Positions 1 through 64,000 are shown, numbered from the stretch's first letter. The stretch is DNA of 64,000 nt from a virus (IMGVR_UViG_3300020180_000015:1-64000), one strand, 5' to 3'. Program-made: numbers and translations. Notes: generated from the letters alone by a model not told the origin.

Positions 1-72
1 GCCCATGACTTGGATAATGCAACTAGGGGTGATATTAAACCCTGATAGATTAATCGCCTGTTTTTTAGCCAT
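1..72 (-). CDS. 5' end of hypothetical protein (runs off window)
   Basis: ATG at 72 (MAKKQAINL...) with GGGAG RBS, directly downstream of the consensus promoter at 116-144. Confidence 0.6.
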   Translation of the reverse strand, partial: MAKKQAINLSGFNITPSCIIQVMG

Positions 73-115
73 GTTCGTTTTCTCCCGTATCGTCTTGCAC
101 TCAATCAATATACAC

Positions 116-144
116 ATTATATCCGAAATCGGACATATTGTCAA
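116..144 (-). promoter_or_regulatory. Consensus sigma70 early promoter
   Basis: Minus strand TTGACA-N17-TATAAT, perfect consensus; spacer contains TCCGA-N2-TCGGA palindrome. Confidence 0.9.
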
Positions 145-150
145 GTAGAC

Positions 151-178
151 AAAATAAAGCCCCTATTTTCTAGGGTCT
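151..178 (-). terminator. Intrinsic terminator upstream of early promoter
   Basis: Minus strand hairpin AGACCCTA-gaaaa-TAGGGGCT followed by TTATTTT; equivalents at ~2267-2294 and ~5551-5579. Confidence 0.65.
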
Positions 179-266
179 GAGGGAAGGCACTTTCTAGCGT
201 CCGCGTGGGGTGACGCCTCACCCCCGCCCCCTCTCCAAATGGAGAGAGGGGAGAGCGTGGATATAA

Positions 267-886
267 TCATAGTCGCGGGAACGGACAGTTAGGAATGACT
301 TCCCGCACGATCTCCGCGATCTCTTGTCGTGCCTCTTCCGACTCCGCCGCCCGCGCCGCCACCACCGACATCACCGCTGCCGTCACCGGACATAACCAAT
401 CCGCCGCTACCTCCCCCGACAATGCCGACTCAACCGCCCGCGATACCGCACGCGCCGCCCATAGCTCCGCCGACCACCCCGCCACAGCCCGCGATACCGC
501 CAGTGCCGCCGCAGTCGAAGCCGCCGCAGTCGAAGCCGCCGCAGTCGAAGCCGCCGCCATCACTCCGACCGCCTCCAACTCCTTTAGGGTGGCTTTTCCC
601 TTTGCCCATTTCTCGGTTGTAACAACCGCTGCTCGACTGTCCTCACTCAGTAAACGCCACACTACACCTCCGGCGATCTTTCGGATGATGAGGCACGATA
701 TAAGGGCTAATTGTTCCGGTGTGAGCGCACCGATAAGTCGTGCTACCCACAACATTTGTGGCCCGTCTGTCCACCCGTTCCATGCCTTCTGGGGGGTTCA
801 AAATTGCCCTCTCGCAACCACTTGGTTTCTGCCGATGATGTTCCGTACATTTCGATGAACTTCTCAATCCAACCCATGTTATTCAT
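267..886 (-). pseudogene. Ala-rich Imm5-like family paralog 1, frameshifted at G6 tract 791-796
   Basis: N-terminus from ATG 886 (MNNMGWIEKFIEMYGTSSAETKWLR) matches paralog 6880-7605; a 1-nt loss shifts frame before AWNGWTDGPQMLWVA (ORF 267-755). Confidence 0.75.
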
Positions 887-938
887 TTCTTTCTGCCCCT
901 TACGGGGCTGATTGTTGACGAGATGCTCCCGTCACGCT
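887..938 (-). repeat. GNRA-hairpin leader element copy 1 (type B1)
   Basis: AGCGTGACGGG..CGTCAAC-AATCAGCCCC-GTAA-GGGGCAG-AAAGAA-ATG; further copies at 1582-1635, 3304-3355, 4501-4552, 5119-5171, 5783-5810, 6321-6374, 6819-6871, 7612-7664. Confidence 0.9.
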
Positions 939-945
939 AATTACA

Positions 946-1572
946 CTACAAATTGTAAGCGGTTGGGGAAAGCGGTTTCGCCTTTCGTTGATAAATTACG
1001 TCCTCGCTATATACCCCGTCCCAATTGGGCGGGTCTCCCTGATACACCTCGTCCCATTCGCGATACATGAGATCGTAGAACTCGTCATTGGCAGTGCAAC
1101 CGCCTTTACCTTCTCCCACGTAAAAAATGAAATCGCCCGTGAAAGACCTAACGGCTTGATAAGCCGCGTCGCTTTCGTTGGGTATCCAGCACATAAATAA
1201 ATCACGATCTGGAAATTCCCTTATTTTGCGCTCATCCCCTTCTTTCACTTCTGCCCAATTCCCACCAGCGTAATGATTCTGATACGGTGCGATGTCGAAC
1301 GCTAGAACATCAACCCCGAACTGGGATAGATAATGCTTCCAGTATCCTGTTCCCGCACCGATCTCGATGAGGGACACAGAACGCTTGGCGATCTCGACGG
1401 CAAATTCATGCGTTGGGATACTCCACGCGAAGCGGCGAACTAATGCGAGTCTGTCTTCATAAACGCTCACCTCTTCGTCGCTGCGGATTAGCGCCGCGCC
1501 GTACTCATTTGCAATCTCGCCAAAAGGTGGGACTACGATTCGGTCAAGGTATCTACAGTGCGGACGACTCAT
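946..1572 (-). CDS. Class I SAM-dependent methyltransferase-like protein
   Basis: Motif I LIEIGAGTGYW, LFMCWIP, YVGEGKGGCTA; preceded by leader element. Confidence 0.7.
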   Translation of the reverse strand: MSRPHCRYLDRIVVPPFGEIANEYGAALIRSDEEVSVYEDRLALVRRFAWSIPTHEFAVEIAKRSVSLIEIGAGTGYWKHYLSQFGVDVLAFDIAPYQNHYAGGNWAEVKEGDERKIREFPDRDLFMCWIPNESDAAYQAVRSFTGDFIFYVGEGKGGCTANDEFYDLMYREWDEVYQGDPPNWDGVYSEDVIYQRKAKPLSPTAYNL

Positions 1573-1632
1573 GTTATTCAGTTCTTTCTGCCCCTTTCGG
1601 GGCTAATTGTTGGCGTCTGGCGGACGCTTCGC

Positions 1633-1839
1633 TTATTTCCCCCAGTTGGGGTTGCCGACTTTGCGCGGCGGCGTGTCAATCCACGCCTGAAAGTCGTCCC
1701 GCGTAACTGCCCACGCAGTTCCTATTTTAGTTCCGCGTAGCCGTCCTCTCTCAATCGCACGCTTAACTTGATTCGCTGAGACAGCGCGCCCCATCGAACC
1801 AGACAGCGCGGCAGCGGTCTTTACACTGAGTATTTCCAT
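1633..1839 (-). CDS. Excisionase-like HTH_17 DNA-binding protein
   Basis: LSVKTAA...VKRAIERGRLRGTKIGTAWAVTRDDF pattern typical of Xis/HTH_17. Confidence 0.75.
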   Translation of the reverse strand: MEILSVKTAAALSGSMGRAVSANQVKRAIERGRLRGTKIGTAWAVTRDDFQAWIDTPPRKVGNPNWGK

Positions 1840-1911
1840 TTGTCCCCTAGTGTCCCTGTCTCCTCAGTGGCGGGTGGGTATCCGCCAGACCCCCGAAGGG
1901 GTTTCGACTAT

Positions 1912-2193
1912 CTAGTCAATGCTGCTTTGCAGACACACCCAGTTATCGTCAATGCTGTTTTTCAGCAGTTGGATGTACGCCGCATAAATCGGGTTTTCAA
2001 ACTTGGTTTCAAACCGAGTAAAGCCGCGCCGTGCTGCGCCCATATACGCGCTTCTTAACGATGTCGGGATCACGCACGCTTTGAACGTTACGTAATTACC
2101 GATCTGTAAGTTGGATGCTCCCAACTTACGTAACATCCCGGCGTCCTGTCCCACACCAAACCCAAATTCCGTAGTCCGTTCAATTTCGCTCAT
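1912..2193 (-). CDS. Hypothetical protein
   Basis: ORF immediately downstream of promoter 2232-2260 with GGAG RBS. Confidence 0.65.
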   Translation of the reverse strand: MSEIERTTEFGFGVGQDAGMLRKLGASNLQIGNYVTFKACVIPTSLRSAYMGAARRGFTRFETKFENPIYAAYIQLLKNSIDDNWVCLQSSID

Positions 2194-2231
2194 TTACTCG
2201 TCTCCTAGTCTTGCACTCAATCAATATACAC

Positions 2232-2260
2232 ATTATATCCGACATCGGACATATTGTCAA
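2232..2260 (-). promoter_or_regulatory. Consensus sigma70 early promoter (copy 2)
   Basis: TTGACA-N17-TATAAT with TCCGA-tg-TCGGA in spacer. Confidence 0.9.
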
Positions 2261-2439
2261 GTAGACAAAATAAAGCCCCTATTTTCTAGGGGCTGAGGGA
2301 AGGCGCTTTCTACGATCCTACGTAGGGTGACGCCTCACCCCCGACCCCTCTCCCAGAAGCAGGAGAGGGGAGACAAGCGGCTTACGAACGGCTGCCCCGG
2401 CGCGGCTGACTAATCAACGTAAGGGTAGGGCGATAGAGT

Positions 2440-3303
2440 TTATTCGCTGTCGGCGAAGTTGCGACGCAACTTCGCTAGTGCGGCAGCACTCAAGAGCGCC
2501 TCGTCGTCCGGCTCGTCATCGTCGTATACGATAGGCGCGAGAATCTCTTCTTGCGCCGGGCGTGGCGTGTAGGCGTCCTCGACGTACTTTTGAATATTGG
2601 CGGCGATTTCCGCCAGATCGAATGGTGTGATATCAATGTACCATTCCGCCAACTGTGTGCTGTCTGGCGAAGCTGCTTGCGCCGAACGCCACATCATGGC
2701 GACTTCGCCTAAAGTATCCACACCGTCGTCATCGGTGTGAAACACTTGCCACCCAGACGATTGTTTATCGAGACAATATCGTCCTTCCGGTAGGTCATAT
2801 GCCGGGTTTGCGGGAACTCCGAACCATTCCCCGTCCTGTTGAATGATACGCAGGATAAAATTCGCCACGCCACTCATTGATTCCCGCCACAGAAATACTT
2901 CTTTGTCAGGAGATACGAGCAGCACCTCCCAGTGATCCCCAAAGTCGTCTGCCCAATATTTGGGCGGTAAGACGGGAATATTTTGTTGAATTTTCCCGTA
3001 CCACTCACCTTCTGGCATGGCGACCAGAAAGACTTTCGGTGAGACTCCGTCTGTTGAAACTCGAACGGCGTTTTCCCAATTGCCGCTGTTCTCGATCACC
3101 ACAAGGCGGAGCGTCCCGTTTTTACTCTGCACGATTTCATTTACCGTGCTGTGTAGCTCATATGCGACAAAAGAGTCGCGTGTCCCTCCGATAATGCGGG
3201 CAATCGCTCCCGCCTCGCTTATCCGGTGATGCAGCGCATCTGCGGCTGCGTGATTGCCGTTCGCTGTCATTTCGATAAGATCAATTGTGTTCATTTTATT
3301 CAT
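2440..3303 (-). CDS. Hypothetical protein
   Basis: 287-aa ORF starting right after leader element 3304-3355. Confidence 0.8.
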   Translation of the reverse strand: MNKMNTIDLIEMTANGNHAAADALHHRISEAGAIARIIGGTRDSFVAYELHSTVNEIVQSKNGTLRLVVIENSGNWENAVRVSTDGVSPKVFLVAMPEGEWYGKIQQNIPVLPPKYWADDFGDHWEVLLVSPDKEVFLWRESMSGVANFILRIIQQDGEWFGVPANPAYDLPEGRYCLDKQSSGWQVFHTDDDGVDTLGEVAMMWRSAQAASPDSTQLAEWYIDITPFDLAEIAANIQKYVEDAYTPRPAQEEILAPIVYDDDEPDDEALLSAAALAKLRRNFADSE

Positions 3304-3352
3304 TCCTTCTGCCCCAATGGGGCTGATTGTTGGCGACTAGCGGACGCCTCGC

Positions 3353-3778
3353 TTACGAACGGCTGCCCCGGCGCGGATTAGCCATCCACGCCTGAAAATC
3401 GCCTACGCGGATGGCGTACCGCCCCTTCGCGTCTTTTTTGGCGGGCAACTTTCCCGCATTGATTTCATCCTGGATAAAACGCCGAGTCACCCCCGCACGC
3501 TCGGCGGCGTCGGTGACGCGGATTGTCTCATCGTCAAGAAGGACGCGCCCGCTTGCCCCCCGCGATGTTTGCCAGAGCCGGAAGGCTTTTGCGGCGACTT
3601 CCGGCTGCCCGTCCGCCAGCGCGCCGAGCGCCATGCGCGCCAAACTCCACTGTCCATTCGCGGGGTAAATCACGTCCTTTGACTCTGTCCATGCCCGCGC
3701 TGCTTCGAGCAGCGCCTCCTCTGCGGGCATTTTATCCGAGAGGGCGATGAACAGCGCCCGTGCCTCTTTAATTTCCAT
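3353..3778 (-). CDS. Protein with C-terminal excisionase-like HTH_17 domain
   Basis: IRVTDAAERAGVTRRFIQDEINAGKLPAKK...YAIRVGDFQAW; start placed at ATG 3778 by RBS. Confidence 0.75.
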   Translation of the reverse strand: MEIKEARALFIALSDKMPAEEALLEAARAWTESKDVIYPANGQWSLARMALGALADGQPEVAAKAFRLWQTSRGASGRVLLDDETIRVTDAAERAGVTRRFIQDEINAGKLPAKKDAKGRYAIRVGDFQAWMANPRRGSRS

Positions 3779-3860
3779 GTTGTCTCTTTCTGAGCAGTTT
3801 AACGCCATGCTCAGGGCGATATTGGATAGTTCTTCTAATGCGCCCGTCACCGCTGAGTAT

Positions 3861-4493
3861 TCAGCGGGAGTCCCCAGTGGAGAACGGACAGACAGGCATG
3901 ACTTCCCGCACGATCTCCGCGATCTCCCGTCGTGCGGCTTCCGCCATCGCCATCGCCTCCACCGCCGACACCGACACCGGCGCCCACATCGCCTCCACCG
4001 CCGACATCACCGACGCCGCCACCGCCACCGCCTCCGCCGCCTCCTCTGCCAAGGGCGTCTCATCCACCGCCACCAGCGCCGATACCGCTCGCGCGGCCCA
4101 CACTTTCGACGCCCTTGATTGCCAGTCCTCATCCGCGCTCGCGTCCACCGCCGATGCGCACCACGCCGCTGCAACCATCGCAGCTTGTACTTCCGCTAGG
4201 CTGGCGTTGCCAGCCAACCATTTCTCGGTTGCAACAACCGCTGCCCGGCTGTCCTCGCTCAGTAAACGCCAGACTCCGCTGATTTTTCGGACTATGAGAC
4301 ATGAGATAAGGGCTGATTGTTCCGGTGTGAGCGCGTCGAGTTTGGACAAGAGCCACAGCATTTGCTCTCCGTCTTGCCACTCAGTCCATGCATTCTGCGG
4401 TGATACGAACCCACCTGCCCGCAGCAAGGTTGCTGCTTTCGGGCAGACATCGTATTCTTTGATAAACTCTTCGATCCAATTCATGTCCAACAT
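3861..4493 (-). CDS. Ala-rich Imm5-like family paralog 2
   Basis: Shares MLWLL / ALISCLIVR / EKWLAG / EIAEIVREV.P.CPF blocks with 267-886, 5808-6314 and 6880-7605. Confidence 0.75.
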   Translation of the reverse strand: MLDMNWIEEFIKEYDVCPKAATLLRAGGFVSPQNAWTEWQDGEQMLWLLSKLDALTPEQSALISCLIVRKISGVWRLLSEDSRAAVVATEKWLAGNASLAEVQAAMVAAAWCASAVDASADEDWQSRASKVWAARAVSALVAVDETPLAEEAAEAVAVAASVMSAVEAMWAPVSVSAVEAMAMAEAARREIAEIVREVMPVCPFSTGDSR

Positions 4494-4549
4494 TGTTCAT
4501 TTCTTTCTGCCCCAATGGGGCTGATTTTGGCGACTGGCGGACGAAATGC

Positions 4550-5110
4550 TTACGAGCGCACATGGCGCTCGACGCGGGGTTCATTCGGCTTACGTAACAC
4601 AACATACTGTGGCGTCTCCGCCACGACCTCGTAGCCTGCCGCCAACAGCGCCGCAATTTTGCCACGTGCCGCCCCGTTGCTCACACGGGTGCGCGTTACC
4701 CATGTGTCCCCCGACACTCCGGGGTACATGACGACCCCGTCCTTATACCACCGCGTCCCACCGGGGGACGTGTGACGCAAGTCTTTCTCCGGGGGTGTCG
4801 CCCCGACGTATCTCTCTTCTTTCGACGGGAGATACGTATCTACAAATATAGATACGGTTTCCCCCTTTGCCAGCCGCCGCTTGACCTCATCGTCCGCCCA
4901 TGCGCGGACGGACGATTTTTTCACAACCATCGGGATCGCGCACTGAGCGCGTATCGACCCCGCCCCACGCGGGAAAGGTCTGACATGCCCGCCCACCGTT
5001 TCGGCGGCAGTGCCATAATCCTCATCGATTATGTCTCCCGCTAAAGCAGTATCCTCCTGGATCGCCCATACAAGGCGATCCAGTTCTGTTGCATGACTCT
5101 TGTAACCCAT
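4550..5110 (-). CDS. Hypothetical protein
   Basis: ORF flanked by two leader elements; start ATG 5110. Confidence 0.7.
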   Translation of the reverse strand: MGYKSHATELDRLVWAIQEDTALAGDIIDEDYGTAAETVGGHVRPFPRGAGSIRAQCAIPMVVKKSSVRAWADDEVKRRLAKGETVSIFVDTYLPSKEERYVGATPPEKDLRHTSPGGTRWYKDGVVMYPGVSGDTWVTRTRVSNGAARGKIAALLAAGYEVVAETPQYVVLRKPNEPRVERHVRS

Positions 5111-5261
5111 GTTGTTCGTTCCCTCTGCCCCTCGCGGGGCTGATTTTGGCGTCTGGCGGACGCCTCGCTTATTGCGATACAATGGGGGGCGGCTGAGAAG
5201 ACACCGCCCCAGTTTCCACCCCTCTCCTAAGCCGAAAACTTAGGAGAGGGCTTTCTGGGAT

Positions 5262-5480
5262 TTAGGAGCGGCGCTCGAAATTGCTACGCGCCGCGCTTTC
5301 CAGGCTGAGATTTGCCGACTTCACCCACTCCGGGCTCCCGTCAGCCGCTTCGTAGGGGATGAAGCTATCCCCCTTGATGCGACTAGGGGCAAACGCCCTG
5401 ATGAAAAATTCACCGGGCGCAGATTGCGCCACAATCATCCGATTACCATCTGTCCATTTATTGCGGTATTTACTTTTCAT
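5262..5480 (-). CDS. Hypothetical protein
   Basis: GAGGAG RBS, downstream of promoter 5514-5543. Confidence 0.65.
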   Translation of the reverse strand: MKSKYRNKWTDGNRMIVAQSAPGEFFIRAFAPSRIKGDSFIPYEAADGSPEWVKSANLSLESAARSNFERRS

Positions 5481-5513
5481 CTCAAACTCCTCAATCACTC
5501 AATCAATAACACC

Positions 5514-5543
5514 ATTATACTCCTAAAAACTTGTGAGTGTCAA
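5514..5543 (-). promoter_or_regulatory. Sigma70 early promoter (copy 3)
   Basis: TTGACA-N18-TATAAT on minus strand. Confidence 0.85.
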
Positions 5544-5563
5544 GTAGGCAAAATAAAGCCCCC

Positions 5564-5776
5564 CTAGAAAAAGGGGGCTGAGGGAATGCACTTTCTAGCG
5601 GCGGCGTGGGCGGCAAGCTGCTCGACGGCTTTGGCATATTCAGCGATGGCAAGCTCGCTTCTATCTAGCGCCGCCGCAGACCGTGTGTCCTTGTATGCAT
5701 AAAACGCATCCACGGCGGCTTCCAACAATTCGTCGGCTTTGTCCCTTAGTTCTTCAATTGCTGTCATGTCTAACAT
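5564..5776 (-). CDS. Small helical hypothetical protein
   Basis: Follows leader element 5783-5810; 3' end overlaps terminator module. Confidence 0.6.
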   Translation of the reverse strand: MLDMTAIEELRDKADELLEAAVDAFYAYKDTRSAAALDRSELAIAEYAKAVEQLAAHAAARKCIPSAPFF

Positions 5777-5807
5777 AACGTGTTTCCTTCTGCCCTTTCG
5801 GGGCTGA

Positions 5808-6314
5808 TTACTGGCGGACAGACATGACTTCCCGGACAATTCCTGCGATCTCTTGTTTTGCAGCCTTCGCCGCAGCGAGTGCCACTACCGCCGCCGCCTG
5901 TGGCGATGCAAACGCCAGCAGCGCCGCCGTGTTCGCCCGCACTACTGCCATCATCGCTACTTCCACCGCTACTGGCGATCCCGACAACACCGAGTCAACC
6001 GCCCGCGATACCGCCCGTGCTGCCCACAACGCCGCCGATGACTCTGACATCTCCTTACTGCCCGCTGTTTCCCGCCGCTGCACCAACAACAACAACGCTG
6101 CCGCCTCCGCCGCCTCCGCCAGCACTCCGACCGCCTCCAACTCCTTTAGGCTGGCTTTTCCGGCTATCCATTCCTCAATTGTTTCAATAGCTGATTTGCT
6201 AGGCTTGCTCAGAAAACGCCATGCCACACACCCGTCGATTTCTCGGATGACTCGACACGAGATAAGGGCTAATTGTTCCGCTGTGAGCGCGTTGGAATTC
6301 TCAAAAGCGTTCAT
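5808..6314 (-). CDS. Ala-rich Imm5-like family paralog 3 (N-terminally shortened)
   Basis: ALTAEQLALISCRVIR...EEWIAGKASLKELEAVGV...EIAGIVREV; start after leader element 6321-6374. Confidence 0.7.
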   Translation of the reverse strand: MNAFENSNALTAEQLALISCRVIREIDGCVAWRFLSKPSKSAIETIEEWIAGKASLKELEAVGVLAEAAEAAALLLLVQRRETAGSKEMSESSAALWAARAVSRAVDSVLSGSPVAVEVAMMAVVRANTAALLAFASPQAAAVVALAAAKAAKQEIAGIVREVMSVRQ

Positions 6315-6402
6315 GCTGTGTTTCCTTCTGCCCCTTACGGGGCTGATTGTTGACGGGAATGCGCCCGTCACGCTTTGGCTCAATAGAGGGTGGGGCGGTG
6401 AA

Positions 6403-6810
6403 TTATTCGGGGTCGGCGAACAGTTTGCGATTGCGAACTTTCGCAAGCATTCTCGCGCCCGCCAGCGCAATCGTGAGCGCCTCTTCGCGTTCGGCGGCAG
6501 ACTTATTGTACGCTGCCATTGCCCGATCAGATTCGCGCATCCATTGACCCAACGCGGCGCTGGAGCGTGCATTGAGTTCGAAGAGCGCCGCCTCGAATAG
6601 CGGAGCGAGGAGAACAAACGCCGCCGCAATCGCGTCGCCGAGTGATTTAGCAATCTGCTCAGTCTCATCGCCGTATGTATCCGCCGCCGCTTTACCAGCA
6701 ATGACGGCGCTCCCACGCAGGGACGCAACATCGAGAATCATCTCGTCGATCTCAATTGCCAAGTCTTCGAGGACACGTGCATTCGTGGTCATCTTCTCAA
6801 AAGTGTTCAT
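6403..6810 (-). CDS. Helical hypothetical protein
   Basis: ORF between leader elements. Confidence 0.7.
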   Translation of the reverse strand: MNTFEKMTTNARVLEDLAIEIDEMILDVASLRGSAVIAGKAAADTYGDETEQIAKSLGDAIAAAFVLLAPLFEAALFELNARSSAALGQWMRESDRAMAAYNKSAAEREEALTIALAGARMLAKVRNRKLFADPE

Positions 6811-6879
6811 TTTATTCGTTCCTTCTGCCCCTCACGGGGCTGATTGTTGACGGTGATGCGCCCGTCACGCTGATTCGTG

Positions 6880-7605
6880 CTACTTAACGGGGAACGGACA
6901 TTCTGAAAATTCCTGACGGATAATATCAGCGATCTCTTGCCGTGCGGCTGCCCCCGCCGCCCCCACTTCTACTGCCGATCCCGCGACCCAAATTACAGAG
7001 GCAACGTGGGTCGCCGATTTCGCCGTCCGTGCCGCGCAACCTGCCGCCCACGCTGTTGCTGACAGTGCCGCAGACTTCGCTGCTGCCTCCAGCGCCGCTG
7101 TGTCAGCAGCCTTCCACGCTTCCGCACGCGCCTGCTCCTCTGACGGAGACGTGGGCGTATCCGTCGTCCACGCTTTCTCTACCAACAGATCCAACGCCGC
7201 CGCCGCCACTTCCGACGCCGCTTCCCCCACCGCCGCCGCTACTTCCAGAGCCGCCGCCACTGCCACTGCTCCTGCCGCTGCTGCTTGTACTTCCGATAGG
7301 CTGGCGTTGCCAGCCAGCCAAGACTCTGCTGTCGAGACGGCTTCCCGTAAAATGGGGTCGGCAAGTAAACTCCAAACGGCGCTGCCGCCGCTGACTTGCC
7401 GAACAATACGGCAAGCAACCGTGACTGCCGCATAGTTGCTCAACGATCCGGTTTGTCCCAACAGGCATAACATCCAGTCCCCGCGCCCGCACGCATCCCA
7501 TGCTTCTTGGGGAGTTTCAAAATTACCCGCACGCAACCACTTGGTTTCTGCCGATGATGTTCCGTACATTTCGATGAACTTTTCGACCCAATTCATGTTC
7601 AACAT
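6880..7605 (-). CDS. Ala-rich Imm5-like family paralog 4
   Basis: AWDACGRGDWMLCLL, ESWLAGNASLSEV, EIADIIRQEFSECPF. Confidence 0.75.
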   Translation of the reverse strand: MLNMNWVEKFIEMYGTSSAETKWLRAGNFETPQEAWDACGRGDWMLCLLGQTGSLSNYAAVTVACRIVRQVSGGSAVWSLLADPILREAVSTAESWLAGNASLSEVQAAAAGAVAVAAALEVAAAVGEAASEVAAAALDLLVEKAWTTDTPTSPSEEQARAEAWKAADTAALEAAAKSAALSATAWAAGCAARTAKSATHVASVIWVAGSAVEVGAAGAAARQEIADIIRQEFSECPFPVK

Positions 7606-7689
7606 TATTCATTTCTTTCTGCCCCTTTCGGGGCTACATACTGACGGGGATGCGCCCGTTACGCTTTGGCTCTATTTTGAAAACGGTTT

Positions 7690-8361
7690 TCAAGACGAGA
7701 TTTCATGTCCCGCGTCCGCTGCGGGCTGTTGGGAGTACGATGCTTCGCTCAATGTGGTGTACTCATATGACCCGTCGCGTCGCTGATAACTGTGGGTCAA
7801 TGAGTGGGTATTAGGAATCTCGCCAAACCACTTATCCCCGAACTCATGTACGTAGTATTCACCCTCGTATCCCGGCACGCCGATACGCCGTTGGCATCGG
7901 CACTTGCTGCAAACCTGATCCTTGTGCCAAGCGCCGATTTCACCTGTATGAATGTGCTGTTCGAATTCACCCGTAGTGATCCAGTCGTGTTCGCAGCCGG
8001 GGACGAACAACAGCCCCCTGTGATAGATACGAACTACCCCCTTGTTCTCGCCGTTCTCGAAACGATGAGTCATGTATATTGATTTTTGATCAATTGACTG
8101 TTCTTTGGCGCAAACTAGCGCCTCAGCCTCGTTGTCGAACACTCCTGTAGCACTCAGGATGTTATCAAACACGTTTGTCACGACAAACACTTGTTCTGGG
8201 TGTTGCAGATGTTCTGCGCCCAAGTACAAGTAATGGAAGCTCTTTGTGCTGTAGGAAAAGCACGCGGCGAAAACATCATAAACTTCGGTCACGTAGAAAT
8301 AATGACCATCTTTCCGATACTCCGCTGTGAGTTCAACAACATCACCCTTATTGATGCTCAT
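7690..8361 (-). CDS. Hypothetical protein (possible Zn-binding CEHDW...CSKC)
   Basis: 223-aa ORF with GGAG RBS. Confidence 0.7.
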   Translation of the reverse strand: MSINKGDVVELTAEYRKDGHYFYVTEVYDVFAACFSYSTKSFHYLYLGAEHLQHPEQVFVVTNVFDNILSATGVFDNEAEALVCAKEQSIDQKSIYMTHRFENGENKGVVRIYHRGLLFVPGCEHDWITTGEFEQHIHTGEIGAWHKDQVCSKCRCQRRIGVPGYEGEYYVHEFGDKWFGEIPNTHSLTHSYQRRDGSYEYTTLSEASYSQQPAADAGHEISS

Positions 8362-8394
8362 TTTGCGCTCCGTAACTCTATGATTTCCCCGCCT

Positions 8395-8658
8395 TTAGCC
8401 GCTGTAGAGTGTGACGCGATAGACTGTAATATTGGGGCCGCATATTTCGCCATCCATCATGACCTGATAAACCCCGAAGCGCCCGTTTTGATAGTCCTTT
8501 AGGAGTCTCCCGACATACGACATATTCCGCCGGGATTCCTCTGGATCGGGCGTATGTTCCGTTGACGACACTATAACGCCGTCGGTGACAATCACCTCGT
8601 AGTATTTGTTGGCGAACTTGCCGTTGATGCTTGCATCTATAAAATCTTCACGCTTCAT
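8395..8658 (-). CDS. Hypothetical protein
   Basis: AAGGAG RBS, in operon order. Confidence 0.65.
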   Translation of the reverse strand: MKREDFIDASINGKFANKYYEVIVTDGVIVSSTEHTPDPEESRRNMSYVGRLLKDYQNGRFGVYQVMMDGEICGPNITVYRVTLYSG

Positions 8659-8694
8659 GGTTTTCTCCTTATCCGCTGTAGAGTGTCACAGCGG

Positions 8695-9039
8695 CTACTC
8701 GTCTTGGGCGGGTTGCTCAACCGCTTGGCGGCGCATATATCGGCGATACAGACGCTTGCCGCGTCGCTTCCTTAGGTCAAAAATGATGTAGGCATCGCGG
8801 ATAAAGTCGATGCCATCCATCACAGTCGGTACACGTTCGCCGAAGGATGTGCGGATAAAGTCGGCATTTTTCTCGGCATGGAGTGCCAGATCGATCCACG
8901 ACTCACCTTGTGCTTCCGGCGGCATCAGCGTCGCGTTCTTTCGCTCATGCTCAAGTACCCGTGCAATGTGCCGATGCCATGCCCCTTTCGTGGCAAAGTA
9001 GCATCGGATCGCTTGTTTATCTTCGTTATTCATCCCCAA
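8695..9039 (-). CDS. Hypothetical protein
   Basis: GGAGG RBS, overlaps upstream gene. Confidence 0.6.
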   Translation of the reverse strand: MGMNNEDKQAIRCYFATKGAWHRHIARVLEHERKNATLMPPEAQGESWIDLALHAEKNADFIRTSFGERVPTVMDGIDFIRDAYIIFDLRKRRGKRLYRRYMRRQAVEQPAQDE

Positions 9040-9596
9040 CCTCCCCCATTTCTGACCGAACGCGGATGTGAGCGCTCGACGGCGTATACGTCGTTCAACA
9101 CGAAACAGTGCAGGGTCGGCGAGTCGGTCGCTTCAAACAGCGATCCCGCGAAATGATCCATGTACCACTCCCCGTACTCTTTGCCCCGCTTCCGCAAAAC
9201 CCAGAGCGCACCGCCGACCTCGATCACGTCATACGACTGCAATCCCCGTCCCATCACGGTCGCGCACTGCCGGATGCCGGTCATGTGCCAGCGAGAGTCT
9301 TTCGCGCCGAGGTAGCGCGGCGCCCACCGGATCGTGATCGGCAGTGCCTCGCGCAGTTCGCGCCGACCTATTTCGCCGTTCCAGTCGATCTTGCCGATCA
9401 ATGCTTCAATGCCGCTTAACCCGAAGCTATTCCGGATGCCGACCAACTCCTCGACGGGGGTCTGTACGTGAAGCTGATACCGCTCCAAGTGGCTGCTGTC
9501 CCGGCGCGTGATCGCAGTCAACATGCCGCTGACTAACGTGCCGCTGGGTCTGTCTAAATCGATGTTTTGGTCTTTCGTGATAATTGCCGCATCCAT
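9030..9596 (-). CDS. Hypothetical protein
   Basis: Start ATG 9596 with GGAG RBS, downstream of promoter ~9628-9655. Confidence 0.65.
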   Translation of the reverse strand: MDAAIITKDQNIDLDRPSGTLVSGMLTAITRRDSSHLERYQLHVQTPVEELVGIRNSFGLSGIEALIGKIDWNGEIGRRELREALPITIRWAPRYLGAKDSRWHMTGIRQCATVMGRGLQSYDVIEVGGALWVLRKRGKEYGEWYMDHFAGSLFEATDSPTLHCFVLNDVYAVERSHPRSVRNGGGWG

Positions 9597-9627
9597 GCGA
9601 ACTGCTCCCTTGCCCAATATACTCATA

Positions 9628-9655
9628 ATTTTAACACTAAAGAGTATGAAGTCAA
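9628..9655 (-). promoter_or_regulatory. Sigma70 promoter with overlapping 25-bp operator
   Basis: TTGACT-N16-TAAAAT with TGn; contains CATACTCTTT-N5-TAAAATTATG. Confidence 0.7.
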
Positions 9656-9668
9656 GCAACTGCCCATC

Positions 9669-11618
9669 TCACTCGATATGGGCTTGGATTTGTTCGGATA
9701 CAAGAAACCGCATCGTTTCGGAGTCGATTTTGGTACGCACCTTGGGGAAATCTAGCACCAGTGAGTCTTTAAGCGCACCGCCACGCACAAAAACGACGAT
9801 TTGCTCATCTCCCGGCATTTGTTCTAATCGTGCGATCACCCTTCGCAATCGATCCCGATCCTGTTCGGGGTATCCTGTGCGCTCCATGTCCAGCACCCAC
9901 TGCCGCTGCGACGCCGGCTTTGCGAGTTCGGCGATGAGCCGCCGCATTGCCGTGCTGTGCGCTATGATGGCGGACGCTTGCCCTTTTGTGAGGTTCTTGG
10001 CATTAGTGACGCCGAGTCGCCCTAAGCGCGTAATTTGCGCCTCTGACACCTTCGAGTCGCGCCAACGTGCATCCTTCGAGATCGGGCTGCCGCCGGATCG
10101 CCGTGCAGCCGCGTCGCCGCGCTGGACGAGAGTTGCAGCAGCGGCGTCTCGATCCATAAACACGACGGGCTTTTTGGGGCTATCCGGCACGCGATACAGG
10201 CGGTAATACTCGTCGGATTCCGGCGGCAGGATCACAACTGCTCCATCTCCGAATGCCAACATGCAAGACATCGATCCGTCATCTGCCGAGTACCATGCAG
10301 CAAAAGCATCGGCGAACAGCGGGTTGTAAGTCGAGGTGACGAGTTCCCCGCCTGTGTACTCCTCGTTCTGTTTCTTATCACCGAAGCCGCCGCCAGCGCC
10401 GCGAGGTCGGGGAGCGCCGCACAGCGAACACTTGTCGAGGAAGGCGTAGTATTCCGCCATGCACTTGGGGCAGGTGATCATCTTCCCCGCCAGCGTGCCG
10501 AAGTCGAGCATCTTGGTATCCTGCACCGCCATGTCGATCACGAGACACTGCGTCTTGCCGGGGAACAGCCGAACACCGCGACCGATGATCTGCGTGAGCA
10601 GAGTCCGGCTGCGCGTCGGGCGACCTAGAAAGATCACATCGGTGAGCGGTGCATCGAAACCCTCGGTAAGAACAGCAAAGTTTGACACGACCCGCAAGTC
10701 GCCATTGGAATACCGTTTCAAGATCGCGGCACGTTCCGGCTTCGGGGTCTCGCCGTCGATGTGGGCTGCCGCTATCCCCACCCCATTCAAGCCATCGGCC
10801 AACTGTCGACTCATAGTGATGGTCGGCATAAACGCTAAGGTCGAGCGTTCCGGCGAGACGTGATCGTGAAATGCTTTCAAGCACAGTTCTAGCCAGTTCT
10901 CTGCCTCAAGCGCCGAGACGAGTTTTGACTGGTCGTAATCGCCGCGCTGTGTTTTGATACTGTTGACATCGACCCGCGTTGCTACCCGAATGCGTGTGAT
11001 CGGCGCTAAGTGTCCTGCCATCACCGCATCGGCGATCATTAGTTCGTAGCAGATGGATGACCACAGTGACTCCAACGCATGTCGGTCACCGCGCTTCGGC
11101 GTGGCTGATAATCCAAAGCGTTTTAAACTAGGGTTTGCTGTTTCGAGAGTCTTTACGATGTCCCCGTAAGTATTTCCGCCGTAACTGTGATGCATCTCGT
11201 CTATAACGATAACATCAAACGCGCCGTGTTTCAGCAGTTTCTCCAGTCGCCGGCGATGCAGACTCTGGCGCGTGGCGACGACGATCCGTGCGTCACCGGC
11301 ATCCAGATCGCCCATCACCAGTCCGATTCCGGGCTTCATAAAACCAAAGTAATCGTCGAGCGCACCGCCAAATTGATTGGCGATGCGCTCGTATAACTGG
11401 TAGATGATCTCCGCCGTGTGCGCAATAACCAATGCCCGCTGCTGGTGCGGATTGACCATCTCGACCAGCGCCTGCGCGATGACCGTCGTCTTTCCTAAGC
11501 CCGTCGCCATCGCACAAATCGGTTTCTCCCCCTTGTCACAGGCGGCGCGGATCGCTGCGACCGCATCCTGTTGATACGGTCGCAGTACCTGCGGGATAGA
11601 CTGGCGTTCGGCGGACAC
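9669..11618 (-). CDS. SF2 DEAD/DEAH-box helicase (Irc3/RadD-like) with Zn ribbon and DnaE-CTD-like tail
   Basis: LRPYQ, ATGLGKT, DEMHH, SATP, LTEGFD, QIIGRGVR; CPKC..CSLC. Confidence 0.9.
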   Translation of the reverse strand: MSAERQSIPQVLRPYQQDAVAAIRAACDKGEKPICAMATGLGKTTVIAQALVEMVNPHQQRALVIAHTAEIIYQLYERIANQFGGALDDYFGFMKPGIGLVMGDLDAGDARIVVATRQSLHRRRLEKLLKHGAFDVIVIDEMHHSYGGNTYGDIVKTLETANPSLKRFGLSATPKRGDRHALESLWSSICYELMIADAVMAGHLAPITRIRVATRVDVNSIKTQRGDYDQSKLVSALEAENWLELCLKAFHDHVSPERSTLAFMPTITMSRQLADGLNGVGIAAAHIDGETPKPERAAILKRYSNGDLRVVSNFAVLTEGFDAPLTDVIFLGRPTRSRTLLTQIIGRGVRLFPGKTQCLVIDMAVQDTKMLDFGTLAGKMITCPKCMAEYYAFLDKCSLCGAPRPRGAGGGFGDKKQNEEYTGGELVTSTYNPLFADAFAAWYSADDGSMSCMLAFGDGAVVILPPESDEYYRLYRVPDSPKKPVVFMDRDAAAATLVQRGDAAARRSGGSPISKDARWRDSKVSEAQITRLGRLGVTNAKNLTKGQASAIIAHSTAMRRLIAELAKPASQRQWVLDMERTGYPEQDRDRLRRVIARLEQMPGDEQIVVFVRGGALKDSLVLDFPKVRTKIDSETMRFLVSEQIQAHIE

Positions 11619-11620
11619 GG

Positions 11621-12751
11621 TTAGCGGTTTACCGCCATCGGCATAATGACGGCAGTGTAATCGTTCTGTCCTTCCTGTCGAACGACCAGCGGATGCGCCG
11701 CGCCGTTCGTCTCAAGAATGACCCGCTCCGTGCCGAGTACCTCAATGGCATCCATCAGGTACGCCGATCCGTATTTGGCGTACAGTTCCTCTCCTTCGAC
11801 TGCCGCATCCATCGTGCTTTCGCAGTCGCCGCGTTCGGCGGACACACCACGCACCAGTATATCGCCCGGATGGGTTGGGTTGGCTGGGGGGGATACGGTG
11901 ATGAGTACTGCACCGTTGGAATCCCGCCCGAAGATCGCCGCACGCTTCGTAACCGCTAGCAGGTCGGCGACATAAACTGTCGCCCGTGTTGACCACGATG
12001 TCGGGAAAATCGCGTCAAGGTCGGGGAATTTGCCGGACAAAAGTTGGGAGCGGATCAGCGTCGATCCGAAGGAGAACGATGCATAATCCCGCGTCAGATG
12101 AATGGTCACCTCCGCGTCAAAGCACAGCCGTGCAGTTTGCGCGAGTGCGGGTCCCGGAATGATAAAGTCGTCGCCGTCTTTGAGGACGTGTTCAGTTCCT
12201 GCCCCAAAGACGCGAATGGCGGCGCGGTATCCGTCCGCCGAAAGCCAACGAAGCTGACCATTTTTCATCTGGATACAAAGTCCGGTCAGGATGGGGCGCG
12301 ACTCCTCGCGGGAAACCGAATACATCACCTGATCGACAGCTTGTTTGAAGTCCTTCCCGCTCATCTTGAGCGACCATTCATCTGTTGCGTCGAGCAGCGG
12401 CGGAAACTCTGATGCGGCGATCCCTTTCAGATTCGATGTACTCGCGCCACAGCGCAGGTTCACAGTTTGCGTTGGGGCGTCTAAGGTCAGATCGATACGA
12501 TCTGGAGGGAAATTGTTTATCAGTTCCTGCAGCGTTTTCGCTGGCAGGGTGATCGCGCCGGGACGATCTACCTTCGCGCCGATGTAGGTGGTGATGCTCA
12601 TCTCGATAGTGGTAGCGGCGATCTTCAAACGCGCATCCTCTGTTTGAATGAGGATGTTCGCCAAGATGGGCAGCGTGGGACGGTTCAAAACTGCCTTGAT
12701 GACGGTGGTAATGGCGCGTTGCAGTTGATCTTGTAGGACTGATACTCGCAT
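11621..12751 (-). CDS. dnaN: DNA polymerase III beta sliding clamp
   Basis: 376 aa; RPTLPILANILI, SREESRPILTG, ADGYR, GKFPD, C-terminal VIMPM. Confidence 0.95.
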   Translation of the reverse strand: MRVSVLQDQLQRAITTVIKAVLNRPTLPILANILIQTEDARLKIAATTIEMSITTYIGAKVDRPGAITLPAKTLQELINNFPPDRIDLTLDAPTQTVNLRCGASTSNLKGIAASEFPPLLDATDEWSLKMSGKDFKQAVDQVMYSVSREESRPILTGLCIQMKNGQLRWLSADGYRAAIRVFGAGTEHVLKDGDDFIIPGPALAQTARLCFDAEVTIHLTRDYASFSFGSTLIRSQLLSGKFPDLDAIFPTSWSTRATVYVADLLAVTKRAAIFGRDSNGAVLITVSPPANPTHPGDILVRGVSAERGDCESTMDAAVEGEELYAKYGSAYLMDAIEVLGTERVILETNGAAHPLVVRQEGQNDYTAVIMPMAVNR

Positions 12752-12857
12752 CGTGTTCTCCGTGAATTTAGCCCGTTGTCGGACGGGTGCGGATTATGTG
12801 CCGCAAAGGGTGAAATTGACGCAACGGCGGCGTCTGCCAACGCCGCCGTTGGGGTTT

Positions 12858-13760
12858 CTAATAAAGTGTTTCGCCGCGCACGACCTCGGTGATCATGTCA
12901 ACGATTGCAGCCGCCAAGCGATCCGCCGGAGTCTCGCTGGGGAGACCAAGGATCGCTCCCGAATTGCGGGCGACCTCCGTTTCACAGCGGGCATTCTCAG
13001 TCGCCCATGCATTTTCGACCTGATCGATGGCGTCCGCGATTTTGGCGCGGATCTCGATCCAGTCCCCGTCGATCTCGTGCGATTGCGCCACGATGCAAAC
13101 GGGCATTGACCCCGATCTCCAAAATGCCGAAGCAAGTCGCTTCGGCGCTGGCTTCCAAACGAGGAGTCTAAACCACCAGCAGTTGCGATCAAAGTTGAGC
13201 GGTTTCCCTTCGGTGAAATCCAGATCGGTCGAGCTTGATGTTTTCCGCGCGATGGCAAGGTAGATGCCGCTCGGACTCACCCACTCATTCTCCGATAACG
13301 GATCGATCCCAAAACCCAGCACCCTGCTCAACACCCGCCCAAGGATCGCTCCTTCGTCGGCGTTCTTCTCAGCAGCGGCACGTTCTTCGGCGGCGTTCTC
13401 GTCGGCTTCAATCCTGCGTTTGACTGCCTGTGCGTCGCGGATCGCCTTTTGCCATGCGGCACTTGCGCCGTTCACGCATTCAAAGTTCAGCATGGGTCCC
13501 GCCGTGTACAGTAGCTGATCTATCAGTCCCATCACGTCACCTACGAATATCACCGTCTGATCTGAAAACTTGATTTCGTAATTGTCGTTACCTTGGGTAT
13601 AGCGCCAGATCGCATCCGGCGTCAGCAAAAATCTTTCGAGAGTGGCGCGTGTAAAATAGGCAAACCCATCATCGCCGAGTTGCCCATCGATAACTGCGTC
13701 TCTGTTGAACTCCAACGGCAGTTTGAACTGCGCGGGAGTAAGTTTTGTTGTGATCATCAC
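12858..13760 (-). CDS. Hypothetical protein
   Basis: 300-aa ORF downstream of promoter 13790-13818. Confidence 0.75.
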   Translation of the reverse strand: MMITTKLTPAQFKLPLEFNRDAVIDGQLGDDGFAYFTRATLERFLLTPDAIWRYTQGNDNYEIKFSDQTVIFVGDVMGLIDQLLYTAGPMLNFECVNGASAAWQKAIRDAQAVKRRIEADENAAEERAAAEKNADEGAILGRVLSRVLGFGIDPLSENEWVSPSGIYLAIARKTSSSTDLDFTEGKPLNFDRNCWWFRLLVWKPAPKRLASAFWRSGSMPVCIVAQSHEIDGDWIEIRAKIADAIDQVENAWATENARCETEVARNSGAILGLPSETPADRLAAAIVDMITEVVRGETLY

Positions 13761-13789
13761 AGCTCTAATTCGTATTGTTTATACGAAAG

Positions 13790-13818
13790 ATTATAATCTG
13801 AATGGGGTCAAAAGTCAA
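13790..13818 (-). promoter_or_regulatory. Sigma70 promoter for clamp/helicase operon
   Basis: TTGACT-N17-TATAAT; -10 is the left half of the operator TATAATCTTT. Confidence 0.8.
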
Positions 13819-13822
13819 GCGA

Positions 13823-15289
13823 TCAAAACAGCGACATCTGTTCTTTGCTTACCTTCGGCGGCGGTGATACTCGTTCGGTTTTTGCCCGAAACTGCGGGTC
13901 GTCGTTTAGACGACTAATCCGCGCCATCGTCAGTTTCCGGCAGTGCGGGTTGAGATCGACGCCGATCCAGCGGCGTGTATGCAGTTCGGCGGTCATCGCT
14001 GTCGTGCCGCTGCCCATAAACGGATCAAGCACGATCCCCGGCAGCGTGTCGGCGCAGTCGCACTCACACGCCTTCCTCCACCCCATTGTAGTGATTTCGC
14101 GTACTGCCTTCTCGTGCAGCGGGTCGGCGTAGCTGCCGCTCGTGCGTCCCGTCGCCTGATCGTGCTTCGTTGCCAAACGCGCACGGTGCGGGTTGTTGTC
14201 CTTGTACGGTTCGCGGTTGTTTGCGCCGTCGTTCGCGCCATTCGGCGACTCGTGGTAGCGGCGGGACTGCTTCTCGGTGGTGCGCGTGTAGGGGGTAGCG
14301 CACGCCGCGCACACGAACGGCGGGCAGCTTGAAAGCAGTGCTGGCTCGATCAGCGCACGGGGGTACGGTGCGAAATGGGCAAACCACGACATCTCGCCAC
14401 ATTTGGGGCAAGGGAGCATCTTCATCGCCTTCTCGCCCTGCTCGTTGGTTTCGATCTCGCGCAGGGCTTTGCGCTCCTTGCCGATGTAGAGCGCCGAGCA
14501 TGATCCACAGAAGTCGTAGCAGGATGGAGATGTCGCAACCGTCCAGACGCTGCGCTTGTTCCTGCCGCCCGGATGCAGTCCGAGTTCGCCAGTTTGCAAA
14601 AGATCATCCATATCGGCGTATCCGCCGCGATGGGCTTTCGGCTGTGCCAGCGAGTGCGCGTCCTGCCCATAATCGCCGTTGGTGTACTTGGTTGTACCAC
14701 GTCCGCGCATCTGCCGCTTGATCGAGACTTCCTTGAGCGGCTCTAAAACGGCAACGTAGTCGTACCAGTAGTGGGGTGATTTCGTCAGCATGAACATATA
14801 CTCGTGACTGATCGTTACGCGATCCGTCACCGAAGCCGGCATTGAATTTAATTTATTCCACACGCAGTCGGCGCGTAGATACCAACCATCGTCTTGCAGC
14901 GACAGCGCAACTCGCCAAGGAATACCGAGTAACTGCTTTTGATCAAACCCCTCCGTGTGTTTCCGCCCAAGTGCCTGCGCTTGGGCGGTTTTACCCATTA
15001 CGGTTCGGTGATGATCTGATGTGCCGCGTCCGCCCGCCGAGTACGAGTCGCCGATGTTAAGCCAGCACACCCCGTCGCGGCGAAGCACGCGCCGTACTTC
15101 GCGGAACACGCAGACCAACGACTCCACGTATTCACCCAGCGAGGCATCAATGCCAATCTCCCCTTCTCCGGCGGCATATTGCCGCTGCGAATAGTAAGGC
15201 GGCGAAGTGATGACGCAGTGAACGGATGAGTCCGGCAGCATCGATAAATCGCGTGCGTCGGTGACGTGAACGACGTTGGTTTCGATCAC
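13823..15289 (-). CDS. Beta-class amino (probably N4-cytosine) DNA methyltransferase with Zn-ribbon insertions
   Basis: TSPPY before DPFMGSGTT; HFAPYP; C-terminal EQMSLF. Confidence 0.9.
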   Translation of the reverse strand: MIETNVVHVTDARDLSMLPDSSVHCVITSPPYYSQRQYAAGEGEIGIDASLGEYVESLVCVFREVRRVLRRDGVCWLNIGDSYSAGGRGTSDHHRTVMGKTAQAQALGRKHTEGFDQKQLLGIPWRVALSLQDDGWYLRADCVWNKLNSMPASVTDRVTISHEYMFMLTKSPHYWYDYVAVLEPLKEVSIKRQMRGRGTTKYTNGDYGQDAHSLAQPKAHRGGYADMDDLLQTGELGLHPGGRNKRSVWTVATSPSCYDFCGSCSALYIGKERKALREIETNEQGEKAMKMLPCPKCGEMSWFAHFAPYPRALIEPALLSSCPPFVCAACATPYTRTTEKQSRRYHESPNGANDGANNREPYKDNNPHRARLATKHDQATGRTSGSYADPLHEKAVREITTMGWRKACECDCADTLPGIVLDPFMGSGTTAMTAELHTRRWIGVDLNPHCRKLTMARISRLNDDPQFRAKTERVSPPPKVSKEQMSLF

Positions 15290-16104
15290 GCCAACGCTTC
15301 CAGTTTCAGGCTTAACTGCATCGGCATGTCGGCAGTCACGTCCGTCGGTTCTGTGGTTTCAAGTCGCTGTGCAACTAAATCGGTATGCACAACGTGATAC
15401 CCGAACACCCAATACATACGGTGTGGGTTTTTGCACACCGAACCAAGCGCCGAGCGCAACTGCTCAAACTGATCAAACCCCATCGCCGACAGGTCGCGCC
15501 GACTAATCGCGCCGACCTTTTTTTCCTGAATCGACTCTAGCTGTATAAACCCGACGGTCGGCGTCGTGCTTTTGCCGAGTCGCTCGACAACCGCATACAC
15601 CCGTCCGATCATATACAGATCGTTATCGTTCGTTGAACCGTCATGAAAGAAGAAGGCGCGAACGCCCTTGATCTCGTTCTTCTCGACGTTCCACGCTGGC
15701 GCGTGGTTATTGCGCTGGGGTATCCAGTCGATGGTCTTGCGGCGTCCGGTGTGCGGCGACGCATTAAACAGCCATCGGTGGTTTTTCATCGTTAGCTGCC
15801 CAATGGGGTGATCCCACATCGGGTTTTCCGCGCTACCACTAGGGTCGAGACGCCACACATCGCCGGGATGCTGTAGATCGGCGTCTCGCCAATTAAAATT
15901 GTCGATAAAGTTCTGGAGGTCTTGGTGATCGTCGTCCTCCTCGTTCTTTGTCATAAAAAGGATCCGCCTACCTAGGCGGAGAGCGTAGCAAGGTTCGTGA
16001 AAGACCCCGCCGCTGGGGTCTATGTAGTCTATCGCGTAGCCGGTTGGTGCGACCAGCGAGTCGCCAATCAACAATCGATCCAGTTTGATCATCAGCTGAT
16101 TCAT
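15286..16104 (-). CDS. Protein with ASCH/PUA-like C-terminal domain
   Basis: GRRKT...IQLESIQEKKVGAISRRDLSAMGF...YWVFGY resembles phage ASCH proteins; ends QLSLKL. Confidence 0.5.
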   Translation of the reverse strand: MNQLMIKLDRLLIGDSLVAPTGYAIDYIDPSGGVFHEPCYALRLGRRILFMTKNEEDDDHQDLQNFIDNFNWRDADLQHPGDVWRLDPSGSAENPMWDHPIGQLTMKNHRWLFNASPHTGRRKTIDWIPQRNNHAPAWNVEKNEIKGVRAFFFHDGSTNDNDLYMIGRVYAVVERLGKSTTPTVGFIQLESIQEKKVGAISRRDLSAMGFDQFEQLRSALGSVCKNPHRMYWVFGYHVVHTDLVAQRLETTEPTDVTADMPMQLSLKLEALA

Positions 16105-16208
16105 TTTCGATTTTCTCCACGTACTTTAGTGCGCGGGCAAGTGTTCGGCTTGGTGTTCCGCACATCCTTCGGGCAACCTGCCAGTCGCCGTCAGTTTATA
16201 ATGTTTAC

Positions 16209-16236
16209 AGTATAGAGCCTGTTTCGCAACAGTCAA
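16209..16236 (-). promoter_or_regulatory. Sigma70 promoter
   Basis: TTGACT-N16-TATACT, directly next to 23-bp palindrome 16239-16261. Confidence 0.6.
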
Positions 16237-16721
16237 CCAAATTCGACAATTTGTCGAATTTCATCAATCGCCGCCCTACCCGCCTCAGTCAATTCCCATC
16301 GATCTTCCTCGTATGGAATCTCGACGACCCACCCTTTTCGCTGCCAACTCTGAAGCTGTGCGGAGACCTGTGCGCGTTCGGCAGCGCGTTCCTGAAAAAT
16401 ATCGTCGACCGCCAGCGCCGTGCCGAAGGCGACGGTCACTGCAGTGACCTCGTTATAGCGTTCAAACGCGATCTTCCAGTCGATCTTGCCATCGCGCAGA
16501 TCGCGGTAGGCGTCGACAGCCTTGCCCAGCGCGAACTGGATGCCCCACCCCTCTTTGATTTCCAGATTACGCTTCGAGATCGGAAGTAATCGTATGCACT
16601 CGTTCTGTTCGTGCTTCAGCGCATATAGAAACAGTTGGGTCATACTTTCGCCGGTTGGTTGCTTCGGCATCAAGCGCAGACACTCTTCGCGTACCTTCTT
16701 CGCGTCGGGCGAGAGCGTCAC
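16233..16721 (-). CDS. Hypothetical protein (C-terminal winged-helix-like)
   Basis: LQSWQRKGWVV...WELTEAGR; overlaps DnaB stop. Confidence 0.65.
   Translation of the reverse strand: MTLSPDAKKVREECLRLMPKQPTGESMTQLFLYALKHEQNECIRLLPISKRNLEIKEGWGIQFALGKAVDAYRDLRDGKIDWKIAFERYNEVTAVTVAFGTALAVDDIFQERAAERAQVSAQLQSWQRKGWVVEIPYEEDRWELTEAGRAAIDEIRQIVEFG
16239..16261. repeat. Dispersed 23-bp palindrome (6 copies)
   Basis: AAATTCGACAATTTGTCGAATTT; variants at 24076, 29305, 36967, 46971, 57128. Confidence 0.85.
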
Positions 16722-18172
16722 GGTAGACTCACATTCACGCGACCAAACGGCGTAAATAGGTTGCGCTCCGGCGTGTACTGAAACTCGGCATACTGCCCCT
16801 GCGCGTCGCTGCCGTTCCGGTCGGCAAGGACATGCACTTCCGTAAGCCCCGTCCCGCCAGTGATGCCGTAATAGGCATCGCGGTACAGTCCCATGATCAC
16901 CTGTGCGTTTCGCTGCGCCCCGCTGGACTCCGCCAGATCGCTCAATCGCGGACGCTTGTCGTTGCGTTTATTGGCGTCACCGTTGTACTGGTGTGTGATC
17001 CAGATTGGGATGTTGAAATCGCGGGCGACGTTGATCAGGTCGCGCAGAATGTAACCGACTGCCGCCGGACGATCCTCGGTGCGACTGAGGGATTTGCCGT
17101 TGTCATCGATGTACTGCATCAACCACAATCCGTCGATGATCACCAGATCGAGCGGGATGCGTTGGTGCTGGATCATGGTACGCAGCCGCCGCCGCAGTTG
17201 GATTGGCGTAAGCGCCGGGAACTCATCGATCATGTGGATGCCCCAATTGCCGATACGTCCCATCGCCTCGTTGAAAAGCAACCACTGCTTCGGCGTCAAG
17301 TCAAAGCCCTTAAAGGCGCGTTTGGCGATCCCTGTTTCCATTGCCGTGAAGGACGATACCAGTTCCTGCGCTTGCTGCTCCAGTGTGAAAATAGCGATTC
17401 TTTTGCCTTCTAACGCGAGGTTTCGCGCCGCGCACAGGCAGAATGTCGTCTTGCCCATCTTCGGAGCGCCAGCAATCACGCTCACTTCGCCGGGGACGCT
17501 GACTCGCAGCAGCGCGTCAATATTGGGGTATCCGTAGCCAACGCCGCGCACAACCCCGCCGCCGCGCACCATTTCGGCGGCATCCATGAAACCCTGCACC
17601 GCTGCCGCCATCGACGTATCGGTCATTTTGATCTGCTGATCCGTCGCCGCGAACAGTAATCGGTTCGCTTCGTCGACCGCCGCCTCGATGGTGTAGTATT
17701 TAGAGCGGTCACCAGCGACTCGCTTGATGGCGTCGGTAGCGATGATCATTCGCATCCGCGTCGCCGAGTCCCTGACCATGCGGGCGTAGGCTTCGGCGCT
17801 TTCGGCGCGATCCGCTGTGCTGGCGACTTGCGCCAACCAGAGCGCCGTATTGCCGTCGTACCCCTCCGGAGACGGAAACTTGATCACATCAAGATCATCT
17901 GCAACCGTGATCATGTCAATGGGGTCGCCGCGTCCGGTGATGCGATCAAAACTGTGCCACACATATCCGTAGTACGTCTCGTGGAAATCGCCGGGTTGAA
18001 GGATTTCCGAAACCGAGGCGTAGACTTCCGGGACTTGAAGCACCGCGCTGATCACGGCGCGTTCGGCAGCGTGATTCCAAATATCAATGCGATCCTTGTG
18101 CTGCTGGGAAGCATCCGGCAGTTGCACGATTTTGCCCGTGACCCGTTCACGCTTAATTGTCTGCTGTATCAT
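16718..18172 (-). CDS. dnaB: Replicative DnaB-like helicase
   Basis: N-domain AERAVISAVL, Walker A GAPKMGKT, LVIIDGL, KRPRLSDLAESS, GLYRD. Confidence 0.9.
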   Translation of the reverse strand: MIQQTIKRERVTGKIVQLPDASQQHKDRIDIWNHAAERAVISAVLQVPEVYASVSEILQPGDFHETYYGYVWHSFDRITGRGDPIDMITVADDLDVIKFPSPEGYDGNTALWLAQVASTADRAESAEAYARMVRDSATRMRMIIATDAIKRVAGDRSKYYTIEAAVDEANRLLFAATDQQIKMTDTSMAAAVQGFMDAAEMVRGGGVVRGVGYGYPNIDALLRVSVPGEVSVIAGAPKMGKTTFCLCAARNLALEGKRIAIFTLEQQAQELVSSFTAMETGIAKRAFKGFDLTPKQWLLFNEAMGRIGNWGIHMIDEFPALTPIQLRRRLRTMIQHQRIPLDLVIIDGLWLMQYIDDNGKSLSRTEDRPAAVGYILRDLINVARDFNIPIWITHQYNGDANKRNDKRPRLSDLAESSGAQRNAQVIMGLYRDAYYGITGGTGLTEVHVLADRNGSDAQGQYAEFQYTPERNLFTPFGRVNVSLP

Positions 18173-27339: not shown

Positions 27340-27370
27340 TGTCTTACAGCTGTAAGACACCTGTAAGACA
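27340..27370. repeat. Three CTGTAAGACA boxes (20-bp perfect palindrome plus direct copy); candidate parC/operator
   Basis: TGTCTTACAGCTGTAAGACA-C-CTGTAAGACA between parM and the next gene. Confidence 0.6.
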
Positions 27371-27386
27371 TATATGCGGGGCAGAT

Positions 27387-27944
27387 ATGGCAAAGGATAA
27401 GCGAGTCACTCTAACGATCAAACTACTGCCAGACGCAGACTCGGACATCATTAAATGGTGGTCGAGTCTGCCGCTTGGCAGTAACAAAAACACCACTGGT
27501 AGTCGCAATACCTATGCCAAGACCGTGCTGCGGTATGCGATCAAAGAAGAGGATCATATCCGTGAATTAGAGGCTGAAAAGGTGGAGCTTGCGTCTCAAC
27601 TCCAGCTTGAGCAGACACGGGTACACGATCTGCAAGGCGACATTGATCTGCTGCGTCGGCAGGCGACTAAGGCTTATGATCAACAGGATCGTGACATTAA
27701 TGAGTTAAGAACGATATTGTCCCGACTCCCTATTATTGCCGAGAAAGCCGTGCAGCAATTTGTGCCAACGCAGTCCGACGCCGGGCGTTTAGACGATATT
27801 CAGCAGCAGCTAAATGAACTTATGGAACGTATCGAGGAAGTAGCAAAGACGCGCGGGACGGCTGAAAAGCCCACAAAAAAGCGGACACTTTCAGAGGAGG
27901 AACTTGCTGATCGTGATCGCCGGATGCAAAGAACGAACTGGTGA
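27387..27944 (+). CDS. Putative ParR-like adaptor (RHH-like N-terminus plus coiled coil)
   Basis: VTLTIKL..DADSDIIKWW...YAKTVLRYAI then heptad region; directly downstream of parM. Confidence 0.55.
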   Translation: MAKDKRVTLTIKLLPDADSDIIKWWSSLPLGSNKNTTGSRNTYAKTVLRYAIKEEDHIRELEAEKVELASQLQLEQTRVHDLQGDIDLLRRQATKAYDQQDRDINELRTILSRLPIIAEKAVQQFVPTQSDAGRLDDIQQQLNELMERIEEVAKTRGTAEKPTKKRTLSEEELADRDRRMQRTNW

Positions 27945-27958
27945 CGCCGGAATGCTAT

Positions 27959-28004
27959 AAAAAACGCGCCGCCCGGCATACACCGGGCGGCGCGTTTTCG
28001 TTTC
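27959..28004. terminator. Bidirectional intrinsic terminator
   Basis: AAAAAACGCGCCGCCCGG-N6-CCGGGCGGCGCGTTTT between convergent genes. Confidence 0.85.
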
Positions 28005-28013
28005 GGTCGGCAG

Positions 28014-28322
28014 TTATTTCCTGCCGAGCAGCCGTTTCATCGCCAATCCCTCCGGCGTAATCTGGTAGGCGGCGTCGCTCCGTTCGCCTCGCTTCTCCAG
28101 CGCACCAGACATATGAAGCGCTTGGAATTGTTCGCTCAACGCACGGCTGCCGAACTCGGCAAAGCGCGGATCGCGGCTCATGTTCATAGACGGCTTGAAA
28201 TCGTCCTTATTTAGATACTCAAAGATGGCACGGCGCAGCTTCCGCCGGGCATCCTCTGGCAAGTCGATCAGCGTCGGCTTGAACTGTCCCTGTTTTTGCT
28301 CGGTTATCACCATTTTACCCAT
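28014..28322 (-). CDS. Hypothetical winged-helix-like protein
   Basis: ALHMSGALEK...YQITPEG. Confidence 0.6.
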   Translation of the reverse strand: MGKMVITEQKQGQFKPTLIDLPEDARRKLRRAIFEYLNKDDFKPSMNMSRDPRFAEFGSRALSEQFQALHMSGALEKRGERSDAAYQITPEGLAMKRLLGRK

Positions 28323-28329
28323 CCCTTTG

Positions 28330-29118
28330 TTATCCTCCCACTGCGACTAGCTCGACGACGTGAAGGTACTCCTTCACCTTGCCATCGGGTTGGGGTGCGT
28401 GCTGAACTTGTGCGGTAAAACGCCACTGCCCGTGTGCCTCAACCTTGCCCTCATCGACGCTCAGTCCGAGCGCCTTGAGCAGTTCTCCTGCGACACTCCA
28501 GTCTTTCGAGTCGCCGCCGCTTTTCCCCTTCACGTAAACCGTGTGAAGCGGATACTTGACCCCGGCGGGTCCCCAAAACTGATAAGTCGGCGATCCGGCG
28601 TTCGTGCTTTTGACGATCTTATTGACTAGCCAACTCACGGTATCGCCGTTTTTGAACTGCGGGTTGTTGAGTGCCGACGCTCTTATCGAGTACTGACTGC
28701 CGTTCGGCGATTGCTGCGCCGCTGGGGGCTGCTGTGGCGTATTTACCACTGGCGGCTCACCAACGTCCCCCAACGGCGTTCCCGTCGCCAACAGCATGGC
28801 TGCGGTCATTAGCTGCTGCGGTGTGGTCGTTTCGGTTGCGATGAGCGTTATAGATCGCCCATCGATAACCGTCGTCATTTTTGCCACGATGCTCGGCATA
28901 TCCGACGGCGGCGTGATCTGACATGCGACGTTCTTCTCGTCACTCTTTTTACCCGCCTGCAGCAATTTATCCACGTAGCGCACAACTCGCAACGTCTCTC
29001 TCAGTATCTCCGTCGTACAAAGCGGCATGACCCACACGGCATATCGCGTCTTACCTTCTGTCCACACACGTTCCCCGATGACCGCCTGCCCGGTCGCCAG
29101 TGTCGGCTGACTTTCCAT
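28330..29118 (-). CDS. Hypothetical protein
   Basis: 262-aa two-domain ORF with Gln/Pro linker; GGAGG RBS. Confidence 0.7.
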   Translation of the reverse strand: MESQPTLATGQAVIGERVWTEGKTRYAVWVMPLCTTEILRETLRVVRYVDKLLQAGKKSDEKNVACQITPPSDMPSIVAKMTTVIDGRSITLIATETTTPQQLMTAAMLLATGTPLGDVGEPPVVNTPQQPPAAQQSPNGSQYSIRASALNNPQFKNGDTVSWLVNKIVKSTNAGSPTYQFWGPAGVKYPLHTVYVKGKSGGDSKDWSVAGELLKALGLSVDEGKVEAHGQWRFTAQVQHAPQPDGKVKEYLHVVELVAVGG

Positions 29119-29340
29119 TACGCTAAGCCCTCCATCCTTTATATCCTAGATTATAAAGCTGTTACACGTCAAGAGGCGGATATTAATTCGTCGATCTCTC
29201 GGATCGCTTGTTTGCGTCCGTCTCTCTCGACACGGGTTTGAAACGGCATCGACTCAAGGATCACCAGCGCAAGTCGTGCGATGCGTAACGACTGCCGCCG
29301 TATCAAATTCGTCAATTTGTCGAATTTCACCCTATCCCCC

Positions 29341-29372
29341 TTGACTTCATATTCTTTCCATTATACATTATA
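29341..29372 (+). promoter_or_regulatory. Sigma70 promoter with operator
   Basis: TTGACT-N17-TACATT; CATATTCTTT-N5-ATACATTATA. Confidence 0.7.
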
Positions 29373-29407
29373 ACCATTGTAGGCGGGCGAGTAAAGGGAC
29401 GAACGAA

Positions 29408-29749
29408 ATGAAAGCAGTTACAGCGGTAGGCGGATCGGTTATAAAGTTCTTCTGGTTCATGATTTCATCGGTTATCTACGTGGTCGCACTCGCAGCATAT
29501 CACGCGCTGCGAATCGCCTTCCGGTTCTTGCAGTCGGTGCTGGTCGCCATCGCTTTCGCATTTTTAGCCTTCGCTTATTTTAACGCGACGCCAGACGGCA
29601 AGTCAAAGATCGGGCGGATCATGCAGTGGGTGGTGGGCGAGGCACCGAAGCAGGATGCCGACTCCAAGCGGAAGCTGATGGCTACCCGTGTCCGCGCTGG
29701 CGGCAAGAATAAACGCACGAAGGTTTACGACAAAGCCTTTGGGCGTTAA
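29408..29749 (+). CDS. Small membrane protein
   Basis: Two hydrophobic segments followed by a basic tail. Confidence 0.6.
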   Translation: MKAVTAVGGSVIKFFWFMISSVIYVVALAAYHALRIAFRFLQSVLVAIAFAFLAFAYFNATPDGKSKIGRIMQWVVGEAPKQDADSKRKLMATRVRAGGKNKRTKVYDKAFGR

Positions 29750-29810
29750 GATTATCAAGACGCGAATCGACGCGCCGCAGCAATGCGGCGCTTTATCATG
29801 GGGGGTCACG

Positions 29811-30173
29811 ATGTCAGAGGGGAAAGAGGTGCTGCGAACATTGATCACATTAAAGGTGATGGCGCAGTTTTTACAGGACACTGGGAAACATCCAAGACCC
29901 CGTGATCTGTTATCGCCGGGATTTACTATCCGTGCGGAATGGGAGCGGCTCGGCATCCACAAGGAATACCCGCACCAGATGCATCTGCCGCACTTGTACG
30001 CGGCATTCTGGGATCTCAAGGGGCTTGGGTTGATCGACGACGTGGGTGATGGTCGTGTGGATCGGAACGTGCCGCAGTTTCAATTGAGTGAGCGCGGCGT
30101 GCAAGCCGCCGCGATGTTGGGTAACGATTGGCGGCAATGGAAAACGCCGGAGGAACTAGCCAATGCTGTTTAA
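29811..30173 (+). CDS. Winged-helix hypothetical protein
   Basis: LYAAFWDLKGLGLI...FQLSERG. Confidence 0.6.
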   Translation: MSEGKEVLRTLITLKVMAQFLQDTGKHPRPRDLLSPGFTIRAEWERLGIHKEYPHQMHLPHLYAAFWDLKGLGLIDDVGDGRVDRNVPQFQLSERGVQAAAMLGNDWRQWKTPEELANAV

Positions 30174-30324
30174 ACCGGAACATATTCTGCCGATCATTGA
30201 GGATCGGAAAACTCAGACGCGCCGCGAGTACCGGGAAGGGGAACACCTCGATTCGTATTGGGGCGGGAAAGTCCGCGCATGGAAGATCGACTTTAAACGC
30301 CTGAAGGTTTCGGAGTCGACGTGA
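30163..30324 (+). pseudogene. Internally deleted ASCH-domain gene (53 aa)
   Basis: MLFKPEHILPIIEDRKTQTRR joined almost directly to AWKIDF; GGAGG RBS. Confidence 0.55.
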
Positions 30325-30423
30325 AGAGCTATAGTTAAAACAGGTCGGTGTGGCAGCCGACCTATCATCGTTAATTAATGCCTCCGCCGAACACGGAGGC
30401 ACAAGAAAGGTGCTGGCAGGCAG

Positions 30424-31323
30424 ATGGTTTTCGATTCTCTATCCCCCGAACAACAGAAGCAAGTTCAAGACATTTTAGGTGAACTCAGAGTCAATAGCGG
30501 TAGGCTAGTGCGGATACGTATTGAGCAAGGGCAGCGTTTGCTGCGTCTTAAGGCAGTCGTCGGTCACGGCGGTTGGTTGTCGTGGTTGATCTCCTGCGAC
30601 ACAAATAGCGGCTACAAGTCGATTAAGACTGTTGAACGCGACATGATGCTGGCGGAAGCCCTGACGCCACACCTTATTGGTCTGACCGACGATATGCTCT
30701 CCGATCTAACCAACCTCACGGCGATGCGTGAACTCAGCGGCGACGAGAACGCCGATGCGCTCGACACGGCGATCCACCTGATGAAACAGGGGATCAGAGT
30801 CAACGGCGGTGCGGCGACGAAATTATCTGCCATTCACGCTGTGTCACCGGAACTCGGCATCCGGGTGCGTGATGGCAAGATCACGGTCGACGACGCCTAC
30901 GCGGTTGCTCGGCGTATTGACGAAGTGAAACCCGCGCAGAAAGTGGTCGATCTGATTGTGCAATCGGGCGTCAAGTCGGGCGGGGTAGTGGATGCGCTGT
31001 CGTTGATGCATGATGAGCAGCGCGTGAAGTTTGAGGAAGTCGTCGCCAGTGGATCGATCTACAATGCCGCAACGGGGCAGGAAGTGCCGCTCGGCGAGGC
31101 ATCCCTTGCTGACGCGACCTTAGCCGTCAACGACGAGGACGCCGAACGCGAACGCCGCCGCCGGGAGTACATTCAGGCGTGGCGTGATGAGCAACCGGAA
31201 CGCATCGCCGTGATCAGCGGTACTCGCGCCGAAGTGATCGCCCAGCTTGCCAAAGTCATCACCGCCGAAGAGTCGGTGAAGATTTATGTCTATCCCCAAG
31301 CGGTTTCGATCCCAACTGAATAG
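30424..31323 (+). CDS. DUF3102-like domain protein
   Basis: IEQGQRLLRLKAVVGHGGWLSWL. Confidence 0.65.
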   Translation: MVFDSLSPEQQKQVQDILGELRVNSGRLVRIRIEQGQRLLRLKAVVGHGGWLSWLISCDTNSGYKSIKTVERDMMLAEALTPHLIGLTDDMLSDLTNLTAMRELSGDENADALDTAIHLMKQGIRVNGGAATKLSAIHAVSPELGIRVRDGKITVDDAYAVARRIDEVKPAQKVVDLIVQSGVKSGGVVDALSLMHDEQRVKFEEVVASGSIYNAATGQEVPLGEASLADATLAVNDEDAERERRRREYIQAWRDEQPERIAVISGTRAEVIAQLAKVITAEESVKIYVYPQAVSIPTE

Positions 31324-31439
31324 GAAGTGCAGATGGATAAGCGCATTGCCGAAATGGATCGACTGCTTTAAAACCGACGCGGGCGGCGGGGCAAGACTCG
31401 CAACCCGCGTTTTGATTGCTATTTGATCAACGCAAATGC

Positions 31440-31487
31440 TTGACTTCGATCTCTGTTTAGCTTATACTCTTTACTGTAAAGATTATA
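31440..31487 (+). promoter_or_regulatory. Sigma70 promoter with best-match 25-bp operator
   Basis: TTGACT-N17-TATACT; TATACTCTTT-actgt-AAAGATTATA at 31463-31487. Confidence 0.8.
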
Positions 31488-31503
31488 AAAAGGCAGGCGG
31501 GAA

Positions 31504-32589
31504 ATGGCACACGGGATTTTAGGTCAACGCTTTTTCAACAACCGGACTCAACCAGCGTGGCACGAACTCGGCGTCAACACGGAAGAGGCACACACGGCGG
31601 AAGAGGCACTACGACGGCTTGGGCTTTACGCGGTCACCAAGCGCCCGATGTTTACACACTACGACGGCGCGATGCGTAAGACGGGTTGGTACTCGCTGAT
31701 GCGCGAACCGATCCCTGAAGACCCGGAATGGCGAGCCTTCGGCACTCCGGTGAGCGAGGACTACGAACTGGTGGATCCGATGTCTTGCGTGAAAGCGTGG
31801 GACGGCGCGGTCAAGGACGCGCACGGAAAGCCTGTCTCAATTGAGACGTTCGGAGTGCTGGGGAAGGGCGAACAGATTTTCATCAGCGTCAAGCTGCCCA
31901 AGACAATCGTCGTGCGCGGCGACGAAATAGACACTTATTTGCTTTATAACAACCCGATGTCAAACGGGTTCACCTGCGGTGGTTACACGACAGGCGTGAG
32001 GGTGGTCTGTCAGAATACGCTGAACGCGGCGCTACGTGGCACGATTCAAAGTTTCGCGGTGACACACACCAGCGGGGCGATTGAGCGATTGAGCAAGTGG
32101 CTCGGACAGATTTACGCGACTGCAATCGCCTCAACCGAAGTGCTGCAGGCGGGGTACGAAGCCCTCGCCGACAAGCGGATCAGTAACGATGCGGCGCGCT
32201 GGGTCATTGAAAAGACCTACGAACTGCCGAGGATGCCGGATCAGACTGATCCAGAGGATCGGGGGACGCTCGACATCGAAGAGCGTATGAAGCGGTACGA
32301 CCGCGAACGTGACCTTATCCGCCGACTGCGGCAGAAAGCCTACAGCTTTTGGGAAGGCGAAGGCACGGGGATGGATACGCCAGCGGTTCAGGGGACCGCG
32401 TTCGGAGTGTGGAACGCGGTCACCGAACTCGAAACGTACCGCAAAGGGGACTTGAGCAAGGCGACTGCCCAACTGCTGAATGGCGCACGGGCGGATCGCA
32501 TCCGAAACTCCTACACCTTGGCGCTGCACGCGGATCGTTGGCAAACGATCAGCGACAGCGAACTGAAGCTGAAGAAAGTCCGCGTCTAA
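31504..32589 (+). CDS. DUF932-family phage/plasmid protein
   Basis: PAWHELG, VRVVCQNTL, GTAFGVWNAVTE. Confidence 0.85.
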   Translation: MAHGILGQRFFNNRTQPAWHELGVNTEEAHTAEEALRRLGLYAVTKRPMFTHYDGAMRKTGWYSLMREPIPEDPEWRAFGTPVSEDYELVDPMSCVKAWDGAVKDAHGKPVSIETFGVLGKGEQIFISVKLPKTIVVRGDEIDTYLLYNNPMSNGFTCGGYTTGVRVVCQNTLNAALRGTIQSFAVTHTSGAIERLSKWLGQIYATAIASTEVLQAGYEALADKRISNDAARWVIEKTYELPRMPDQTDPEDRGTLDIEERMKRYDRERDLIRRLRQKAYSFWEGEGTGMDTPAVQGTAFGVWNAVTELETYRKGDLSKATAQLLNGARADRIRNSYTLALHADRWQTISDSELKLKKVRV

Positions 32590-32660
32590 CAAAGTTACCC
32601 GGTGCGCCGCCTGCCGAACACAGGCAGCGCACCTTCGCAGAGATTAGTGGAGGAACGAAG

Positions 32661-33053
32661 ATGCCTTACGACAAACAAATCCCGGAAGATGAGTATGTTC
32701 TAACGGGGCGGCAAGCACCGCACATGGGGGAAGTCATCGCGCCGATGCGTTTGCTGCGCGGCGTGGCAGGGGCGTATGGCACGCTCTTCTATGATGCTGA
32801 TACCGACGAATGGGGGGGGGTAGTTGAATCCCACATCAGTGACACGTATGTCCCTTGCCGCATCCGGCGAGGCGAGGACGGTAAAGCCGAAACGGTGTTT
32901 GATTTTTGCGACGAAGGTGCCGTGCCGATCCACAGCATGATCGGGGTGGATAATACGCTGCTCGGCGCAATGTCCCGGATGGTCGCTTACCTCAATCCGC
33001 CGGATGACGATAACAGTGGCGGGAATATGCCCGTCAAAACGGAGGCGCACTGA
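32661..33053 (+). CDS. Hypothetical protein
   Basis: GGAGG RBS before ATG 32661. Confidence 0.6.
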   Translation: MPYDKQIPEDEYVLTGRQAPHMGEVIAPMRLLRGVAGAYGTLFYDADTDEWGGVVESHISDTYVPCRIRRGEDGKAETVFDFCDEGAVPIHSMIGVDNTLLGAMSRMVAYLNPPDDDNSGGNMPVKTEAH

Positions 33054-33301
33054 TGCGCCAACTAAGCCCAAAGGAGGCGGCGGCACTGCGCCGCCTCCAA
33101 GATGAGCTAATCGAAGCAGGGGTGCAGTTCGGTTGGCGACCCCATGTGCCGATCAGCGCGGAACTGCCGCCCCATGTCACCTTAAGCTACTTAAAGAGTC
33201 AGCTTGTGCCGGAATATGCTGGCGAGTTTCGCAGTATCGTGAATACGTTGTGCGGATTCAACCCCGCCGACCTGCCAACCGAGGAGATTATCCGTGGATA
33301 A
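33053..33301 (+). CDS. Hypothetical protein
   Basis: TGATG overlap with upstream gene. Confidence 0.6.
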   Translation: MRQLSPKEAAALRRLQDELIEAGVQFGWRPHVPISAELPPHVTLSYLKSQLVPEYAGEFRSIVNTLCGFNPADLPTEEIIRG

Positions 33302-33722
33302 CAAGAAGCTGAAGGCACTCCGCGAGATGGCGGGATGCCGCGCCGCCATCGGTACGCTGCAAGAAACCGTGCCGCGCCGTACCTCGGAGTTTAGTGACCT
33401 GACGGCACAGGCGCTGGCGCTTGATTCTGAACTTGCCAAGTCTGTGTCCGAACTGCTCAATCATATAGACAGCACGGATGCGGCGCACTCGAAACTGATC
33501 TTTATGTTGGTGATGCGGCAGGGCGAACTGCGGATGGTCATCGACGATCTTGCGCCGGATCATCCGATCCTAACTCGCGTCCCTCGTTTATGGATCAACC
33601 AACTGGTCGACCACCTGCGAGAAGGGCTGATCGAGATTGCCGAACTCGACGGCAATGCGGCTGCTATAGCACGAGCGCGGTTGGATACACAGCCGCTGCC
33701 AGAGGACGCCGACGAGTCTTAA
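33294..33722 (+). CDS. Hypothetical helical protein
   Basis: GAGGAG RBS, overlapping operon order. Confidence 0.6.
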   Translation: MDNKKLKALREMAGCRAAIGTLQETVPRRTSEFSDLTAQALALDSELAKSVSELLNHIDSTDAAHSKLIFMLVMRQGELRMVIDDLAPDHPILTRVPRLWINQLVDHLREGLIEIAELDGNAAAIARARLDTQPLPEDADES

Positions 33723-33804
33723 GTGCCGCTGGGTCGTGTGTTGACCGACGCGCACGACCAGCCCATAATGTATCGTATAAAGAGTACAAAGCAACGAGGC
33801 GCAG

Positions 33805-34173
33805 ATGTTTAAGTATTATACGCCACAGAATATCCCGCACTTCGGCGAACGTCGCAGTGATCGGATCGTCGTAATCCCGATCAACAGCGGCAATGTCGTC
33901 GGCAAATGCTGGATTGCGGAATGGGCGCATATTCAGACTGAAATAGCACGACGCGGGCAAGACGATCTCGGACTCGTCGTGATGGATGCAAAGGCGGCAC
34001 TGATCGCCGCGACCTACGATGACGCAGCTGCAATGTGGGAACCAATTGTTATCAAGTCCGACAGTGGGGCAGTGGTCGCGGTGGTGATGACGCTCGACTG
34101 CTTCACGGTCGGACTTGATTGGTTGAAATATCGACTCGAAGAAACGGGCGAATGGGGTATCGCAGTCAAGTAG
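33805..34173 (+). CDS. Hypothetical protein
   Basis: Downstream of promoter TTGACC-N17-CATAAT (33741-33769). Confidence 0.6.
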   Translation: MFKYYTPQNIPHFGERRSDRIVVIPINSGNVVGKCWIAEWAHIQTEIARRGQDDLGLVVMDAKAALIAATYDDAAAMWEPIVIKSDSGAVVAVVMTLDCFTVGLDWLKYRLEETGEWGIAVK

Positions 34174-34247
34174 CAGTACCGCCCACAGCGAAGCGCCGAT
34201 ACGCCGAGCGGGGCAATAACACATCGATGGCTTAAGCAATTGAGGAC

Positions 34248-34517
34248 ATGGCAGTGTCACAGATCACGATTCAATACTCCCAAACAGAAACAGAACAACC
34301 AGAAAAATGCTGTCAGGATTGCGGTGCGCCGCTGCGGATGGATTGGTTTCCATCCTTCTTGGGTCGACACGGATATTGGTCGGCTACGTGCGATACGACG
34401 ACGTGCGAACTCGAAGGAGTCACGCTGTCTGTTCATCGCTTCCCTCTGCCTGAAGAAACGGCAGAGAGCTACCGCCGCCCGTTTCGCAACCGAAAGGACA
34501 ACCACAGCGCCGGGTAG
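34248..34517 (+). CDS. Small Zn-ribbon protein
   Basis: CQDCG...CDTTTC; GAGGA RBS. Confidence 0.55.
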   Translation: MAVSQITIQYSQTETEQPEKCCQDCGAPLRMDWFPSFLGRHGYWSATCDTTTCELEGVTLSVHRFPLPEETAESYRRPFRNRKDNHSAG

Positions 34518-34632
34518 TCTGTTAGCTCTTTCACCCGACCAATTTACCCTGACCGGTAAATTGGTCGACCATGGGGAACGCCCGCCGCAAGGCGTCGTGC
34601 TTGGACAAATTAACTAGGGAAAGGGGATCGCC

Positions 34633-35061
34633 GTGAAATCGTTGTTCGCACAGGTTGTGCAGTTAGATCGTCTGGTTGCCATCGTCGCCGACCAGCACAT
34701 CGCTACGGCAGGGGTCGATTTGAAAGTCGTCCACGTCATTATTCTCGCCGCGTTGTATGAGCGCAACGGACGCCGCGCCAAAGACTTGGCAGCCGCCATC
34801 GGGTTTCCGGCAACATCGTTCACGCCGAGTCTTGATAGTGCTGAATCCGACGGATTGGTTGAGCGACGCGCAGATAAACTGGATCGCCGCGCCGTCAATA
34901 TTTATCTGACGCCGAAAGCCGAAGCGATGCGCGATCAGGTGCTGGCGGCGTATGCCGCCATGGAGCATGGCATCCGTATCCAGATCGACGACTTCGTGTC
35001 GAGACTGCCCGAAATGACCGACCACGAGCTCGCCATTGCACTTGCGCGAGTGCTGGCATAA
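34633..35061 (+). CDS. MarR-family transcriptional regulator
   Basis: KDLAAAIG...LDSAESDGLVER..DKLDRRAVNIYLTPKA. Confidence 0.85.
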   Translation: MKSLFAQVVQLDRLVAIVADQHIATAGVDLKVVHVIILAALYERNGRRAKDLAAAIGFPATSFTPSLDSAESDGLVERRADKLDRRAVNIYLTPKAEAMRDQVLAAYAAMEHGIRIQIDDFVSRLPEMTDHELAIALARVLA

Positions 35062-35217
35062 GCATCGGCAAACCCGTCGCGCTGTGGCGGGTTGTGTGGA
35101 AGGAATAGGCAAGCGCCGATCCTAATGCCGTACCGACGCGGCGTTGCCCGTCGTGCGGCGATTTCGGCACATCGTTCAATTTAGCGGCGGGTACTGCGGA
35201 AACCACAGGAGAGCTTG

Positions 35218-35718
35218 ATGGCACTTTATATTTTCGATCTGGACGGCACATTGGTACGCGGCGTGAATGGGGTGAAAGTCCCTAAACGTCACGAGCAGCA
35301 GGAAATAATCCCCGGCGTCATCGAGAAGTGCGCCACACTTCTCGCCGAAGGACATCTACTTGCGATTGCTTCAAATCAGGGCGGAGTCGCCCATGCGCTG
35401 TGCAGTGTGCCGGACTCGGTTGATCGGGTGCGGGCTGCAAGTGAAGCGATAGGCGGCGCATCGGGTTGGATGATTTCGCTCTATCATGTGGATGGTCACG
35501 ACGTGAGTCCTCTGCACATGCCGCGACACGGAATCGCCGCGACCCCATTCTATCGCAAACCCCAGCCGGGGATGTTGCTGCATCTGATGCTCACTCTTGG
35601 GTCGACTGCGCCGAACACAGTCTTTGTCGGCGACATGCAAAGCGATGCGGATGCGGCGCGAAACGCGGGTATCGCGTTTGAGTGGGCGGAAAAGTTTTTC
35701 GCTAGAGGGGCGACATGA
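35218..35718 (+). CDS. HAD-IIIA family phosphatase (GmhB/HisB/PNKP-like)
   Basis: FDLDGTL, SNQGG, RKPQPGML, FVGDMQSD. Confidence 0.9.
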   Translation: MALYIFDLDGTLVRGVNGVKVPKRHEQQEIIPGVIEKCATLLAEGHLLAIASNQGGVAHALCSVPDSVDRVRAASEAIGGASGWMISLYHVDGHDVSPLHMPRHGIAATPFYRKPQPGMLLHLMLTLGSTAPNTVFVGDMQSDADAARNAGIAFEWAEKFFARGAT

Positions 35719-35942
35719 GCGAAAATACAGAAGAAAAACAAGAATATACCTATCTTGATGGTACGAGCGCGGGGTTGCTGAGTGAGAGTGAGGCTGCTGA
35801 TGCGGGTTTTTGTCCCGGCTGCGGCTGCTTTGTCGCGGGAACTGAACGTGAGAGTTACTCAATGCTGGTTTACGGTTTATGTGACGAGTGCGTTTACTCT
35901 TTCGACGATCACGATCAAGGCGACTTGATTGGCGAGGGATGA
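35715..35942 (+). CDS. Small acidic Zn-finger protein
   Basis: CPGC...CDEC; ATGA overlap. Confidence 0.55.
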   Translation: MSENTEEKQEYTYLDGTSAGLLSESEAADAGFCPGCGCFVAGTERESYSMLVYGLCDECVYSFDDHDQGDLIGEG

Positions 35943-35951
35943 GGTGGGTCA

Positions 35952-36392
35952 ATGCTTGAATTGCAACCGATCAGTTATTTGGAAGCTTGTACCTTCATCA
36001 ACAAAAACCATAGCCACCACCGTGCGCCGCAAGGGTGGAAGTTCGGCATTGCTGTTAATGACGGTGAAAAAGTTGTTGGTGTAATCACCGTTGGCCGTCC
36101 GGTGTCTCGGATACTTGATAACGGATGGACACTAGAGGTAACGAGGTGCTGTACCGACGGCACTAAGAACGCGGCAAGTAAACTTTATGGCGCGGCAGCG
36201 CGGGCAGCTTCCGCTTTGGGGTATAAGCGACTTATCACCTACACGCTTCAATCGGAAACGGGTACTTCTCTATTGGCGGCGGGGTGGAAATCGCTTTATG
36301 TGACGCCGGGTCGACCATGGAATTCGGCGAGTCGTCCGCGTGTGGACACTCACCCTTTAGGGCAAAAGACACTTTGGGAAGCTGTTCTGTAA
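35952..36392 (+). CDS. XF1762-family GNAT-like (Mom-related) protein
   Basis: HSHH, GRPVSR.LD, LEVTRCCTDGTKNAASKLYGAA, ITYTL..ETGTSL.AAGW. Confidence 0.75.
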   Translation: MLELQPISYLEACTFINKNHSHHRAPQGWKFGIAVNDGEKVVGVITVGRPVSRILDNGWTLEVTRCCTDGTKNAASKLYGAAARAASALGYKRLITYTLQSETGTSLLAAGWKSLYVTPGRPWNSASRPRVDTHPLGQKTLWEAVL

Positions 36393-36481
36393 GGCGGGCG
36401 AATACGACGACGAGCACGCCGACTTGTATGACTACTAAGCGGCGCGGGTCTGAACTATCAGACCCGCCAGTGCAGGGGGGC

Positions 36482-36901
36482 ATGATGAGTATGTTTGTTA
36501 TCTGGCGTGTTGATCAAGCCTACGTTTGCGGACCCGGCATTGACGGCGATATTTACGATTCAGAAGAATGGGCAAACGACGTGCGTTGGGCAACAGCACG
36601 CGAGACACCCGACTTCACCATCCTAGAATATGTCGATTGCGACCCGCCGCCCGCGCTCGATTACGCGGCGCTCTCAGACGGCGAACGCGCCGCCGTCGAT
36701 ATGCTCTACCACGGGGAGTTGCAGCAGTACGAACAGCGCCATATGCCCTGCACTAAGCGCGAGATCGCCCGGCTTGTGAAGCAAGGGTGGATTGGCGAGG
36801 ATAAGGAATGGTTTGACGAGCGTTGCTACCATGGAAGCGCCTATCATCCGGCGGTTTACTGGATCACGCTGGGGGGGATAGAGGCGATAAGTAGCGAGTA
36901 G
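36482..36901 (+). CDS. Hypothetical protein
   Basis: G-rich RBS before ATG; C-terminal winged-helix-like segment. Confidence 0.55.
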   Translation: MMSMFVIWRVDQAYVCGPGIDGDIYDSEEWANDVRWATARETPDFTILEYVDCDPPPALDYAALSDGERAAVDMLYHGELQQYEQRHMPCTKREIARLVKQGWIGEDKEWFDERCYHGSAYHPAVYWITLGGIEAISSE

Positions 36902-36997
36902 CGGGAATGGGGTAGGGGTTGCTGCCGTGTCTGGTTTACGTGGCGGTTTTATATTACGCTAAAATCAAATTCGACAATTTGACGATTTTGAGGTCAC

Positions 36998-38293
36998 ATG
37001 TCAGACGATCCACGCATCAAACATTCAAAGCTGAAGGACTTCACCCAAGACCTTGAAAACGCGAATTTAGGCAGCGAACGCGGACAGCAAATGATCGAGG
37101 ACTCCTTCCGAGAGTTAGGCGCGGCGCGTTCGATGGTCGCGGATAAGAACCGCACACTGATCGCCGGAAACAAGTCCGCCGAGGCAGCCATCGCCGCTGG
37201 ACTTGAGGACGTGATCGAAGTTCACACGACGGGTAAAGAGGTGGTGATCGTCGTGCGTGACGACGTTGACTTGCTCGATGAAAGCGACTCGAAGGGTCGC
37301 CAGATCGCGTATCGAGATAATCGCTCCGCACAGGTATCCATGACGTGGGACGCAGCGCGGTTGCTCGTCGACATGAAAACCCGTCCGGAAATCCTAGCAA
37401 AGATATTCACAGCCGATGAATTAAAGGTGTTGATCGCTCCGGCACTCGAAGCTGGCACAGGGGATGTGCCGGATGCCAAACTGGATCAGATCGAAGAAAT
37501 TCATAAGAAGTGGGGCGCGAAAGAAGGCGACCTATGGCTCATCGAGTCAAAGTCGGGTTTCGGCGATCACCGGGTATTTTGCGGCGACTCGACCAAAGAT
37601 GAGGATGTGCGCCTCGCCATCGGCGCACTGCATCCGAATCTGTGCATGACCGACCCGCCGTATGGAGTTGATTACGATCCGGCATGGCGCGAGGATATGG
37701 ACATCGCACGCGGCGGCACGGGCGGCAACCACGCGATTGGCAAAGTACAGAACGACGATATTGTCGACTGGAGCGCCGCGTATCGCCTGTTCCCCGGCAA
37801 CGTGCTGTATGTGTGGCACGCCGGAGTATTCGCGCCGGAGGTCGGTATTAGCATCAAGGCGAGTGGATTTGATATTCGCGGTCAGATCATCTGGCGGAAA
37901 CAAGCGCCTGTGATGAGCCGGGGCGCGTACCACTGGCAACATGAGCCAGCATTCTACTCAGTCCGGCATGGGCAGACGGCGAACTGGAAAGGGGATCGCA
38001 AACAATCCACGATCTGGGACATCGCCAACATGAGCGCCGTGCAGGGCAGCGCCGAAGATAAACCGACGGGGCATTCTACCCAAAAACCCGCATCTGTTTT
38101 TACCCGATGCTTCCTGAACCACTCCCTTGCATCAGATGCAATCTACGATCCGTTTCTCGGATCGGGGACGGCGATTGCTGCGGCTGAGTCGTTGAGCCGC
38201 ATCGGGTGCGGGTTGGAGATCGATCCTCGCTATGTTTCGTTGGTCATGGAACGACTGTCGGATATGGGATTATCACCGAGGAGAGGCGAATGA
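36998..38293 (+). CDS. ParB-like N-terminal domain fused to amino DNA methyltransferase
   Basis: DLENAN...LIAGN N-domain; TDPPYGV, HSTQKP, DPFLGSGT; directly upstream of terminase genes. Confidence 0.88.
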   Translation: MSDDPRIKHSKLKDFTQDLENANLGSERGQQMIEDSFRELGAARSMVADKNRTLIAGNKSAEAAIAAGLEDVIEVHTTGKEVVIVVRDDVDLLDESDSKGRQIAYRDNRSAQVSMTWDAARLLVDMKTRPEILAKIFTADELKVLIAPALEAGTGDVPDAKLDQIEEIHKKWGAKEGDLWLIESKSGFGDHRVFCGDSTKDEDVRLAIGALHPNLCMTDPPYGVDYDPAWREDMDIARGGTGGNHAIGKVQNDDIVDWSAAYRLFPGNVLYVWHAGVFAPEVGISIKASGFDIRGQIIWRKQAPVMSRGAYHWQHEPAFYSVRHGQTANWKGDRKQSTIWDIANMSAVQGSAEDKPTGHSTQKPASVFTRCFLNHSLASDAIYDPFLGSGTAIAAAESLSRIGCGLEIDPRYVSLVMERLSDMGLSPRRGE

Positions 38294-38333
38294 ATAGCCT
38301 CATGAAATTAACGTCACCTTATGGATAATCGCC

Positions 38334-38981
38334 ATGCGCTGTGCAGCGAAGTCTAAGCAATCCGGCGAGCAATGTAAGCGCCACGCTACGCCGGGTAGAA
38401 ACGTTTGCGTGATCCACGGCGGCAAGTCCCTCGCGGGACCGTTGTCGGCAACGTATATCCACGGGCGCTATTCTAAGTACCTGCCACACGGACTCGCGGC
38501 GAAGTACGAAGAAGCCATAACCGATCCTGACTTACTGAACCTCTCCGGCGAGATCGCGCTCGTGGATGCGCGGGCGATGGAGTTGCTCTCTGCGGTGAAT
38601 TCCGGCGACGCCCCGGCGCTGTGGGGCAAGTTACAAAAGGCATCGGGGGAACTCACAGCCGCGCAACAGACGGGGGATGCGTTCAAACTAGCGATTGCGC
38701 TGAACGACATGCTCGACCTGATCCATCGGGGATCGGCGGAAGCGGCGCGTTGGCAGGAAATCTATAACCTATTTGAACGCCGCCGTAAGCTGGTGGACTC
38801 CGAGCGCCGCCGACGTGAAGCGATGCAAAACTCAGTGAACGCCGAAGGAATGATGCTGCTTATTGCCGCAATAGCCGACTTGGTGAATCAGAATGTTACC
38901 GATCCTAAAGCCCGAACCGCCATTAGCGGAGGACTTGCTAACCTTATCTCTGCGCGAACTTCAACGACTCATCGATCCTGA
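38334..38981 (+). CDS. terS: Terminase small subunit (HGGxSTG-type N-domain)
   Basis: RCAAKSKQSGEQC...CVIHGGKS; precedes TerL. Confidence 0.7.
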   Translation: MRCAAKSKQSGEQCKRHATPGRNVCVIHGGKSLAGPLSATYIHGRYSKYLPHGLAAKYEEAITDPDLLNLSGEIALVDARAMELLSAVNSGDAPALWGKLQKASGELTAAQQTGDAFKLAIALNDMLDLIHRGSAEAARWQEIYNLFERRRKLVDSERRRREAMQNSVNAEGMMLLIAAIADLVNQNVTDPKARTAISGGLANLISARTSTTHRS

Positions 38982-40407
38982 TGCCGAGCAGCCGGCAGCG
39001 CCGCTATGGACGCCGTTGCCGGGTCCGCAAACGGATGCATACAATTCCCTTGCCGATGAGTTGTTCTACGGCGGCGCGGCGGGCGGCGGTAAAAGTTGGC
39101 TCGTGTTGGGGTTGGCGCTCACGGCGCATCGCCGCTCGATCATCTTCCGCCGCGAACACACGCAGTTAAGGCAATTGATCGACGACTCCCGCAAACTGCT
39201 TACAGGCAGGGGAGCGCGGTACAACGGACAGGATCACGTTTGGCGCGGCATCCCCGGTGCGCGGATATTGGAGTTCGGCGGTGTGCCACACGAAACAAAC
39301 GTGGAGCGGTATCAGGGTCGCGGTCACGACTTCAAAGCATTTGATGAAATCCCAACGTTCACCGGGCGTCAGTTCCGATTCCTGAAAGGGTGGATGCGTA
39401 CCGATATGCCGGGACAGCGAACGCGCACGGTATGCACTGGCAACCCGCCGACTGATCCAGAGGGGGAGTGGGTCGTCAAGTATTGGGCACCGTGGCTCGA
39501 TGCCGATCACCCTGACTACCCCGAAATCCCCGGCAAGCTGCGCTGGTTTGCCGTCATCGGCGAGAGCGACGTTGAGGTAGAGTCAGGGTCGCCGTTCATG
39601 CACGACGGCGAAGAAATCCAACCCCAATCGCGTACTTTTATCCCTGCACGCATTGAGGACAATCCGATCTACATGCAGACGGGGTATAAGTCTGTGCTGC
39701 AGTCCCTGCCCGAACCACTCCGCAGCAAGTTCCTATTCGGCGACTTCTCGGCTGCCGCAAATGATAACCCTTGGCAGGTGATCCCGACTGAATGGATACG
39801 GGCTGCACAAAGGCGATGGGACGGGATGGAGAAGCCCGAACTAGAACTGCGCTGCCTGAGTGCCGATGTCGCACGGGGCGGCGATGACAGCACGGTGATC
39901 GCACGGATGTTTGGGAACTGGATCGCGCCGTTGGAGAAGTTTCCCGGCAAGGACACGCCGGATGGGATCGCGGTCGCTGACTTGATCGGCAGCCGCTTGA
40001 GCGGCGATGCGGTCGCATTTATCGACGTGATCGCCGTTGGTACATCGCCGTATGACATTCTACGGATGCGTAAGAAGCGCGTCTACGGTGTGAACTTCAG
40101 TACCGCGTCAACAGTGAAGGATAAAACGAGGACGCTTGAATTTAGCAACCTACGCGCCGAAGTGTACTGGCGTGCGCGGGAAATGCTCGACCCCGCAAGT
40201 GAGTGGCAGATCGCGCTGCCGCCGGATCGTGAACTGCTGGTCGATCTCGCCGCACCGCGCTATTCGGCGGACGGACGCAAGGTGAAGATTGAACTGAAGG
40301 ACGAGATCAAGAAGCGTATCGGCAGATCACCAGACAAGGGCGACGCTGTTGTTATGCTGCTGTGGGGGGCGTATATGGGCGCAGGGCGTTCGGTCAGGAT
40401 GGTGTAA
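38893..40407 (+). CDS. terL: Terminase large subunit
   Basis: YGGAAGGGKS, AFDEI, TGNPP, nuclease DVARGGDDSTV and SPDKGDA. Confidence 0.93.
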   Translation: MLPILKPEPPLAEDLLTLSLRELQRLIDPDAEQPAAPLWTPLPGPQTDAYNSLADELFYGGAAGGGKSWLVLGLALTAHRRSIIFRREHTQLRQLIDDSRKLLTGRGARYNGQDHVWRGIPGARILEFGGVPHETNVERYQGRGHDFKAFDEIPTFTGRQFRFLKGWMRTDMPGQRTRTVCTGNPPTDPEGEWVVKYWAPWLDADHPDYPEIPGKLRWFAVIGESDVEVESGSPFMHDGEEIQPQSRTFIPARIEDNPIYMQTGYKSVLQSLPEPLRSKFLFGDFSAAANDNPWQVIPTEWIRAAQRRWDGMEKPELELRCLSADVARGGDDSTVIARMFGNWIAPLEKFPGKDTPDGIAVADLIGSRLSGDAVAFIDVIAVGTSPYDILRMRKKRVYGVNFSTASTVKDKTRTLEFSNLRAEVYWRAREMLDPASEWQIALPPDRELLVDLAAPRYSADGRKVKIELKDEIKKRIGRSPDKGDAVVMLLWGAYMGAGRSVRMV

Positions 40408-40462
40408 CCAAAAACCCGCCGTGCGGCGGGTGTGGGCGAACGTGGGGCGGCAGCGTCGGCGG

Positions 40463-40894
40463 CTAGTGTCCGGCGCAGATGTCGACGCGCCACACACTAC
40501 CGGCAATTTGCCAGTCGATGTATCCGTCCCGTTCAAGCCGCCAGAGCGCCCACTCGCGTTCTTTCCGATCCCGTTCTGTTGCCAAGTGATGCGATTCCGG
40601 GTAAACGTTCAGTGGCATGCCCCATTGCGGCGCATTGTTGATACTGTATCCGGAATGCGTCGCCAGTGCAGGACGCAGTATTTCAAACAAAACATCTGTC
40701 GGTAAATCGTAAACCGCAGTAAATTCCCGGCGATATTCATACTTCCCATCAATGCGCGTCAGTATCCCGCACTCGACTGCACGTTTACGGTCTGCTTTCG
40801 ATAACCGCCGCATGTCGAATGAAACGTTGTCGCGCCAAGCAGAGATCAGATTAACAAGTGTGGTGCTCTTTAGCGGTGTGGTGACTTCAGGCAC
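40463..40894 (-). CDS. Antisense-oriented moron, hypothetical protein
   Basis: Own promoter TTGACT-N17-TATCAT (40932-40960) with operator; hairpin terminator at 40411-40431. Confidence 0.6.
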   Translation of the reverse strand: MPEVTTPLKSTTLVNLISAWRDNVSFDMRRLSKADRKRAVECGILTRIDGKYEYRREFTAVYDLPTDVLFEILRPALATHSGYSINNAPQWGMPLNVYPESHHLATERDRKEREWALWRLERDGYIDWQIAGSVWRVDICAGH

Positions 40895-41038
40895 GGCGGC
40901 TTACCCCATTTATAATCTTTCACGTAAAGAAATGATAACTCTTGTTCGGTGTGAAGTCAAGCGGCAAACGAGCGTGTCTTGTTCAAACCAAAAGCCTCCG
41001 CTTATCCTATAGGGCAACAAAACAAGGAGATCAATCTG

Positions 41039-41566
41039 GTGACCGATGCAGCAGGGTTATTCCACATTCAGGACTTATGGCAGGAAATACTCCGGGATGC
41101 GATGCCGGATGAGCGCCGGGCGCGTGTTCACGTCGTCGGCACTGACGGAGACGTGATCAAGGCAACTGTGACCCTTCGCACCGGGCGGGTGAGTATCGGA
41201 TTTGCAGTGCCGACAGAAAGTGCCGGCGATCCGACGACGGTTGTAGTGCTGTTTAACCGAGCCGTTGCCGATGCGGGGTACGCCGGGAATATCAACGTGC
41301 GCGTGCCGCCCGTTTCGCAACTAGAGGAGTCGCCGGCGTTGACCGACGACCAGCGGCAGCAGATCGCAGCAACGCTCGGATTGCCGCCGCTTCATATCGC
41401 CGCCAGTGGCACTGTCACTGGTACTATGTTTGGCGTAGCCTACCCGTTGCCGATTGCGAATGGGGCGGTTGCTACGGCGATCTTCGAGATTGGTGACACA
41501 GACGTTAGCTCGACGCCCGATCCGGCAGTTAATCCACCCGTTGCCAAGCGGACGCCGAAGAAATAG
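41039..41566 (+). CDS. Hypothetical (head-region) protein
   Basis: AAGGAG RBS before GTG 41039; CGTGYC promoter 40973-41008. Confidence 0.65.
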   Translation: MTDAAGLFHIQDLWQEILRDAMPDERRARVHVVGTDGDVIKATVTLRTGRVSIGFAVPTESAGDPTTVVVLFNRAVADAGYAGNINVRVPPVSQLEESPALTDDQRQQIAATLGLPPLHIAASGTVTGTMFGVAYPLPIANGAVATAIFEIGDTDVSSTPDPAVNPPVAKRTPKK

Positions 41567-41569
41567 CGA

Positions 41570-41616
41570 CACTCTACAGCGGCTAAAGGCGGGGGTATCC
41601 CGCGCCGACTTGATGA
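41570..41616. mobile_element. Possible IS200/IS605-like end relic
   Basis: GGCTAAAGGCGGGGGTATCCCGCGCCGACTTGATGA resembles IS200/IS605 terminal hairpin sequences; 25 bp shared with 8387-8411. Confidence 0.3.
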
Positions 41617-41714
41617 TTTATGCACACCACTCGTTCTCGACGGTTGCAAAGTCGCTCTCTTGGTTAGGGCTATTCGTCGCTTGTTAGAACAGCGTTTCGG
41701 CGTATAATCTTGAT

Positions 41715-41913
41715 CATACGGTACTCGCCCGACTTCGCGGGTATCGTTGGCGGCAGCGCACAGATAGCCCTACCGTGATGCCGTGTCGGGCAGTTGGACT
41801 TGCCGCAGTTTATGTCTGCTGCGCCCGGTTTGATAAAGACAATAGCCCCGTGCGAGCGAGCGCTCCCCCGGTTTCACTACGGGATAGCACTCTGCTTGTC
41901 GGGGTTTTTATTT
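41715..41913 (+). ncRNA. Candidate structured non-coding RNA (~200 nt)
   Basis: Promoter TTGTTA-N16-TATAAT (41681-41708), 5' stem-loop, possible pseudoknot, long 3' hairpin plus T-tract, no credible ORF. Confidence 0.45.
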
Positions 41914-41985
41914 ACCGATGACTTGCTATTCATATTCTTTCACGTTAAAATTATGGGTATCGAATTAAGTAGGACAGGGGTTGAA

Positions 41986-42876
41986 ATGGCGAACAAATCG
42001 GCGGCACTCGCTGCGGCGATCAATGGGAAATTAGCGGCGTGGCGTTTGAACGCACCAGCGAAAGCGGACGCGGTCAAGTCGCTCGACGGATGGATACGGG
42101 ACGCCGGGATTATCGGCGATGCTGCTGCAGTGGAGTATTTGAGGCAAGCCGTCGCAGCCGCCGAGAAGGTCGGCGCGGTGAAATCAGCATCGCCTTGGGG
42201 TAAAGTGATTAAGAGCGCCGCCGCCGCCGTGAAAGTACTCAAGGGCGCGACTGTGAAAGCTGACGCGGTTACCGAGGGTCGTCGCATTGTGGGGCGGTTC
42301 CTAGCACGAAATCGCGGCACGGTACAGACGCCGGGCGACGTTGACGATCTGGTATCCAACATGCGCCGCTTGTTCGGCGGGACGCCGACGATGGTCGCAT
42401 TGGGGCAGCCGCTTCAGTATCTGGATACGGTTGGCGACGATGCCGCCGCAATCCCATATGTAGAGCGGGTACTACGCATTCTTAACCGTCTAGCGGTGAA
42501 AGCTGCGAAGGCTGAACCGACTGATGTTGACTTCTTGGTGATGTACGTGTCCAATGCGTCGGGGCAACGCCGCCAGTTAGTCGAGATAGTCAATGAAGGT
42601 GCGGAGGAGGGTGATATTCCTAAGCTACAAAGGATCGCCGACAGGGTTACGCAGAGCGCAGGGAAATTGCAGGGCGATGCTCGTGTGCAATCCGAGGGCA
42701 TGGTACAGCAGATCAATGCGGCGATCACGCTTCTTCAGCGAGGGGATAAACGCAGCGCGGAACTGCCGCTCGTGAGCGCCGAGACGTATGCCAATCGAAT
42801 GCTTCTCGCGCTTGAACGACAGTTGACCGTAGCGAAGCTTGAGGCAGTGTTACGGCGAAATCCAAGTCGCCGTTAG
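41986..42876 (+). CDS. Head-region helical polyprotein with repeated xVK|A/S motifs
   Basis: DAVKS, GAVKS, VIKS, TVKA, AVKA; own operator-class promoter 41923-41951. Confidence 0.7.
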   Translation: MANKSAALAAAINGKLAAWRLNAPAKADAVKSLDGWIRDAGIIGDAAAVEYLRQAVAAAEKVGAVKSASPWGKVIKSAAAAVKVLKGATVKADAVTEGRRIVGRFLARNRGTVQTPGDVDDLVSNMRRLFGGTPTMVALGQPLQYLDTVGDDAAAIPYVERVLRILNRLAVKAAKAEPTDVDFLVMYVSNASGQRRQLVEIVNEGAEEGDIPKLQRIADRVTQSAGKLQGDARVQSEGMVQQINAAITLLQRGDKRSAELPLVSAETYANRMLLALERQLTVAKLEAVLRRNPSRR

Positions 42877-42962
42877 GCGAAAGCTAGTCGATCAATCCGA
42901 TTCGGTGCGATTGCGATCATGACGACCATCGCTGCCGAGTTAAAAAAATAAGGGAGTCAGCG

Positions 42963-45218
42963 ATGCCATATATGGCAATTGAACGAGACGGTAAATTTAT
43001 GGTGTATGTGAGGGGCGCCGACAACAAACCCAAAGGGCGATCTCGCGGCACTTACACAGGCGATGATGCAAAGGATCAGGCGGCGGAGCAGTTAGATAAC
43101 CTACGGACTGTCGAACGCGGCGAACAGCAAAACCGCCGTCGCTACAATGGGCTTGATCTAGCTCCGCCTTCCGGCGTCCGTGCTGCGTGTCAGCGAGGAT
43201 TAGATCAAGAAGGCGGCACGGCGCTTCAGCGGCAAGCTGCCGAACTGATCACGTCCGGTTCGCAGTTATCCGTTCTCGCGATTCGCACTGTTGCGCGGCA
43301 GTTTAATAAGTCGCGCAAGTCGGGTGACGACCAACAGCATCTGCTGCGCGGCGGCGATGCTGGCGCGGTGTGGTTCAAGACCATGGCGGCGGCACTCGAT
43401 AATATGGACAGCGGCGTGAAGTCGGCAAAAGAAGTTGGTGAAGGCACGGAACGACGCCGTGAACGCGATGGGCCGTCCGGCATGGGCTTCGGCAGCGGCG
43501 GCGACTTTCGTCCGATTGATTATGACGCCTTGTCTCGTGAGTCATCGCGCCTGCAAAGGATGATGACAAGCGGTGATCTCGGACTCCCTGCGGCGTTGGG
43601 CGCGTTTGAACGAACCGTGCGCGAGGCGGCGAGTTTTGCAGGGGGTAGCAAACGACAGGCACTGTCCCGCGCCGCTGATGACATCGAGAAAGGCATTCCC
43701 CTGTTCAAGTCGCCGATGCCGTCCGATGATAACTCATCAGCAATGTCGCCGCACGAACGCGGCATCGCAATGTTGAAGAATGCATTCGTGGCAATACGAA
43801 TCGTGGCGAGTGCAAAGGCGATCACGGCATCCAACGCAAGCGGCGCGGGGTTTAGCATACCGCCGGATGACGACGGACTAGGAGCGACGGTGAGTATGCG
43901 TAAGGGCATGGAGGTTTACGTGAAGTCCACTGGCGAGATCGGCACGGTGCGCGGCGTGAAGCGAGTCGGCGACGGCGTGCGTTACAAGGTCGAGACGCCG
44001 AGCGGGTTTACGATCTGCAGCCGCAAGGGGATTATGTCGGCACGGGCGAAGGCGATCAAAGAAGCTGCCGTTGCATGTGACACGATCCAGAAGGCAGCGG
44101 ACGCTGAAACAGTCGATGCCGAAACAGTGAAAGCGGCGCTCAAGGCACTGGCGACCAGTTGGAAGATCGCCGATATGTCGACCCGCGAGAAGATGCAAAC
44201 ATCCTATGATGCGCTGATCGCCGCCCGTGCGATCCTGACGGCGTCGCCGGATGAATCAGACTTGGCGAAAAAGTATCTGGCGATGGCGAAAGCAGGACTC
44301 GATCCTATTGCCGAAGAAGGTGTGAAGGCATCTTACGACAATGGGGTGAAGCGGGCTGTCCAACTCCTGCAGATGGTTCGGGCGAGTTTGTCAGTCGATT
44401 CTCAACCGCAGCGATTGGGGAACGTGCGACTTTTAAACAAAGTCGACGGACTCCTTTCCCGATTGCTCACGACGGCATCGCCGAACGGACAGCGCGTGTT
44501 TCGCGGCATCCAAGAAACGCTGTCGCGGTTCACGGATAACGAGGAGTCGTGGTACCCGGCACAGACGCCGATCAGCGAGTGGGAGCAGGGGATCAGTGAT
44601 GCTTTGCGGCAGATGATAGCATTTGCCGGGGGGAGGGGCATTAAGGCGGAAGGTGAAGTCGAAAAGATGCGCGAAGTATTGATCAGCGCGTACAACGACA
44701 GGATCATCACCGGAGATGAAAGTAAACAGCTTGATCAACTGCGTCACCAGACGAAAAACCCGATCGGCGACCTCGATTACTTTGATTATTCGATCAACGC
44801 ATACGGCACGAAACCTGAATATCTCGCCAAACGTAAAAAGGTACTGCAGCGACTCAACAGCATTATTCGGAAGCGCAATCGCCTAGTCGACGAGATCAAT
44901 CAGCGGGCGGCAAAACCTCAGACAAAGAATACGGCGGAAGCGGCGCTGAAGGCACTGCAGGACGTGGTCGGCGAGATCACGACCGCTGGAGCATCAACCG
45001 ATGACCAGCAGGAGCGAATGCTTGAAGCCGTCGATACGTTACATCTGTACGCCGCCGCCGCCGGAGAAAAGGCGATCAAGAGCCTTGAGCCACTCGAAGA
45101 GGCGTTATACGCAGAACCTGACGACGGACTGAGCGAGTGGCAGCAGCGGGTTGTCAGCATGATCGAAGATTACCAAGCGAAGATCGCCAGTGAACCAGAA
45201 CCAGAAGCGGTGACCTAA
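42963..45218 (+). CDS. Multidomain head-associated polyprotein
   Basis: N-terminal MPY..ER and PPSGV...GGDAG..W modules typical of phage head proteins; GVKS, GVKA, GIKA, ALKA, AIKS motifs; abuts portal. Confidence 0.75.
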   Translation: MPYMAIERDGKFMVYVRGADNKPKGRSRGTYTGDDAKDQAAEQLDNLRTVERGEQQNRRRYNGLDLAPPSGVRAACQRGLDQEGGTALQRQAAELITSGSQLSVLAIRTVARQFNKSRKSGDDQQHLLRGGDAGAVWFKTMAAALDNMDSGVKSAKEVGEGTERRRERDGPSGMGFGSGGDFRPIDYDALSRESSRLQRMMTSGDLGLPAALGAFERTVREAASFAGGSKRQALSRAADDIEKGIPLFKSPMPSDDNSSAMSPHERGIAMLKNAFVAIRIVASAKAITASNASGAGFSIPPDDDGLGATVSMRKGMEVYVKSTGEIGTVRGVKRVGDGVRYKVETPSGFTICSRKGIMSARAKAIKEAAVACDTIQKAADAETVDAETVKAALKALATSWKIADMSTREKMQTSYDALIAARAILTASPDESDLAKKYLAMAKAGLDPIAEEGVKASYDNGVKRAVQLLQMVRASLSVDSQPQRLGNVRLLNKVDGLLSRLLTTASPNGQRVFRGIQETLSRFTDNEESWYPAQTPISEWEQGISDALRQMIAFAGGRGIKAEGEVEKMREVLISAYNDRIITGDESKQLDQLRHQTKNPIGDLDYFDYSINAYGTKPEYLAKRKKVLQRLNSIIRKRNRLVDEINQRAAKPQTKNTAEAALKALQDVVGEITTAGASTDDQQERMLEAVDTLHLYAAAAGEKAIKSLEPLEEALYAEPDDGLSEWQQRVVSMIEDYQAKIASEPEPEAVT

Positions 45219-48187
45219 TGGGGTTGTTAAACGAGATAGGGCAAGTTTACGGCGACGGCGTGAAGGCTGCTGTGAAGTCGCTGAGTAATCTACCGCGCCG
45301 TCCGGCGGCGACACGCTACCAGCGTCAAGCGCCGTTTGTGCGCGGCGCTCCTGCTCGGCGGCAGCAGTCGTTGATCATCAATGACGAACTGCAGCACGCG
45401 GTCAAGTCCGTCTCGTATAGCGATTTCATAAACGACTTCATAAATGCCGAAGGTACGAACTGGCGGAACAATTACTCCGAACAGCAGATCGAGTCGGCGT
45501 ATGCCACGTCGGTTTACCTGTTTGCGGCGATGCGCCGCGTGGCGAACCTGTTCTCCATGGTGCGCTTTGTCGCCGAAGTCGACAAGGGCGGCGATTGGCA
45601 GCGGCTGCCAGATACTCACCACTTAAATAAAATATTCACAGTCGCCGGCGCACGGTTCATGTACCACCTGTATATGTATTACGCGCTCTACGGCACGACG
45701 CTTGTTTATAAACGCAAGACCCGTAAGGCACTCGCCGCCTACCAGCGTGGCAAACTAATCAGCGGGTATTTGGAGGGCGGGATCGCAGGATTATCGGTCA
45801 TCCCTAATTCGCGCTGGGAGATATTCGAGGACGAGTATCAGGGCGAGATTCAGGGATTTAGCCTGAACGAGCCGATGGGCGAACTGAAGGCGGGGATGCG
45901 GGATCGGGACGAGTTCGTGTACATCCACGACTTTGACCCGCGCTTTTTGAACAACGGCATCTCGATGGTAAGTCTAGCGATCAACAACGCGATCACCAAT
46001 GCCGCCATCGCACGATGGGCGGCACACTACTTTATGTCCGGCGCTATGCCGCTGCTGCTCATCAGCACTGAAGAAGACCCGGCGATGCAGACCGAAGCGG
46101 ACTTGATCCGGCAAAAGAATTTTATCGAGCGGGCGTGGCAAGGGTTGTTCGGCAAGTTTGCGATGCGTGCCGTATTCACGGATCGCAAACTGAACGTGCA
46201 GCAAGCCGGGATTGATGCCGAGAAAGTTCAAGCACCGGATTTGAACCGTGACTCATTGAACGCCATCGCTTCGGTATTCCAGATCGCGCCGGATTTAATC
46301 GTCCCGCCCGAAGGCGGCAGCGACAACGCACGGCATAAGTTCCTCATGATGGATGCATTTCGTTCGGCGATCCTGCCTGTCGCATGGCAGATGACAGACG
46401 TATTCAATGCCGACATGGGGCTGCACGATGCGAACGTGCGGATCGTGGTCGCAGAAGATGAGATCACGGCGCTGGATGCAGATCGCGCCGACAATGCGAC
46501 CACTGAAACAGGGCTGTTTACCTCCGGTATCCAGACGTTCGGGGAAACCCGTGACCAGATGCGCTTCAAGCCATCGCCGGGACTCAAGCTGCTGGAGAGC
46601 TTTATCAATATCAATGGGCGGCTTCAGTCGGTTGAGCGAGTCCTGCGGGATGACCAACTGCCAAGCGACTTTATCATGCAGTACGCGCCGACTGCGTGGG
46701 ATGCCGGGATCGTCAAGCGTTCCGAAGTGCGAAAGCTAATGTTTAATCTGCCGACGCCTGCCGCTGAGGACGGGTACAAGTATGAAGTAGTGCCAGACCC
46801 ATCGGCGGGCGGCGGCTTCGGCGGAGGTGGTACGCCGTCACCAGAACCGCCTGAAAACGGCGGAGGTTCGCTTCCTGCGGGTGATCGTCCCCAACTGCCC
46901 GGCAAAACGCCACAGGGCGGCACGGTCGCGCCGACGGTCGCTCCGACGGACGGTGACAAGGCAGTCGATCAAAATCGTCAAATTGTCGATTTTGCCGGGA
47001 TCGAAAGCGCCGAGACGGATGGGCGGATCATCCCGGTGACTCCGGTTGCGCGTTTGACGGCGAGTGCCACACAGCAGCATTCGGCATGTGCGTTACTCAT
47101 GATCGGCGACGACCCACTGATCCAGACGGTTGCCACGCAGTTAGAGATCATGCTCGACGGCGTCCCTGCTATTTGGCAAGACCCTGAAACGTATCACTGT
47201 ACCCTCGTTTACAGTGATCATGCGACGGACGACCAGATCGCGGCGGCGCAGAAACTTATGCCGGAATACATGCCGGACATCACTTTGCGCGTGGATGGGT
47301 TGATCACGTTTGAGACGCAGGATGGTTTGTGCATCGCGCTGCGTGTGGATACGACGCAGGGATTGGAAGGGTTGCAGAGCCACACTCGCACGTCGTTCAG
47401 TAACGCGGCGCTGCCGATTTCGCCTTACTCTGCTTCGGGGGCGTATATGCCACATATCACGCTGTGCTATGTGCCGGACGAGACTCCCGTGCCGGAATTC
47501 ACCTGCGCGATCAGCGTCGTGCCGCAGTGTATCCAAGTCACCCGCGACGAGTACAAAGTGGTCTTTGAACTGCCGTCGATCCGCGAGGCAGCGGGGGACG
47601 ACCCGAACCACGCGCACAACCGACAGATGCTGATCGACGACGCCGAGATTACACGGCAGTTCGTGCAGTCGGCGCTGCGGACATGGCGCGATACGGGGGA
47701 GCCGGGTCCCGGCTTGAGCGACGCGGTCAAGAACGTGGTACGTGAAGCACTGGCGCAGGATGCGGCGATGGCGTGGGACGCCGCGCTGAAGGCGTGCGAT
47801 GACGGGTACTTTGACGACAGCGCCGATTTGACGGACGGGCATAATCCGATATTGGGTGTAATGGCAAAGGCGAAACTAGCGATGCAGGAAACACCTGAAG
47901 CCGAACTGGATGCGTGGGAACGCTCCGCGTTCCGTAATGGGGTATCGAAGGCGGCGAGTCGGTTTGAAGTGAACCTGCTACCATTGGCGCTTGAGCAGAC
48001 GGTGAAGGCGAGACTTGCCGATGTCAAAACGAAAACGGAAATCAAACTCGTGTTCAATGACGCCCGTGCCGCACTCGCCGAGAGTGCGCCGAAGGCAGTG
48101 GACGAGGACTCGCTGATGGCATGGGCGGAACGGGTCGCCGGGATGGACGGGTTGGGCGACTTGCTCGACGATGACTTGACTTCCTAA
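45218..48187 (+). CDS. Portal protein with C-terminal 2H phosphoesterase (Acb1/LigT-like) domain
   Basis: Portal core (SAYATSVYLFAAMRRVAN, HYFMSGAMP, IASVFQIAPDLI); Gly/Pro linker; YHCTLVY and PHITLCY HxT motifs. Confidence 0.85.
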   Translation: MGLLNEIGQVYGDGVKAAVKSLSNLPRRPAATRYQRQAPFVRGAPARRQQSLIINDELQHAVKSVSYSDFINDFINAEGTNWRNNYSEQQIESAYATSVYLFAAMRRVANLFSMVRFVAEVDKGGDWQRLPDTHHLNKIFTVAGARFMYHLYMYYALYGTTLVYKRKTRKALAAYQRGKLISGYLEGGIAGLSVIPNSRWEIFEDEYQGEIQGFSLNEPMGELKAGMRDRDEFVYIHDFDPRFLNNGISMVSLAINNAITNAAIARWAAHYFMSGAMPLLLISTEEDPAMQTEADLIRQKNFIERAWQGLFGKFAMRAVFTDRKLNVQQAGIDAEKVQAPDLNRDSLNAIASVFQIAPDLIVPPEGGSDNARHKFLMMDAFRSAILPVAWQMTDVFNADMGLHDANVRIVVAEDEITALDADRADNATTETGLFTSGIQTFGETRDQMRFKPSPGLKLLESFININGRLQSVERVLRDDQLPSDFIMQYAPTAWDAGIVKRSEVRKLMFNLPTPAAEDGYKYEVVPDPSAGGGFGGGGTPSPEPPENGGGSLPAGDRPQLPGKTPQGGTVAPTVAPTDGDKAVDQNRQIVDFAGIESAETDGRIIPVTPVARLTASATQQHSACALLMIGDDPLIQTVATQLEIMLDGVPAIWQDPETYHCTLVYSDHATDDQIAAAQKLMPEYMPDITLRVDGLITFETQDGLCIALRVDTTQGLEGLQSHTRTSFSNAALPISPYSASGAYMPHITLCYVPDETPVPEFTCAISVVPQCIQVTRDEYKVVFELPSIREAAGDDPNHAHNRQMLIDDAEITRQFVQSALRTWRDTGEPGPGLSDAVKNVVREALAQDAAMAWDAALKACDDGYFDDSADLTDGHNPILGVMAKAKLAMQETPEAELDAWERSAFRNGVSKAASRFEVNLLPLALEQTVKARLADVKTKTEIKLVFNDARAALAESAPKAVDEDSLMAWAERVAGMDGLGDLLDDDLTS

Positions 48188-48204
48188 TCTTTCGAGTTAA
48201 GATG
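48177..48204 (+). promoter_or_regulatory. Operator-class promoter of cassette gene
   Basis: TTGACT-N16-TAAGAT, closely similar to 55688/56188/58500. Confidence 0.7.
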
Positions 48205-48242
48205 TGTATCAATAGTGTGCTGAAAAGCGAAAGGGAAATACG

Positions 48243-48644
48243 ATGGTCACAAAACGGCAATTGGCAATCAAGGCGGCACGAGTGCGTAGCCTGAAAACTG
48301 CGCCAGTCACGGCGGCATGGTTTAATCGTGCGGGCATCACGGTTGCGCGGATGCAGCGCACATGGGGTGCGCGGCAGGGGCTGGTGTGGGCGGATTTCGT
48401 TAGTATCTGGTCTCCAATTAACGGATACAGAAACGACCTACCGCCGAGCATCGTTCGTGCAGCCGGTCAACTGTACGACGTGGCTGCAAATCTGAACGGA
48501 CATCGCGCAGAGACCCAACCGCAGGGTTGGATGCCGGGGATGGTATTCCCGGCGGAAACCAGAAACTGGAAGCGGGTAGACGGATTACTCGCTCGGTTGA
48601 AGGCGGAACTTGCCGATGCCGCCGACACACTATCAAGCGGTTAA
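48243..48644 (+). CDS. Cassette gene with basic N-terminal tag (MVTKRQLAIKAA)
   Basis: Own promoter; N-terminus resembles MNRRQKVVIKAA cassettes. Confidence 0.65.
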   Translation: MVTKRQLAIKAARVRSLKTAPVTAAWFNRAGITVARMQRTWGARQGLVWADFVSIWSPINGYRNDLPPSIVRAAGQLYDVAANLNGHRAETQPQGWMPGMVFPAETRNWKRVDGLLARLKAELADAADTLSSG

Positions 48645-48721
48645 ACCCCGCCGTTCGTGCCTGTCCCGTAACGTGAAGCCCTGCTACGCTATCAGCAGGG
48701 CTTTTATATTGGGGCGGCGGC

Positions 48722-49510
48722 ATGGACGACATAGCGGTCAAAGGCATCATCGGCGATAAGGTACGCGACATCATCCGGCGGTTGGGGCAGGGGCTGAGGA
48801 ACATCCTTCCCCGCGAACCAACGCCAGAGGAGTCGGCGCGTTACCGCGAAAGTCGGCGACCCAGGTCGGAAGTCGAAGCCGAACAGCGGCAACAAGTCGC
48901 CATCGAAAAGATACGCCGATACCAAGTGGCGTTCAATGAGCAGGTGACGGCACTCGCCGCCCAGCTTGCCGCGAAGGACATCTCGCCGCAGGAGTTTCGT
49001 GCCATGATGCTAATCGAGATTCGATTCAACCTACTCACGGCGGCGGCGGCAGCGGCGGGGAGTATCGGAAGTCTATCACCGATGGATTTAAACCGCGTCG
49101 ATATGAGGGTGCGGGAACAGGCGCGGTTTCTCGACAACTGGATCGCGCAGATCGAACGGCAGCCGGATAAAGACTGGTCGCCGGGTGCGCTCGGCGTTCG
49201 CGCGCGGATGTACGCGGGCAGCGCCGAAACCCTAGCCGCCGAAACAGTCGACAAGAACGTGCATCGGGAGTTTCCCGATTTGCCGTTTTACCCGGCACAA
49301 AAAACGGCGTGCCGTGCGAACTGCCGCTGCCGCTGGGAGTGGCGGAGCGTGGATCGAGAGAAGGGCGACGCCGACGTGTACTGGCTGCTGGGAGTGGCGG
49401 AGCATTGCAAACAGTGCCTTGCCCGCGCCGATGTGTTCTCGCCGATGCAAATTAGAAACTGGAAGATCGTCAACATGCCGGCGGATATTCGTGACTTAAT
49501 CGTAGGGTAG
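48722..49510 (+). CDS. Head morphogenesis / minor capsid protein (MuF/gp7-like)
   Basis: Position after portal; CRANCRCRW and HCKQC motifs. Confidence 0.65.
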   Translation: MDDIAVKGIIGDKVRDIIRRLGQGLRNILPREPTPEESARYRESRRPRSEVEAEQRQQVAIEKIRRYQVAFNEQVTALAAQLAAKDISPQEFRAMMLIEIRFNLLTAAAAAAGSIGSLSPMDLNRVDMRVREQARFLDNWIAQIERQPDKDWSPGALGVRARMYAGSAETLAAETVDKNVHREFPDLPFYPAQKTACRANCRCRWEWRSVDREKGDADVYWLLGVAEHCKQCLARADVFSPMQIRNWKIVNMPADIRDLIVG

Positions 49511-49605
49511 GGCGGCAGATTTTCGCGTCGCGTTTGTGATAAACTGTGACAAGCCTTAACGATTAAGCGGACGATTGAGAGTGATAATCAACGAGTTTTA
49601 TTGCT

Positions 49606-50226
49606 ATGTCGCGTAACAAAAATGTTATCTCTAAAAACGTTCTTGAGGTCGGCAACCCCGACTCCCTGAAAAAGGCGGCGGATCGGGTCGGGCGGCAAGC
49701 GTCCGATTTGCGGCAGCATCTGCGTGTGGCTGTGCCGCAGACGGCGGGGGTGATTAGGACGCAAGTAGTGAAGCCCATGCTGGAGAAACTCGGCATTTAC
49801 CCGCCGCGCTGGATCGGCATGAAGATGCGTTGGAAGTCGGCAAAGCAGCGGCGCTACGTCATGATGAAATTACGCGCCGAAGGAAACCTGCCGCGCAAAC
49901 GGACGTTCAAACTGCGGCAGGGATGGGTATCGACCGTCGAGGTCGATACCAAAAACGGGGCAATTAAGGTGACGGTTGAGAATACGGCGACCTCGCCGGA
50001 CTCGCGGGGACGGATGACAAGGTATCAGCCTTTTGTATCAGGGGACATTGGACTCGGCGTGAGCCGCAGATCGATGCAGCGTTACGACAAACCGATACAG
50101 CCATTTCACAAGGATCGGGGTTGGAATCCCGCAGCACCGATCATTCAACAATACTACGCCTTATCAATAGACAAGGCGGAGGAGTTTCTAGGCAAGATTA
50201 TCATTCGCATCATCCGGAGGCAGTGA
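49606..50226 (+). CDS. Basic virion morphogenesis protein (HK97 gp10-like)
   Basis: RTFKLRQGW, Y.PFV, FH...GW pattern. Confidence 0.5.
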   Translation: MSRNKNVISKNVLEVGNPDSLKKAADRVGRQASDLRQHLRVAVPQTAGVIRTQVVKPMLEKLGIYPPRWIGMKMRWKSAKQRRYVMMKLRAEGNLPRKRTFKLRQGWVSTVEVDTKNGAIKVTVENTATSPDSRGRMTRYQPFVSGDIGLGVSRRSMQRYDKPIQPFHKDRGWNPAAPIIQQYYALSIDKAEEFLGKIIIRIIRRQ

Positions 50227-50227
50227 C

Positions 50228-50449
50228 ATGCAGCACACCGTTGACGACATGGCTAAACTGCTCGATACCCTACGCCGATCAACATTGGGTGAGATCAGTG
50301 CCATTGAACAAATTGATAAAGCAAACTACCCCGGCGATCTAGCCAAGTTCCTAGACGCATCGCGCCGCTCCAAACTGCAAATAGTCGCGCAGATCGACAG
50401 GATGCTCTACGGCAAACGGAAGGAGCGCCGCAAAAAGTCGAAGAATTGA
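50228..50449 (+). CDS. Hypothetical protein
   Basis: GGAGG RBS, operon order. Confidence 0.55.
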   Translation: MQHTVDDMAKLLDTLRRSTLGEISAIEQIDKANYPGDLAKFLDASRRSKLQIVAQIDRMLYGKRKERRKKSKN

Positions 50450-50520
50450 TCGTGCCTTGCTGTCTTGCCCTGAATTGTAGTACTCTGGCAGAGTAGGCTC
50501 ACACGTAGTTAACGTCCCAG

Positions 50521-50555
50521 CCCGCATGGAAACTTCCATGCGGGTTTTTTGTTTT
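50521..50555 (+). terminator. Intrinsic terminator between late promoter and capsid gene
   Basis: CCCGCATGGAA-ac-TTCCATGCGGG-TTTTTTGTTTT. Confidence 0.75.
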
Positions 50556-50567
50556 AGTCGAGGTGTC

Positions 50568-52916
50568 GTGACCGGAATTCTGCTCCATAAGGCGGGCGGC
50601 GCAATCAAATCCGTACAGCGCGGTAACGGGCTAATCGAGGGGTATTTGATCTCCTTCGGCGGACCCGCGGATACCGATCTGGAGGGGCAGTGGTTCACGC
50701 CACGCACAGACATCCGTGAGGACTATTTCCGCGACTATCCGATGCTGTTTCATCACGGCATGGATTCGGCAGTGGGGTTAGACCCCATTGGGCGGATTTT
50801 GCGGGTCGACAAAGACAACGTGGGATGGCACGCCAAAGCCCAGCTTGATCTTCACGATCAATACGGGCGGCAGGTGAGTGAACTGCTTGATCTTTACCCG
50901 TTGGGGTGGAGTAGCGGTTCAGTGGATCACCTTGTCGTAATTGCGGACACTGGCGAAATTCTGGTGTGGCCCCTCTTTGAGGGGACTGTCACGCCGACGC
51001 CGGCGCAGTCTCGCAAAACGTCGGTGCGGGCTTTGAAAGCGGTGTTAACTCGCGGTCAAACGGGAATTCCGAGAGGGCTTCGTGCTAGAGCGGATGCCGG
51101 GATCGCTGCCAATCTCGAAAGCAGTGGAGGAACGGTCATGGCGTTGAGCGCGCGTAGAAGCACGGCTCAGTACGTGAAGAGTGTACTTAAGAAGGCGGGG
51201 TTTAAACCGACCCCCGAAGAAGAGATGGCGATTGCTGCCGATCTCGAAAGCAGTGGAGGAACGGTCATGGCGTTGAGAGCGCGTAGAAGCACGGTTCAGT
51301 ACGTGAAGAGCGTACTCAAGAAGATGGGGTTTAAAGCGACCCCCGAAGAAGAGATGGCGATTGCTGCCGATCTCGAAGTACAGGATGCGATGCTGTCGGA
51401 TGATGAGTTTGGCGATGCAACGTTGGCGGATGATGAGTTTGACGATGCAATGATGTCGGATGATGAGTTCGGCGACGCGATGCTGTCGGATGATGAGTTC
51501 GGCGACGCGATGATGTCGGATGATGAGTTCGGCGACGCGATGCTGTCGGATGATGAGTTCGGCGACGCGATGCTGTCGGATGATGAGTTCGGCGACGCGA
51601 TGCTGTCGGATGATGAGTTCGGCGACGCGATGCTGTCGGATGATGAGTTCGATCCGGCGATGCTGAGTTACCGCAAGTCGCGCCGCCGGACAGCGCGTTC
51701 GCGTCAGAAGTCGATGACTGTGGATCAGTCGCAGGAGATCAACGCCATGAGGCGGCGCATCAATGCGTTGGAATTGCAAGAAGCGCCGGGGGAGCGGATG
51801 ATCGGTATGAAATCACTGCGTGTGACACGAGATCGGGCGGATCAGCCCGGTGCGTACAAGTCGGTATTCACCAAGTACATACGCTTCGGTGAGTTCCGCA
51901 TGAACGACGATGATCGCCGTACTCTGCGAAAAGGGCAGGTGGATTACGGTGCAGCCGACCGGGTGACGGGCGTCAAGGCTTTGACATCCAGCACATCGGG
52001 CAGCGTCGGGTTTTCCGTGCCGGACGACTTCATTGCGGAATTGAACCGCAACATCATGGTTGATGCAGTGACGGCGAATGAGTGTAAGCGCCGCACCACG
52101 ACCAGCGATACGGTCTTGATCCCCGATCTGCAGACGACTGATGCTCGCCGTGCGTATGCCGGGCGCACCACATGGATCGGCGAAACTGCCGCAAACCAAG
52201 CGGAGACGGATGTGACGCCGATCACAATGGGGCAGATTCAACTGCCGATTCACGTCTTACTCGTCTCGACCGTCGCATCACTTTCCAGTCTCGAAGATAG
52301 CGCGTTCGATTTACAGGCGTACATCACTGAGGCGTTCAGCGAAATGATCGCCATCGAACACGAAGAATTGATCTGGTCGGGCAACGGGCAGGGGAAGATG
52401 CGCGGCATCGTCACCGATACTCGCGTGACTGGCAGCGCGTCGACGGGTGTGTCCAGCGTGAGCGGATTCATCGCCAGCGGCAGCGCGGCGTCCATTGCCG
52501 ACGCCGACAAAATCCGGTCATTGACCATGCACTTGCCGCCTCAATACCGGGCGCGTGCCAAGTGGTACATGAACAGCAACACGGCAAACATCATCATGCA
52601 GTTGAAGGACGCGAACGGGCGTTATCTGTGGGGCGATGAACAGGGTTTGAATCAGGGTGCGCCAACCACACTCCTGAACAAGCCGATTGTGTTCAATGAA
52701 TGGGCATCGGACGTGGCGGCGGGAGCATTCCCGATCTTACTCGCCGATCTCAGTCGTGGGTACACCATCGCTAATCGTGTGGAATTCAGCGTCCGCCGCT
52801 TTGATGACAGCACCTATGCGGTACAAGACAACACGCTCGTGTTGGGGCGTGCGCGTATGGGCGGCATGGTCACACAGCCCATTGCTATCAAGGCACTGAA
52901 GATCGCCGTCAGCTAA
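50568..52916 (+). CDS. Prohead protease-scaffold-major capsid protein fusion (HK97 fold)
   Basis: Protease IEGYLISFG..DLEG, LFHHG, GWSSG, EGTVTPTPA; capsid GFSVPDDF, LEDSAFDLQAYI, GNGQGKMRGI, LKDANGRYLW; start at GTG 50568 by RBS. Confidence 0.92.
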   Translation: MTGILLHKAGGAIKSVQRGNGLIEGYLISFGGPADTDLEGQWFTPRTDIREDYFRDYPMLFHHGMDSAVGLDPIGRILRVDKDNVGWHAKAQLDLHDQYGRQVSELLDLYPLGWSSGSVDHLVVIADTGEILVWPLFEGTVTPTPAQSRKTSVRALKAVLTRGQTGIPRGLRARADAGIAANLESSGGTVMALSARRSTAQYVKSVLKKAGFKPTPEEEMAIAADLESSGGTVMALRARRSTVQYVKSVLKKMGFKATPEEEMAIAADLEVQDAMLSDDEFGDATLADDEFDDAMMSDDEFGDAMLSDDEFGDAMMSDDEFGDAMLSDDEFGDAMLSDDEFGDAMLSDDEFGDAMLSDDEFDPAMLSYRKSRRRTARSRQKSMTVDQSQEINAMRRRINALELQEAPGERMIGMKSLRVTRDRADQPGAYKSVFTKYIRFGEFRMNDDDRRTLRKGQVDYGAADRVTGVKALTSSTSGSVGFSVPDDFIAELNRNIMVDAVTANECKRRTTTSDTVLIPDLQTTDARRAYAGRTTWIGETAANQAETDVTPITMGQIQLPIHVLLVSTVASLSSLEDSAFDLQAYITEAFSEMIAIEHEELIWSGNGQGKMRGIVTDTRVTGSASTGVSSVSGFIASGSAASIADADKIRSLTMHLPPQYRARAKWYMNSNTANIIMQLKDANGRYLWGDEQGLNQGAPTTLLNKPIVFNEWASDVAAGAFPILLADLSRGYTIANRVEFSVRRFDDSTYAVQDNTLVLGRARMGGMVTQPIAIKALKIAVS
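51102..51377 (+). repeat. 129-bp tandem duplication, each unit with internal GGAGGA-N6-ATG
   Basis: Units start at 51102 and 51231 (partial third at 51360); in-frame ATGs at 51138 and 51267. Confidence 0.9.
51384..51668 (+). repeat. 30-bp tandem repeat x9.5 encoding DAMLSDDEFG
   Basis: Directly visible in DNA and protein. Confidence 0.95.
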
Positions 52917-52958
52917 GGCTGGGGTGATCTTCACCTTCCGAAAGGGGAGAGTAAAACA

Positions 52959-53363
52959 ATGCGAATGAGAACCTACAGTGACGAGGTCGCACCGAAGCTG
53001 CTGGCATCGGCATCCTCATCCACCTATACCCAAGTGTGGACAACCGTACTCGCCGACTGCGAACGAGTTGTCTATACCCTGATCGCACATGCGTCCTGTG
53101 ACGTGGCGTTTAACGTCCAGATTGCATCGGACTCCAGCGGCACGGGCGCGGCGTCCGTGACGACGACTATCACCGCGAACGCGGCATCCAAAATCCACAC
53201 CATCGAGATCAGTCCCGGCGCACTGACGACTGCCAAACAGCACGTCTCGGCGCTGGTGACCCGCACGGCGGGATCGTACACGCTGATCGAACAGCGATTC
53301 GATATGCGTATTTCGCCGCCGACTGCCGACTCGACAGTCGGGACTCAGTCCGAGGCGTACTAA
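52959..53363 (+). CDS. Putative head decoration/structural protein
   Basis: Follows the capsid gene; Ser/Thr/Ala-rich beta protein. Confidence 0.55.
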   Translation: MRMRTYSDEVAPKLLASASSSTYTQVWTTVLADCERVVYTLIAHASCDVAFNVQIASDSSGTGAASVTTTITANAASKIHTIEISPGALTTAKQHVSALVTRTAGSYTLIEQRFDMRISPPTADSTVGTQSEAY

Positions 53364-53417
53364 AGCGACAGGGCAGGGGTGTAACAACCCCTACCCCGCT
53401 TAAGGGAGGAATAAAAG

Positions 53418-54185
53418 ATGGCGAACACAAATATTGCATGGAATCAGGGCGGCAATCATGCGCTCCTCGGTGACGCGGCAGGGTTTCCGTCCGAACACAT
53501 TTGGAGCGATCAGCAGGGCGTCGCTGCGAACTCCGGTGCAGAGGGGTACGTCGGCTTCTGGGATGATTTTCTCGGTGACTTGATCGTTGACGAGTGGGCG
53601 GCGAACCTGAGCAGCAGCAGCACGGCGGCGATTAACGCGCAGACTCCCGGTGTGGCGCGTTTGACCACGCACACCGACGACAACGCCAATGCCACACTGG
53701 TACTTGGACTGCACTGGCTTGTCAGCAACGGATGGACGGTGTTTAAAGCGCGTGTGAAGAACGTCACGGCGATCACTGCCCGCGCCGTCGAGATCGGTCT
53801 GTCCGACGCGCTGTCGGATGCGAATGGGCAAGCCTTCACCAGTCACGATGAGACTCCGGTTGCAGTGGCGACCAATGCCGCTTTGTTCGGATTCAACGCA
53901 GACGACTCCATGACCACGTTCAGCGCCTGTTCGGTGAACGCCGATGTAGCCGCCGTGACGGTCAGTGCGGGGACTCCAGCGGCGACTTACACGAAGTACG
54001 AAATCCGCATCAGTGCGGCTGGGACGGCGTATTTCTTTGTGAACAATGTGAGAGTAGCGACTCATGCACTGGCTGTGGCGACAACCGCCGTGCTGACGCC
54101 GTGGATCAGTGTCACTAACTTGACTGCGGCAACCGCCCGAAGCATCGACGTGGATTACGTCGGCGTGTGGGGAGTGCGAGTCTAA
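53418..54185 (+). CDS. Virion structural protein (beta-sandwich)
   Basis: FWDDFLG...YEIRI....AYFFVNNV pattern; GGAGG RBS. Confidence 0.55.
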   Translation: MANTNIAWNQGGNHALLGDAAGFPSEHIWSDQQGVAANSGAEGYVGFWDDFLGDLIVDEWAANLSSSSTAAINAQTPGVARLTTHTDDNANATLVLGLHWLVSNGWTVFKARVKNVTAITARAVEIGLSDALSDANGQAFTSHDETPVAVATNAALFGFNADDSMTTFSACSVNADVAAVTVSAGTPAATYTKYEIRISAAGTAYFFVNNVRVATHALAVATTAVLTPWISVTNLTAATARSIDVDYVGVWGVRV

Positions 54186-54533
54186 ATGGACGCCGTGACG
54201 CTGCAAGACGCAACTGCGTATAATGCGTCAACACTCACCGGAACGACATTGCCCACACGTTTGTTCAACACGGCGCTCGTCTGGTTTACGCTAGGTGCTT
54301 CCTACGACGGCACGGCGACCTTTGAGATCAGCCCCGATAACGGAACAACGTGGTTCGGTATTCAAGCCGAGGCGTTGTCTGCCATTGGGACGTATGTTTC
54401 CGCACTCGCCCCTCCGACTGCGACGCCGCTGTACCGTATCCGCGTTCCTGCGGCAAGCGTGCTGCGCGTTCGCATGAGCGGTGGGTCGGTCGGAACACTT
54501 ACCGTGCAGGCATTGCTAACCTACGGACTCTAA
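54186..54533 (+). CDS. Virion structural protein
   Basis: ATFEISPDNGTTW...LRVR motif common in virion beta proteins. Confidence 0.55.
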   Translation: MDAVTLQDATAYNASTLTGTTLPTRLFNTALVWFTLGASYDGTATFEISPDNGTTWFGIQAEALSAIGTYVSALAPPTATPLYRIRVPAASVLRVRMSGGSVGTLTVQALLTYGL

Positions 54534-54539
54534 CCCACC

Positions 54540-55691
54540 ATGCTGACCTATGCTACGCTGCAGACATTTGCCAAAGTCAAAGGGATCAGCCTCGATCTAT
54601 TATCTGACGAGGATGGCAGAATGCTGCGGGAATACCTGCGGCGTGGCACACGCGAGATTGATCGGATCACGCGGCGGCGATTCTTTCCGTTTCACATGAC
54701 TCGCCGTTACAGCATCCCGATGACTTATGCCGATCTACGTAACCGCGCACTGATCCACGAGGACTTACAACTCGACGCCGATCTCATGGAAGTCGTCCGG
54801 GTACAGGTGGGTACTGGCACCGTGATCGACTCCGGCGAGGATGTGCCGCTCGGCGGACTGACGGCGATTGCGACGACCTTCACTGCAACTGATGCCGATG
54901 GGCTTGACGATCAGAACATTGATCGCTTTGCCGTCGGGGTCGTACTGCAGATCAAGAACGAGCAATGCGTTATCCGCGCACGGGATACTGGTACCAACGT
55001 CGTCACCTTAGAGCGCGGCGCATTCGGCACAATAGCCGCAGCCCACGCCGCCGGAGTGCAAATCTCCAAGAATGTCCTGACGACACTCGAACCGGGGATC
55101 GACTTTCATCTGCTCGACTTCAACATCAACCCGAAGTTTGCTATCCGGCTTGTGTTTCCGAACACGTGGGCGGGTCGCTATACAGGCGTGGCGTGGAGGT
55201 CGCGTTATCCTCAAATCTATGTCACAGGCTTTTGGGGGTTTCACGATCAGATGCAGGAGGCGTGGGTCAATACCAACGACCCCATTCCTTCGGGCGGGAT
55301 TACTGCCGTTGCGACGACATGGAATGCCCTCGCGGTGGATGGCACGGACGCCGCGAATGAGCTTCGCTTCCTTGTGGATCACCTGTACCGCGTCGAGAAT
55401 GAATTGATGTGGTTGACGGCTGCCGACGATAACACTGGCGCGTTGACGGTGCTACGCGGGCAGCATGGCACACTCGTTGCCGCGCACGCCGCCGGAACAC
55501 CAGTCTATCGATTCGCCGTGTTGGAGGATATTCGGAAGTCGTGCTTCAATATCGCCAAGACGCTACGGGACTCTGACGACAGCGTTGGCGGGCGTCAGGG
55601 CGTGACCGAAGTGAGCGTTGGGGTGAAGATCACCTATGCCGCCGATGTTGCCGAAACATTGAAGCATTACATCCGGTCGTATATCGCTTGA
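54540..55691 (+). CDS. Head-tail adaptor with two inserted beta domains
   Basis: YATL..F, TREIDRITRRRF, VTGFWG, C-terminal V.ETLKHY. Confidence 0.65.
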   Translation: MLTYATLQTFAKVKGISLDLLSDEDGRMLREYLRRGTREIDRITRRRFFPFHMTRRYSIPMTYADLRNRALIHEDLQLDADLMEVVRVQVGTGTVIDSGEDVPLGGLTAIATTFTATDADGLDDQNIDRFAVGVVLQIKNEQCVIRARDTGTNVVTLERGAFGTIAAAHAAGVQISKNVLTTLEPGIDFHLLDFNINPKFAIRLVFPNTWAGRYTGVAWRSRYPQIYVTGFWGFHDQMQEAWVNTNDPIPSGGITAVATTWNALAVDGTDAANELRFLVDHLYRVENELMWLTAADDNTGALTVLRGQHGTLVAAHAAGTPVYRFAVLEDIRKSCFNIAKTLRDSDDSVGGRQGVTEVSVGVKITYAADVAETLKHYIRSYIA

Positions 55692-55814
55692 CTTCCATAA
55701 TCTTTTGAGTTAAGATGGCGTTAGATTGAGTGCATAATTCCCCGCGTTGCGGGGGGGGGTGGTGGTTGGAAATGAACAGACGGCAAAAAGTGGTAATCAA
55801 AGCGGCGGTCAAGC
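55685..55814 (+). repeat. Cassette head: promoter plus leader plus N-terminal tag (copies at 56185 and 58497)
   Basis: CGCTTGACTTCCATAATCTTTTGAGTTAAGAT...ATGAACAGnCGGCAAAAAGTGGTAATCAAAGCGGCG, near-identical x3. Confidence 0.92.
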
Positions 55815-56134
55815 GGGGCGTAGCAAGAAGGTTAACTGATCCAGCAGTACGCTCGACACTAGTCGCTTTTATAACAAGAATTAGATCGTCGCTCCGACGT
55901 GGGTACGTGAATAGCGATGATTCAGAGGGGCTATACCTTTACATTATCAAACAAGGAGATGATACACCCGAATTAGGTAGGATCTGGAGAGCGGCGTGGC
56001 GTATCCGTCTAATTGTCGCCGGCTCTCCGAGCGAGGGTCAAATGAAGGAAATTAATGCCAAGTCGAAGGCGGTGATCGAGGCTTGGATGCGGACGTTGTT
56101 AGAGCATCTTCGCTCTACCAATATTCCTTCTTGA
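55772..56134 (+). CDS. Tagged cassette protein 1
   Basis: MNRRQKVVIKAAVKRGV... Confidence 0.7.
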   Translation: MNRRQKVVIKAAVKRGVARRLTDPAVRSTLVAFITRIRSSLRRGYVNSDDSEGLYLYIIKQGDDTPELGRIWRAAWRIRLIVAGSPSEGQMKEINAKSKAVIEAWMRTLLEHLRSTNIPS

Positions 56135-56268
56135 TGCGCCGCAGCGGATTACGGACATGGCTTATGACTCATCGTCGCTGATCCGCTTGACTTCCATAAT
56201 CTTTTGAGTTAAGATGGCGTTGGATTGAGTGTATAATTCCCCGCGTTGCGGGGGGGAAGTGGTTGGAA

Positions 56269-56613
56269 ATGAACAGACGGCAAAAAGTGGTAATCAAAGC
56301 GGCGATCAAATTGGGCGTAGAAAAAAGGTTAACTGATCCAGCAGTACGGTCAAGAATAGCCGCTTTTATAACAAGAATTAGATCATCACTTCAACGTGGT
56401 TACGTGAACAGCCAAGATTCAAATGGGTTGTTCGACTACGTTACCGCGCAAGCAGAAAATATTCCCGGAATGCGTGCGAGTTGGAAACCGGTGACACGTA
56501 TTCAGCGAATTGTCGACGATCTTCCGGGTGATGGGCAGATGAAGGAGATTGATGCCGAGTCGAAGGCGGGCATAGAAGTTGGGCTACGGGTGTTGTTAGA
56601 GTATCTTCGATAA
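56269..56613 (+). CDS. Tagged cassette protein 2 (diverged paralog of cassette 1)
   Basis: MNRRQKVVIKAAIKLGV... Confidence 0.7.
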   Translation: MNRRQKVVIKAAIKLGVEKRLTDPAVRSRIAAFITRIRSSLQRGYVNSQDSNGLFDYVTAQAENIPGMRASWKPVTRIQRIVDDLPGDGQMKEIDAESKAGIEVGLRVLLEYLR

Positions 56614-56616
56614 CCA

Positions 56617-57123
56617 ATGTTACTTCTTGATGCGCCGCAGCGGATTGCGGATATGGCTTATGACTCATCGTCGCTGATCCGCTTCACGGCGCACCTGCGG
56701 CAGTCGTCTCTCGACAGCCTCAAGCGTCCGGCGGTACTGGTGGAGGCGAATGATGCCGAGTATCCGCCGACTGCGGCGGGGATCGAGAAACCGACTGAGA
56801 CGTTTATCCTGTCGGTTGTCGGACAGAAATACGGCGTGGGTGCGCCGGGGGCAGCCGAACTCGAACTCCGGCAGGTCGCGCACGATTTGGCGGTGTACTT
56901 TTGGCGGCGGTCTCAGCTTCAATTCAGCAATCTGCGCGGCGCAAAGTCGAGCGAACTGCCGCCACTCACCGGAGTGGAGTCGAGCCGCCTAAGCCGCCGA
57001 TCCTTTGTGACAACGGTCACACGAGGAGAGGACGGGGAGGGATCGTTTTGGGGGACAGAATTCACGCTCACGCTCACGCTGGCTGCGCGTGCGCTTGAAG
57101 TACTTGTGCCGAATAGGGGGTGA
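56617..57123 (+). CDS. Putative tail terminator / tail completion protein
   Basis: RPAVLVE motif, size and position upstream of the major tail protein. Confidence 0.5.
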   Translation: MLLLDAPQRIADMAYDSSSLIRFTAHLRQSSLDSLKRPAVLVEANDAEYPPTAAGIEKPTETFILSVVGQKYGVGAPGAAELELRQVAHDLAVYFWRRSQLQFSNLRGAKSSELPPLTGVESSRLSRRSFVTTVTRGEDGEGSFWGTEFTLTLTLAARALEVLVPNRG

Positions 57124-57299
57124 AATCAAATTCGTCAAATTGTCGAATTTGGGGGGGGCGGCATGAAACAGGTCAAGTTTGTCCTTATCCGCATTGCCGA
57201 CTGGATCGACGATAAGGTACGCAGTCGGCGTACCTTGTTTCCTATCGCAATCTAATTCATACTGTGATCATATCATCTAATCGTCCGCACGATATGTCC

Positions 57300-57337
57300 C
57301 GGCGCACCAGAGAAGTTCTCTGGTGCGCCGTTTTTTT
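57300..57337 (+). terminator. Intrinsic terminator before major tail gene
   Basis: CGGCGCACCAGAGA-agt-TCTCTGGTGCGCCG-TTTTTTT. Confidence 0.8.
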
Positions 57338-57354
57338 GGGGAAAGGGAACAACA

Positions 57355-58242
57355 ATGGCACAAATTGAAAGTGGTGGGCAGCACGGCTTGTATAAGATCG
57401 TCGCCCAACTCGTCGGCAGCGACGGCGTGAGCTATGGGGTTGCGGGCAGCGGCATTGCCGCCGGATCGACCAGTAACGCTTACGTGCTGGATCATCCGGT
57501 GAATGCGAATATCACCCTGCCGGACGGGGCGACGATAGATTTCACCGCGTCCGACCAATGGGTCACATCGTACCAGTATGGTCCCAGTTCGATGGGATCA
57601 TTCGACTTCGAGTTAGAAAATCTTGACTCGAATTTCATCGCACTCTGCACAGGAACACTGTCAGATCAGACAACGAATGCGCTCTGGACTGAATACACAC
57701 ATAATGCCCACGCCGGCAATTTCCCGCAGATCAGTCTGATGTTCATTTATCGCATCCAGTCGTTTGAAGCGGCGACATTCGGCGCGACCAAGTACCTGCA
57801 CACGATCTACCCGCGCAATTGGGTGCGCCCGAAGAAAAACGCGCAGCAGTATCAGCAAAAATCGACATCGCCGTATCAGGTGACTCCGGCGGGCGGCGCT
57901 CGGCATATCAACGGTCACTTGTTCGGCACGAACTTAGCGTCGACGGATAACCGGGTGGTGAGTTACAACATCATCACCGACAACCCGCTGCACATGGCGG
58001 TCTGTCATGTTGATGGCTCACCCGAAAGCATTATCACGGCGTATCAGCCTGTGAGCAGCGCAGTCGGCACATCGTCGAGTACCCGCAATCAACTCGTCAA
58101 GTGGATATCGCCGACGGCGACGCTCGGCGTGGCGGATACGATCACGACAGCCACTGGAACGTTTGCAGTCGGCACGGCGCTCACCGTCGCATCCGGCAAC
58201 ATCGTAACCGTGCTGTACGAAACAGCCTACGTGCCAGTGTAG
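57355..58242 (+). CDS. Major tail (tube) protein
   Basis: 295 aa, Gly/Thr/Ser-rich, upstream of chaperones and tape measure. Confidence 0.65.
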   Translation: MAQIESGGQHGLYKIVAQLVGSDGVSYGVAGSGIAAGSTSNAYVLDHPVNANITLPDGATIDFTASDQWVTSYQYGPSSMGSFDFELENLDSNFIALCTGTLSDQTTNALWTEYTHNAHAGNFPQISLMFIYRIQSFEAATFGATKYLHTIYPRNWVRPKKNAQQYQQKSTSPYQVTPAGGARHINGHLFGTNLASTDNRVVSYNIITDNPLHMAVCHVDGSPESIITAYQPVSSAVGTSSSTRNQLVKWISPTATLGVADTITTATGTFAVGTALTVASGNIVTVLYETAYVPV

Positions 58243-58248
58243 CCGCCG

Positions 58249-58503
58249 ATGGACGAGCGATTAGGGCAGCGAAATGAAACAGGGGCGGTGATCCAGTATC
58301 CCGCCCTGTACGCCAACGGTGCGCCGTTCACGCCGCGCACGGGCATCACAACGGTAAAGGTGGGGCGGGGCTATTTTTACGCGCTGCAACCCGGCATTGC
58401 GGTCGCGCCGAACCACGCCGAACTGGGCGCGCTGGCTGCGCCGCCGCCGGAAGTGGACACCGATGAGGACGGGGATTATCCAGTCGCCGCCGAAATCGCT
58501 TGA
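58249..58503 (+). CDS. Hypothetical protein
   Basis: Operon order; its stop overlaps the cassette promoter. Confidence 0.5.
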   Translation: MDERLGQRNETGAVIQYPALYANGAPFTPRTGITTVKVGRGYFYALQPGIAVAPNHAELGALAAPPPEVDTDEDGDYPVAAEIA

Positions 58504-58579
58504 CTTCCATAATCTTTTGAGTTAAGATAGCGTTAGATTGAGTGCATAATTCCCCGCGTTGCGGGGGGGGTGGTTGGAA

Positions 58580-59026
58580 ATGAACAGTCGGCAAAAAGTG
58601 GTAATCAAAGCGGCGATCAAGCGGGGCGTGCCGCGCACGAAAGACATCACCAGCGGAATACAAGAGGGCGTCGGCTCGTTGATGAGACAGGTTAGTCGCG
58701 CATCCGAACAGGGCGGTAATCCTAATTCCCCGGCGACAGATGTTTACAACGCTGCCGATCTCTACAAATTGGCGCAGGGATCGCGGTCATTACTCATGCG
58801 AGTACAGAACCTCCCCGATGGGTTTCTCAAGGACAAGGTAGGCGGCTCTTTAAACAGAGCAAACGCCGGTTTGAATAAGCTGAGTGCCAAGCTCGGACAG
58901 CGAACTGCGGGCGAGGCGAGATGGCAGTTACAAAGTATCAGCTTGACTCTTGAGGATGCCGATAAATGGCTGGCTAATCACCGCGTTATAATTGAACGGC
59001 GGCGGCTAACCAATGTTACTTCTTGA
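58580..59026 (+). CDS. Tagged cassette protein 3 (unrelated cargo)
   Basis: MNSRQKVVIKAAIKRGV followed by non-homologous helical body. Confidence 0.7.
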   Translation: MNSRQKVVIKAAIKRGVPRTKDITSGIQEGVGSLMRQVSRASEQGGNPNSPATDVYNAADLYKLAQGSRSLLMRVQNLPDGFLKDKVGGSLNRANAGLNKLSAKLGQRTAGEARWQLQSISLTLEDADKWLANHRVIIERRRLTNVTS

Positions 59027-59040
59027 TGCGCCGCTAACCC

Positions 59041-59067
59041 AACACCCCGCACGGGGTGTTTTTTGTT
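59041..59067 (+). terminator. Intrinsic terminator after cassette 3
   Basis: AACACCCCG-ca-CGGGGTGTT-TTTTGTT. Confidence 0.7.
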
Positions 59068-59141
59068 CCCCAGCGTGTCTTGCTGCGAGTGCCGCGTTGC
59101 GTAGACTGTAGGTATATTCAGCGTACAGGAGAAAACGGAAC

Positions 59142-59369
59142 ATGGTTCGCGTACCCGATGAAGACCTGATCCCTACCACACCCGATGACGAAGATACCCG
59201 TGATCCAGAAGCGCCGCCTGTCGAGGATCGAATCGGCATTACGGTGACGCTGGATGATGACCCTGATTTTGACGACGCCGCCGGATTCGAGGTGTCCTCC
59301 GGTTGGGTGACTACCCGTGAGCCGATGCGCGACCCTATGGTGACCGAATTTGATGGCGTGCCGTTCTAA
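59142..59369 (+). CDS. Small acidic protein
   Basis: AGGAG RBS; CGTGYC promoter 59074-59107. Confidence 0.55.
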   Translation: MVRVPDEDLIPTTPDDEDTRDPEAPPVEDRIGITVTLDDDPDFDDAAGFEVSSGWVTTREPMRDPMVTEFDGVPF

Positions 59370-59452
59370 GTATCGGCGTGTCTGTTCAGTCACTTAGCAT
59401 CCTGCTACATTGTAAGCAGGATGTTTTTTGTTTACGGGGGGGGGCAGAGACA

Positions 59453-59965
59453 ATGGTAGGTACGAATCGGGTTTCATTCCTATACGACATGATCAGCGCA
59501 GATGTTTTCCGCAGCCGAACATATTCGCTCGACGAGCGAGTCCTAGTAACCGAGGCGGCGATCACTGCCATCGTCGGCAAAGAGGACGGCTACCACTACG
59601 CGCTGTCCGAATGCGTCACTTACACGAAGGATTTAACCTTCGCGTGGATCGACGGCGTCCCCGACGAGTTCCGGGCATTTGAAGAGTTCTGGGCGCTGTA
59701 CAAACGCGGCGTCGCAGTTGACGTGTGGTTTCCCTTCTACGCGGAGCAGGTCGACAACATCGTATTGATCGGGCAGCGCGAACAAACCCGCATCGAACCG
59801 ACAGTTCCCGGCGACGAGCAGTCCGCAGTCAGTCATTCTTCTTTGCCGCGTGTGATGGGATGGCACGGCGCACTTGCCGCCGGGATGAAAACGTGGTCGC
59901 CGCCGACAGCGTGGAAGCTGTTTAGCGAACTGCCGGAGGATCAGCGCAGAGACCCTTTGGAATAA
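59453..59965 (+). CDS. Tail assembly chaperone (gpG-like)
   Basis: Upstream of TMP; ends with slippery CCCTTTG. Confidence 0.65.
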   Translation: MVGTNRVSFLYDMISADVFRSRTYSLDERVLVTEAAITAIVGKEDGYHYALSECVTYTKDLTFAWIDGVPDEFRAFEEFWALYKRGVAVDVWFPFYAEQVDNIVLIGQREQTRIEPTVPGDEQSAVSHSSLPRVMGWHGALAAGMKTWSPPTAWKLFSELPEDQRRDPLE

Positions 59966-60279
59966 AGGAGCATTGGCGAGTCCGGTTCGAATTCGTGGAC
60001 TTGATCCGCCGCTCCGTCGTACAGAAAGATAACGGCAGGGTATTCGGCATCGGCAGCGACTGGAGACCAGACAGCCCACCCGCCAAGGCATATAAGGCGT
60101 GGGCAATCTGGCGATCTTCGGGGAAAACGCGCTACCCCACCCCGGAGGAGGTCGATGCGTTGCCCGACGACTGGATCAGTGATATTCACTTGATCGAGCA
60201 GATCGCCGAGTGGATCGGCAATAATTCGGCGCAGATGCAGTCGTTCAATAATGATGCAAACAAAAATCCCGCCGAGTAA
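59953..60279 (+). CDS. -1 frameshift extension of tail chaperone (gpGT-like)
   Basis: C CCT TTG at 59953-59959; -1 frame is open and continuous with ORF 59995-60279. Confidence 0.65.
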   Translation, partial: PFGIKEHWRVRFEFVDLIRRSVVQKDNGRVFGIGSDWRPDSPPAKAYKAWAIWRSSGKTRYPTPEEVDALPDDWISDIHLIEQIAEWIGNNSAQMQSFNNDANKNPAE

Positions 60280-60325
60280 CGCCGCATCGGATTCCATGTT
60301 ACACTTTACCGAAAAAGGGTGTAGC

Positions 60326-60667
60326 ATGGATGCAGAGACAAAAGACCAGTTGTCGGCAGCAAAACTCCTGATTGCTCGTAAAGACTACCGCAAAGCGCGT
60401 CTCGTTCTTGAGGATGTCGATGATCCCATTGCCGACAAGTGGCTCGACAAACTAGACCTGATCGCGCCGGAACGCCGCTCGATCTTCCTCGGTTGGACTC
60501 CGGCGTTCACCGCGTTCGTGATCGGCATGATCATCGTGGCGGTTATTGTTGCCGTCGTCGCACTCAACACTGCGACTGCTGGTAGTCGTGCGATCCGAGA
60601 GAACGCCTGTAGTGATCGCTATGATCGATACTCCGCCGAATGGCAAAACTGCACACGTGGGTACTAG
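60326..60667 (+). CDS. Single-pass membrane moron protein
   Basis: TM segment AFTAFVIGMIIVAVIVAVVAL; C-terminal Cys pair. Confidence 0.65.
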   Translation: MDAETKDQLSAAKLLIARKDYRKARLVLEDVDDPIADKWLDKLDLIAPERRSIFLGWTPAFTAFVIGMIIVAVIVAVVALNTATAGSRAIRENACSDRYDRYSAEWQNCTRGY

Positions 60668-60720
60668 TACCGTGTCTGTTTTTTAAATCCTAAATCGAAT
60701 AAGCTATAAATGTCTACGCG

Positions 60721-60758
60721 ACAGCCCCGACACGAAATATCGTGTCGGGGCTGTTTTT
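60721..60758 (+). terminator. Intrinsic terminator before tape measure gene
   Basis: ACAGCCCCGACACGA-aata-TCGTGTCGGGGCTGT-TTTT. Confidence 0.8.
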
Positions 60759-60774
60759 ATTTGGAGATCATGAC

Positions 60775-63318
60775 TTGAGCGGCGTTTCGGTTTGGGAACT
60801 CAAAGCGACAGGTGGCGAGGCTACCGCAAAGACTCTTTCCGGGATCGGAAAAGAGTTAGTTGGCGTTTCCAAAGTCACCGCCAACCTCAAGAAAGGTGGC
60901 GGTGTTTCTGCGGCGCTTGGCGACGCCAAGAACATGTCGGCAGCGAAAAAACTCCAGTCGCAATTGACAGCCGAGATCACAAAGCAGAAACAAGCCTACG
61001 CCGAGCTTCAAAAATCAATTGACGCTTCCGACAACATAAAAACATGGCGTCAATTAAAGGTTGAGGCGTCGGATGCCCGTGACGGCATCACTTCTCTCGA
61101 AAAAGAACTCGAAACTGTTCAAAAGCGTCTACGCGGCATCCGCGTTGACTCGGAAGATGCATTTGACAATTTCGGCGGCGGCAGCGCGGGGATGGCATTC
61201 ACGTCCGGCGCGAGAACCATCGGGCAGGCAGTCGGCGGATCATCCTTCGATGGTGCTGGCGCCAAGATCGCAGCATCGGCGAATAGCGTCGCCGAGTTTG
61301 CCGATAACGCCAGTCAGTTAAAAGAAACACTCCAGTCCCTCGCCCCGGTTGTTACTGAAACTGTAGCTTCTTTCCGACCCCTCGGCACTGGCTTAAAAGG
61401 CGTTTTTGACGGTTTGAAGGCTGGCACGGCGGGACTCGCAGCATCGCTAACAGTTGTCGGCGTGGCGGCGGTTGGTATCACCATCGCGCTCGTCGCCGTC
61501 AGTAAGATTTTTGAAGCGCTACAGGCATCCACTGATCGTGCGCGGGTAGCAACAGAGCAATACATCGAAGCCAGCCGCACGGCAATGGAACTTGACCTCC
61601 AGATTAATGCGTTGATCGCAGCGGGCGATGCCGAGTCATTGAGGCAGCAGATCGCCGAGCAAACGGCGCAAAGGGCGGGCTTTCAGGCTTTAATCGATGA
61701 CTACAATGTAATAATTGGAATGATCGATCAAGCATATGCGAATTCCAGTAATTGGACTGATCGTAATGAACTCGCCGAGTCCGGCAGGTTGATACGCGAA
61801 GATCTCGCTGCGACAGAGCAGCAATTCCGTGCAGTCTCCGCAACATTAAACACGCTTCAGTTTTCGTACCCCAATGCACAGCGTGCCGAGATAGCACGCG
61901 CTGCGGCGGAGCGGGTCACGGACGCTGAATCGGAGTTAACGCAGACTCGGTTGCAAGCACGCGACTCGACGATCCAGTTTGCCAAGTCGCTGCAAGAATT
62001 CACCGAGAACGTTACCTACGAGCGCGGCAAACTTCTCGCCGAACGTGAACGAGAGGACACGCGCTCCACGCGCGATCATCTGCGCGATCTTGCGCGACTC
62101 AACAGCGATGGCGCAAAAGCCATCGCTGGGATCAACCGCGAGTACTGGAAGTCACTCGCCGGAATCGCAAAGGAAGAACTAAAAGCCCAAGCTAACGCGC
62201 TTAAAGAGTTCGGCAAGTCAAACATCAAGATCGAGTTCGACTACAATCGTTCGGTTGTCCGCGCATACGAACAGCGGAACAAGAACCTCGCCAAAGAGCA
62301 AAGACGCGCTGACAAGGAGGCGCTGCGGCAAAAGGAAGACCTCAACGATACGCTCTTCGATGCCGAACTCGACAACAACGTCATCTCCTTCCTACAAGCG
62401 AAGCGGGACGCCGACAAGCAAGCGAAGCGGGACGCTGAGGACAAAGCTGAATCGGCGGCGGAGGAGCGCGAGGCATTCCAAGAGAACCTCGACGATCTGC
62501 GGACTCAGCGCGATGAGGCACGCGCCGACCTACTTACATCGTTTCGAGAGGAAGCGGCGGATCGGCGTGAAGCACTGACGGAGCGTCTCGGCGAGGAACG
62601 CGAAAGCTACATGGCGCGGCTCACCGAGCAACGACAGTCGAACTCCGAAGCACGCGCCGAAGCACGGGCGGCATACACGTCACAGCGTGCCGACCTGATC
62701 GAGCAACGGCAGTGGGAAGATGTCCAAACCGCCGAGGCGAATCGGCGGCAGCTTGAGCAAATGACCAGCGCACACGAGGAGCAGCTTGCCGAACTCGGCG
62801 CACGAGAAGCCAATCTACTGCGCGTCATTGAAACAGGCGGCGAATGGCAGATCGCCGAAATCACCTACCAGCAACTGGAAATGGTCGAGGTGTATCGGCG
62901 CGGCGGCATGTTGGCGGCGGCGGCGGCACGCGATGCACTCGCTGGTAGTCGTGGCACACTGCCGCGCACGGGCGCAGGTAGCGGCGGGATGCGCGGCAGA
63001 CGGGGGGATGAGATTGCGTTCCCCGGTCGCCCCGGTGTATTTGCCGACAGCGGCGGCGTGTTCAATCGTCCTACGTTCGCGCTACTGGGGGAGCGCCGTC
63101 CTGAAGCCGTGATCCCATTATCGCCGTCGGGCGGGTTGGCGAACGACGTGATGCGGTTGCTCGGCGGGGTAGGGCAGCGCATGTCTTTTGATTTCAGCGG
63201 CATGTCCATTGGCAGCGGCGTCTCAGAAGAGACGATTAAATACAACCTTCAGCTATTGGCACACACGATAGTTAAAGCGATCAGTGACTCCCGGCAGGGT
63301 GTGCCGTTCAAATACTAA
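60775..63318 (+). CDS. Tail tape measure protein
   Basis: Long coiled-coil Ala-rich protein with a hydrophobic segment; C-terminal FADSGGVFNRPTFALLGERRPEAVIPL; TTG start with GGAG RBS. Confidence 0.85.
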   Translation: MSGVSVWELKATGGEATAKTLSGIGKELVGVSKVTANLKKGGGVSAALGDAKNMSAAKKLQSQLTAEITKQKQAYAELQKSIDASDNIKTWRQLKVEASDARDGITSLEKELETVQKRLRGIRVDSEDAFDNFGGGSAGMAFTSGARTIGQAVGGSSFDGAGAKIAASANSVAEFADNASQLKETLQSLAPVVTETVASFRPLGTGLKGVFDGLKAGTAGLAASLTVVGVAAVGITIALVAVSKIFEALQASTDRARVATEQYIEASRTAMELDLQINALIAAGDAESLRQQIAEQTAQRAGFQALIDDYNVIIGMIDQAYANSSNWTDRNELAESGRLIREDLAATEQQFRAVSATLNTLQFSYPNAQRAEIARAAAERVTDAESELTQTRLQARDSTIQFAKSLQEFTENVTYERGKLLAEREREDTRSTRDHLRDLARLNSDGAKAIAGINREYWKSLAGIAKEELKAQANALKEFGKSNIKIEFDYNRSVVRAYEQRNKNLAKEQRRADKEALRQKEDLNDTLFDAELDNNVISFLQAKRDADKQAKRDAEDKAESAAEEREAFQENLDDLRTQRDEARADLLTSFREEAADRREALTERLGEERESYMARLTEQRQSNSEARAEARAAYTSQRADLIEQRQWEDVQTAEANRRQLEQMTSAHEEQLAELGAREANLLRVIETGGEWQIAEITYQQLEMVEVYRRGGMLAAAAARDALAGSRGTLPRTGAGSGGMRGRRGDEIAFPGRPGVFADSGGVFNRPTFALLGERRPEAVIPLSPSGGLANDVMRLLGGVGQRMSFDFSGMSIGSGVSEETIKYNLQLLAHTIVKAISDSRQGVPFKY

Positions 63319-63403
63319 CAACTTGACGGCGCCGCAAGCCATTCGGCGTGTCTGTTCAAACCCAAAGCCTCCGCGTACTCTGAAGTAAACGGAGGCTTTT
63401 TGT

Positions 63404-63871
63404 ATGCCTGATACAGGATGGCTTTGGGCACCGACTCATATCAGTGCGACGACGCTAGTCGGCACATCAACAAACGACATCGGCAACTATACGCGACAGT
63501 CGGATATGTCCGTCGGTAGGGATTGGCTACGCCCCGGCAACGCGGCGGACTTGATCGATGACGACGGCGAGGTTGTCGACGGCACGAACGGGTATCGGTT
63601 CGGTTACGGCGGGGCGGCGATCAAGTGGTCGCTTCACCTGCTCACGCCGAAGATGGTCGCGTATGTCTTAAGCACAAACTTTCCCGGCGGCGTGTGGTCA
63701 CACCCTGCAACGATTGCCGTGCCGTTCAGTCGATCCATCGGCGCATCGGCTAAGTATTACCAGTGCATCGCCACACGCACAAAGTTCAGCGAAGCCGAAC
63801 TCGTGGCGGGCGGTTTGGATGCGTGGGTTATCGAATTTAGCGACGTGGGTGAGATCGCAGCGCCGCCATAA
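63404..63871 (+). CDS. Putative distal tail protein
   Basis: Position immediately after TMP; size; C-terminal IEF.DV. Confidence 0.45.
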   Translation: MPDTGWLWAPTHISATTLVGTSTNDIGNYTRQSDMSVGRDWLRPGNAADLIDDDGEVVDGTNGYRFGYGGAAIKWSLHLLTPKMVAYVLSTNFPGGVWSHPATIAVPFSRSIGASAKYYQCIATRTKFSEAELVAGGLDAWVIEFSDVGEIAAPP

Positions 63872-64000
63872 GCAGTTCTTATGTCGGGACGGCTGATTAA
63901 ATTGGCGATTCTAGGGGGGTGATTATGGAACAGGGCATCACAGACGCACTTCGACACGCAGCGGCGAATTTCAGGCGGGTACTGCCGCAGCACGGGCTAT

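What the first reader, a model, noticed from the sequence alone, without database searches (positions are those of the whole stretch)
887..7664. Early genes built as cassettes joined by 9 copies of a GNRA-hairpin leader
Seen: nine ~50-nt elements sit between the end of one gene and the start of the next (887, 1582, 3304, 4501, 5119, 5783, 6321, 6819, 7612). On the transcribed strand each has CAGCCCC-loop-GGGGCAG followed by an A/G-rich RBS. The loop varies (GTAA, GAAA, GCGA, GTGA) yet stays GNRA in 7 of 9 copies; the other two have ATT, which argues for selection on RNA structure. Two upstream-hairpin subtypes occur (GTGACGGG..CCGTCAAC and GGCGTC..GACGCC). Known: the stem resembles lambda boxB, and repeated regulatory stem-loop cassettes drive modular gene shuffling in T4-type phages. 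Inference: a plug-in platform for host-takeover genes, acting as an antitermination, processing or translation signal and as a recombination homology.
Basis: partly seen in the sequence, partly recalled or inferred. Interest (0 to 1): 0.72.

Follow-up and report, generated by a model that had tools for sequence, protein, structure and literature searches.

The report
Two-hairpin RNA leader joining phage cassettes
An uncultured 83.5-kb phage from microbial mats puts the same ~65-base folded RNA leader (a small hairpin, an A-rich gap, a very tight GNRA-capped hairpin and a ribosome-binding site) in front of nine accessory early genes, and related phages swap genes at these leaders; this is a clean new example of a known kind of phage regulatory repeat, and its function is untested.

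Summary
There are nine copies, all on the minus (gene) strand, all within window 872-7675, and none elsewhere in the 83.5-kb genome.

Each copy reads: (UAA)GCG, hairpin 1, A-rich spacer, hairpin 2 (GCCCC-loop-GGGGC), AGARRGAA (Shine-Dalgarno), 7-9 nt, ATG.

With 25 further distinct copies from related mat phages (34 in all):
- The hairpin-2 stem never varies.
- Every 4-nt loop is GNRA (five variants). The rest are A-N-U.
- Hairpin 1 has three stem versions linked by compensatory changes.

This fits selection on an RNA structure in the sense strand.

The elements lie inside, or at the head of, operons driven by three perfect sigma70 promoters. They contain no promoter and no U-tract terminator. 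They have no Rfam match, no boxA, and the genome has no integrase.

Gene content between elements differs among relatives. 16 of 44 homology-block ends fall in the elements, and a variant without one cassette is present in two other runs.

Best reading (about 0.5): a cis-acting leader that insulates translation and stabilises the message, and that also serves as a recombination joint.

It is a new variant of a known kind (PeSL, SAS/ESAS, T7 processing sites). This scan has noted similar hairpin-plus-RBS leaders in other phages. The antitermination (boxB) reading is not supported.

The parts
872..950 (-). Leader copy c887. Hairpin 1 type A (with a G.U pair), loop GUAA, SD AGAAAGAA. Stands before Imm5-like paralog 267-886.
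   Evidence: CM R1 86.7 bits; fold
1567..1645 (-). Leader copy c1582. Hairpin 1 type B, loop GAAA. Lies between the stop of HTH gene 1633-1839 (the UAA in UAAGCG) and the start of methyltransferase-like gene 946-1572.
   Evidence: CM 87 bits; Pfam/PHROG
3289..3365 (-). Leader copy c3304. Hairpin 1 type B with a U.U mismatch, loop AUU. Stands before orphan gene 2440-3303. This leader plus its gene is absent in variants from runs X3 and X4.
   Evidence: CM 79.3 bits; joint 2379>3351; 25-nt direct repeat 2381-2405 / 3352-3376
4486..4562 (-). Leader copy c4501. Hairpin 1 decayed, loop AUU. Stands before Imm5-like paralog 3861-4493.
   Evidence: CM 72.1 bits; no hairpin 1 in the fold
5105..5181 (-). 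Leader copy c5119. Hairpin 1 type B, loop GCGA, SD AGAGGGAA. Stands before gene 4550-5110.
   Evidence: CM 79.9 bits; fold -26.6 kcal/mol
5769..5846 (-). Leader copy c5783, truncated. Hairpin 1 is replaced by the 3' end of paralog 5808-6314, whose stop lies in the spacer. Hairpin 2 has a 4-bp stem, loop GAAA. Stands before gene 5564-5776.
   Evidence: CM 55.8 bits; sequence
6307..6384 (-). Leader copy c6321. Hairpin 1 type A, loop GUAA. Stands before Imm5-like paralog 5808-6314. Homology with the 98.9%-identical relative L090 resumes 10 nt before hairpin 2.
   Evidence: CM 76.3 bits; blastn
6805..6883 (-). Leader copy c6819. Hairpin 1 type A, loop GUGA. Stands before gene 6403-6810.
   Evidence: CM 80 bits; fold z -2.9
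7598..7675 (-). Leader copy c7612. Hairpin 1 type A, spacer AGUAUGU, loop GAAA. Stands before Imm5-like paralog 6880-7605.
   Evidence: CM 72.7 bits
92..196 (-). Terminator plus perfect sigma70 promoter module (TTGACA-17-TATAAT, 144-116). PeSL-like. Heads the last operon of the contig end.
   Evidence: 97% identical repeat of 2208-2312
2208..2312 (-). Terminator (2294-2274, U-tract) plus perfect sigma70 promoter (2260-2232). Heads the operon that holds c1582 and c887.
5495..5600 (-). Terminator (5579-5557) plus perfect sigma70 promoter (5543-5514). Heads the operon that holds c5119, c4501 and c3304.
3838..3850 (-). Relic of a leader. The 5' half of hairpin 1 type A (GUGACGGGCGCAU) survives between paralog 3861-4493 and HTH gene 3353-3778.

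Best explanation
The element is a phage-specific, cis-acting RNA leader of about 65 nt. It is placed before accessory early genes, either between cistrons or directly after the promoter of operons transcribed by host RNA polymerase.

Its core is a 5-bp all-G/C hairpin capped by a GNRA tetraloop (or an A-N-U triloop). This hairpin abuts a purine-rich Shine-Dalgarno tract (AGARRGAA) that lies 7-9 nt before the ATG. An upstream 4-6-bp hairpin and an A-rich single-stranded spacer complete it.

Most likely it works in the mRNA as a standard translation-start and stability module:
- Hairpin 2 keeps the SD unpaired and independent of whatever gene lies upstream.
- If the transcript is cut in the spacer, hairpin 2 caps the new 5' end and hairpin 1 caps the 3' end of the upstream message.

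Because the same sequence recurs every 0.5-1.7 kb, it is also the homology at which gene cassettes are gained, lost and exchanged by ordinary homologous recombination.

Shown: the anatomy, the conservation pattern, the position inside operons and the mosaic joints.
Inferred: the effect on translation and stability, any cleavage, and the recombination mechanism.
For: Copy number and orientation:
- Nine copies, sense strand only, against 0.2-0.5 expected by chance.

Conservation in 34 distinct copies from about 20 related contigs:
- The hairpin-2 stem is invariant.
- All 18 four-nt loops are GNRA, in 5 variants. The reverse complements never occur.
- In unrelated matches to the same stem pattern, only 6 of 58 four-nt loops are GNRA.
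- The outer pair of hairpin 2 is U.G in 10 copies.
- In hairpin 1, 3 of 6 pairs show changes on both sides (9, 12 and 11 sequences), and 89% of cells are paired. Slid controls give 36-48% over the whole structure, against 94% observed.
- Three stem versions coexist in one contig, L054.

Translation context:
- The SD is predicted unpaired in all nine folds.
- SD-to-ATG spacing is 7-9 nt.

Transcription context:
- Three perfect sigma70 promoters, each behind a U-tract terminator, frame the operons.
- No promoter or terminator sits in the leaders on the sense strand.
- In relatives the same leader directly follows the promoter.

Recombination joints:
- 16 of 44 distinct homology-block ends fall in the 9% of sequence that the leaders occupy (binomial p about 7e-7, a crude test).
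- L090 is 98.9% identical over 3.3 kb, then differs by a 2.3-kb block whose right edge lies in leader c6321.
- A variant without the cassette is seen in two other runs.

Distribution:
- The leader is not a host signal. Among 185,579 species genomes, the only full-length match (78.9 bits) is a 2.4-kb phage-like contig.
Against: - There is no transcript, end-mapping or protein data. No RNA run holds the phage.
- The total sequence invariance of the hairpin-2 stem is more than stability alone requires. It hints at a specific partner or at gene conversion.
- Hairpin 1 is lost or decayed in 2 of 9 copies, so it cannot be essential.
- Its covariation would also fit a palindromic DNA site.
- Hairpin 1 shows A.C rather than G.U at its eroded base.
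- Homology ends at intergenic sites are expected in any mosaic phage. Others fall at the promoter modules.
- One Logan contig joins genes 1633-1839 and 946-1572 with 7 nt in place of the leader (only 30 nt on the short side). So the leader is not needed at that junction.
Confidence: 0.5

Rival explanations
1. The leader is the operator of a trans-acting RNA-binding protein, from the phage or the host. The protein binds hairpin 2 and/or hairpin 1 next to the SD and switches translation of all accessory early genes off (or on) together. T4 RegA does this, and HTH anti-CRISPR-associated proteins (Aca2, Aca1) do it on hairpins in 5' UTRs.
For: - The hairpin-2 stem and its flanks are invariant in 34 copies, while hairpin 1 drifts.
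- The 5' part of the hairpin-1 loop (CGC) and the upstream GCG are conserved across all three stem types.
- Two HTH_17 proteins are encoded in the same operons, directly upstream of leaders.
- The identical 23-nt hairpin-2/SD stands before a 28%-identical Imm5-like gene in an unrelated contig.
- HTH proteins binding structured 5'-UTR RNA are documented (PMC13551039).
Against: - No candidate RNA-binding protein was identified.
- HTH_17 is not an Aca family.
- Loops vary freely within GNRA and A-N-U, so the loop is not read base by base.
- Hairpin 2 does not cover the SD, unlike the Aca2 operators.
- The P1/P2 promoter spacers carry a different palindrome (TCCGA..TCGGA), which is a more natural target for the HTH proteins.
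Confidence: 0.2
2. The leader is mainly an endonucleolytic processing site. A host RNase (E/G, Y or J type) or a phage RNase cuts the A-rich spacer between the hairpins, turning each operon into stable monocistronic messages. The RNase III sites of the T7 early region and the processing sites of SP82 early RNA work this way.
For: - The layout is two stable hairpins flanking a 6-8-nt A/U-rich single strand.
- Hairpin-1 type tends to go with the upstream gene end. Homology blocks begin at -20 to +1 of hairpin 2.
- The same layout is used in engineered tunable intergenic regions (own knowledge: Pfleger et al. 2006).
Against: - The hairpins are too short for RNase III, which needs about 20 bp.
- The spacer sequence is not conserved as a cleavage motif. 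There are five variants, including AGUAUGU.
- The leader also occurs as a primary 5' UTR straight after promoters, where no cutting is needed.
- No ribozyme or known processing motif was found by Rfam in the window or in 10 related loci.
Confidence: 0.15
3. The repeats act on DNA. They would be palindromic binding or recombination sites for a protein (stoperator-like or attC-like), or simply scars of repeated duplication. In this reading the RNA folds are incidental.
For: - Hairpin 1 is a 6-5-6 inverted repeat of operator size. Its half-sites change together, as the half-sites of a dimer's operator would.
- The ESAS repeats of cluster K phages were read as DNA sites (PMC3203893).
- Four of the nine downstream genes are paralogs, so some copies did arise by duplication.
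- Cassette gain and loss is seen.
Against: - No tyrosine integrase in the genome.
- Three hairpin-1 versions coexist in one phage, which would need three proteins.
- GNRA loops and U.G pairs are strand-specific, which a double-stranded site does not explain.
- Variation is concentrated in the loops and in compensated stem positions. It is not spread evenly, as decay of duplicates would be.
- Five of the nine copies precede unrelated genes.
Confidence: 0.08
4. Transcription-level signal. Either a boxB-like antitermination site on the sense strand, or a weak terminator for antisense transcripts on the plus strand.
For: - Hairpin 2 resembles boxB in size and in its GNRA-type loop.
- On the plus strand, 7 copies pass a loose terminator scan: a 5-bp stem followed by UGAUUGUU.
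Against: - No boxA-like sequence in 1-12000.
- There are 2-4 copies per operon, each fixed to an RBS. One nut site per operon would suffice.
- No internal U-tract terminators need overriding.
- The plus-strand tails are U-poor in five copies (UACAUACU), and no plus-strand genes or promoters read into the region.
Confidence: 0.05

Closest known systems
PeSLs (promoter-early stem-loops) of T4-type phages (PMC2839356, PMC4122927)
   Same: - Repeated ~100-bp intergenic cassettes in a hyperplastic early region rich in orphan genes.
- They end in the SD and start codon of the next gene.
- They contain G/C stem-loops.
- They mark the points of insertion, deletion and replacement between close relatives.
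   Different: - A PeSL is defined by a strong sigma70 promoter plus a terminating stem-loop. The nine leaders have neither and lie inside operons.
- In this phage the promoter+terminator role is held by three separate repeated modules.
- Mini-circles were not tested.
SAS / ESAS (start-associated sequences) of cluster K mycobacteriophages (PMC3203893, PMC12699233)
   Same: - An asymmetric conserved motif covers the RBS a few nt before the ATG of many non-structural genes of unrelated families.
- It occurs in one orientation only.
- About half the copies have an inverted repeat just upstream.
- Function is still untested.
   Different: - The sequence is unrelated (GGGATAGGAGCCC there).
- Departures in the ESAS arms do not support RNA pairing, and the authors favoured DNA sites. 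Here hairpin 1 covaries and hairpin 2 carries GNRA loops.
- The host lineage is different.
RNase III processing sites of the T7/T3 early region and processing sites of SP82 early RNA (own knowledge)
   Same: Repeated, related stem-loop signals between successive early genes of host-transcribed operons. After cutting, they leave hairpins at the message ends.
   Different: Those are single long irregular hairpins of about 20 bp or more. Here there are two 5-6-bp hairpins with a single-stranded spacer. No cleavage has been shown.
lambda nut site (boxA + boxB)
   Same: A 5-bp stem with a GNRA-type loop in an early transcript.
   Different: - boxB has a pentaloop and is paired with boxA, one site per operon, away from any RBS.
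- Here there is no boxA, there are many copies, and each is fused to an SD.
Aca1/Aca2 RNA motifs in acr-aca 5' UTRs (PMC13551039)
   Same: A structured hairpin next to the RBS of accessory (possibly anti-defence) phage genes, with HTH genes in the same operons.
   Different: - The HTH proteins here are HTH_17, not Aca families.
- The hairpin does not include the SD.
- There is no matching inverted repeat in the promoters.
- Binding was not tested.
Engineered intergenic insulators (tunable intergenic regions, 5' hairpin stabilisers; own knowledge)
   Same: Hairpin, single-stranded (RNase E-prone) spacer, hairpin, then RBS. These designs are used to decouple and tune cistrons.
   Different: Those are synthetic designs. 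The comparison is by analogy only.

Membership tests
PeSL (T4-type promoter-early stem-loop) | Strong sigma70-like promoter inside each repeat | tested here: not met
   The promoter scan finds 12/12 promoters only at 144-116, 2260-2232 and 5543-5514. None lies in the nine leaders.
PeSL (T4-type promoter-early stem-loop) | Stem-loop that terminates or attenuates upstream transcription | tested here: not met
   On the sense strand, the hairpins are followed by AACAAU and AGAAGGAA, not by a U-tract. The true U-tract terminators lie elsewhere. Activity itself was not assayed.
PeSL (T4-type promoter-early stem-loop) | Flanks variable orphan genes and marks recombination joints between relatives | tested here: met
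   Gene maps differ between relatives. 16 of 44 block ends fall in leaders. A variant lacking one cassette exists.
SAS/ESAS of cluster K mycobacteriophages | 13-bp motif GGGATAGGAGCCC, 3-8 nt before the start codon | tested here: not met
   The motif here is GGGGCAGARRGAA, 7-9 nt before the ATG. The placement is analogous but the sequence is different.
SAS/ESAS of cluster K mycobacteriophages | Upstream 17-bp imperfect inverted repeat whose departures do not support RNA pairing | tested here: not met
   Hairpin 1 has 6-bp arms with compensatory changes at 3 pairs.
lambda-type nut site | boxA element next to the boxB hairpin | tested here: not met
   No CGCTCTT or GCTCTTTA on the sense strand in 1-12000.
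lambda-type nut site | One site per operon, promoter-proximal, acting with an N-type protein | tested here: not met
   There are 2-4 copies per operon, each abutting an SD. An N-like protein was not searched for.
RNase III processing site (T7 R sites) | About 20 bp of irregular double-stranded stem | tested here: not met
   The folds give two separate stems of 5-8 bp.
RNase III processing site (T7 R sites) | Cleavage in vivo or in vitro | not testable with these tools
   No RNA run holds the phage.
Integron attC cassette site | IntI-type tyrosine recombinase in the element | tested here: not met
   PF00589 has no match in the 83.5-kb genome. The control rings in 14 of 14 genomes.
Any Rfam family | Match to a curated covariance model | tested here: not met
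   No match at E<=1 in window 1-10000. No match at gathering score in 10 related loci.
Aca-type RNA operator | Cognate Aca HTH regulator that binds the 5'-UTR hairpin | not tested
   Only HTH_17 proteins were found. No binding data exist.

The most novel reading that the evidence does not exclude
The hairpin-2/SD core (AGCCCC, stable loop, GGGGCAGARRGAA, start) may be a portable RNA leader read by a specific partner. That partner could be the ribosome platform or an unknown phage or host protein.

Such a leader would be kept letter for letter across otherwise unrelated phage lineages. The identical 23 nt precede a 28%-identical Imm5-like gene in a distant contig, and UUCG-capped versions occur in low-GC marine phage contigs.

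If so, it would be an undescribed class of cis-regulatory RNA that gives accessory (possibly anti-defence) genes a shared on/off switch.
Probability: 0.15. Interest if true: 0.7.

Novelty: new variant of a known kind. Interest (0 to 1): 0.45.

Why it matters
Phage accessory-gene regions evolve by swapping small cassettes. How each newly arrived gene gets reliable expression is poorly understood outside T4-like and mycobacterial phages.

This leader has several useful properties:
- It is compact.
- Its conservation pattern points to RNA structure.
- It is not tied to a promoter.
- Its 34 natural variants already serve as a ready-made mutational series: loop swaps, three hairpin-1 stems, and copies with hairpin 1 missing.

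If the leader does insulate translation or stabilise message segments, it would be a natural counterpart of engineered intergenic insulators. It would also be a handle for finding accessory genes in uncultured phages that are probably of Chloroflexota.

If it binds a regulator instead, it would define a phage-wide translational regulon.

Tried and rejected
- **Cultured relatives.** blastn of 1-8000 against 50,697 phage records gave only a low-complexity hit.
- **IMG/VR pattern scans.** Only two related contigs turned up, with 2 copies each.
- **Species genomes.** Of 27 single matches, only one is a full-length leader, on a 2.4-kb contig binned in an Anaerolineae MAG. So the leader is not a host-borne repeat.
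- **Rfam.** Nothing.
- **RNA evidence.** No RNA holder listed. The laid runs are Logan contigs only, so no ends or strands could be read.
- **Integron idea.** No PF00589 match.
- **N4-type hairpin promoter idea.** No RNA-polymerase family turned up among the large ORFs scanned with PHROGs or Pfam, though several of those ORFs matched no family. Ordinary sigma70 promoters are present.
- **boxA.** None.
- **Chloroflexota prophage.** The covariance model finds nothing in the Chloroflexota genome whose TerL is 46% identical.
- **Genome-wide upstream hairpins.** A scan of 5' regions for hairpins abutting the SD was not informative.
- **Possible pseudoknot.** The conserved GCG upstream of hairpin 1 could pair with the conserved CGC in its loop. 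Both are invariant, so this could not be tested.
- **Weak Logan joints.** The joints 6831>7630 (hairpin 2 to hairpin 2; only 20 nt on the short side) and 1572>1636 (30 nt on the short side) are too weak to count as proof of leader-to-leader deletion.

Full report
**What the window is.** The window is the first 64 kb of an 83,551-bp IMG/VR virus record that CheckV estimates to be 97% complete. It is a tailed phage.
- Terminase lies at 38893-40407, portal at 45218-48187 and major head protein at 50526-52916.
- A minus-strand replication arm holds a helicase, a DnaB-like helicase, a clamp and several DNA methyltransferases.
- No cultured phage is similar at the DNA level.
- The finding lies at the left end, where every gene is on the minus strand.

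- GGGGCAGARRGAA with up to one mismatch occurs nine times on the minus strand between 887 and 7625, against 0.19 expected.
- The hairpin pattern gives 11 matches against 0.51 expected.
- A covariance model built from the copies finds exactly nine in the whole genome, at 56-87 bits, and nothing else.
- Read on the gene strand, each copy is: (UAA)GCG, hairpin 1 (up to 6 bp, 5-6-nt loop beginning CGC), an A-rich spacer (AACAAUC and variants), hairpin 2 (GCCCC-loop-GGGGC, plus one outer C-G or U.G pair across an A.A mismatch), AGARRGAA, 7-9 nt, ATG.
- Four copies have hairpin 1 of the GACGGG/CCCGUC type and four of the GGCGUC/GACGCC type.
- Copy c5783 has lost hairpin 1 to a deletion that fused it to the end of the upstream gene.
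- Copy c4501 has a decayed hairpin 1.
- RNA folding predicts both hairpins in six of the nine copies and hairpin 2 in all nine, and leaves the purine tract unpaired in all nine.

**Transcription context.**
- Three perfect TTGACA-17/18-TATAAT promoters lie on the same strand, at 144-116, 2260-2232 and 5543-5514. Each sits just behind a canonical hairpin-plus-U-tract terminator.
- These terminator+promoter modules are themselves repeats. 92-196 and 2208-2312 are 97% identical.
- The nine leaders hold no promoter-like site and no U-tract on the sense strand.
- They are therefore internal to host-polymerase operons, 2-4 per operon.
- There is no Rfam match, no boxA-like sequence and no tyrosine recombinase in the genome.
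- No RNA-polymerase family turned up among the large ORFs scanned, though several of them matched no family.

**Relatives.**
- Pattern scans plus the covariance model found full-length copies (59-89 bits) in two IMG/VR contigs and about 18 metagenome contigs.
- Nearly all come from one series of microbial-mat samples, plus an ENA microbial-mat assembly.
- One copy lies on a 2.4-kb contig binned in an Anaerolineae MAG.
- Together with the window this gives 42 copies, 34 of them distinct.

**Conservation pattern in the 34 distinct copies.**
- The five inner pairs of hairpin 2 are the same in essentially every copy.
- All 18 four-nt loops are GNRA, in five versions (GAAA, GUAA, GUGA, GCGA, GCAA).
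- Fifteen of the other 16 are A-N-U (AUU, AAU, AGU); the last is the truncated c5783, aligned as GAA.
- The reverse complements of the GNRA loops never occur.
- As a control, in unrelated matches to the same stem+SD pattern elsewhere, only 6 of 58 four-nt loops are GNRA.
- The outer pair is U.G in 10 copies.
- Hairpin 1 comes in three stem versions (GACGGG/CCCGUC, GGCGUC/GACGCC, GGCGAG/CUCGCC). Three of its six pairs change on both sides, in 9, 12 and 11 sequences.
- 89% of hairpin-1 cells are paired. Over the whole structure, 94% are paired against 36-48% when the partner is slid by 1-3 columns. No shuffle of 500 reaches the observed covariation score.
- The three versions coexist in a single contig, L054.

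I read this as selection on a sense-strand RNA structure. That reading is firm for hairpin 2 and likely for hairpin 1. There are three caveats:
- The half-sites of a dimer's DNA operator would also change together.
- The eroded base of hairpin 1 shows A.C rather than G.U.
- The alignment was fitted to the model.

**Cassettes.** Gene maps of the related contigs show different genes and orders between leaders. Examples, with F numbers being my own protein clusters:
- `<P>[E]F20[E]F1 F2` in L009, L011 and L076;
- `<P>F65[E]F66[E]F67[E]F1 F2` in L098 and L117;
- `<P>[E]F14 F2` in L110 and L123;
- `<P>[E]F15[E]F14` in L086;
- nine leaders with four paralogs of one family in the window.

So the leader can stand directly behind a promoter as well as between genes.

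- The same downstream gene is found with different hairpin-1 types and different hairpin-2 loops. The same upstream gene end tends to keep its hairpin-1 type. This mix of small segments suggests repeated exchange inside the leader.
- Of 44 distinct ends of blastn homology blocks between relatives and the window (contig ends excluded), 16 lie within -70 to +50 of a hairpin-2 start. That is 9% of the sequence (binomial p about 7e-7, a crude test without correction for intergenic position or relatedness). Most others lie at the promoter/terminator modules or at gene boundaries.
- L090 is 98.9% identical to the window over 3.3 kb. It then lacks about 2.3 kb (window about 8680-6345), and homology resumes 10 nt before hairpin 2 of c6321. 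The two sequences are identical from the 3' arm of hairpin 2 onward, and their loops differ (GUAA against AUU).
- Contigs from two other runs carry the HTH gene joined straight to the operon end. They lack leader c3304 and gene 2440-3303 (joint 2379>3351, depths 64 and 12). The missing block is flanked in the window by an exact 25-nt direct repeat, 2381-2405 and 3352-3376.
- Two further joints are suggestive but rest on 20-30 nt and are not counted: one between hairpin 2 of c6819 and of c7612, and one replacing c1582 by 7 nt.

**The genes behind the leaders.**
- Four are paralogs (267-886, 3861-4493, 5808-6314, 6880-7605) of an alanine-rich family. The language-model atlas places it with Imm5-like phage proteins (score 0.93). 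Pfam gives only a sub-threshold hit (E 0.03).
- The others are a methyltransferase-like protein (phrog_19090, E 6.5e-31) and orphans.
- Two HTH_17 proteins end right at leaders.
- 'Host takeover' remains an inference.

**Mechanism.** My best reading (about 0.5) is a cis-acting leader that makes expression of any inserted gene predictable.
- The ultra-stable hairpin 2 abuts the SD. It keeps the SD single-stranded and shielded from upstream sequence.
- If the A-rich spacer is cut, hairpin 2 would cap the 5' end of the downstream message and hairpin 1 the 3' end of the upstream one. This rests on established knowledge that 5' stem-loops protect against RNase E and 3' hairpins against exonucleases (own knowledge). 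Engineered intergenic regions use the same layout.
- Recombination at the leaders follows simply from about 65 nt of repeated homology, as argued for PeSLs (PMC2839356).

Rivals:
- A trans-acting RNA-binding regulator (0.2). It is favoured by the letter-perfect stem and by the conserved GCG and CGC. HTH proteins that bind 5'-UTR hairpins are a precedent (PMC13551039).
- A processing site as the main role (0.15).
- A DNA-level site or a mere duplication scar (0.08).
- Antitermination or antisense termination (0.05).

None of these can be settled without RNA or protein data. No RNA run holds this phage.

**Wider occurrence.**
- The identical 23-nt hairpin-2/SD (loop GCGA) stands twice in an unrelated contig family (L044, L082, L083). 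One copy is before an Imm5_like gene (PF21805, 32.7 bits) that is only 28% identical to window gene 6880-7605.
- A UUCG-capped version precedes several genes in low-GC contigs (L007, L032, L034, L067, L077, L102).
- My search fixed the stem sequence, so this does not show that the stem is special. It does show that a tight tetraloop hairpin glued to the SD is a recurring design.
- Earlier notes of this scan describe similar hairpin-plus-RBS leaders in other uncultured phages. Those notes are leads, not evidence.

**Comparison with known systems.**
- The leaders work like PeSLs and SAS/ESAS in placement and in marking shuffling joints. They fail the defining features of each: no promoter or terminator, an unrelated motif, and covarying arms.
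- They are too short for RNase III sites.
- They lack boxA and the copy-number logic of nut sites.
- I therefore class them as a new variant of a known kind.

**Host.**
- A second hairpin at the operon ends, CCCCUCUCC-loop-GGAGAGGGG (2345-2369, 5219-5250), is highly repeated in Chloroflexota genomes. It occurs in 163 of 401 sampled genomes, with up to 271 copies, and 30 in the Anaerolineae MAG.
- In a Pseudomonadota sample it occurs in 17 of 81 genomes, with at most 10 copies. It is absent from five genomes of other phyla.
- The terminase has a 46%-identical match in a Chloroflexota genome.
- The host is therefore probably a member of Chloroflexota, at moderate confidence.
- The tally includes two genomes flagged unpublished (G150, G232). 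G349 is not used.

Noticed in passing
window 2345-2369, 5219-5250 (variant near 226-252): The hairpin CCCCTCTCC-loop-GGAGAGGGG at operon ends is a high-copy repeat of many Chloroflexota genomes. It occurs in 163 of 401 sampled genomes, with up to 271 copies, against 17 of 81 Pseudomonadota with at most 10. Read depth spikes there in the mat runs. This points to a Chloroflexota host and to borrowed host-type signals.
   Followed up: partly
window 92-196, 2208-2312, 5495-5600: Three repeated modules, each a U-tract terminator followed by a perfect sigma70 promoter (PeSL-like). The spacers of the first two promoters hold a palindrome, TCCGA-N2/3-TCGGA, which could be an operator for the HTH_17 proteins encoded nearby.
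   Followed up: partly
window 267-886 (C-run near 783-790): The first Imm5-like paralog is split into two ORFs (743-886 and 267-755). The cause is a 1-nt deletion relative to paralog 6880-7605. It may be a pseudogene, an assembly error in a homopolymer, or a frameshift site.
   Followed up: partly
window 267-886, 3861-4493, 5808-6314, 6880-7605: Four paralogs of an alanine-rich family. They share conserved N-terminal (MxxMNW..) and C-terminal (EIAxIVREV..CPF) ends and have variable Ala-rich repeats in the middle. They are distant relatives of Imm5-like phage proteins (atlas score 0.93; Pfam PF21805 sub-threshold).
   Followed up: partly
window 2381-2405 and 3352-3376: An exact 25-nt direct repeat, the 3' end of the HTH gene, flanks the cassette made of leader c3304 and gene 2440-3303. 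Contigs without the cassette exist in two other mat runs.
   Followed up: yes
L044:1119-1142 and 1568-1591; L082; L083; L007, L032, L034, L067, L077, L102: Unrelated contigs carry the identical hairpin-2/SD with a GCGA or UUCG loop in front of genes. One of these genes is an Imm5_like gene that is 28% identical to the window's paralog. The upstream hairpin in L044 and L082 differs by one compensated pair.
   Followed up: partly
window 26255-27328: An actin-like segregation protein (ALP_N + MreB-like_C) in a genome without an integrase. The phage may be maintained as a plasmid-like prophage.
   Followed up: no
G000 83332-83400 (beyond the window): The last minus-strand gene of the contig has a similar small leader, CCCC-AAAU-GGGG followed by GAAAAGA and the start codon, behind two other hairpins. 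The covariance model does not detect it.
   Followed up: no
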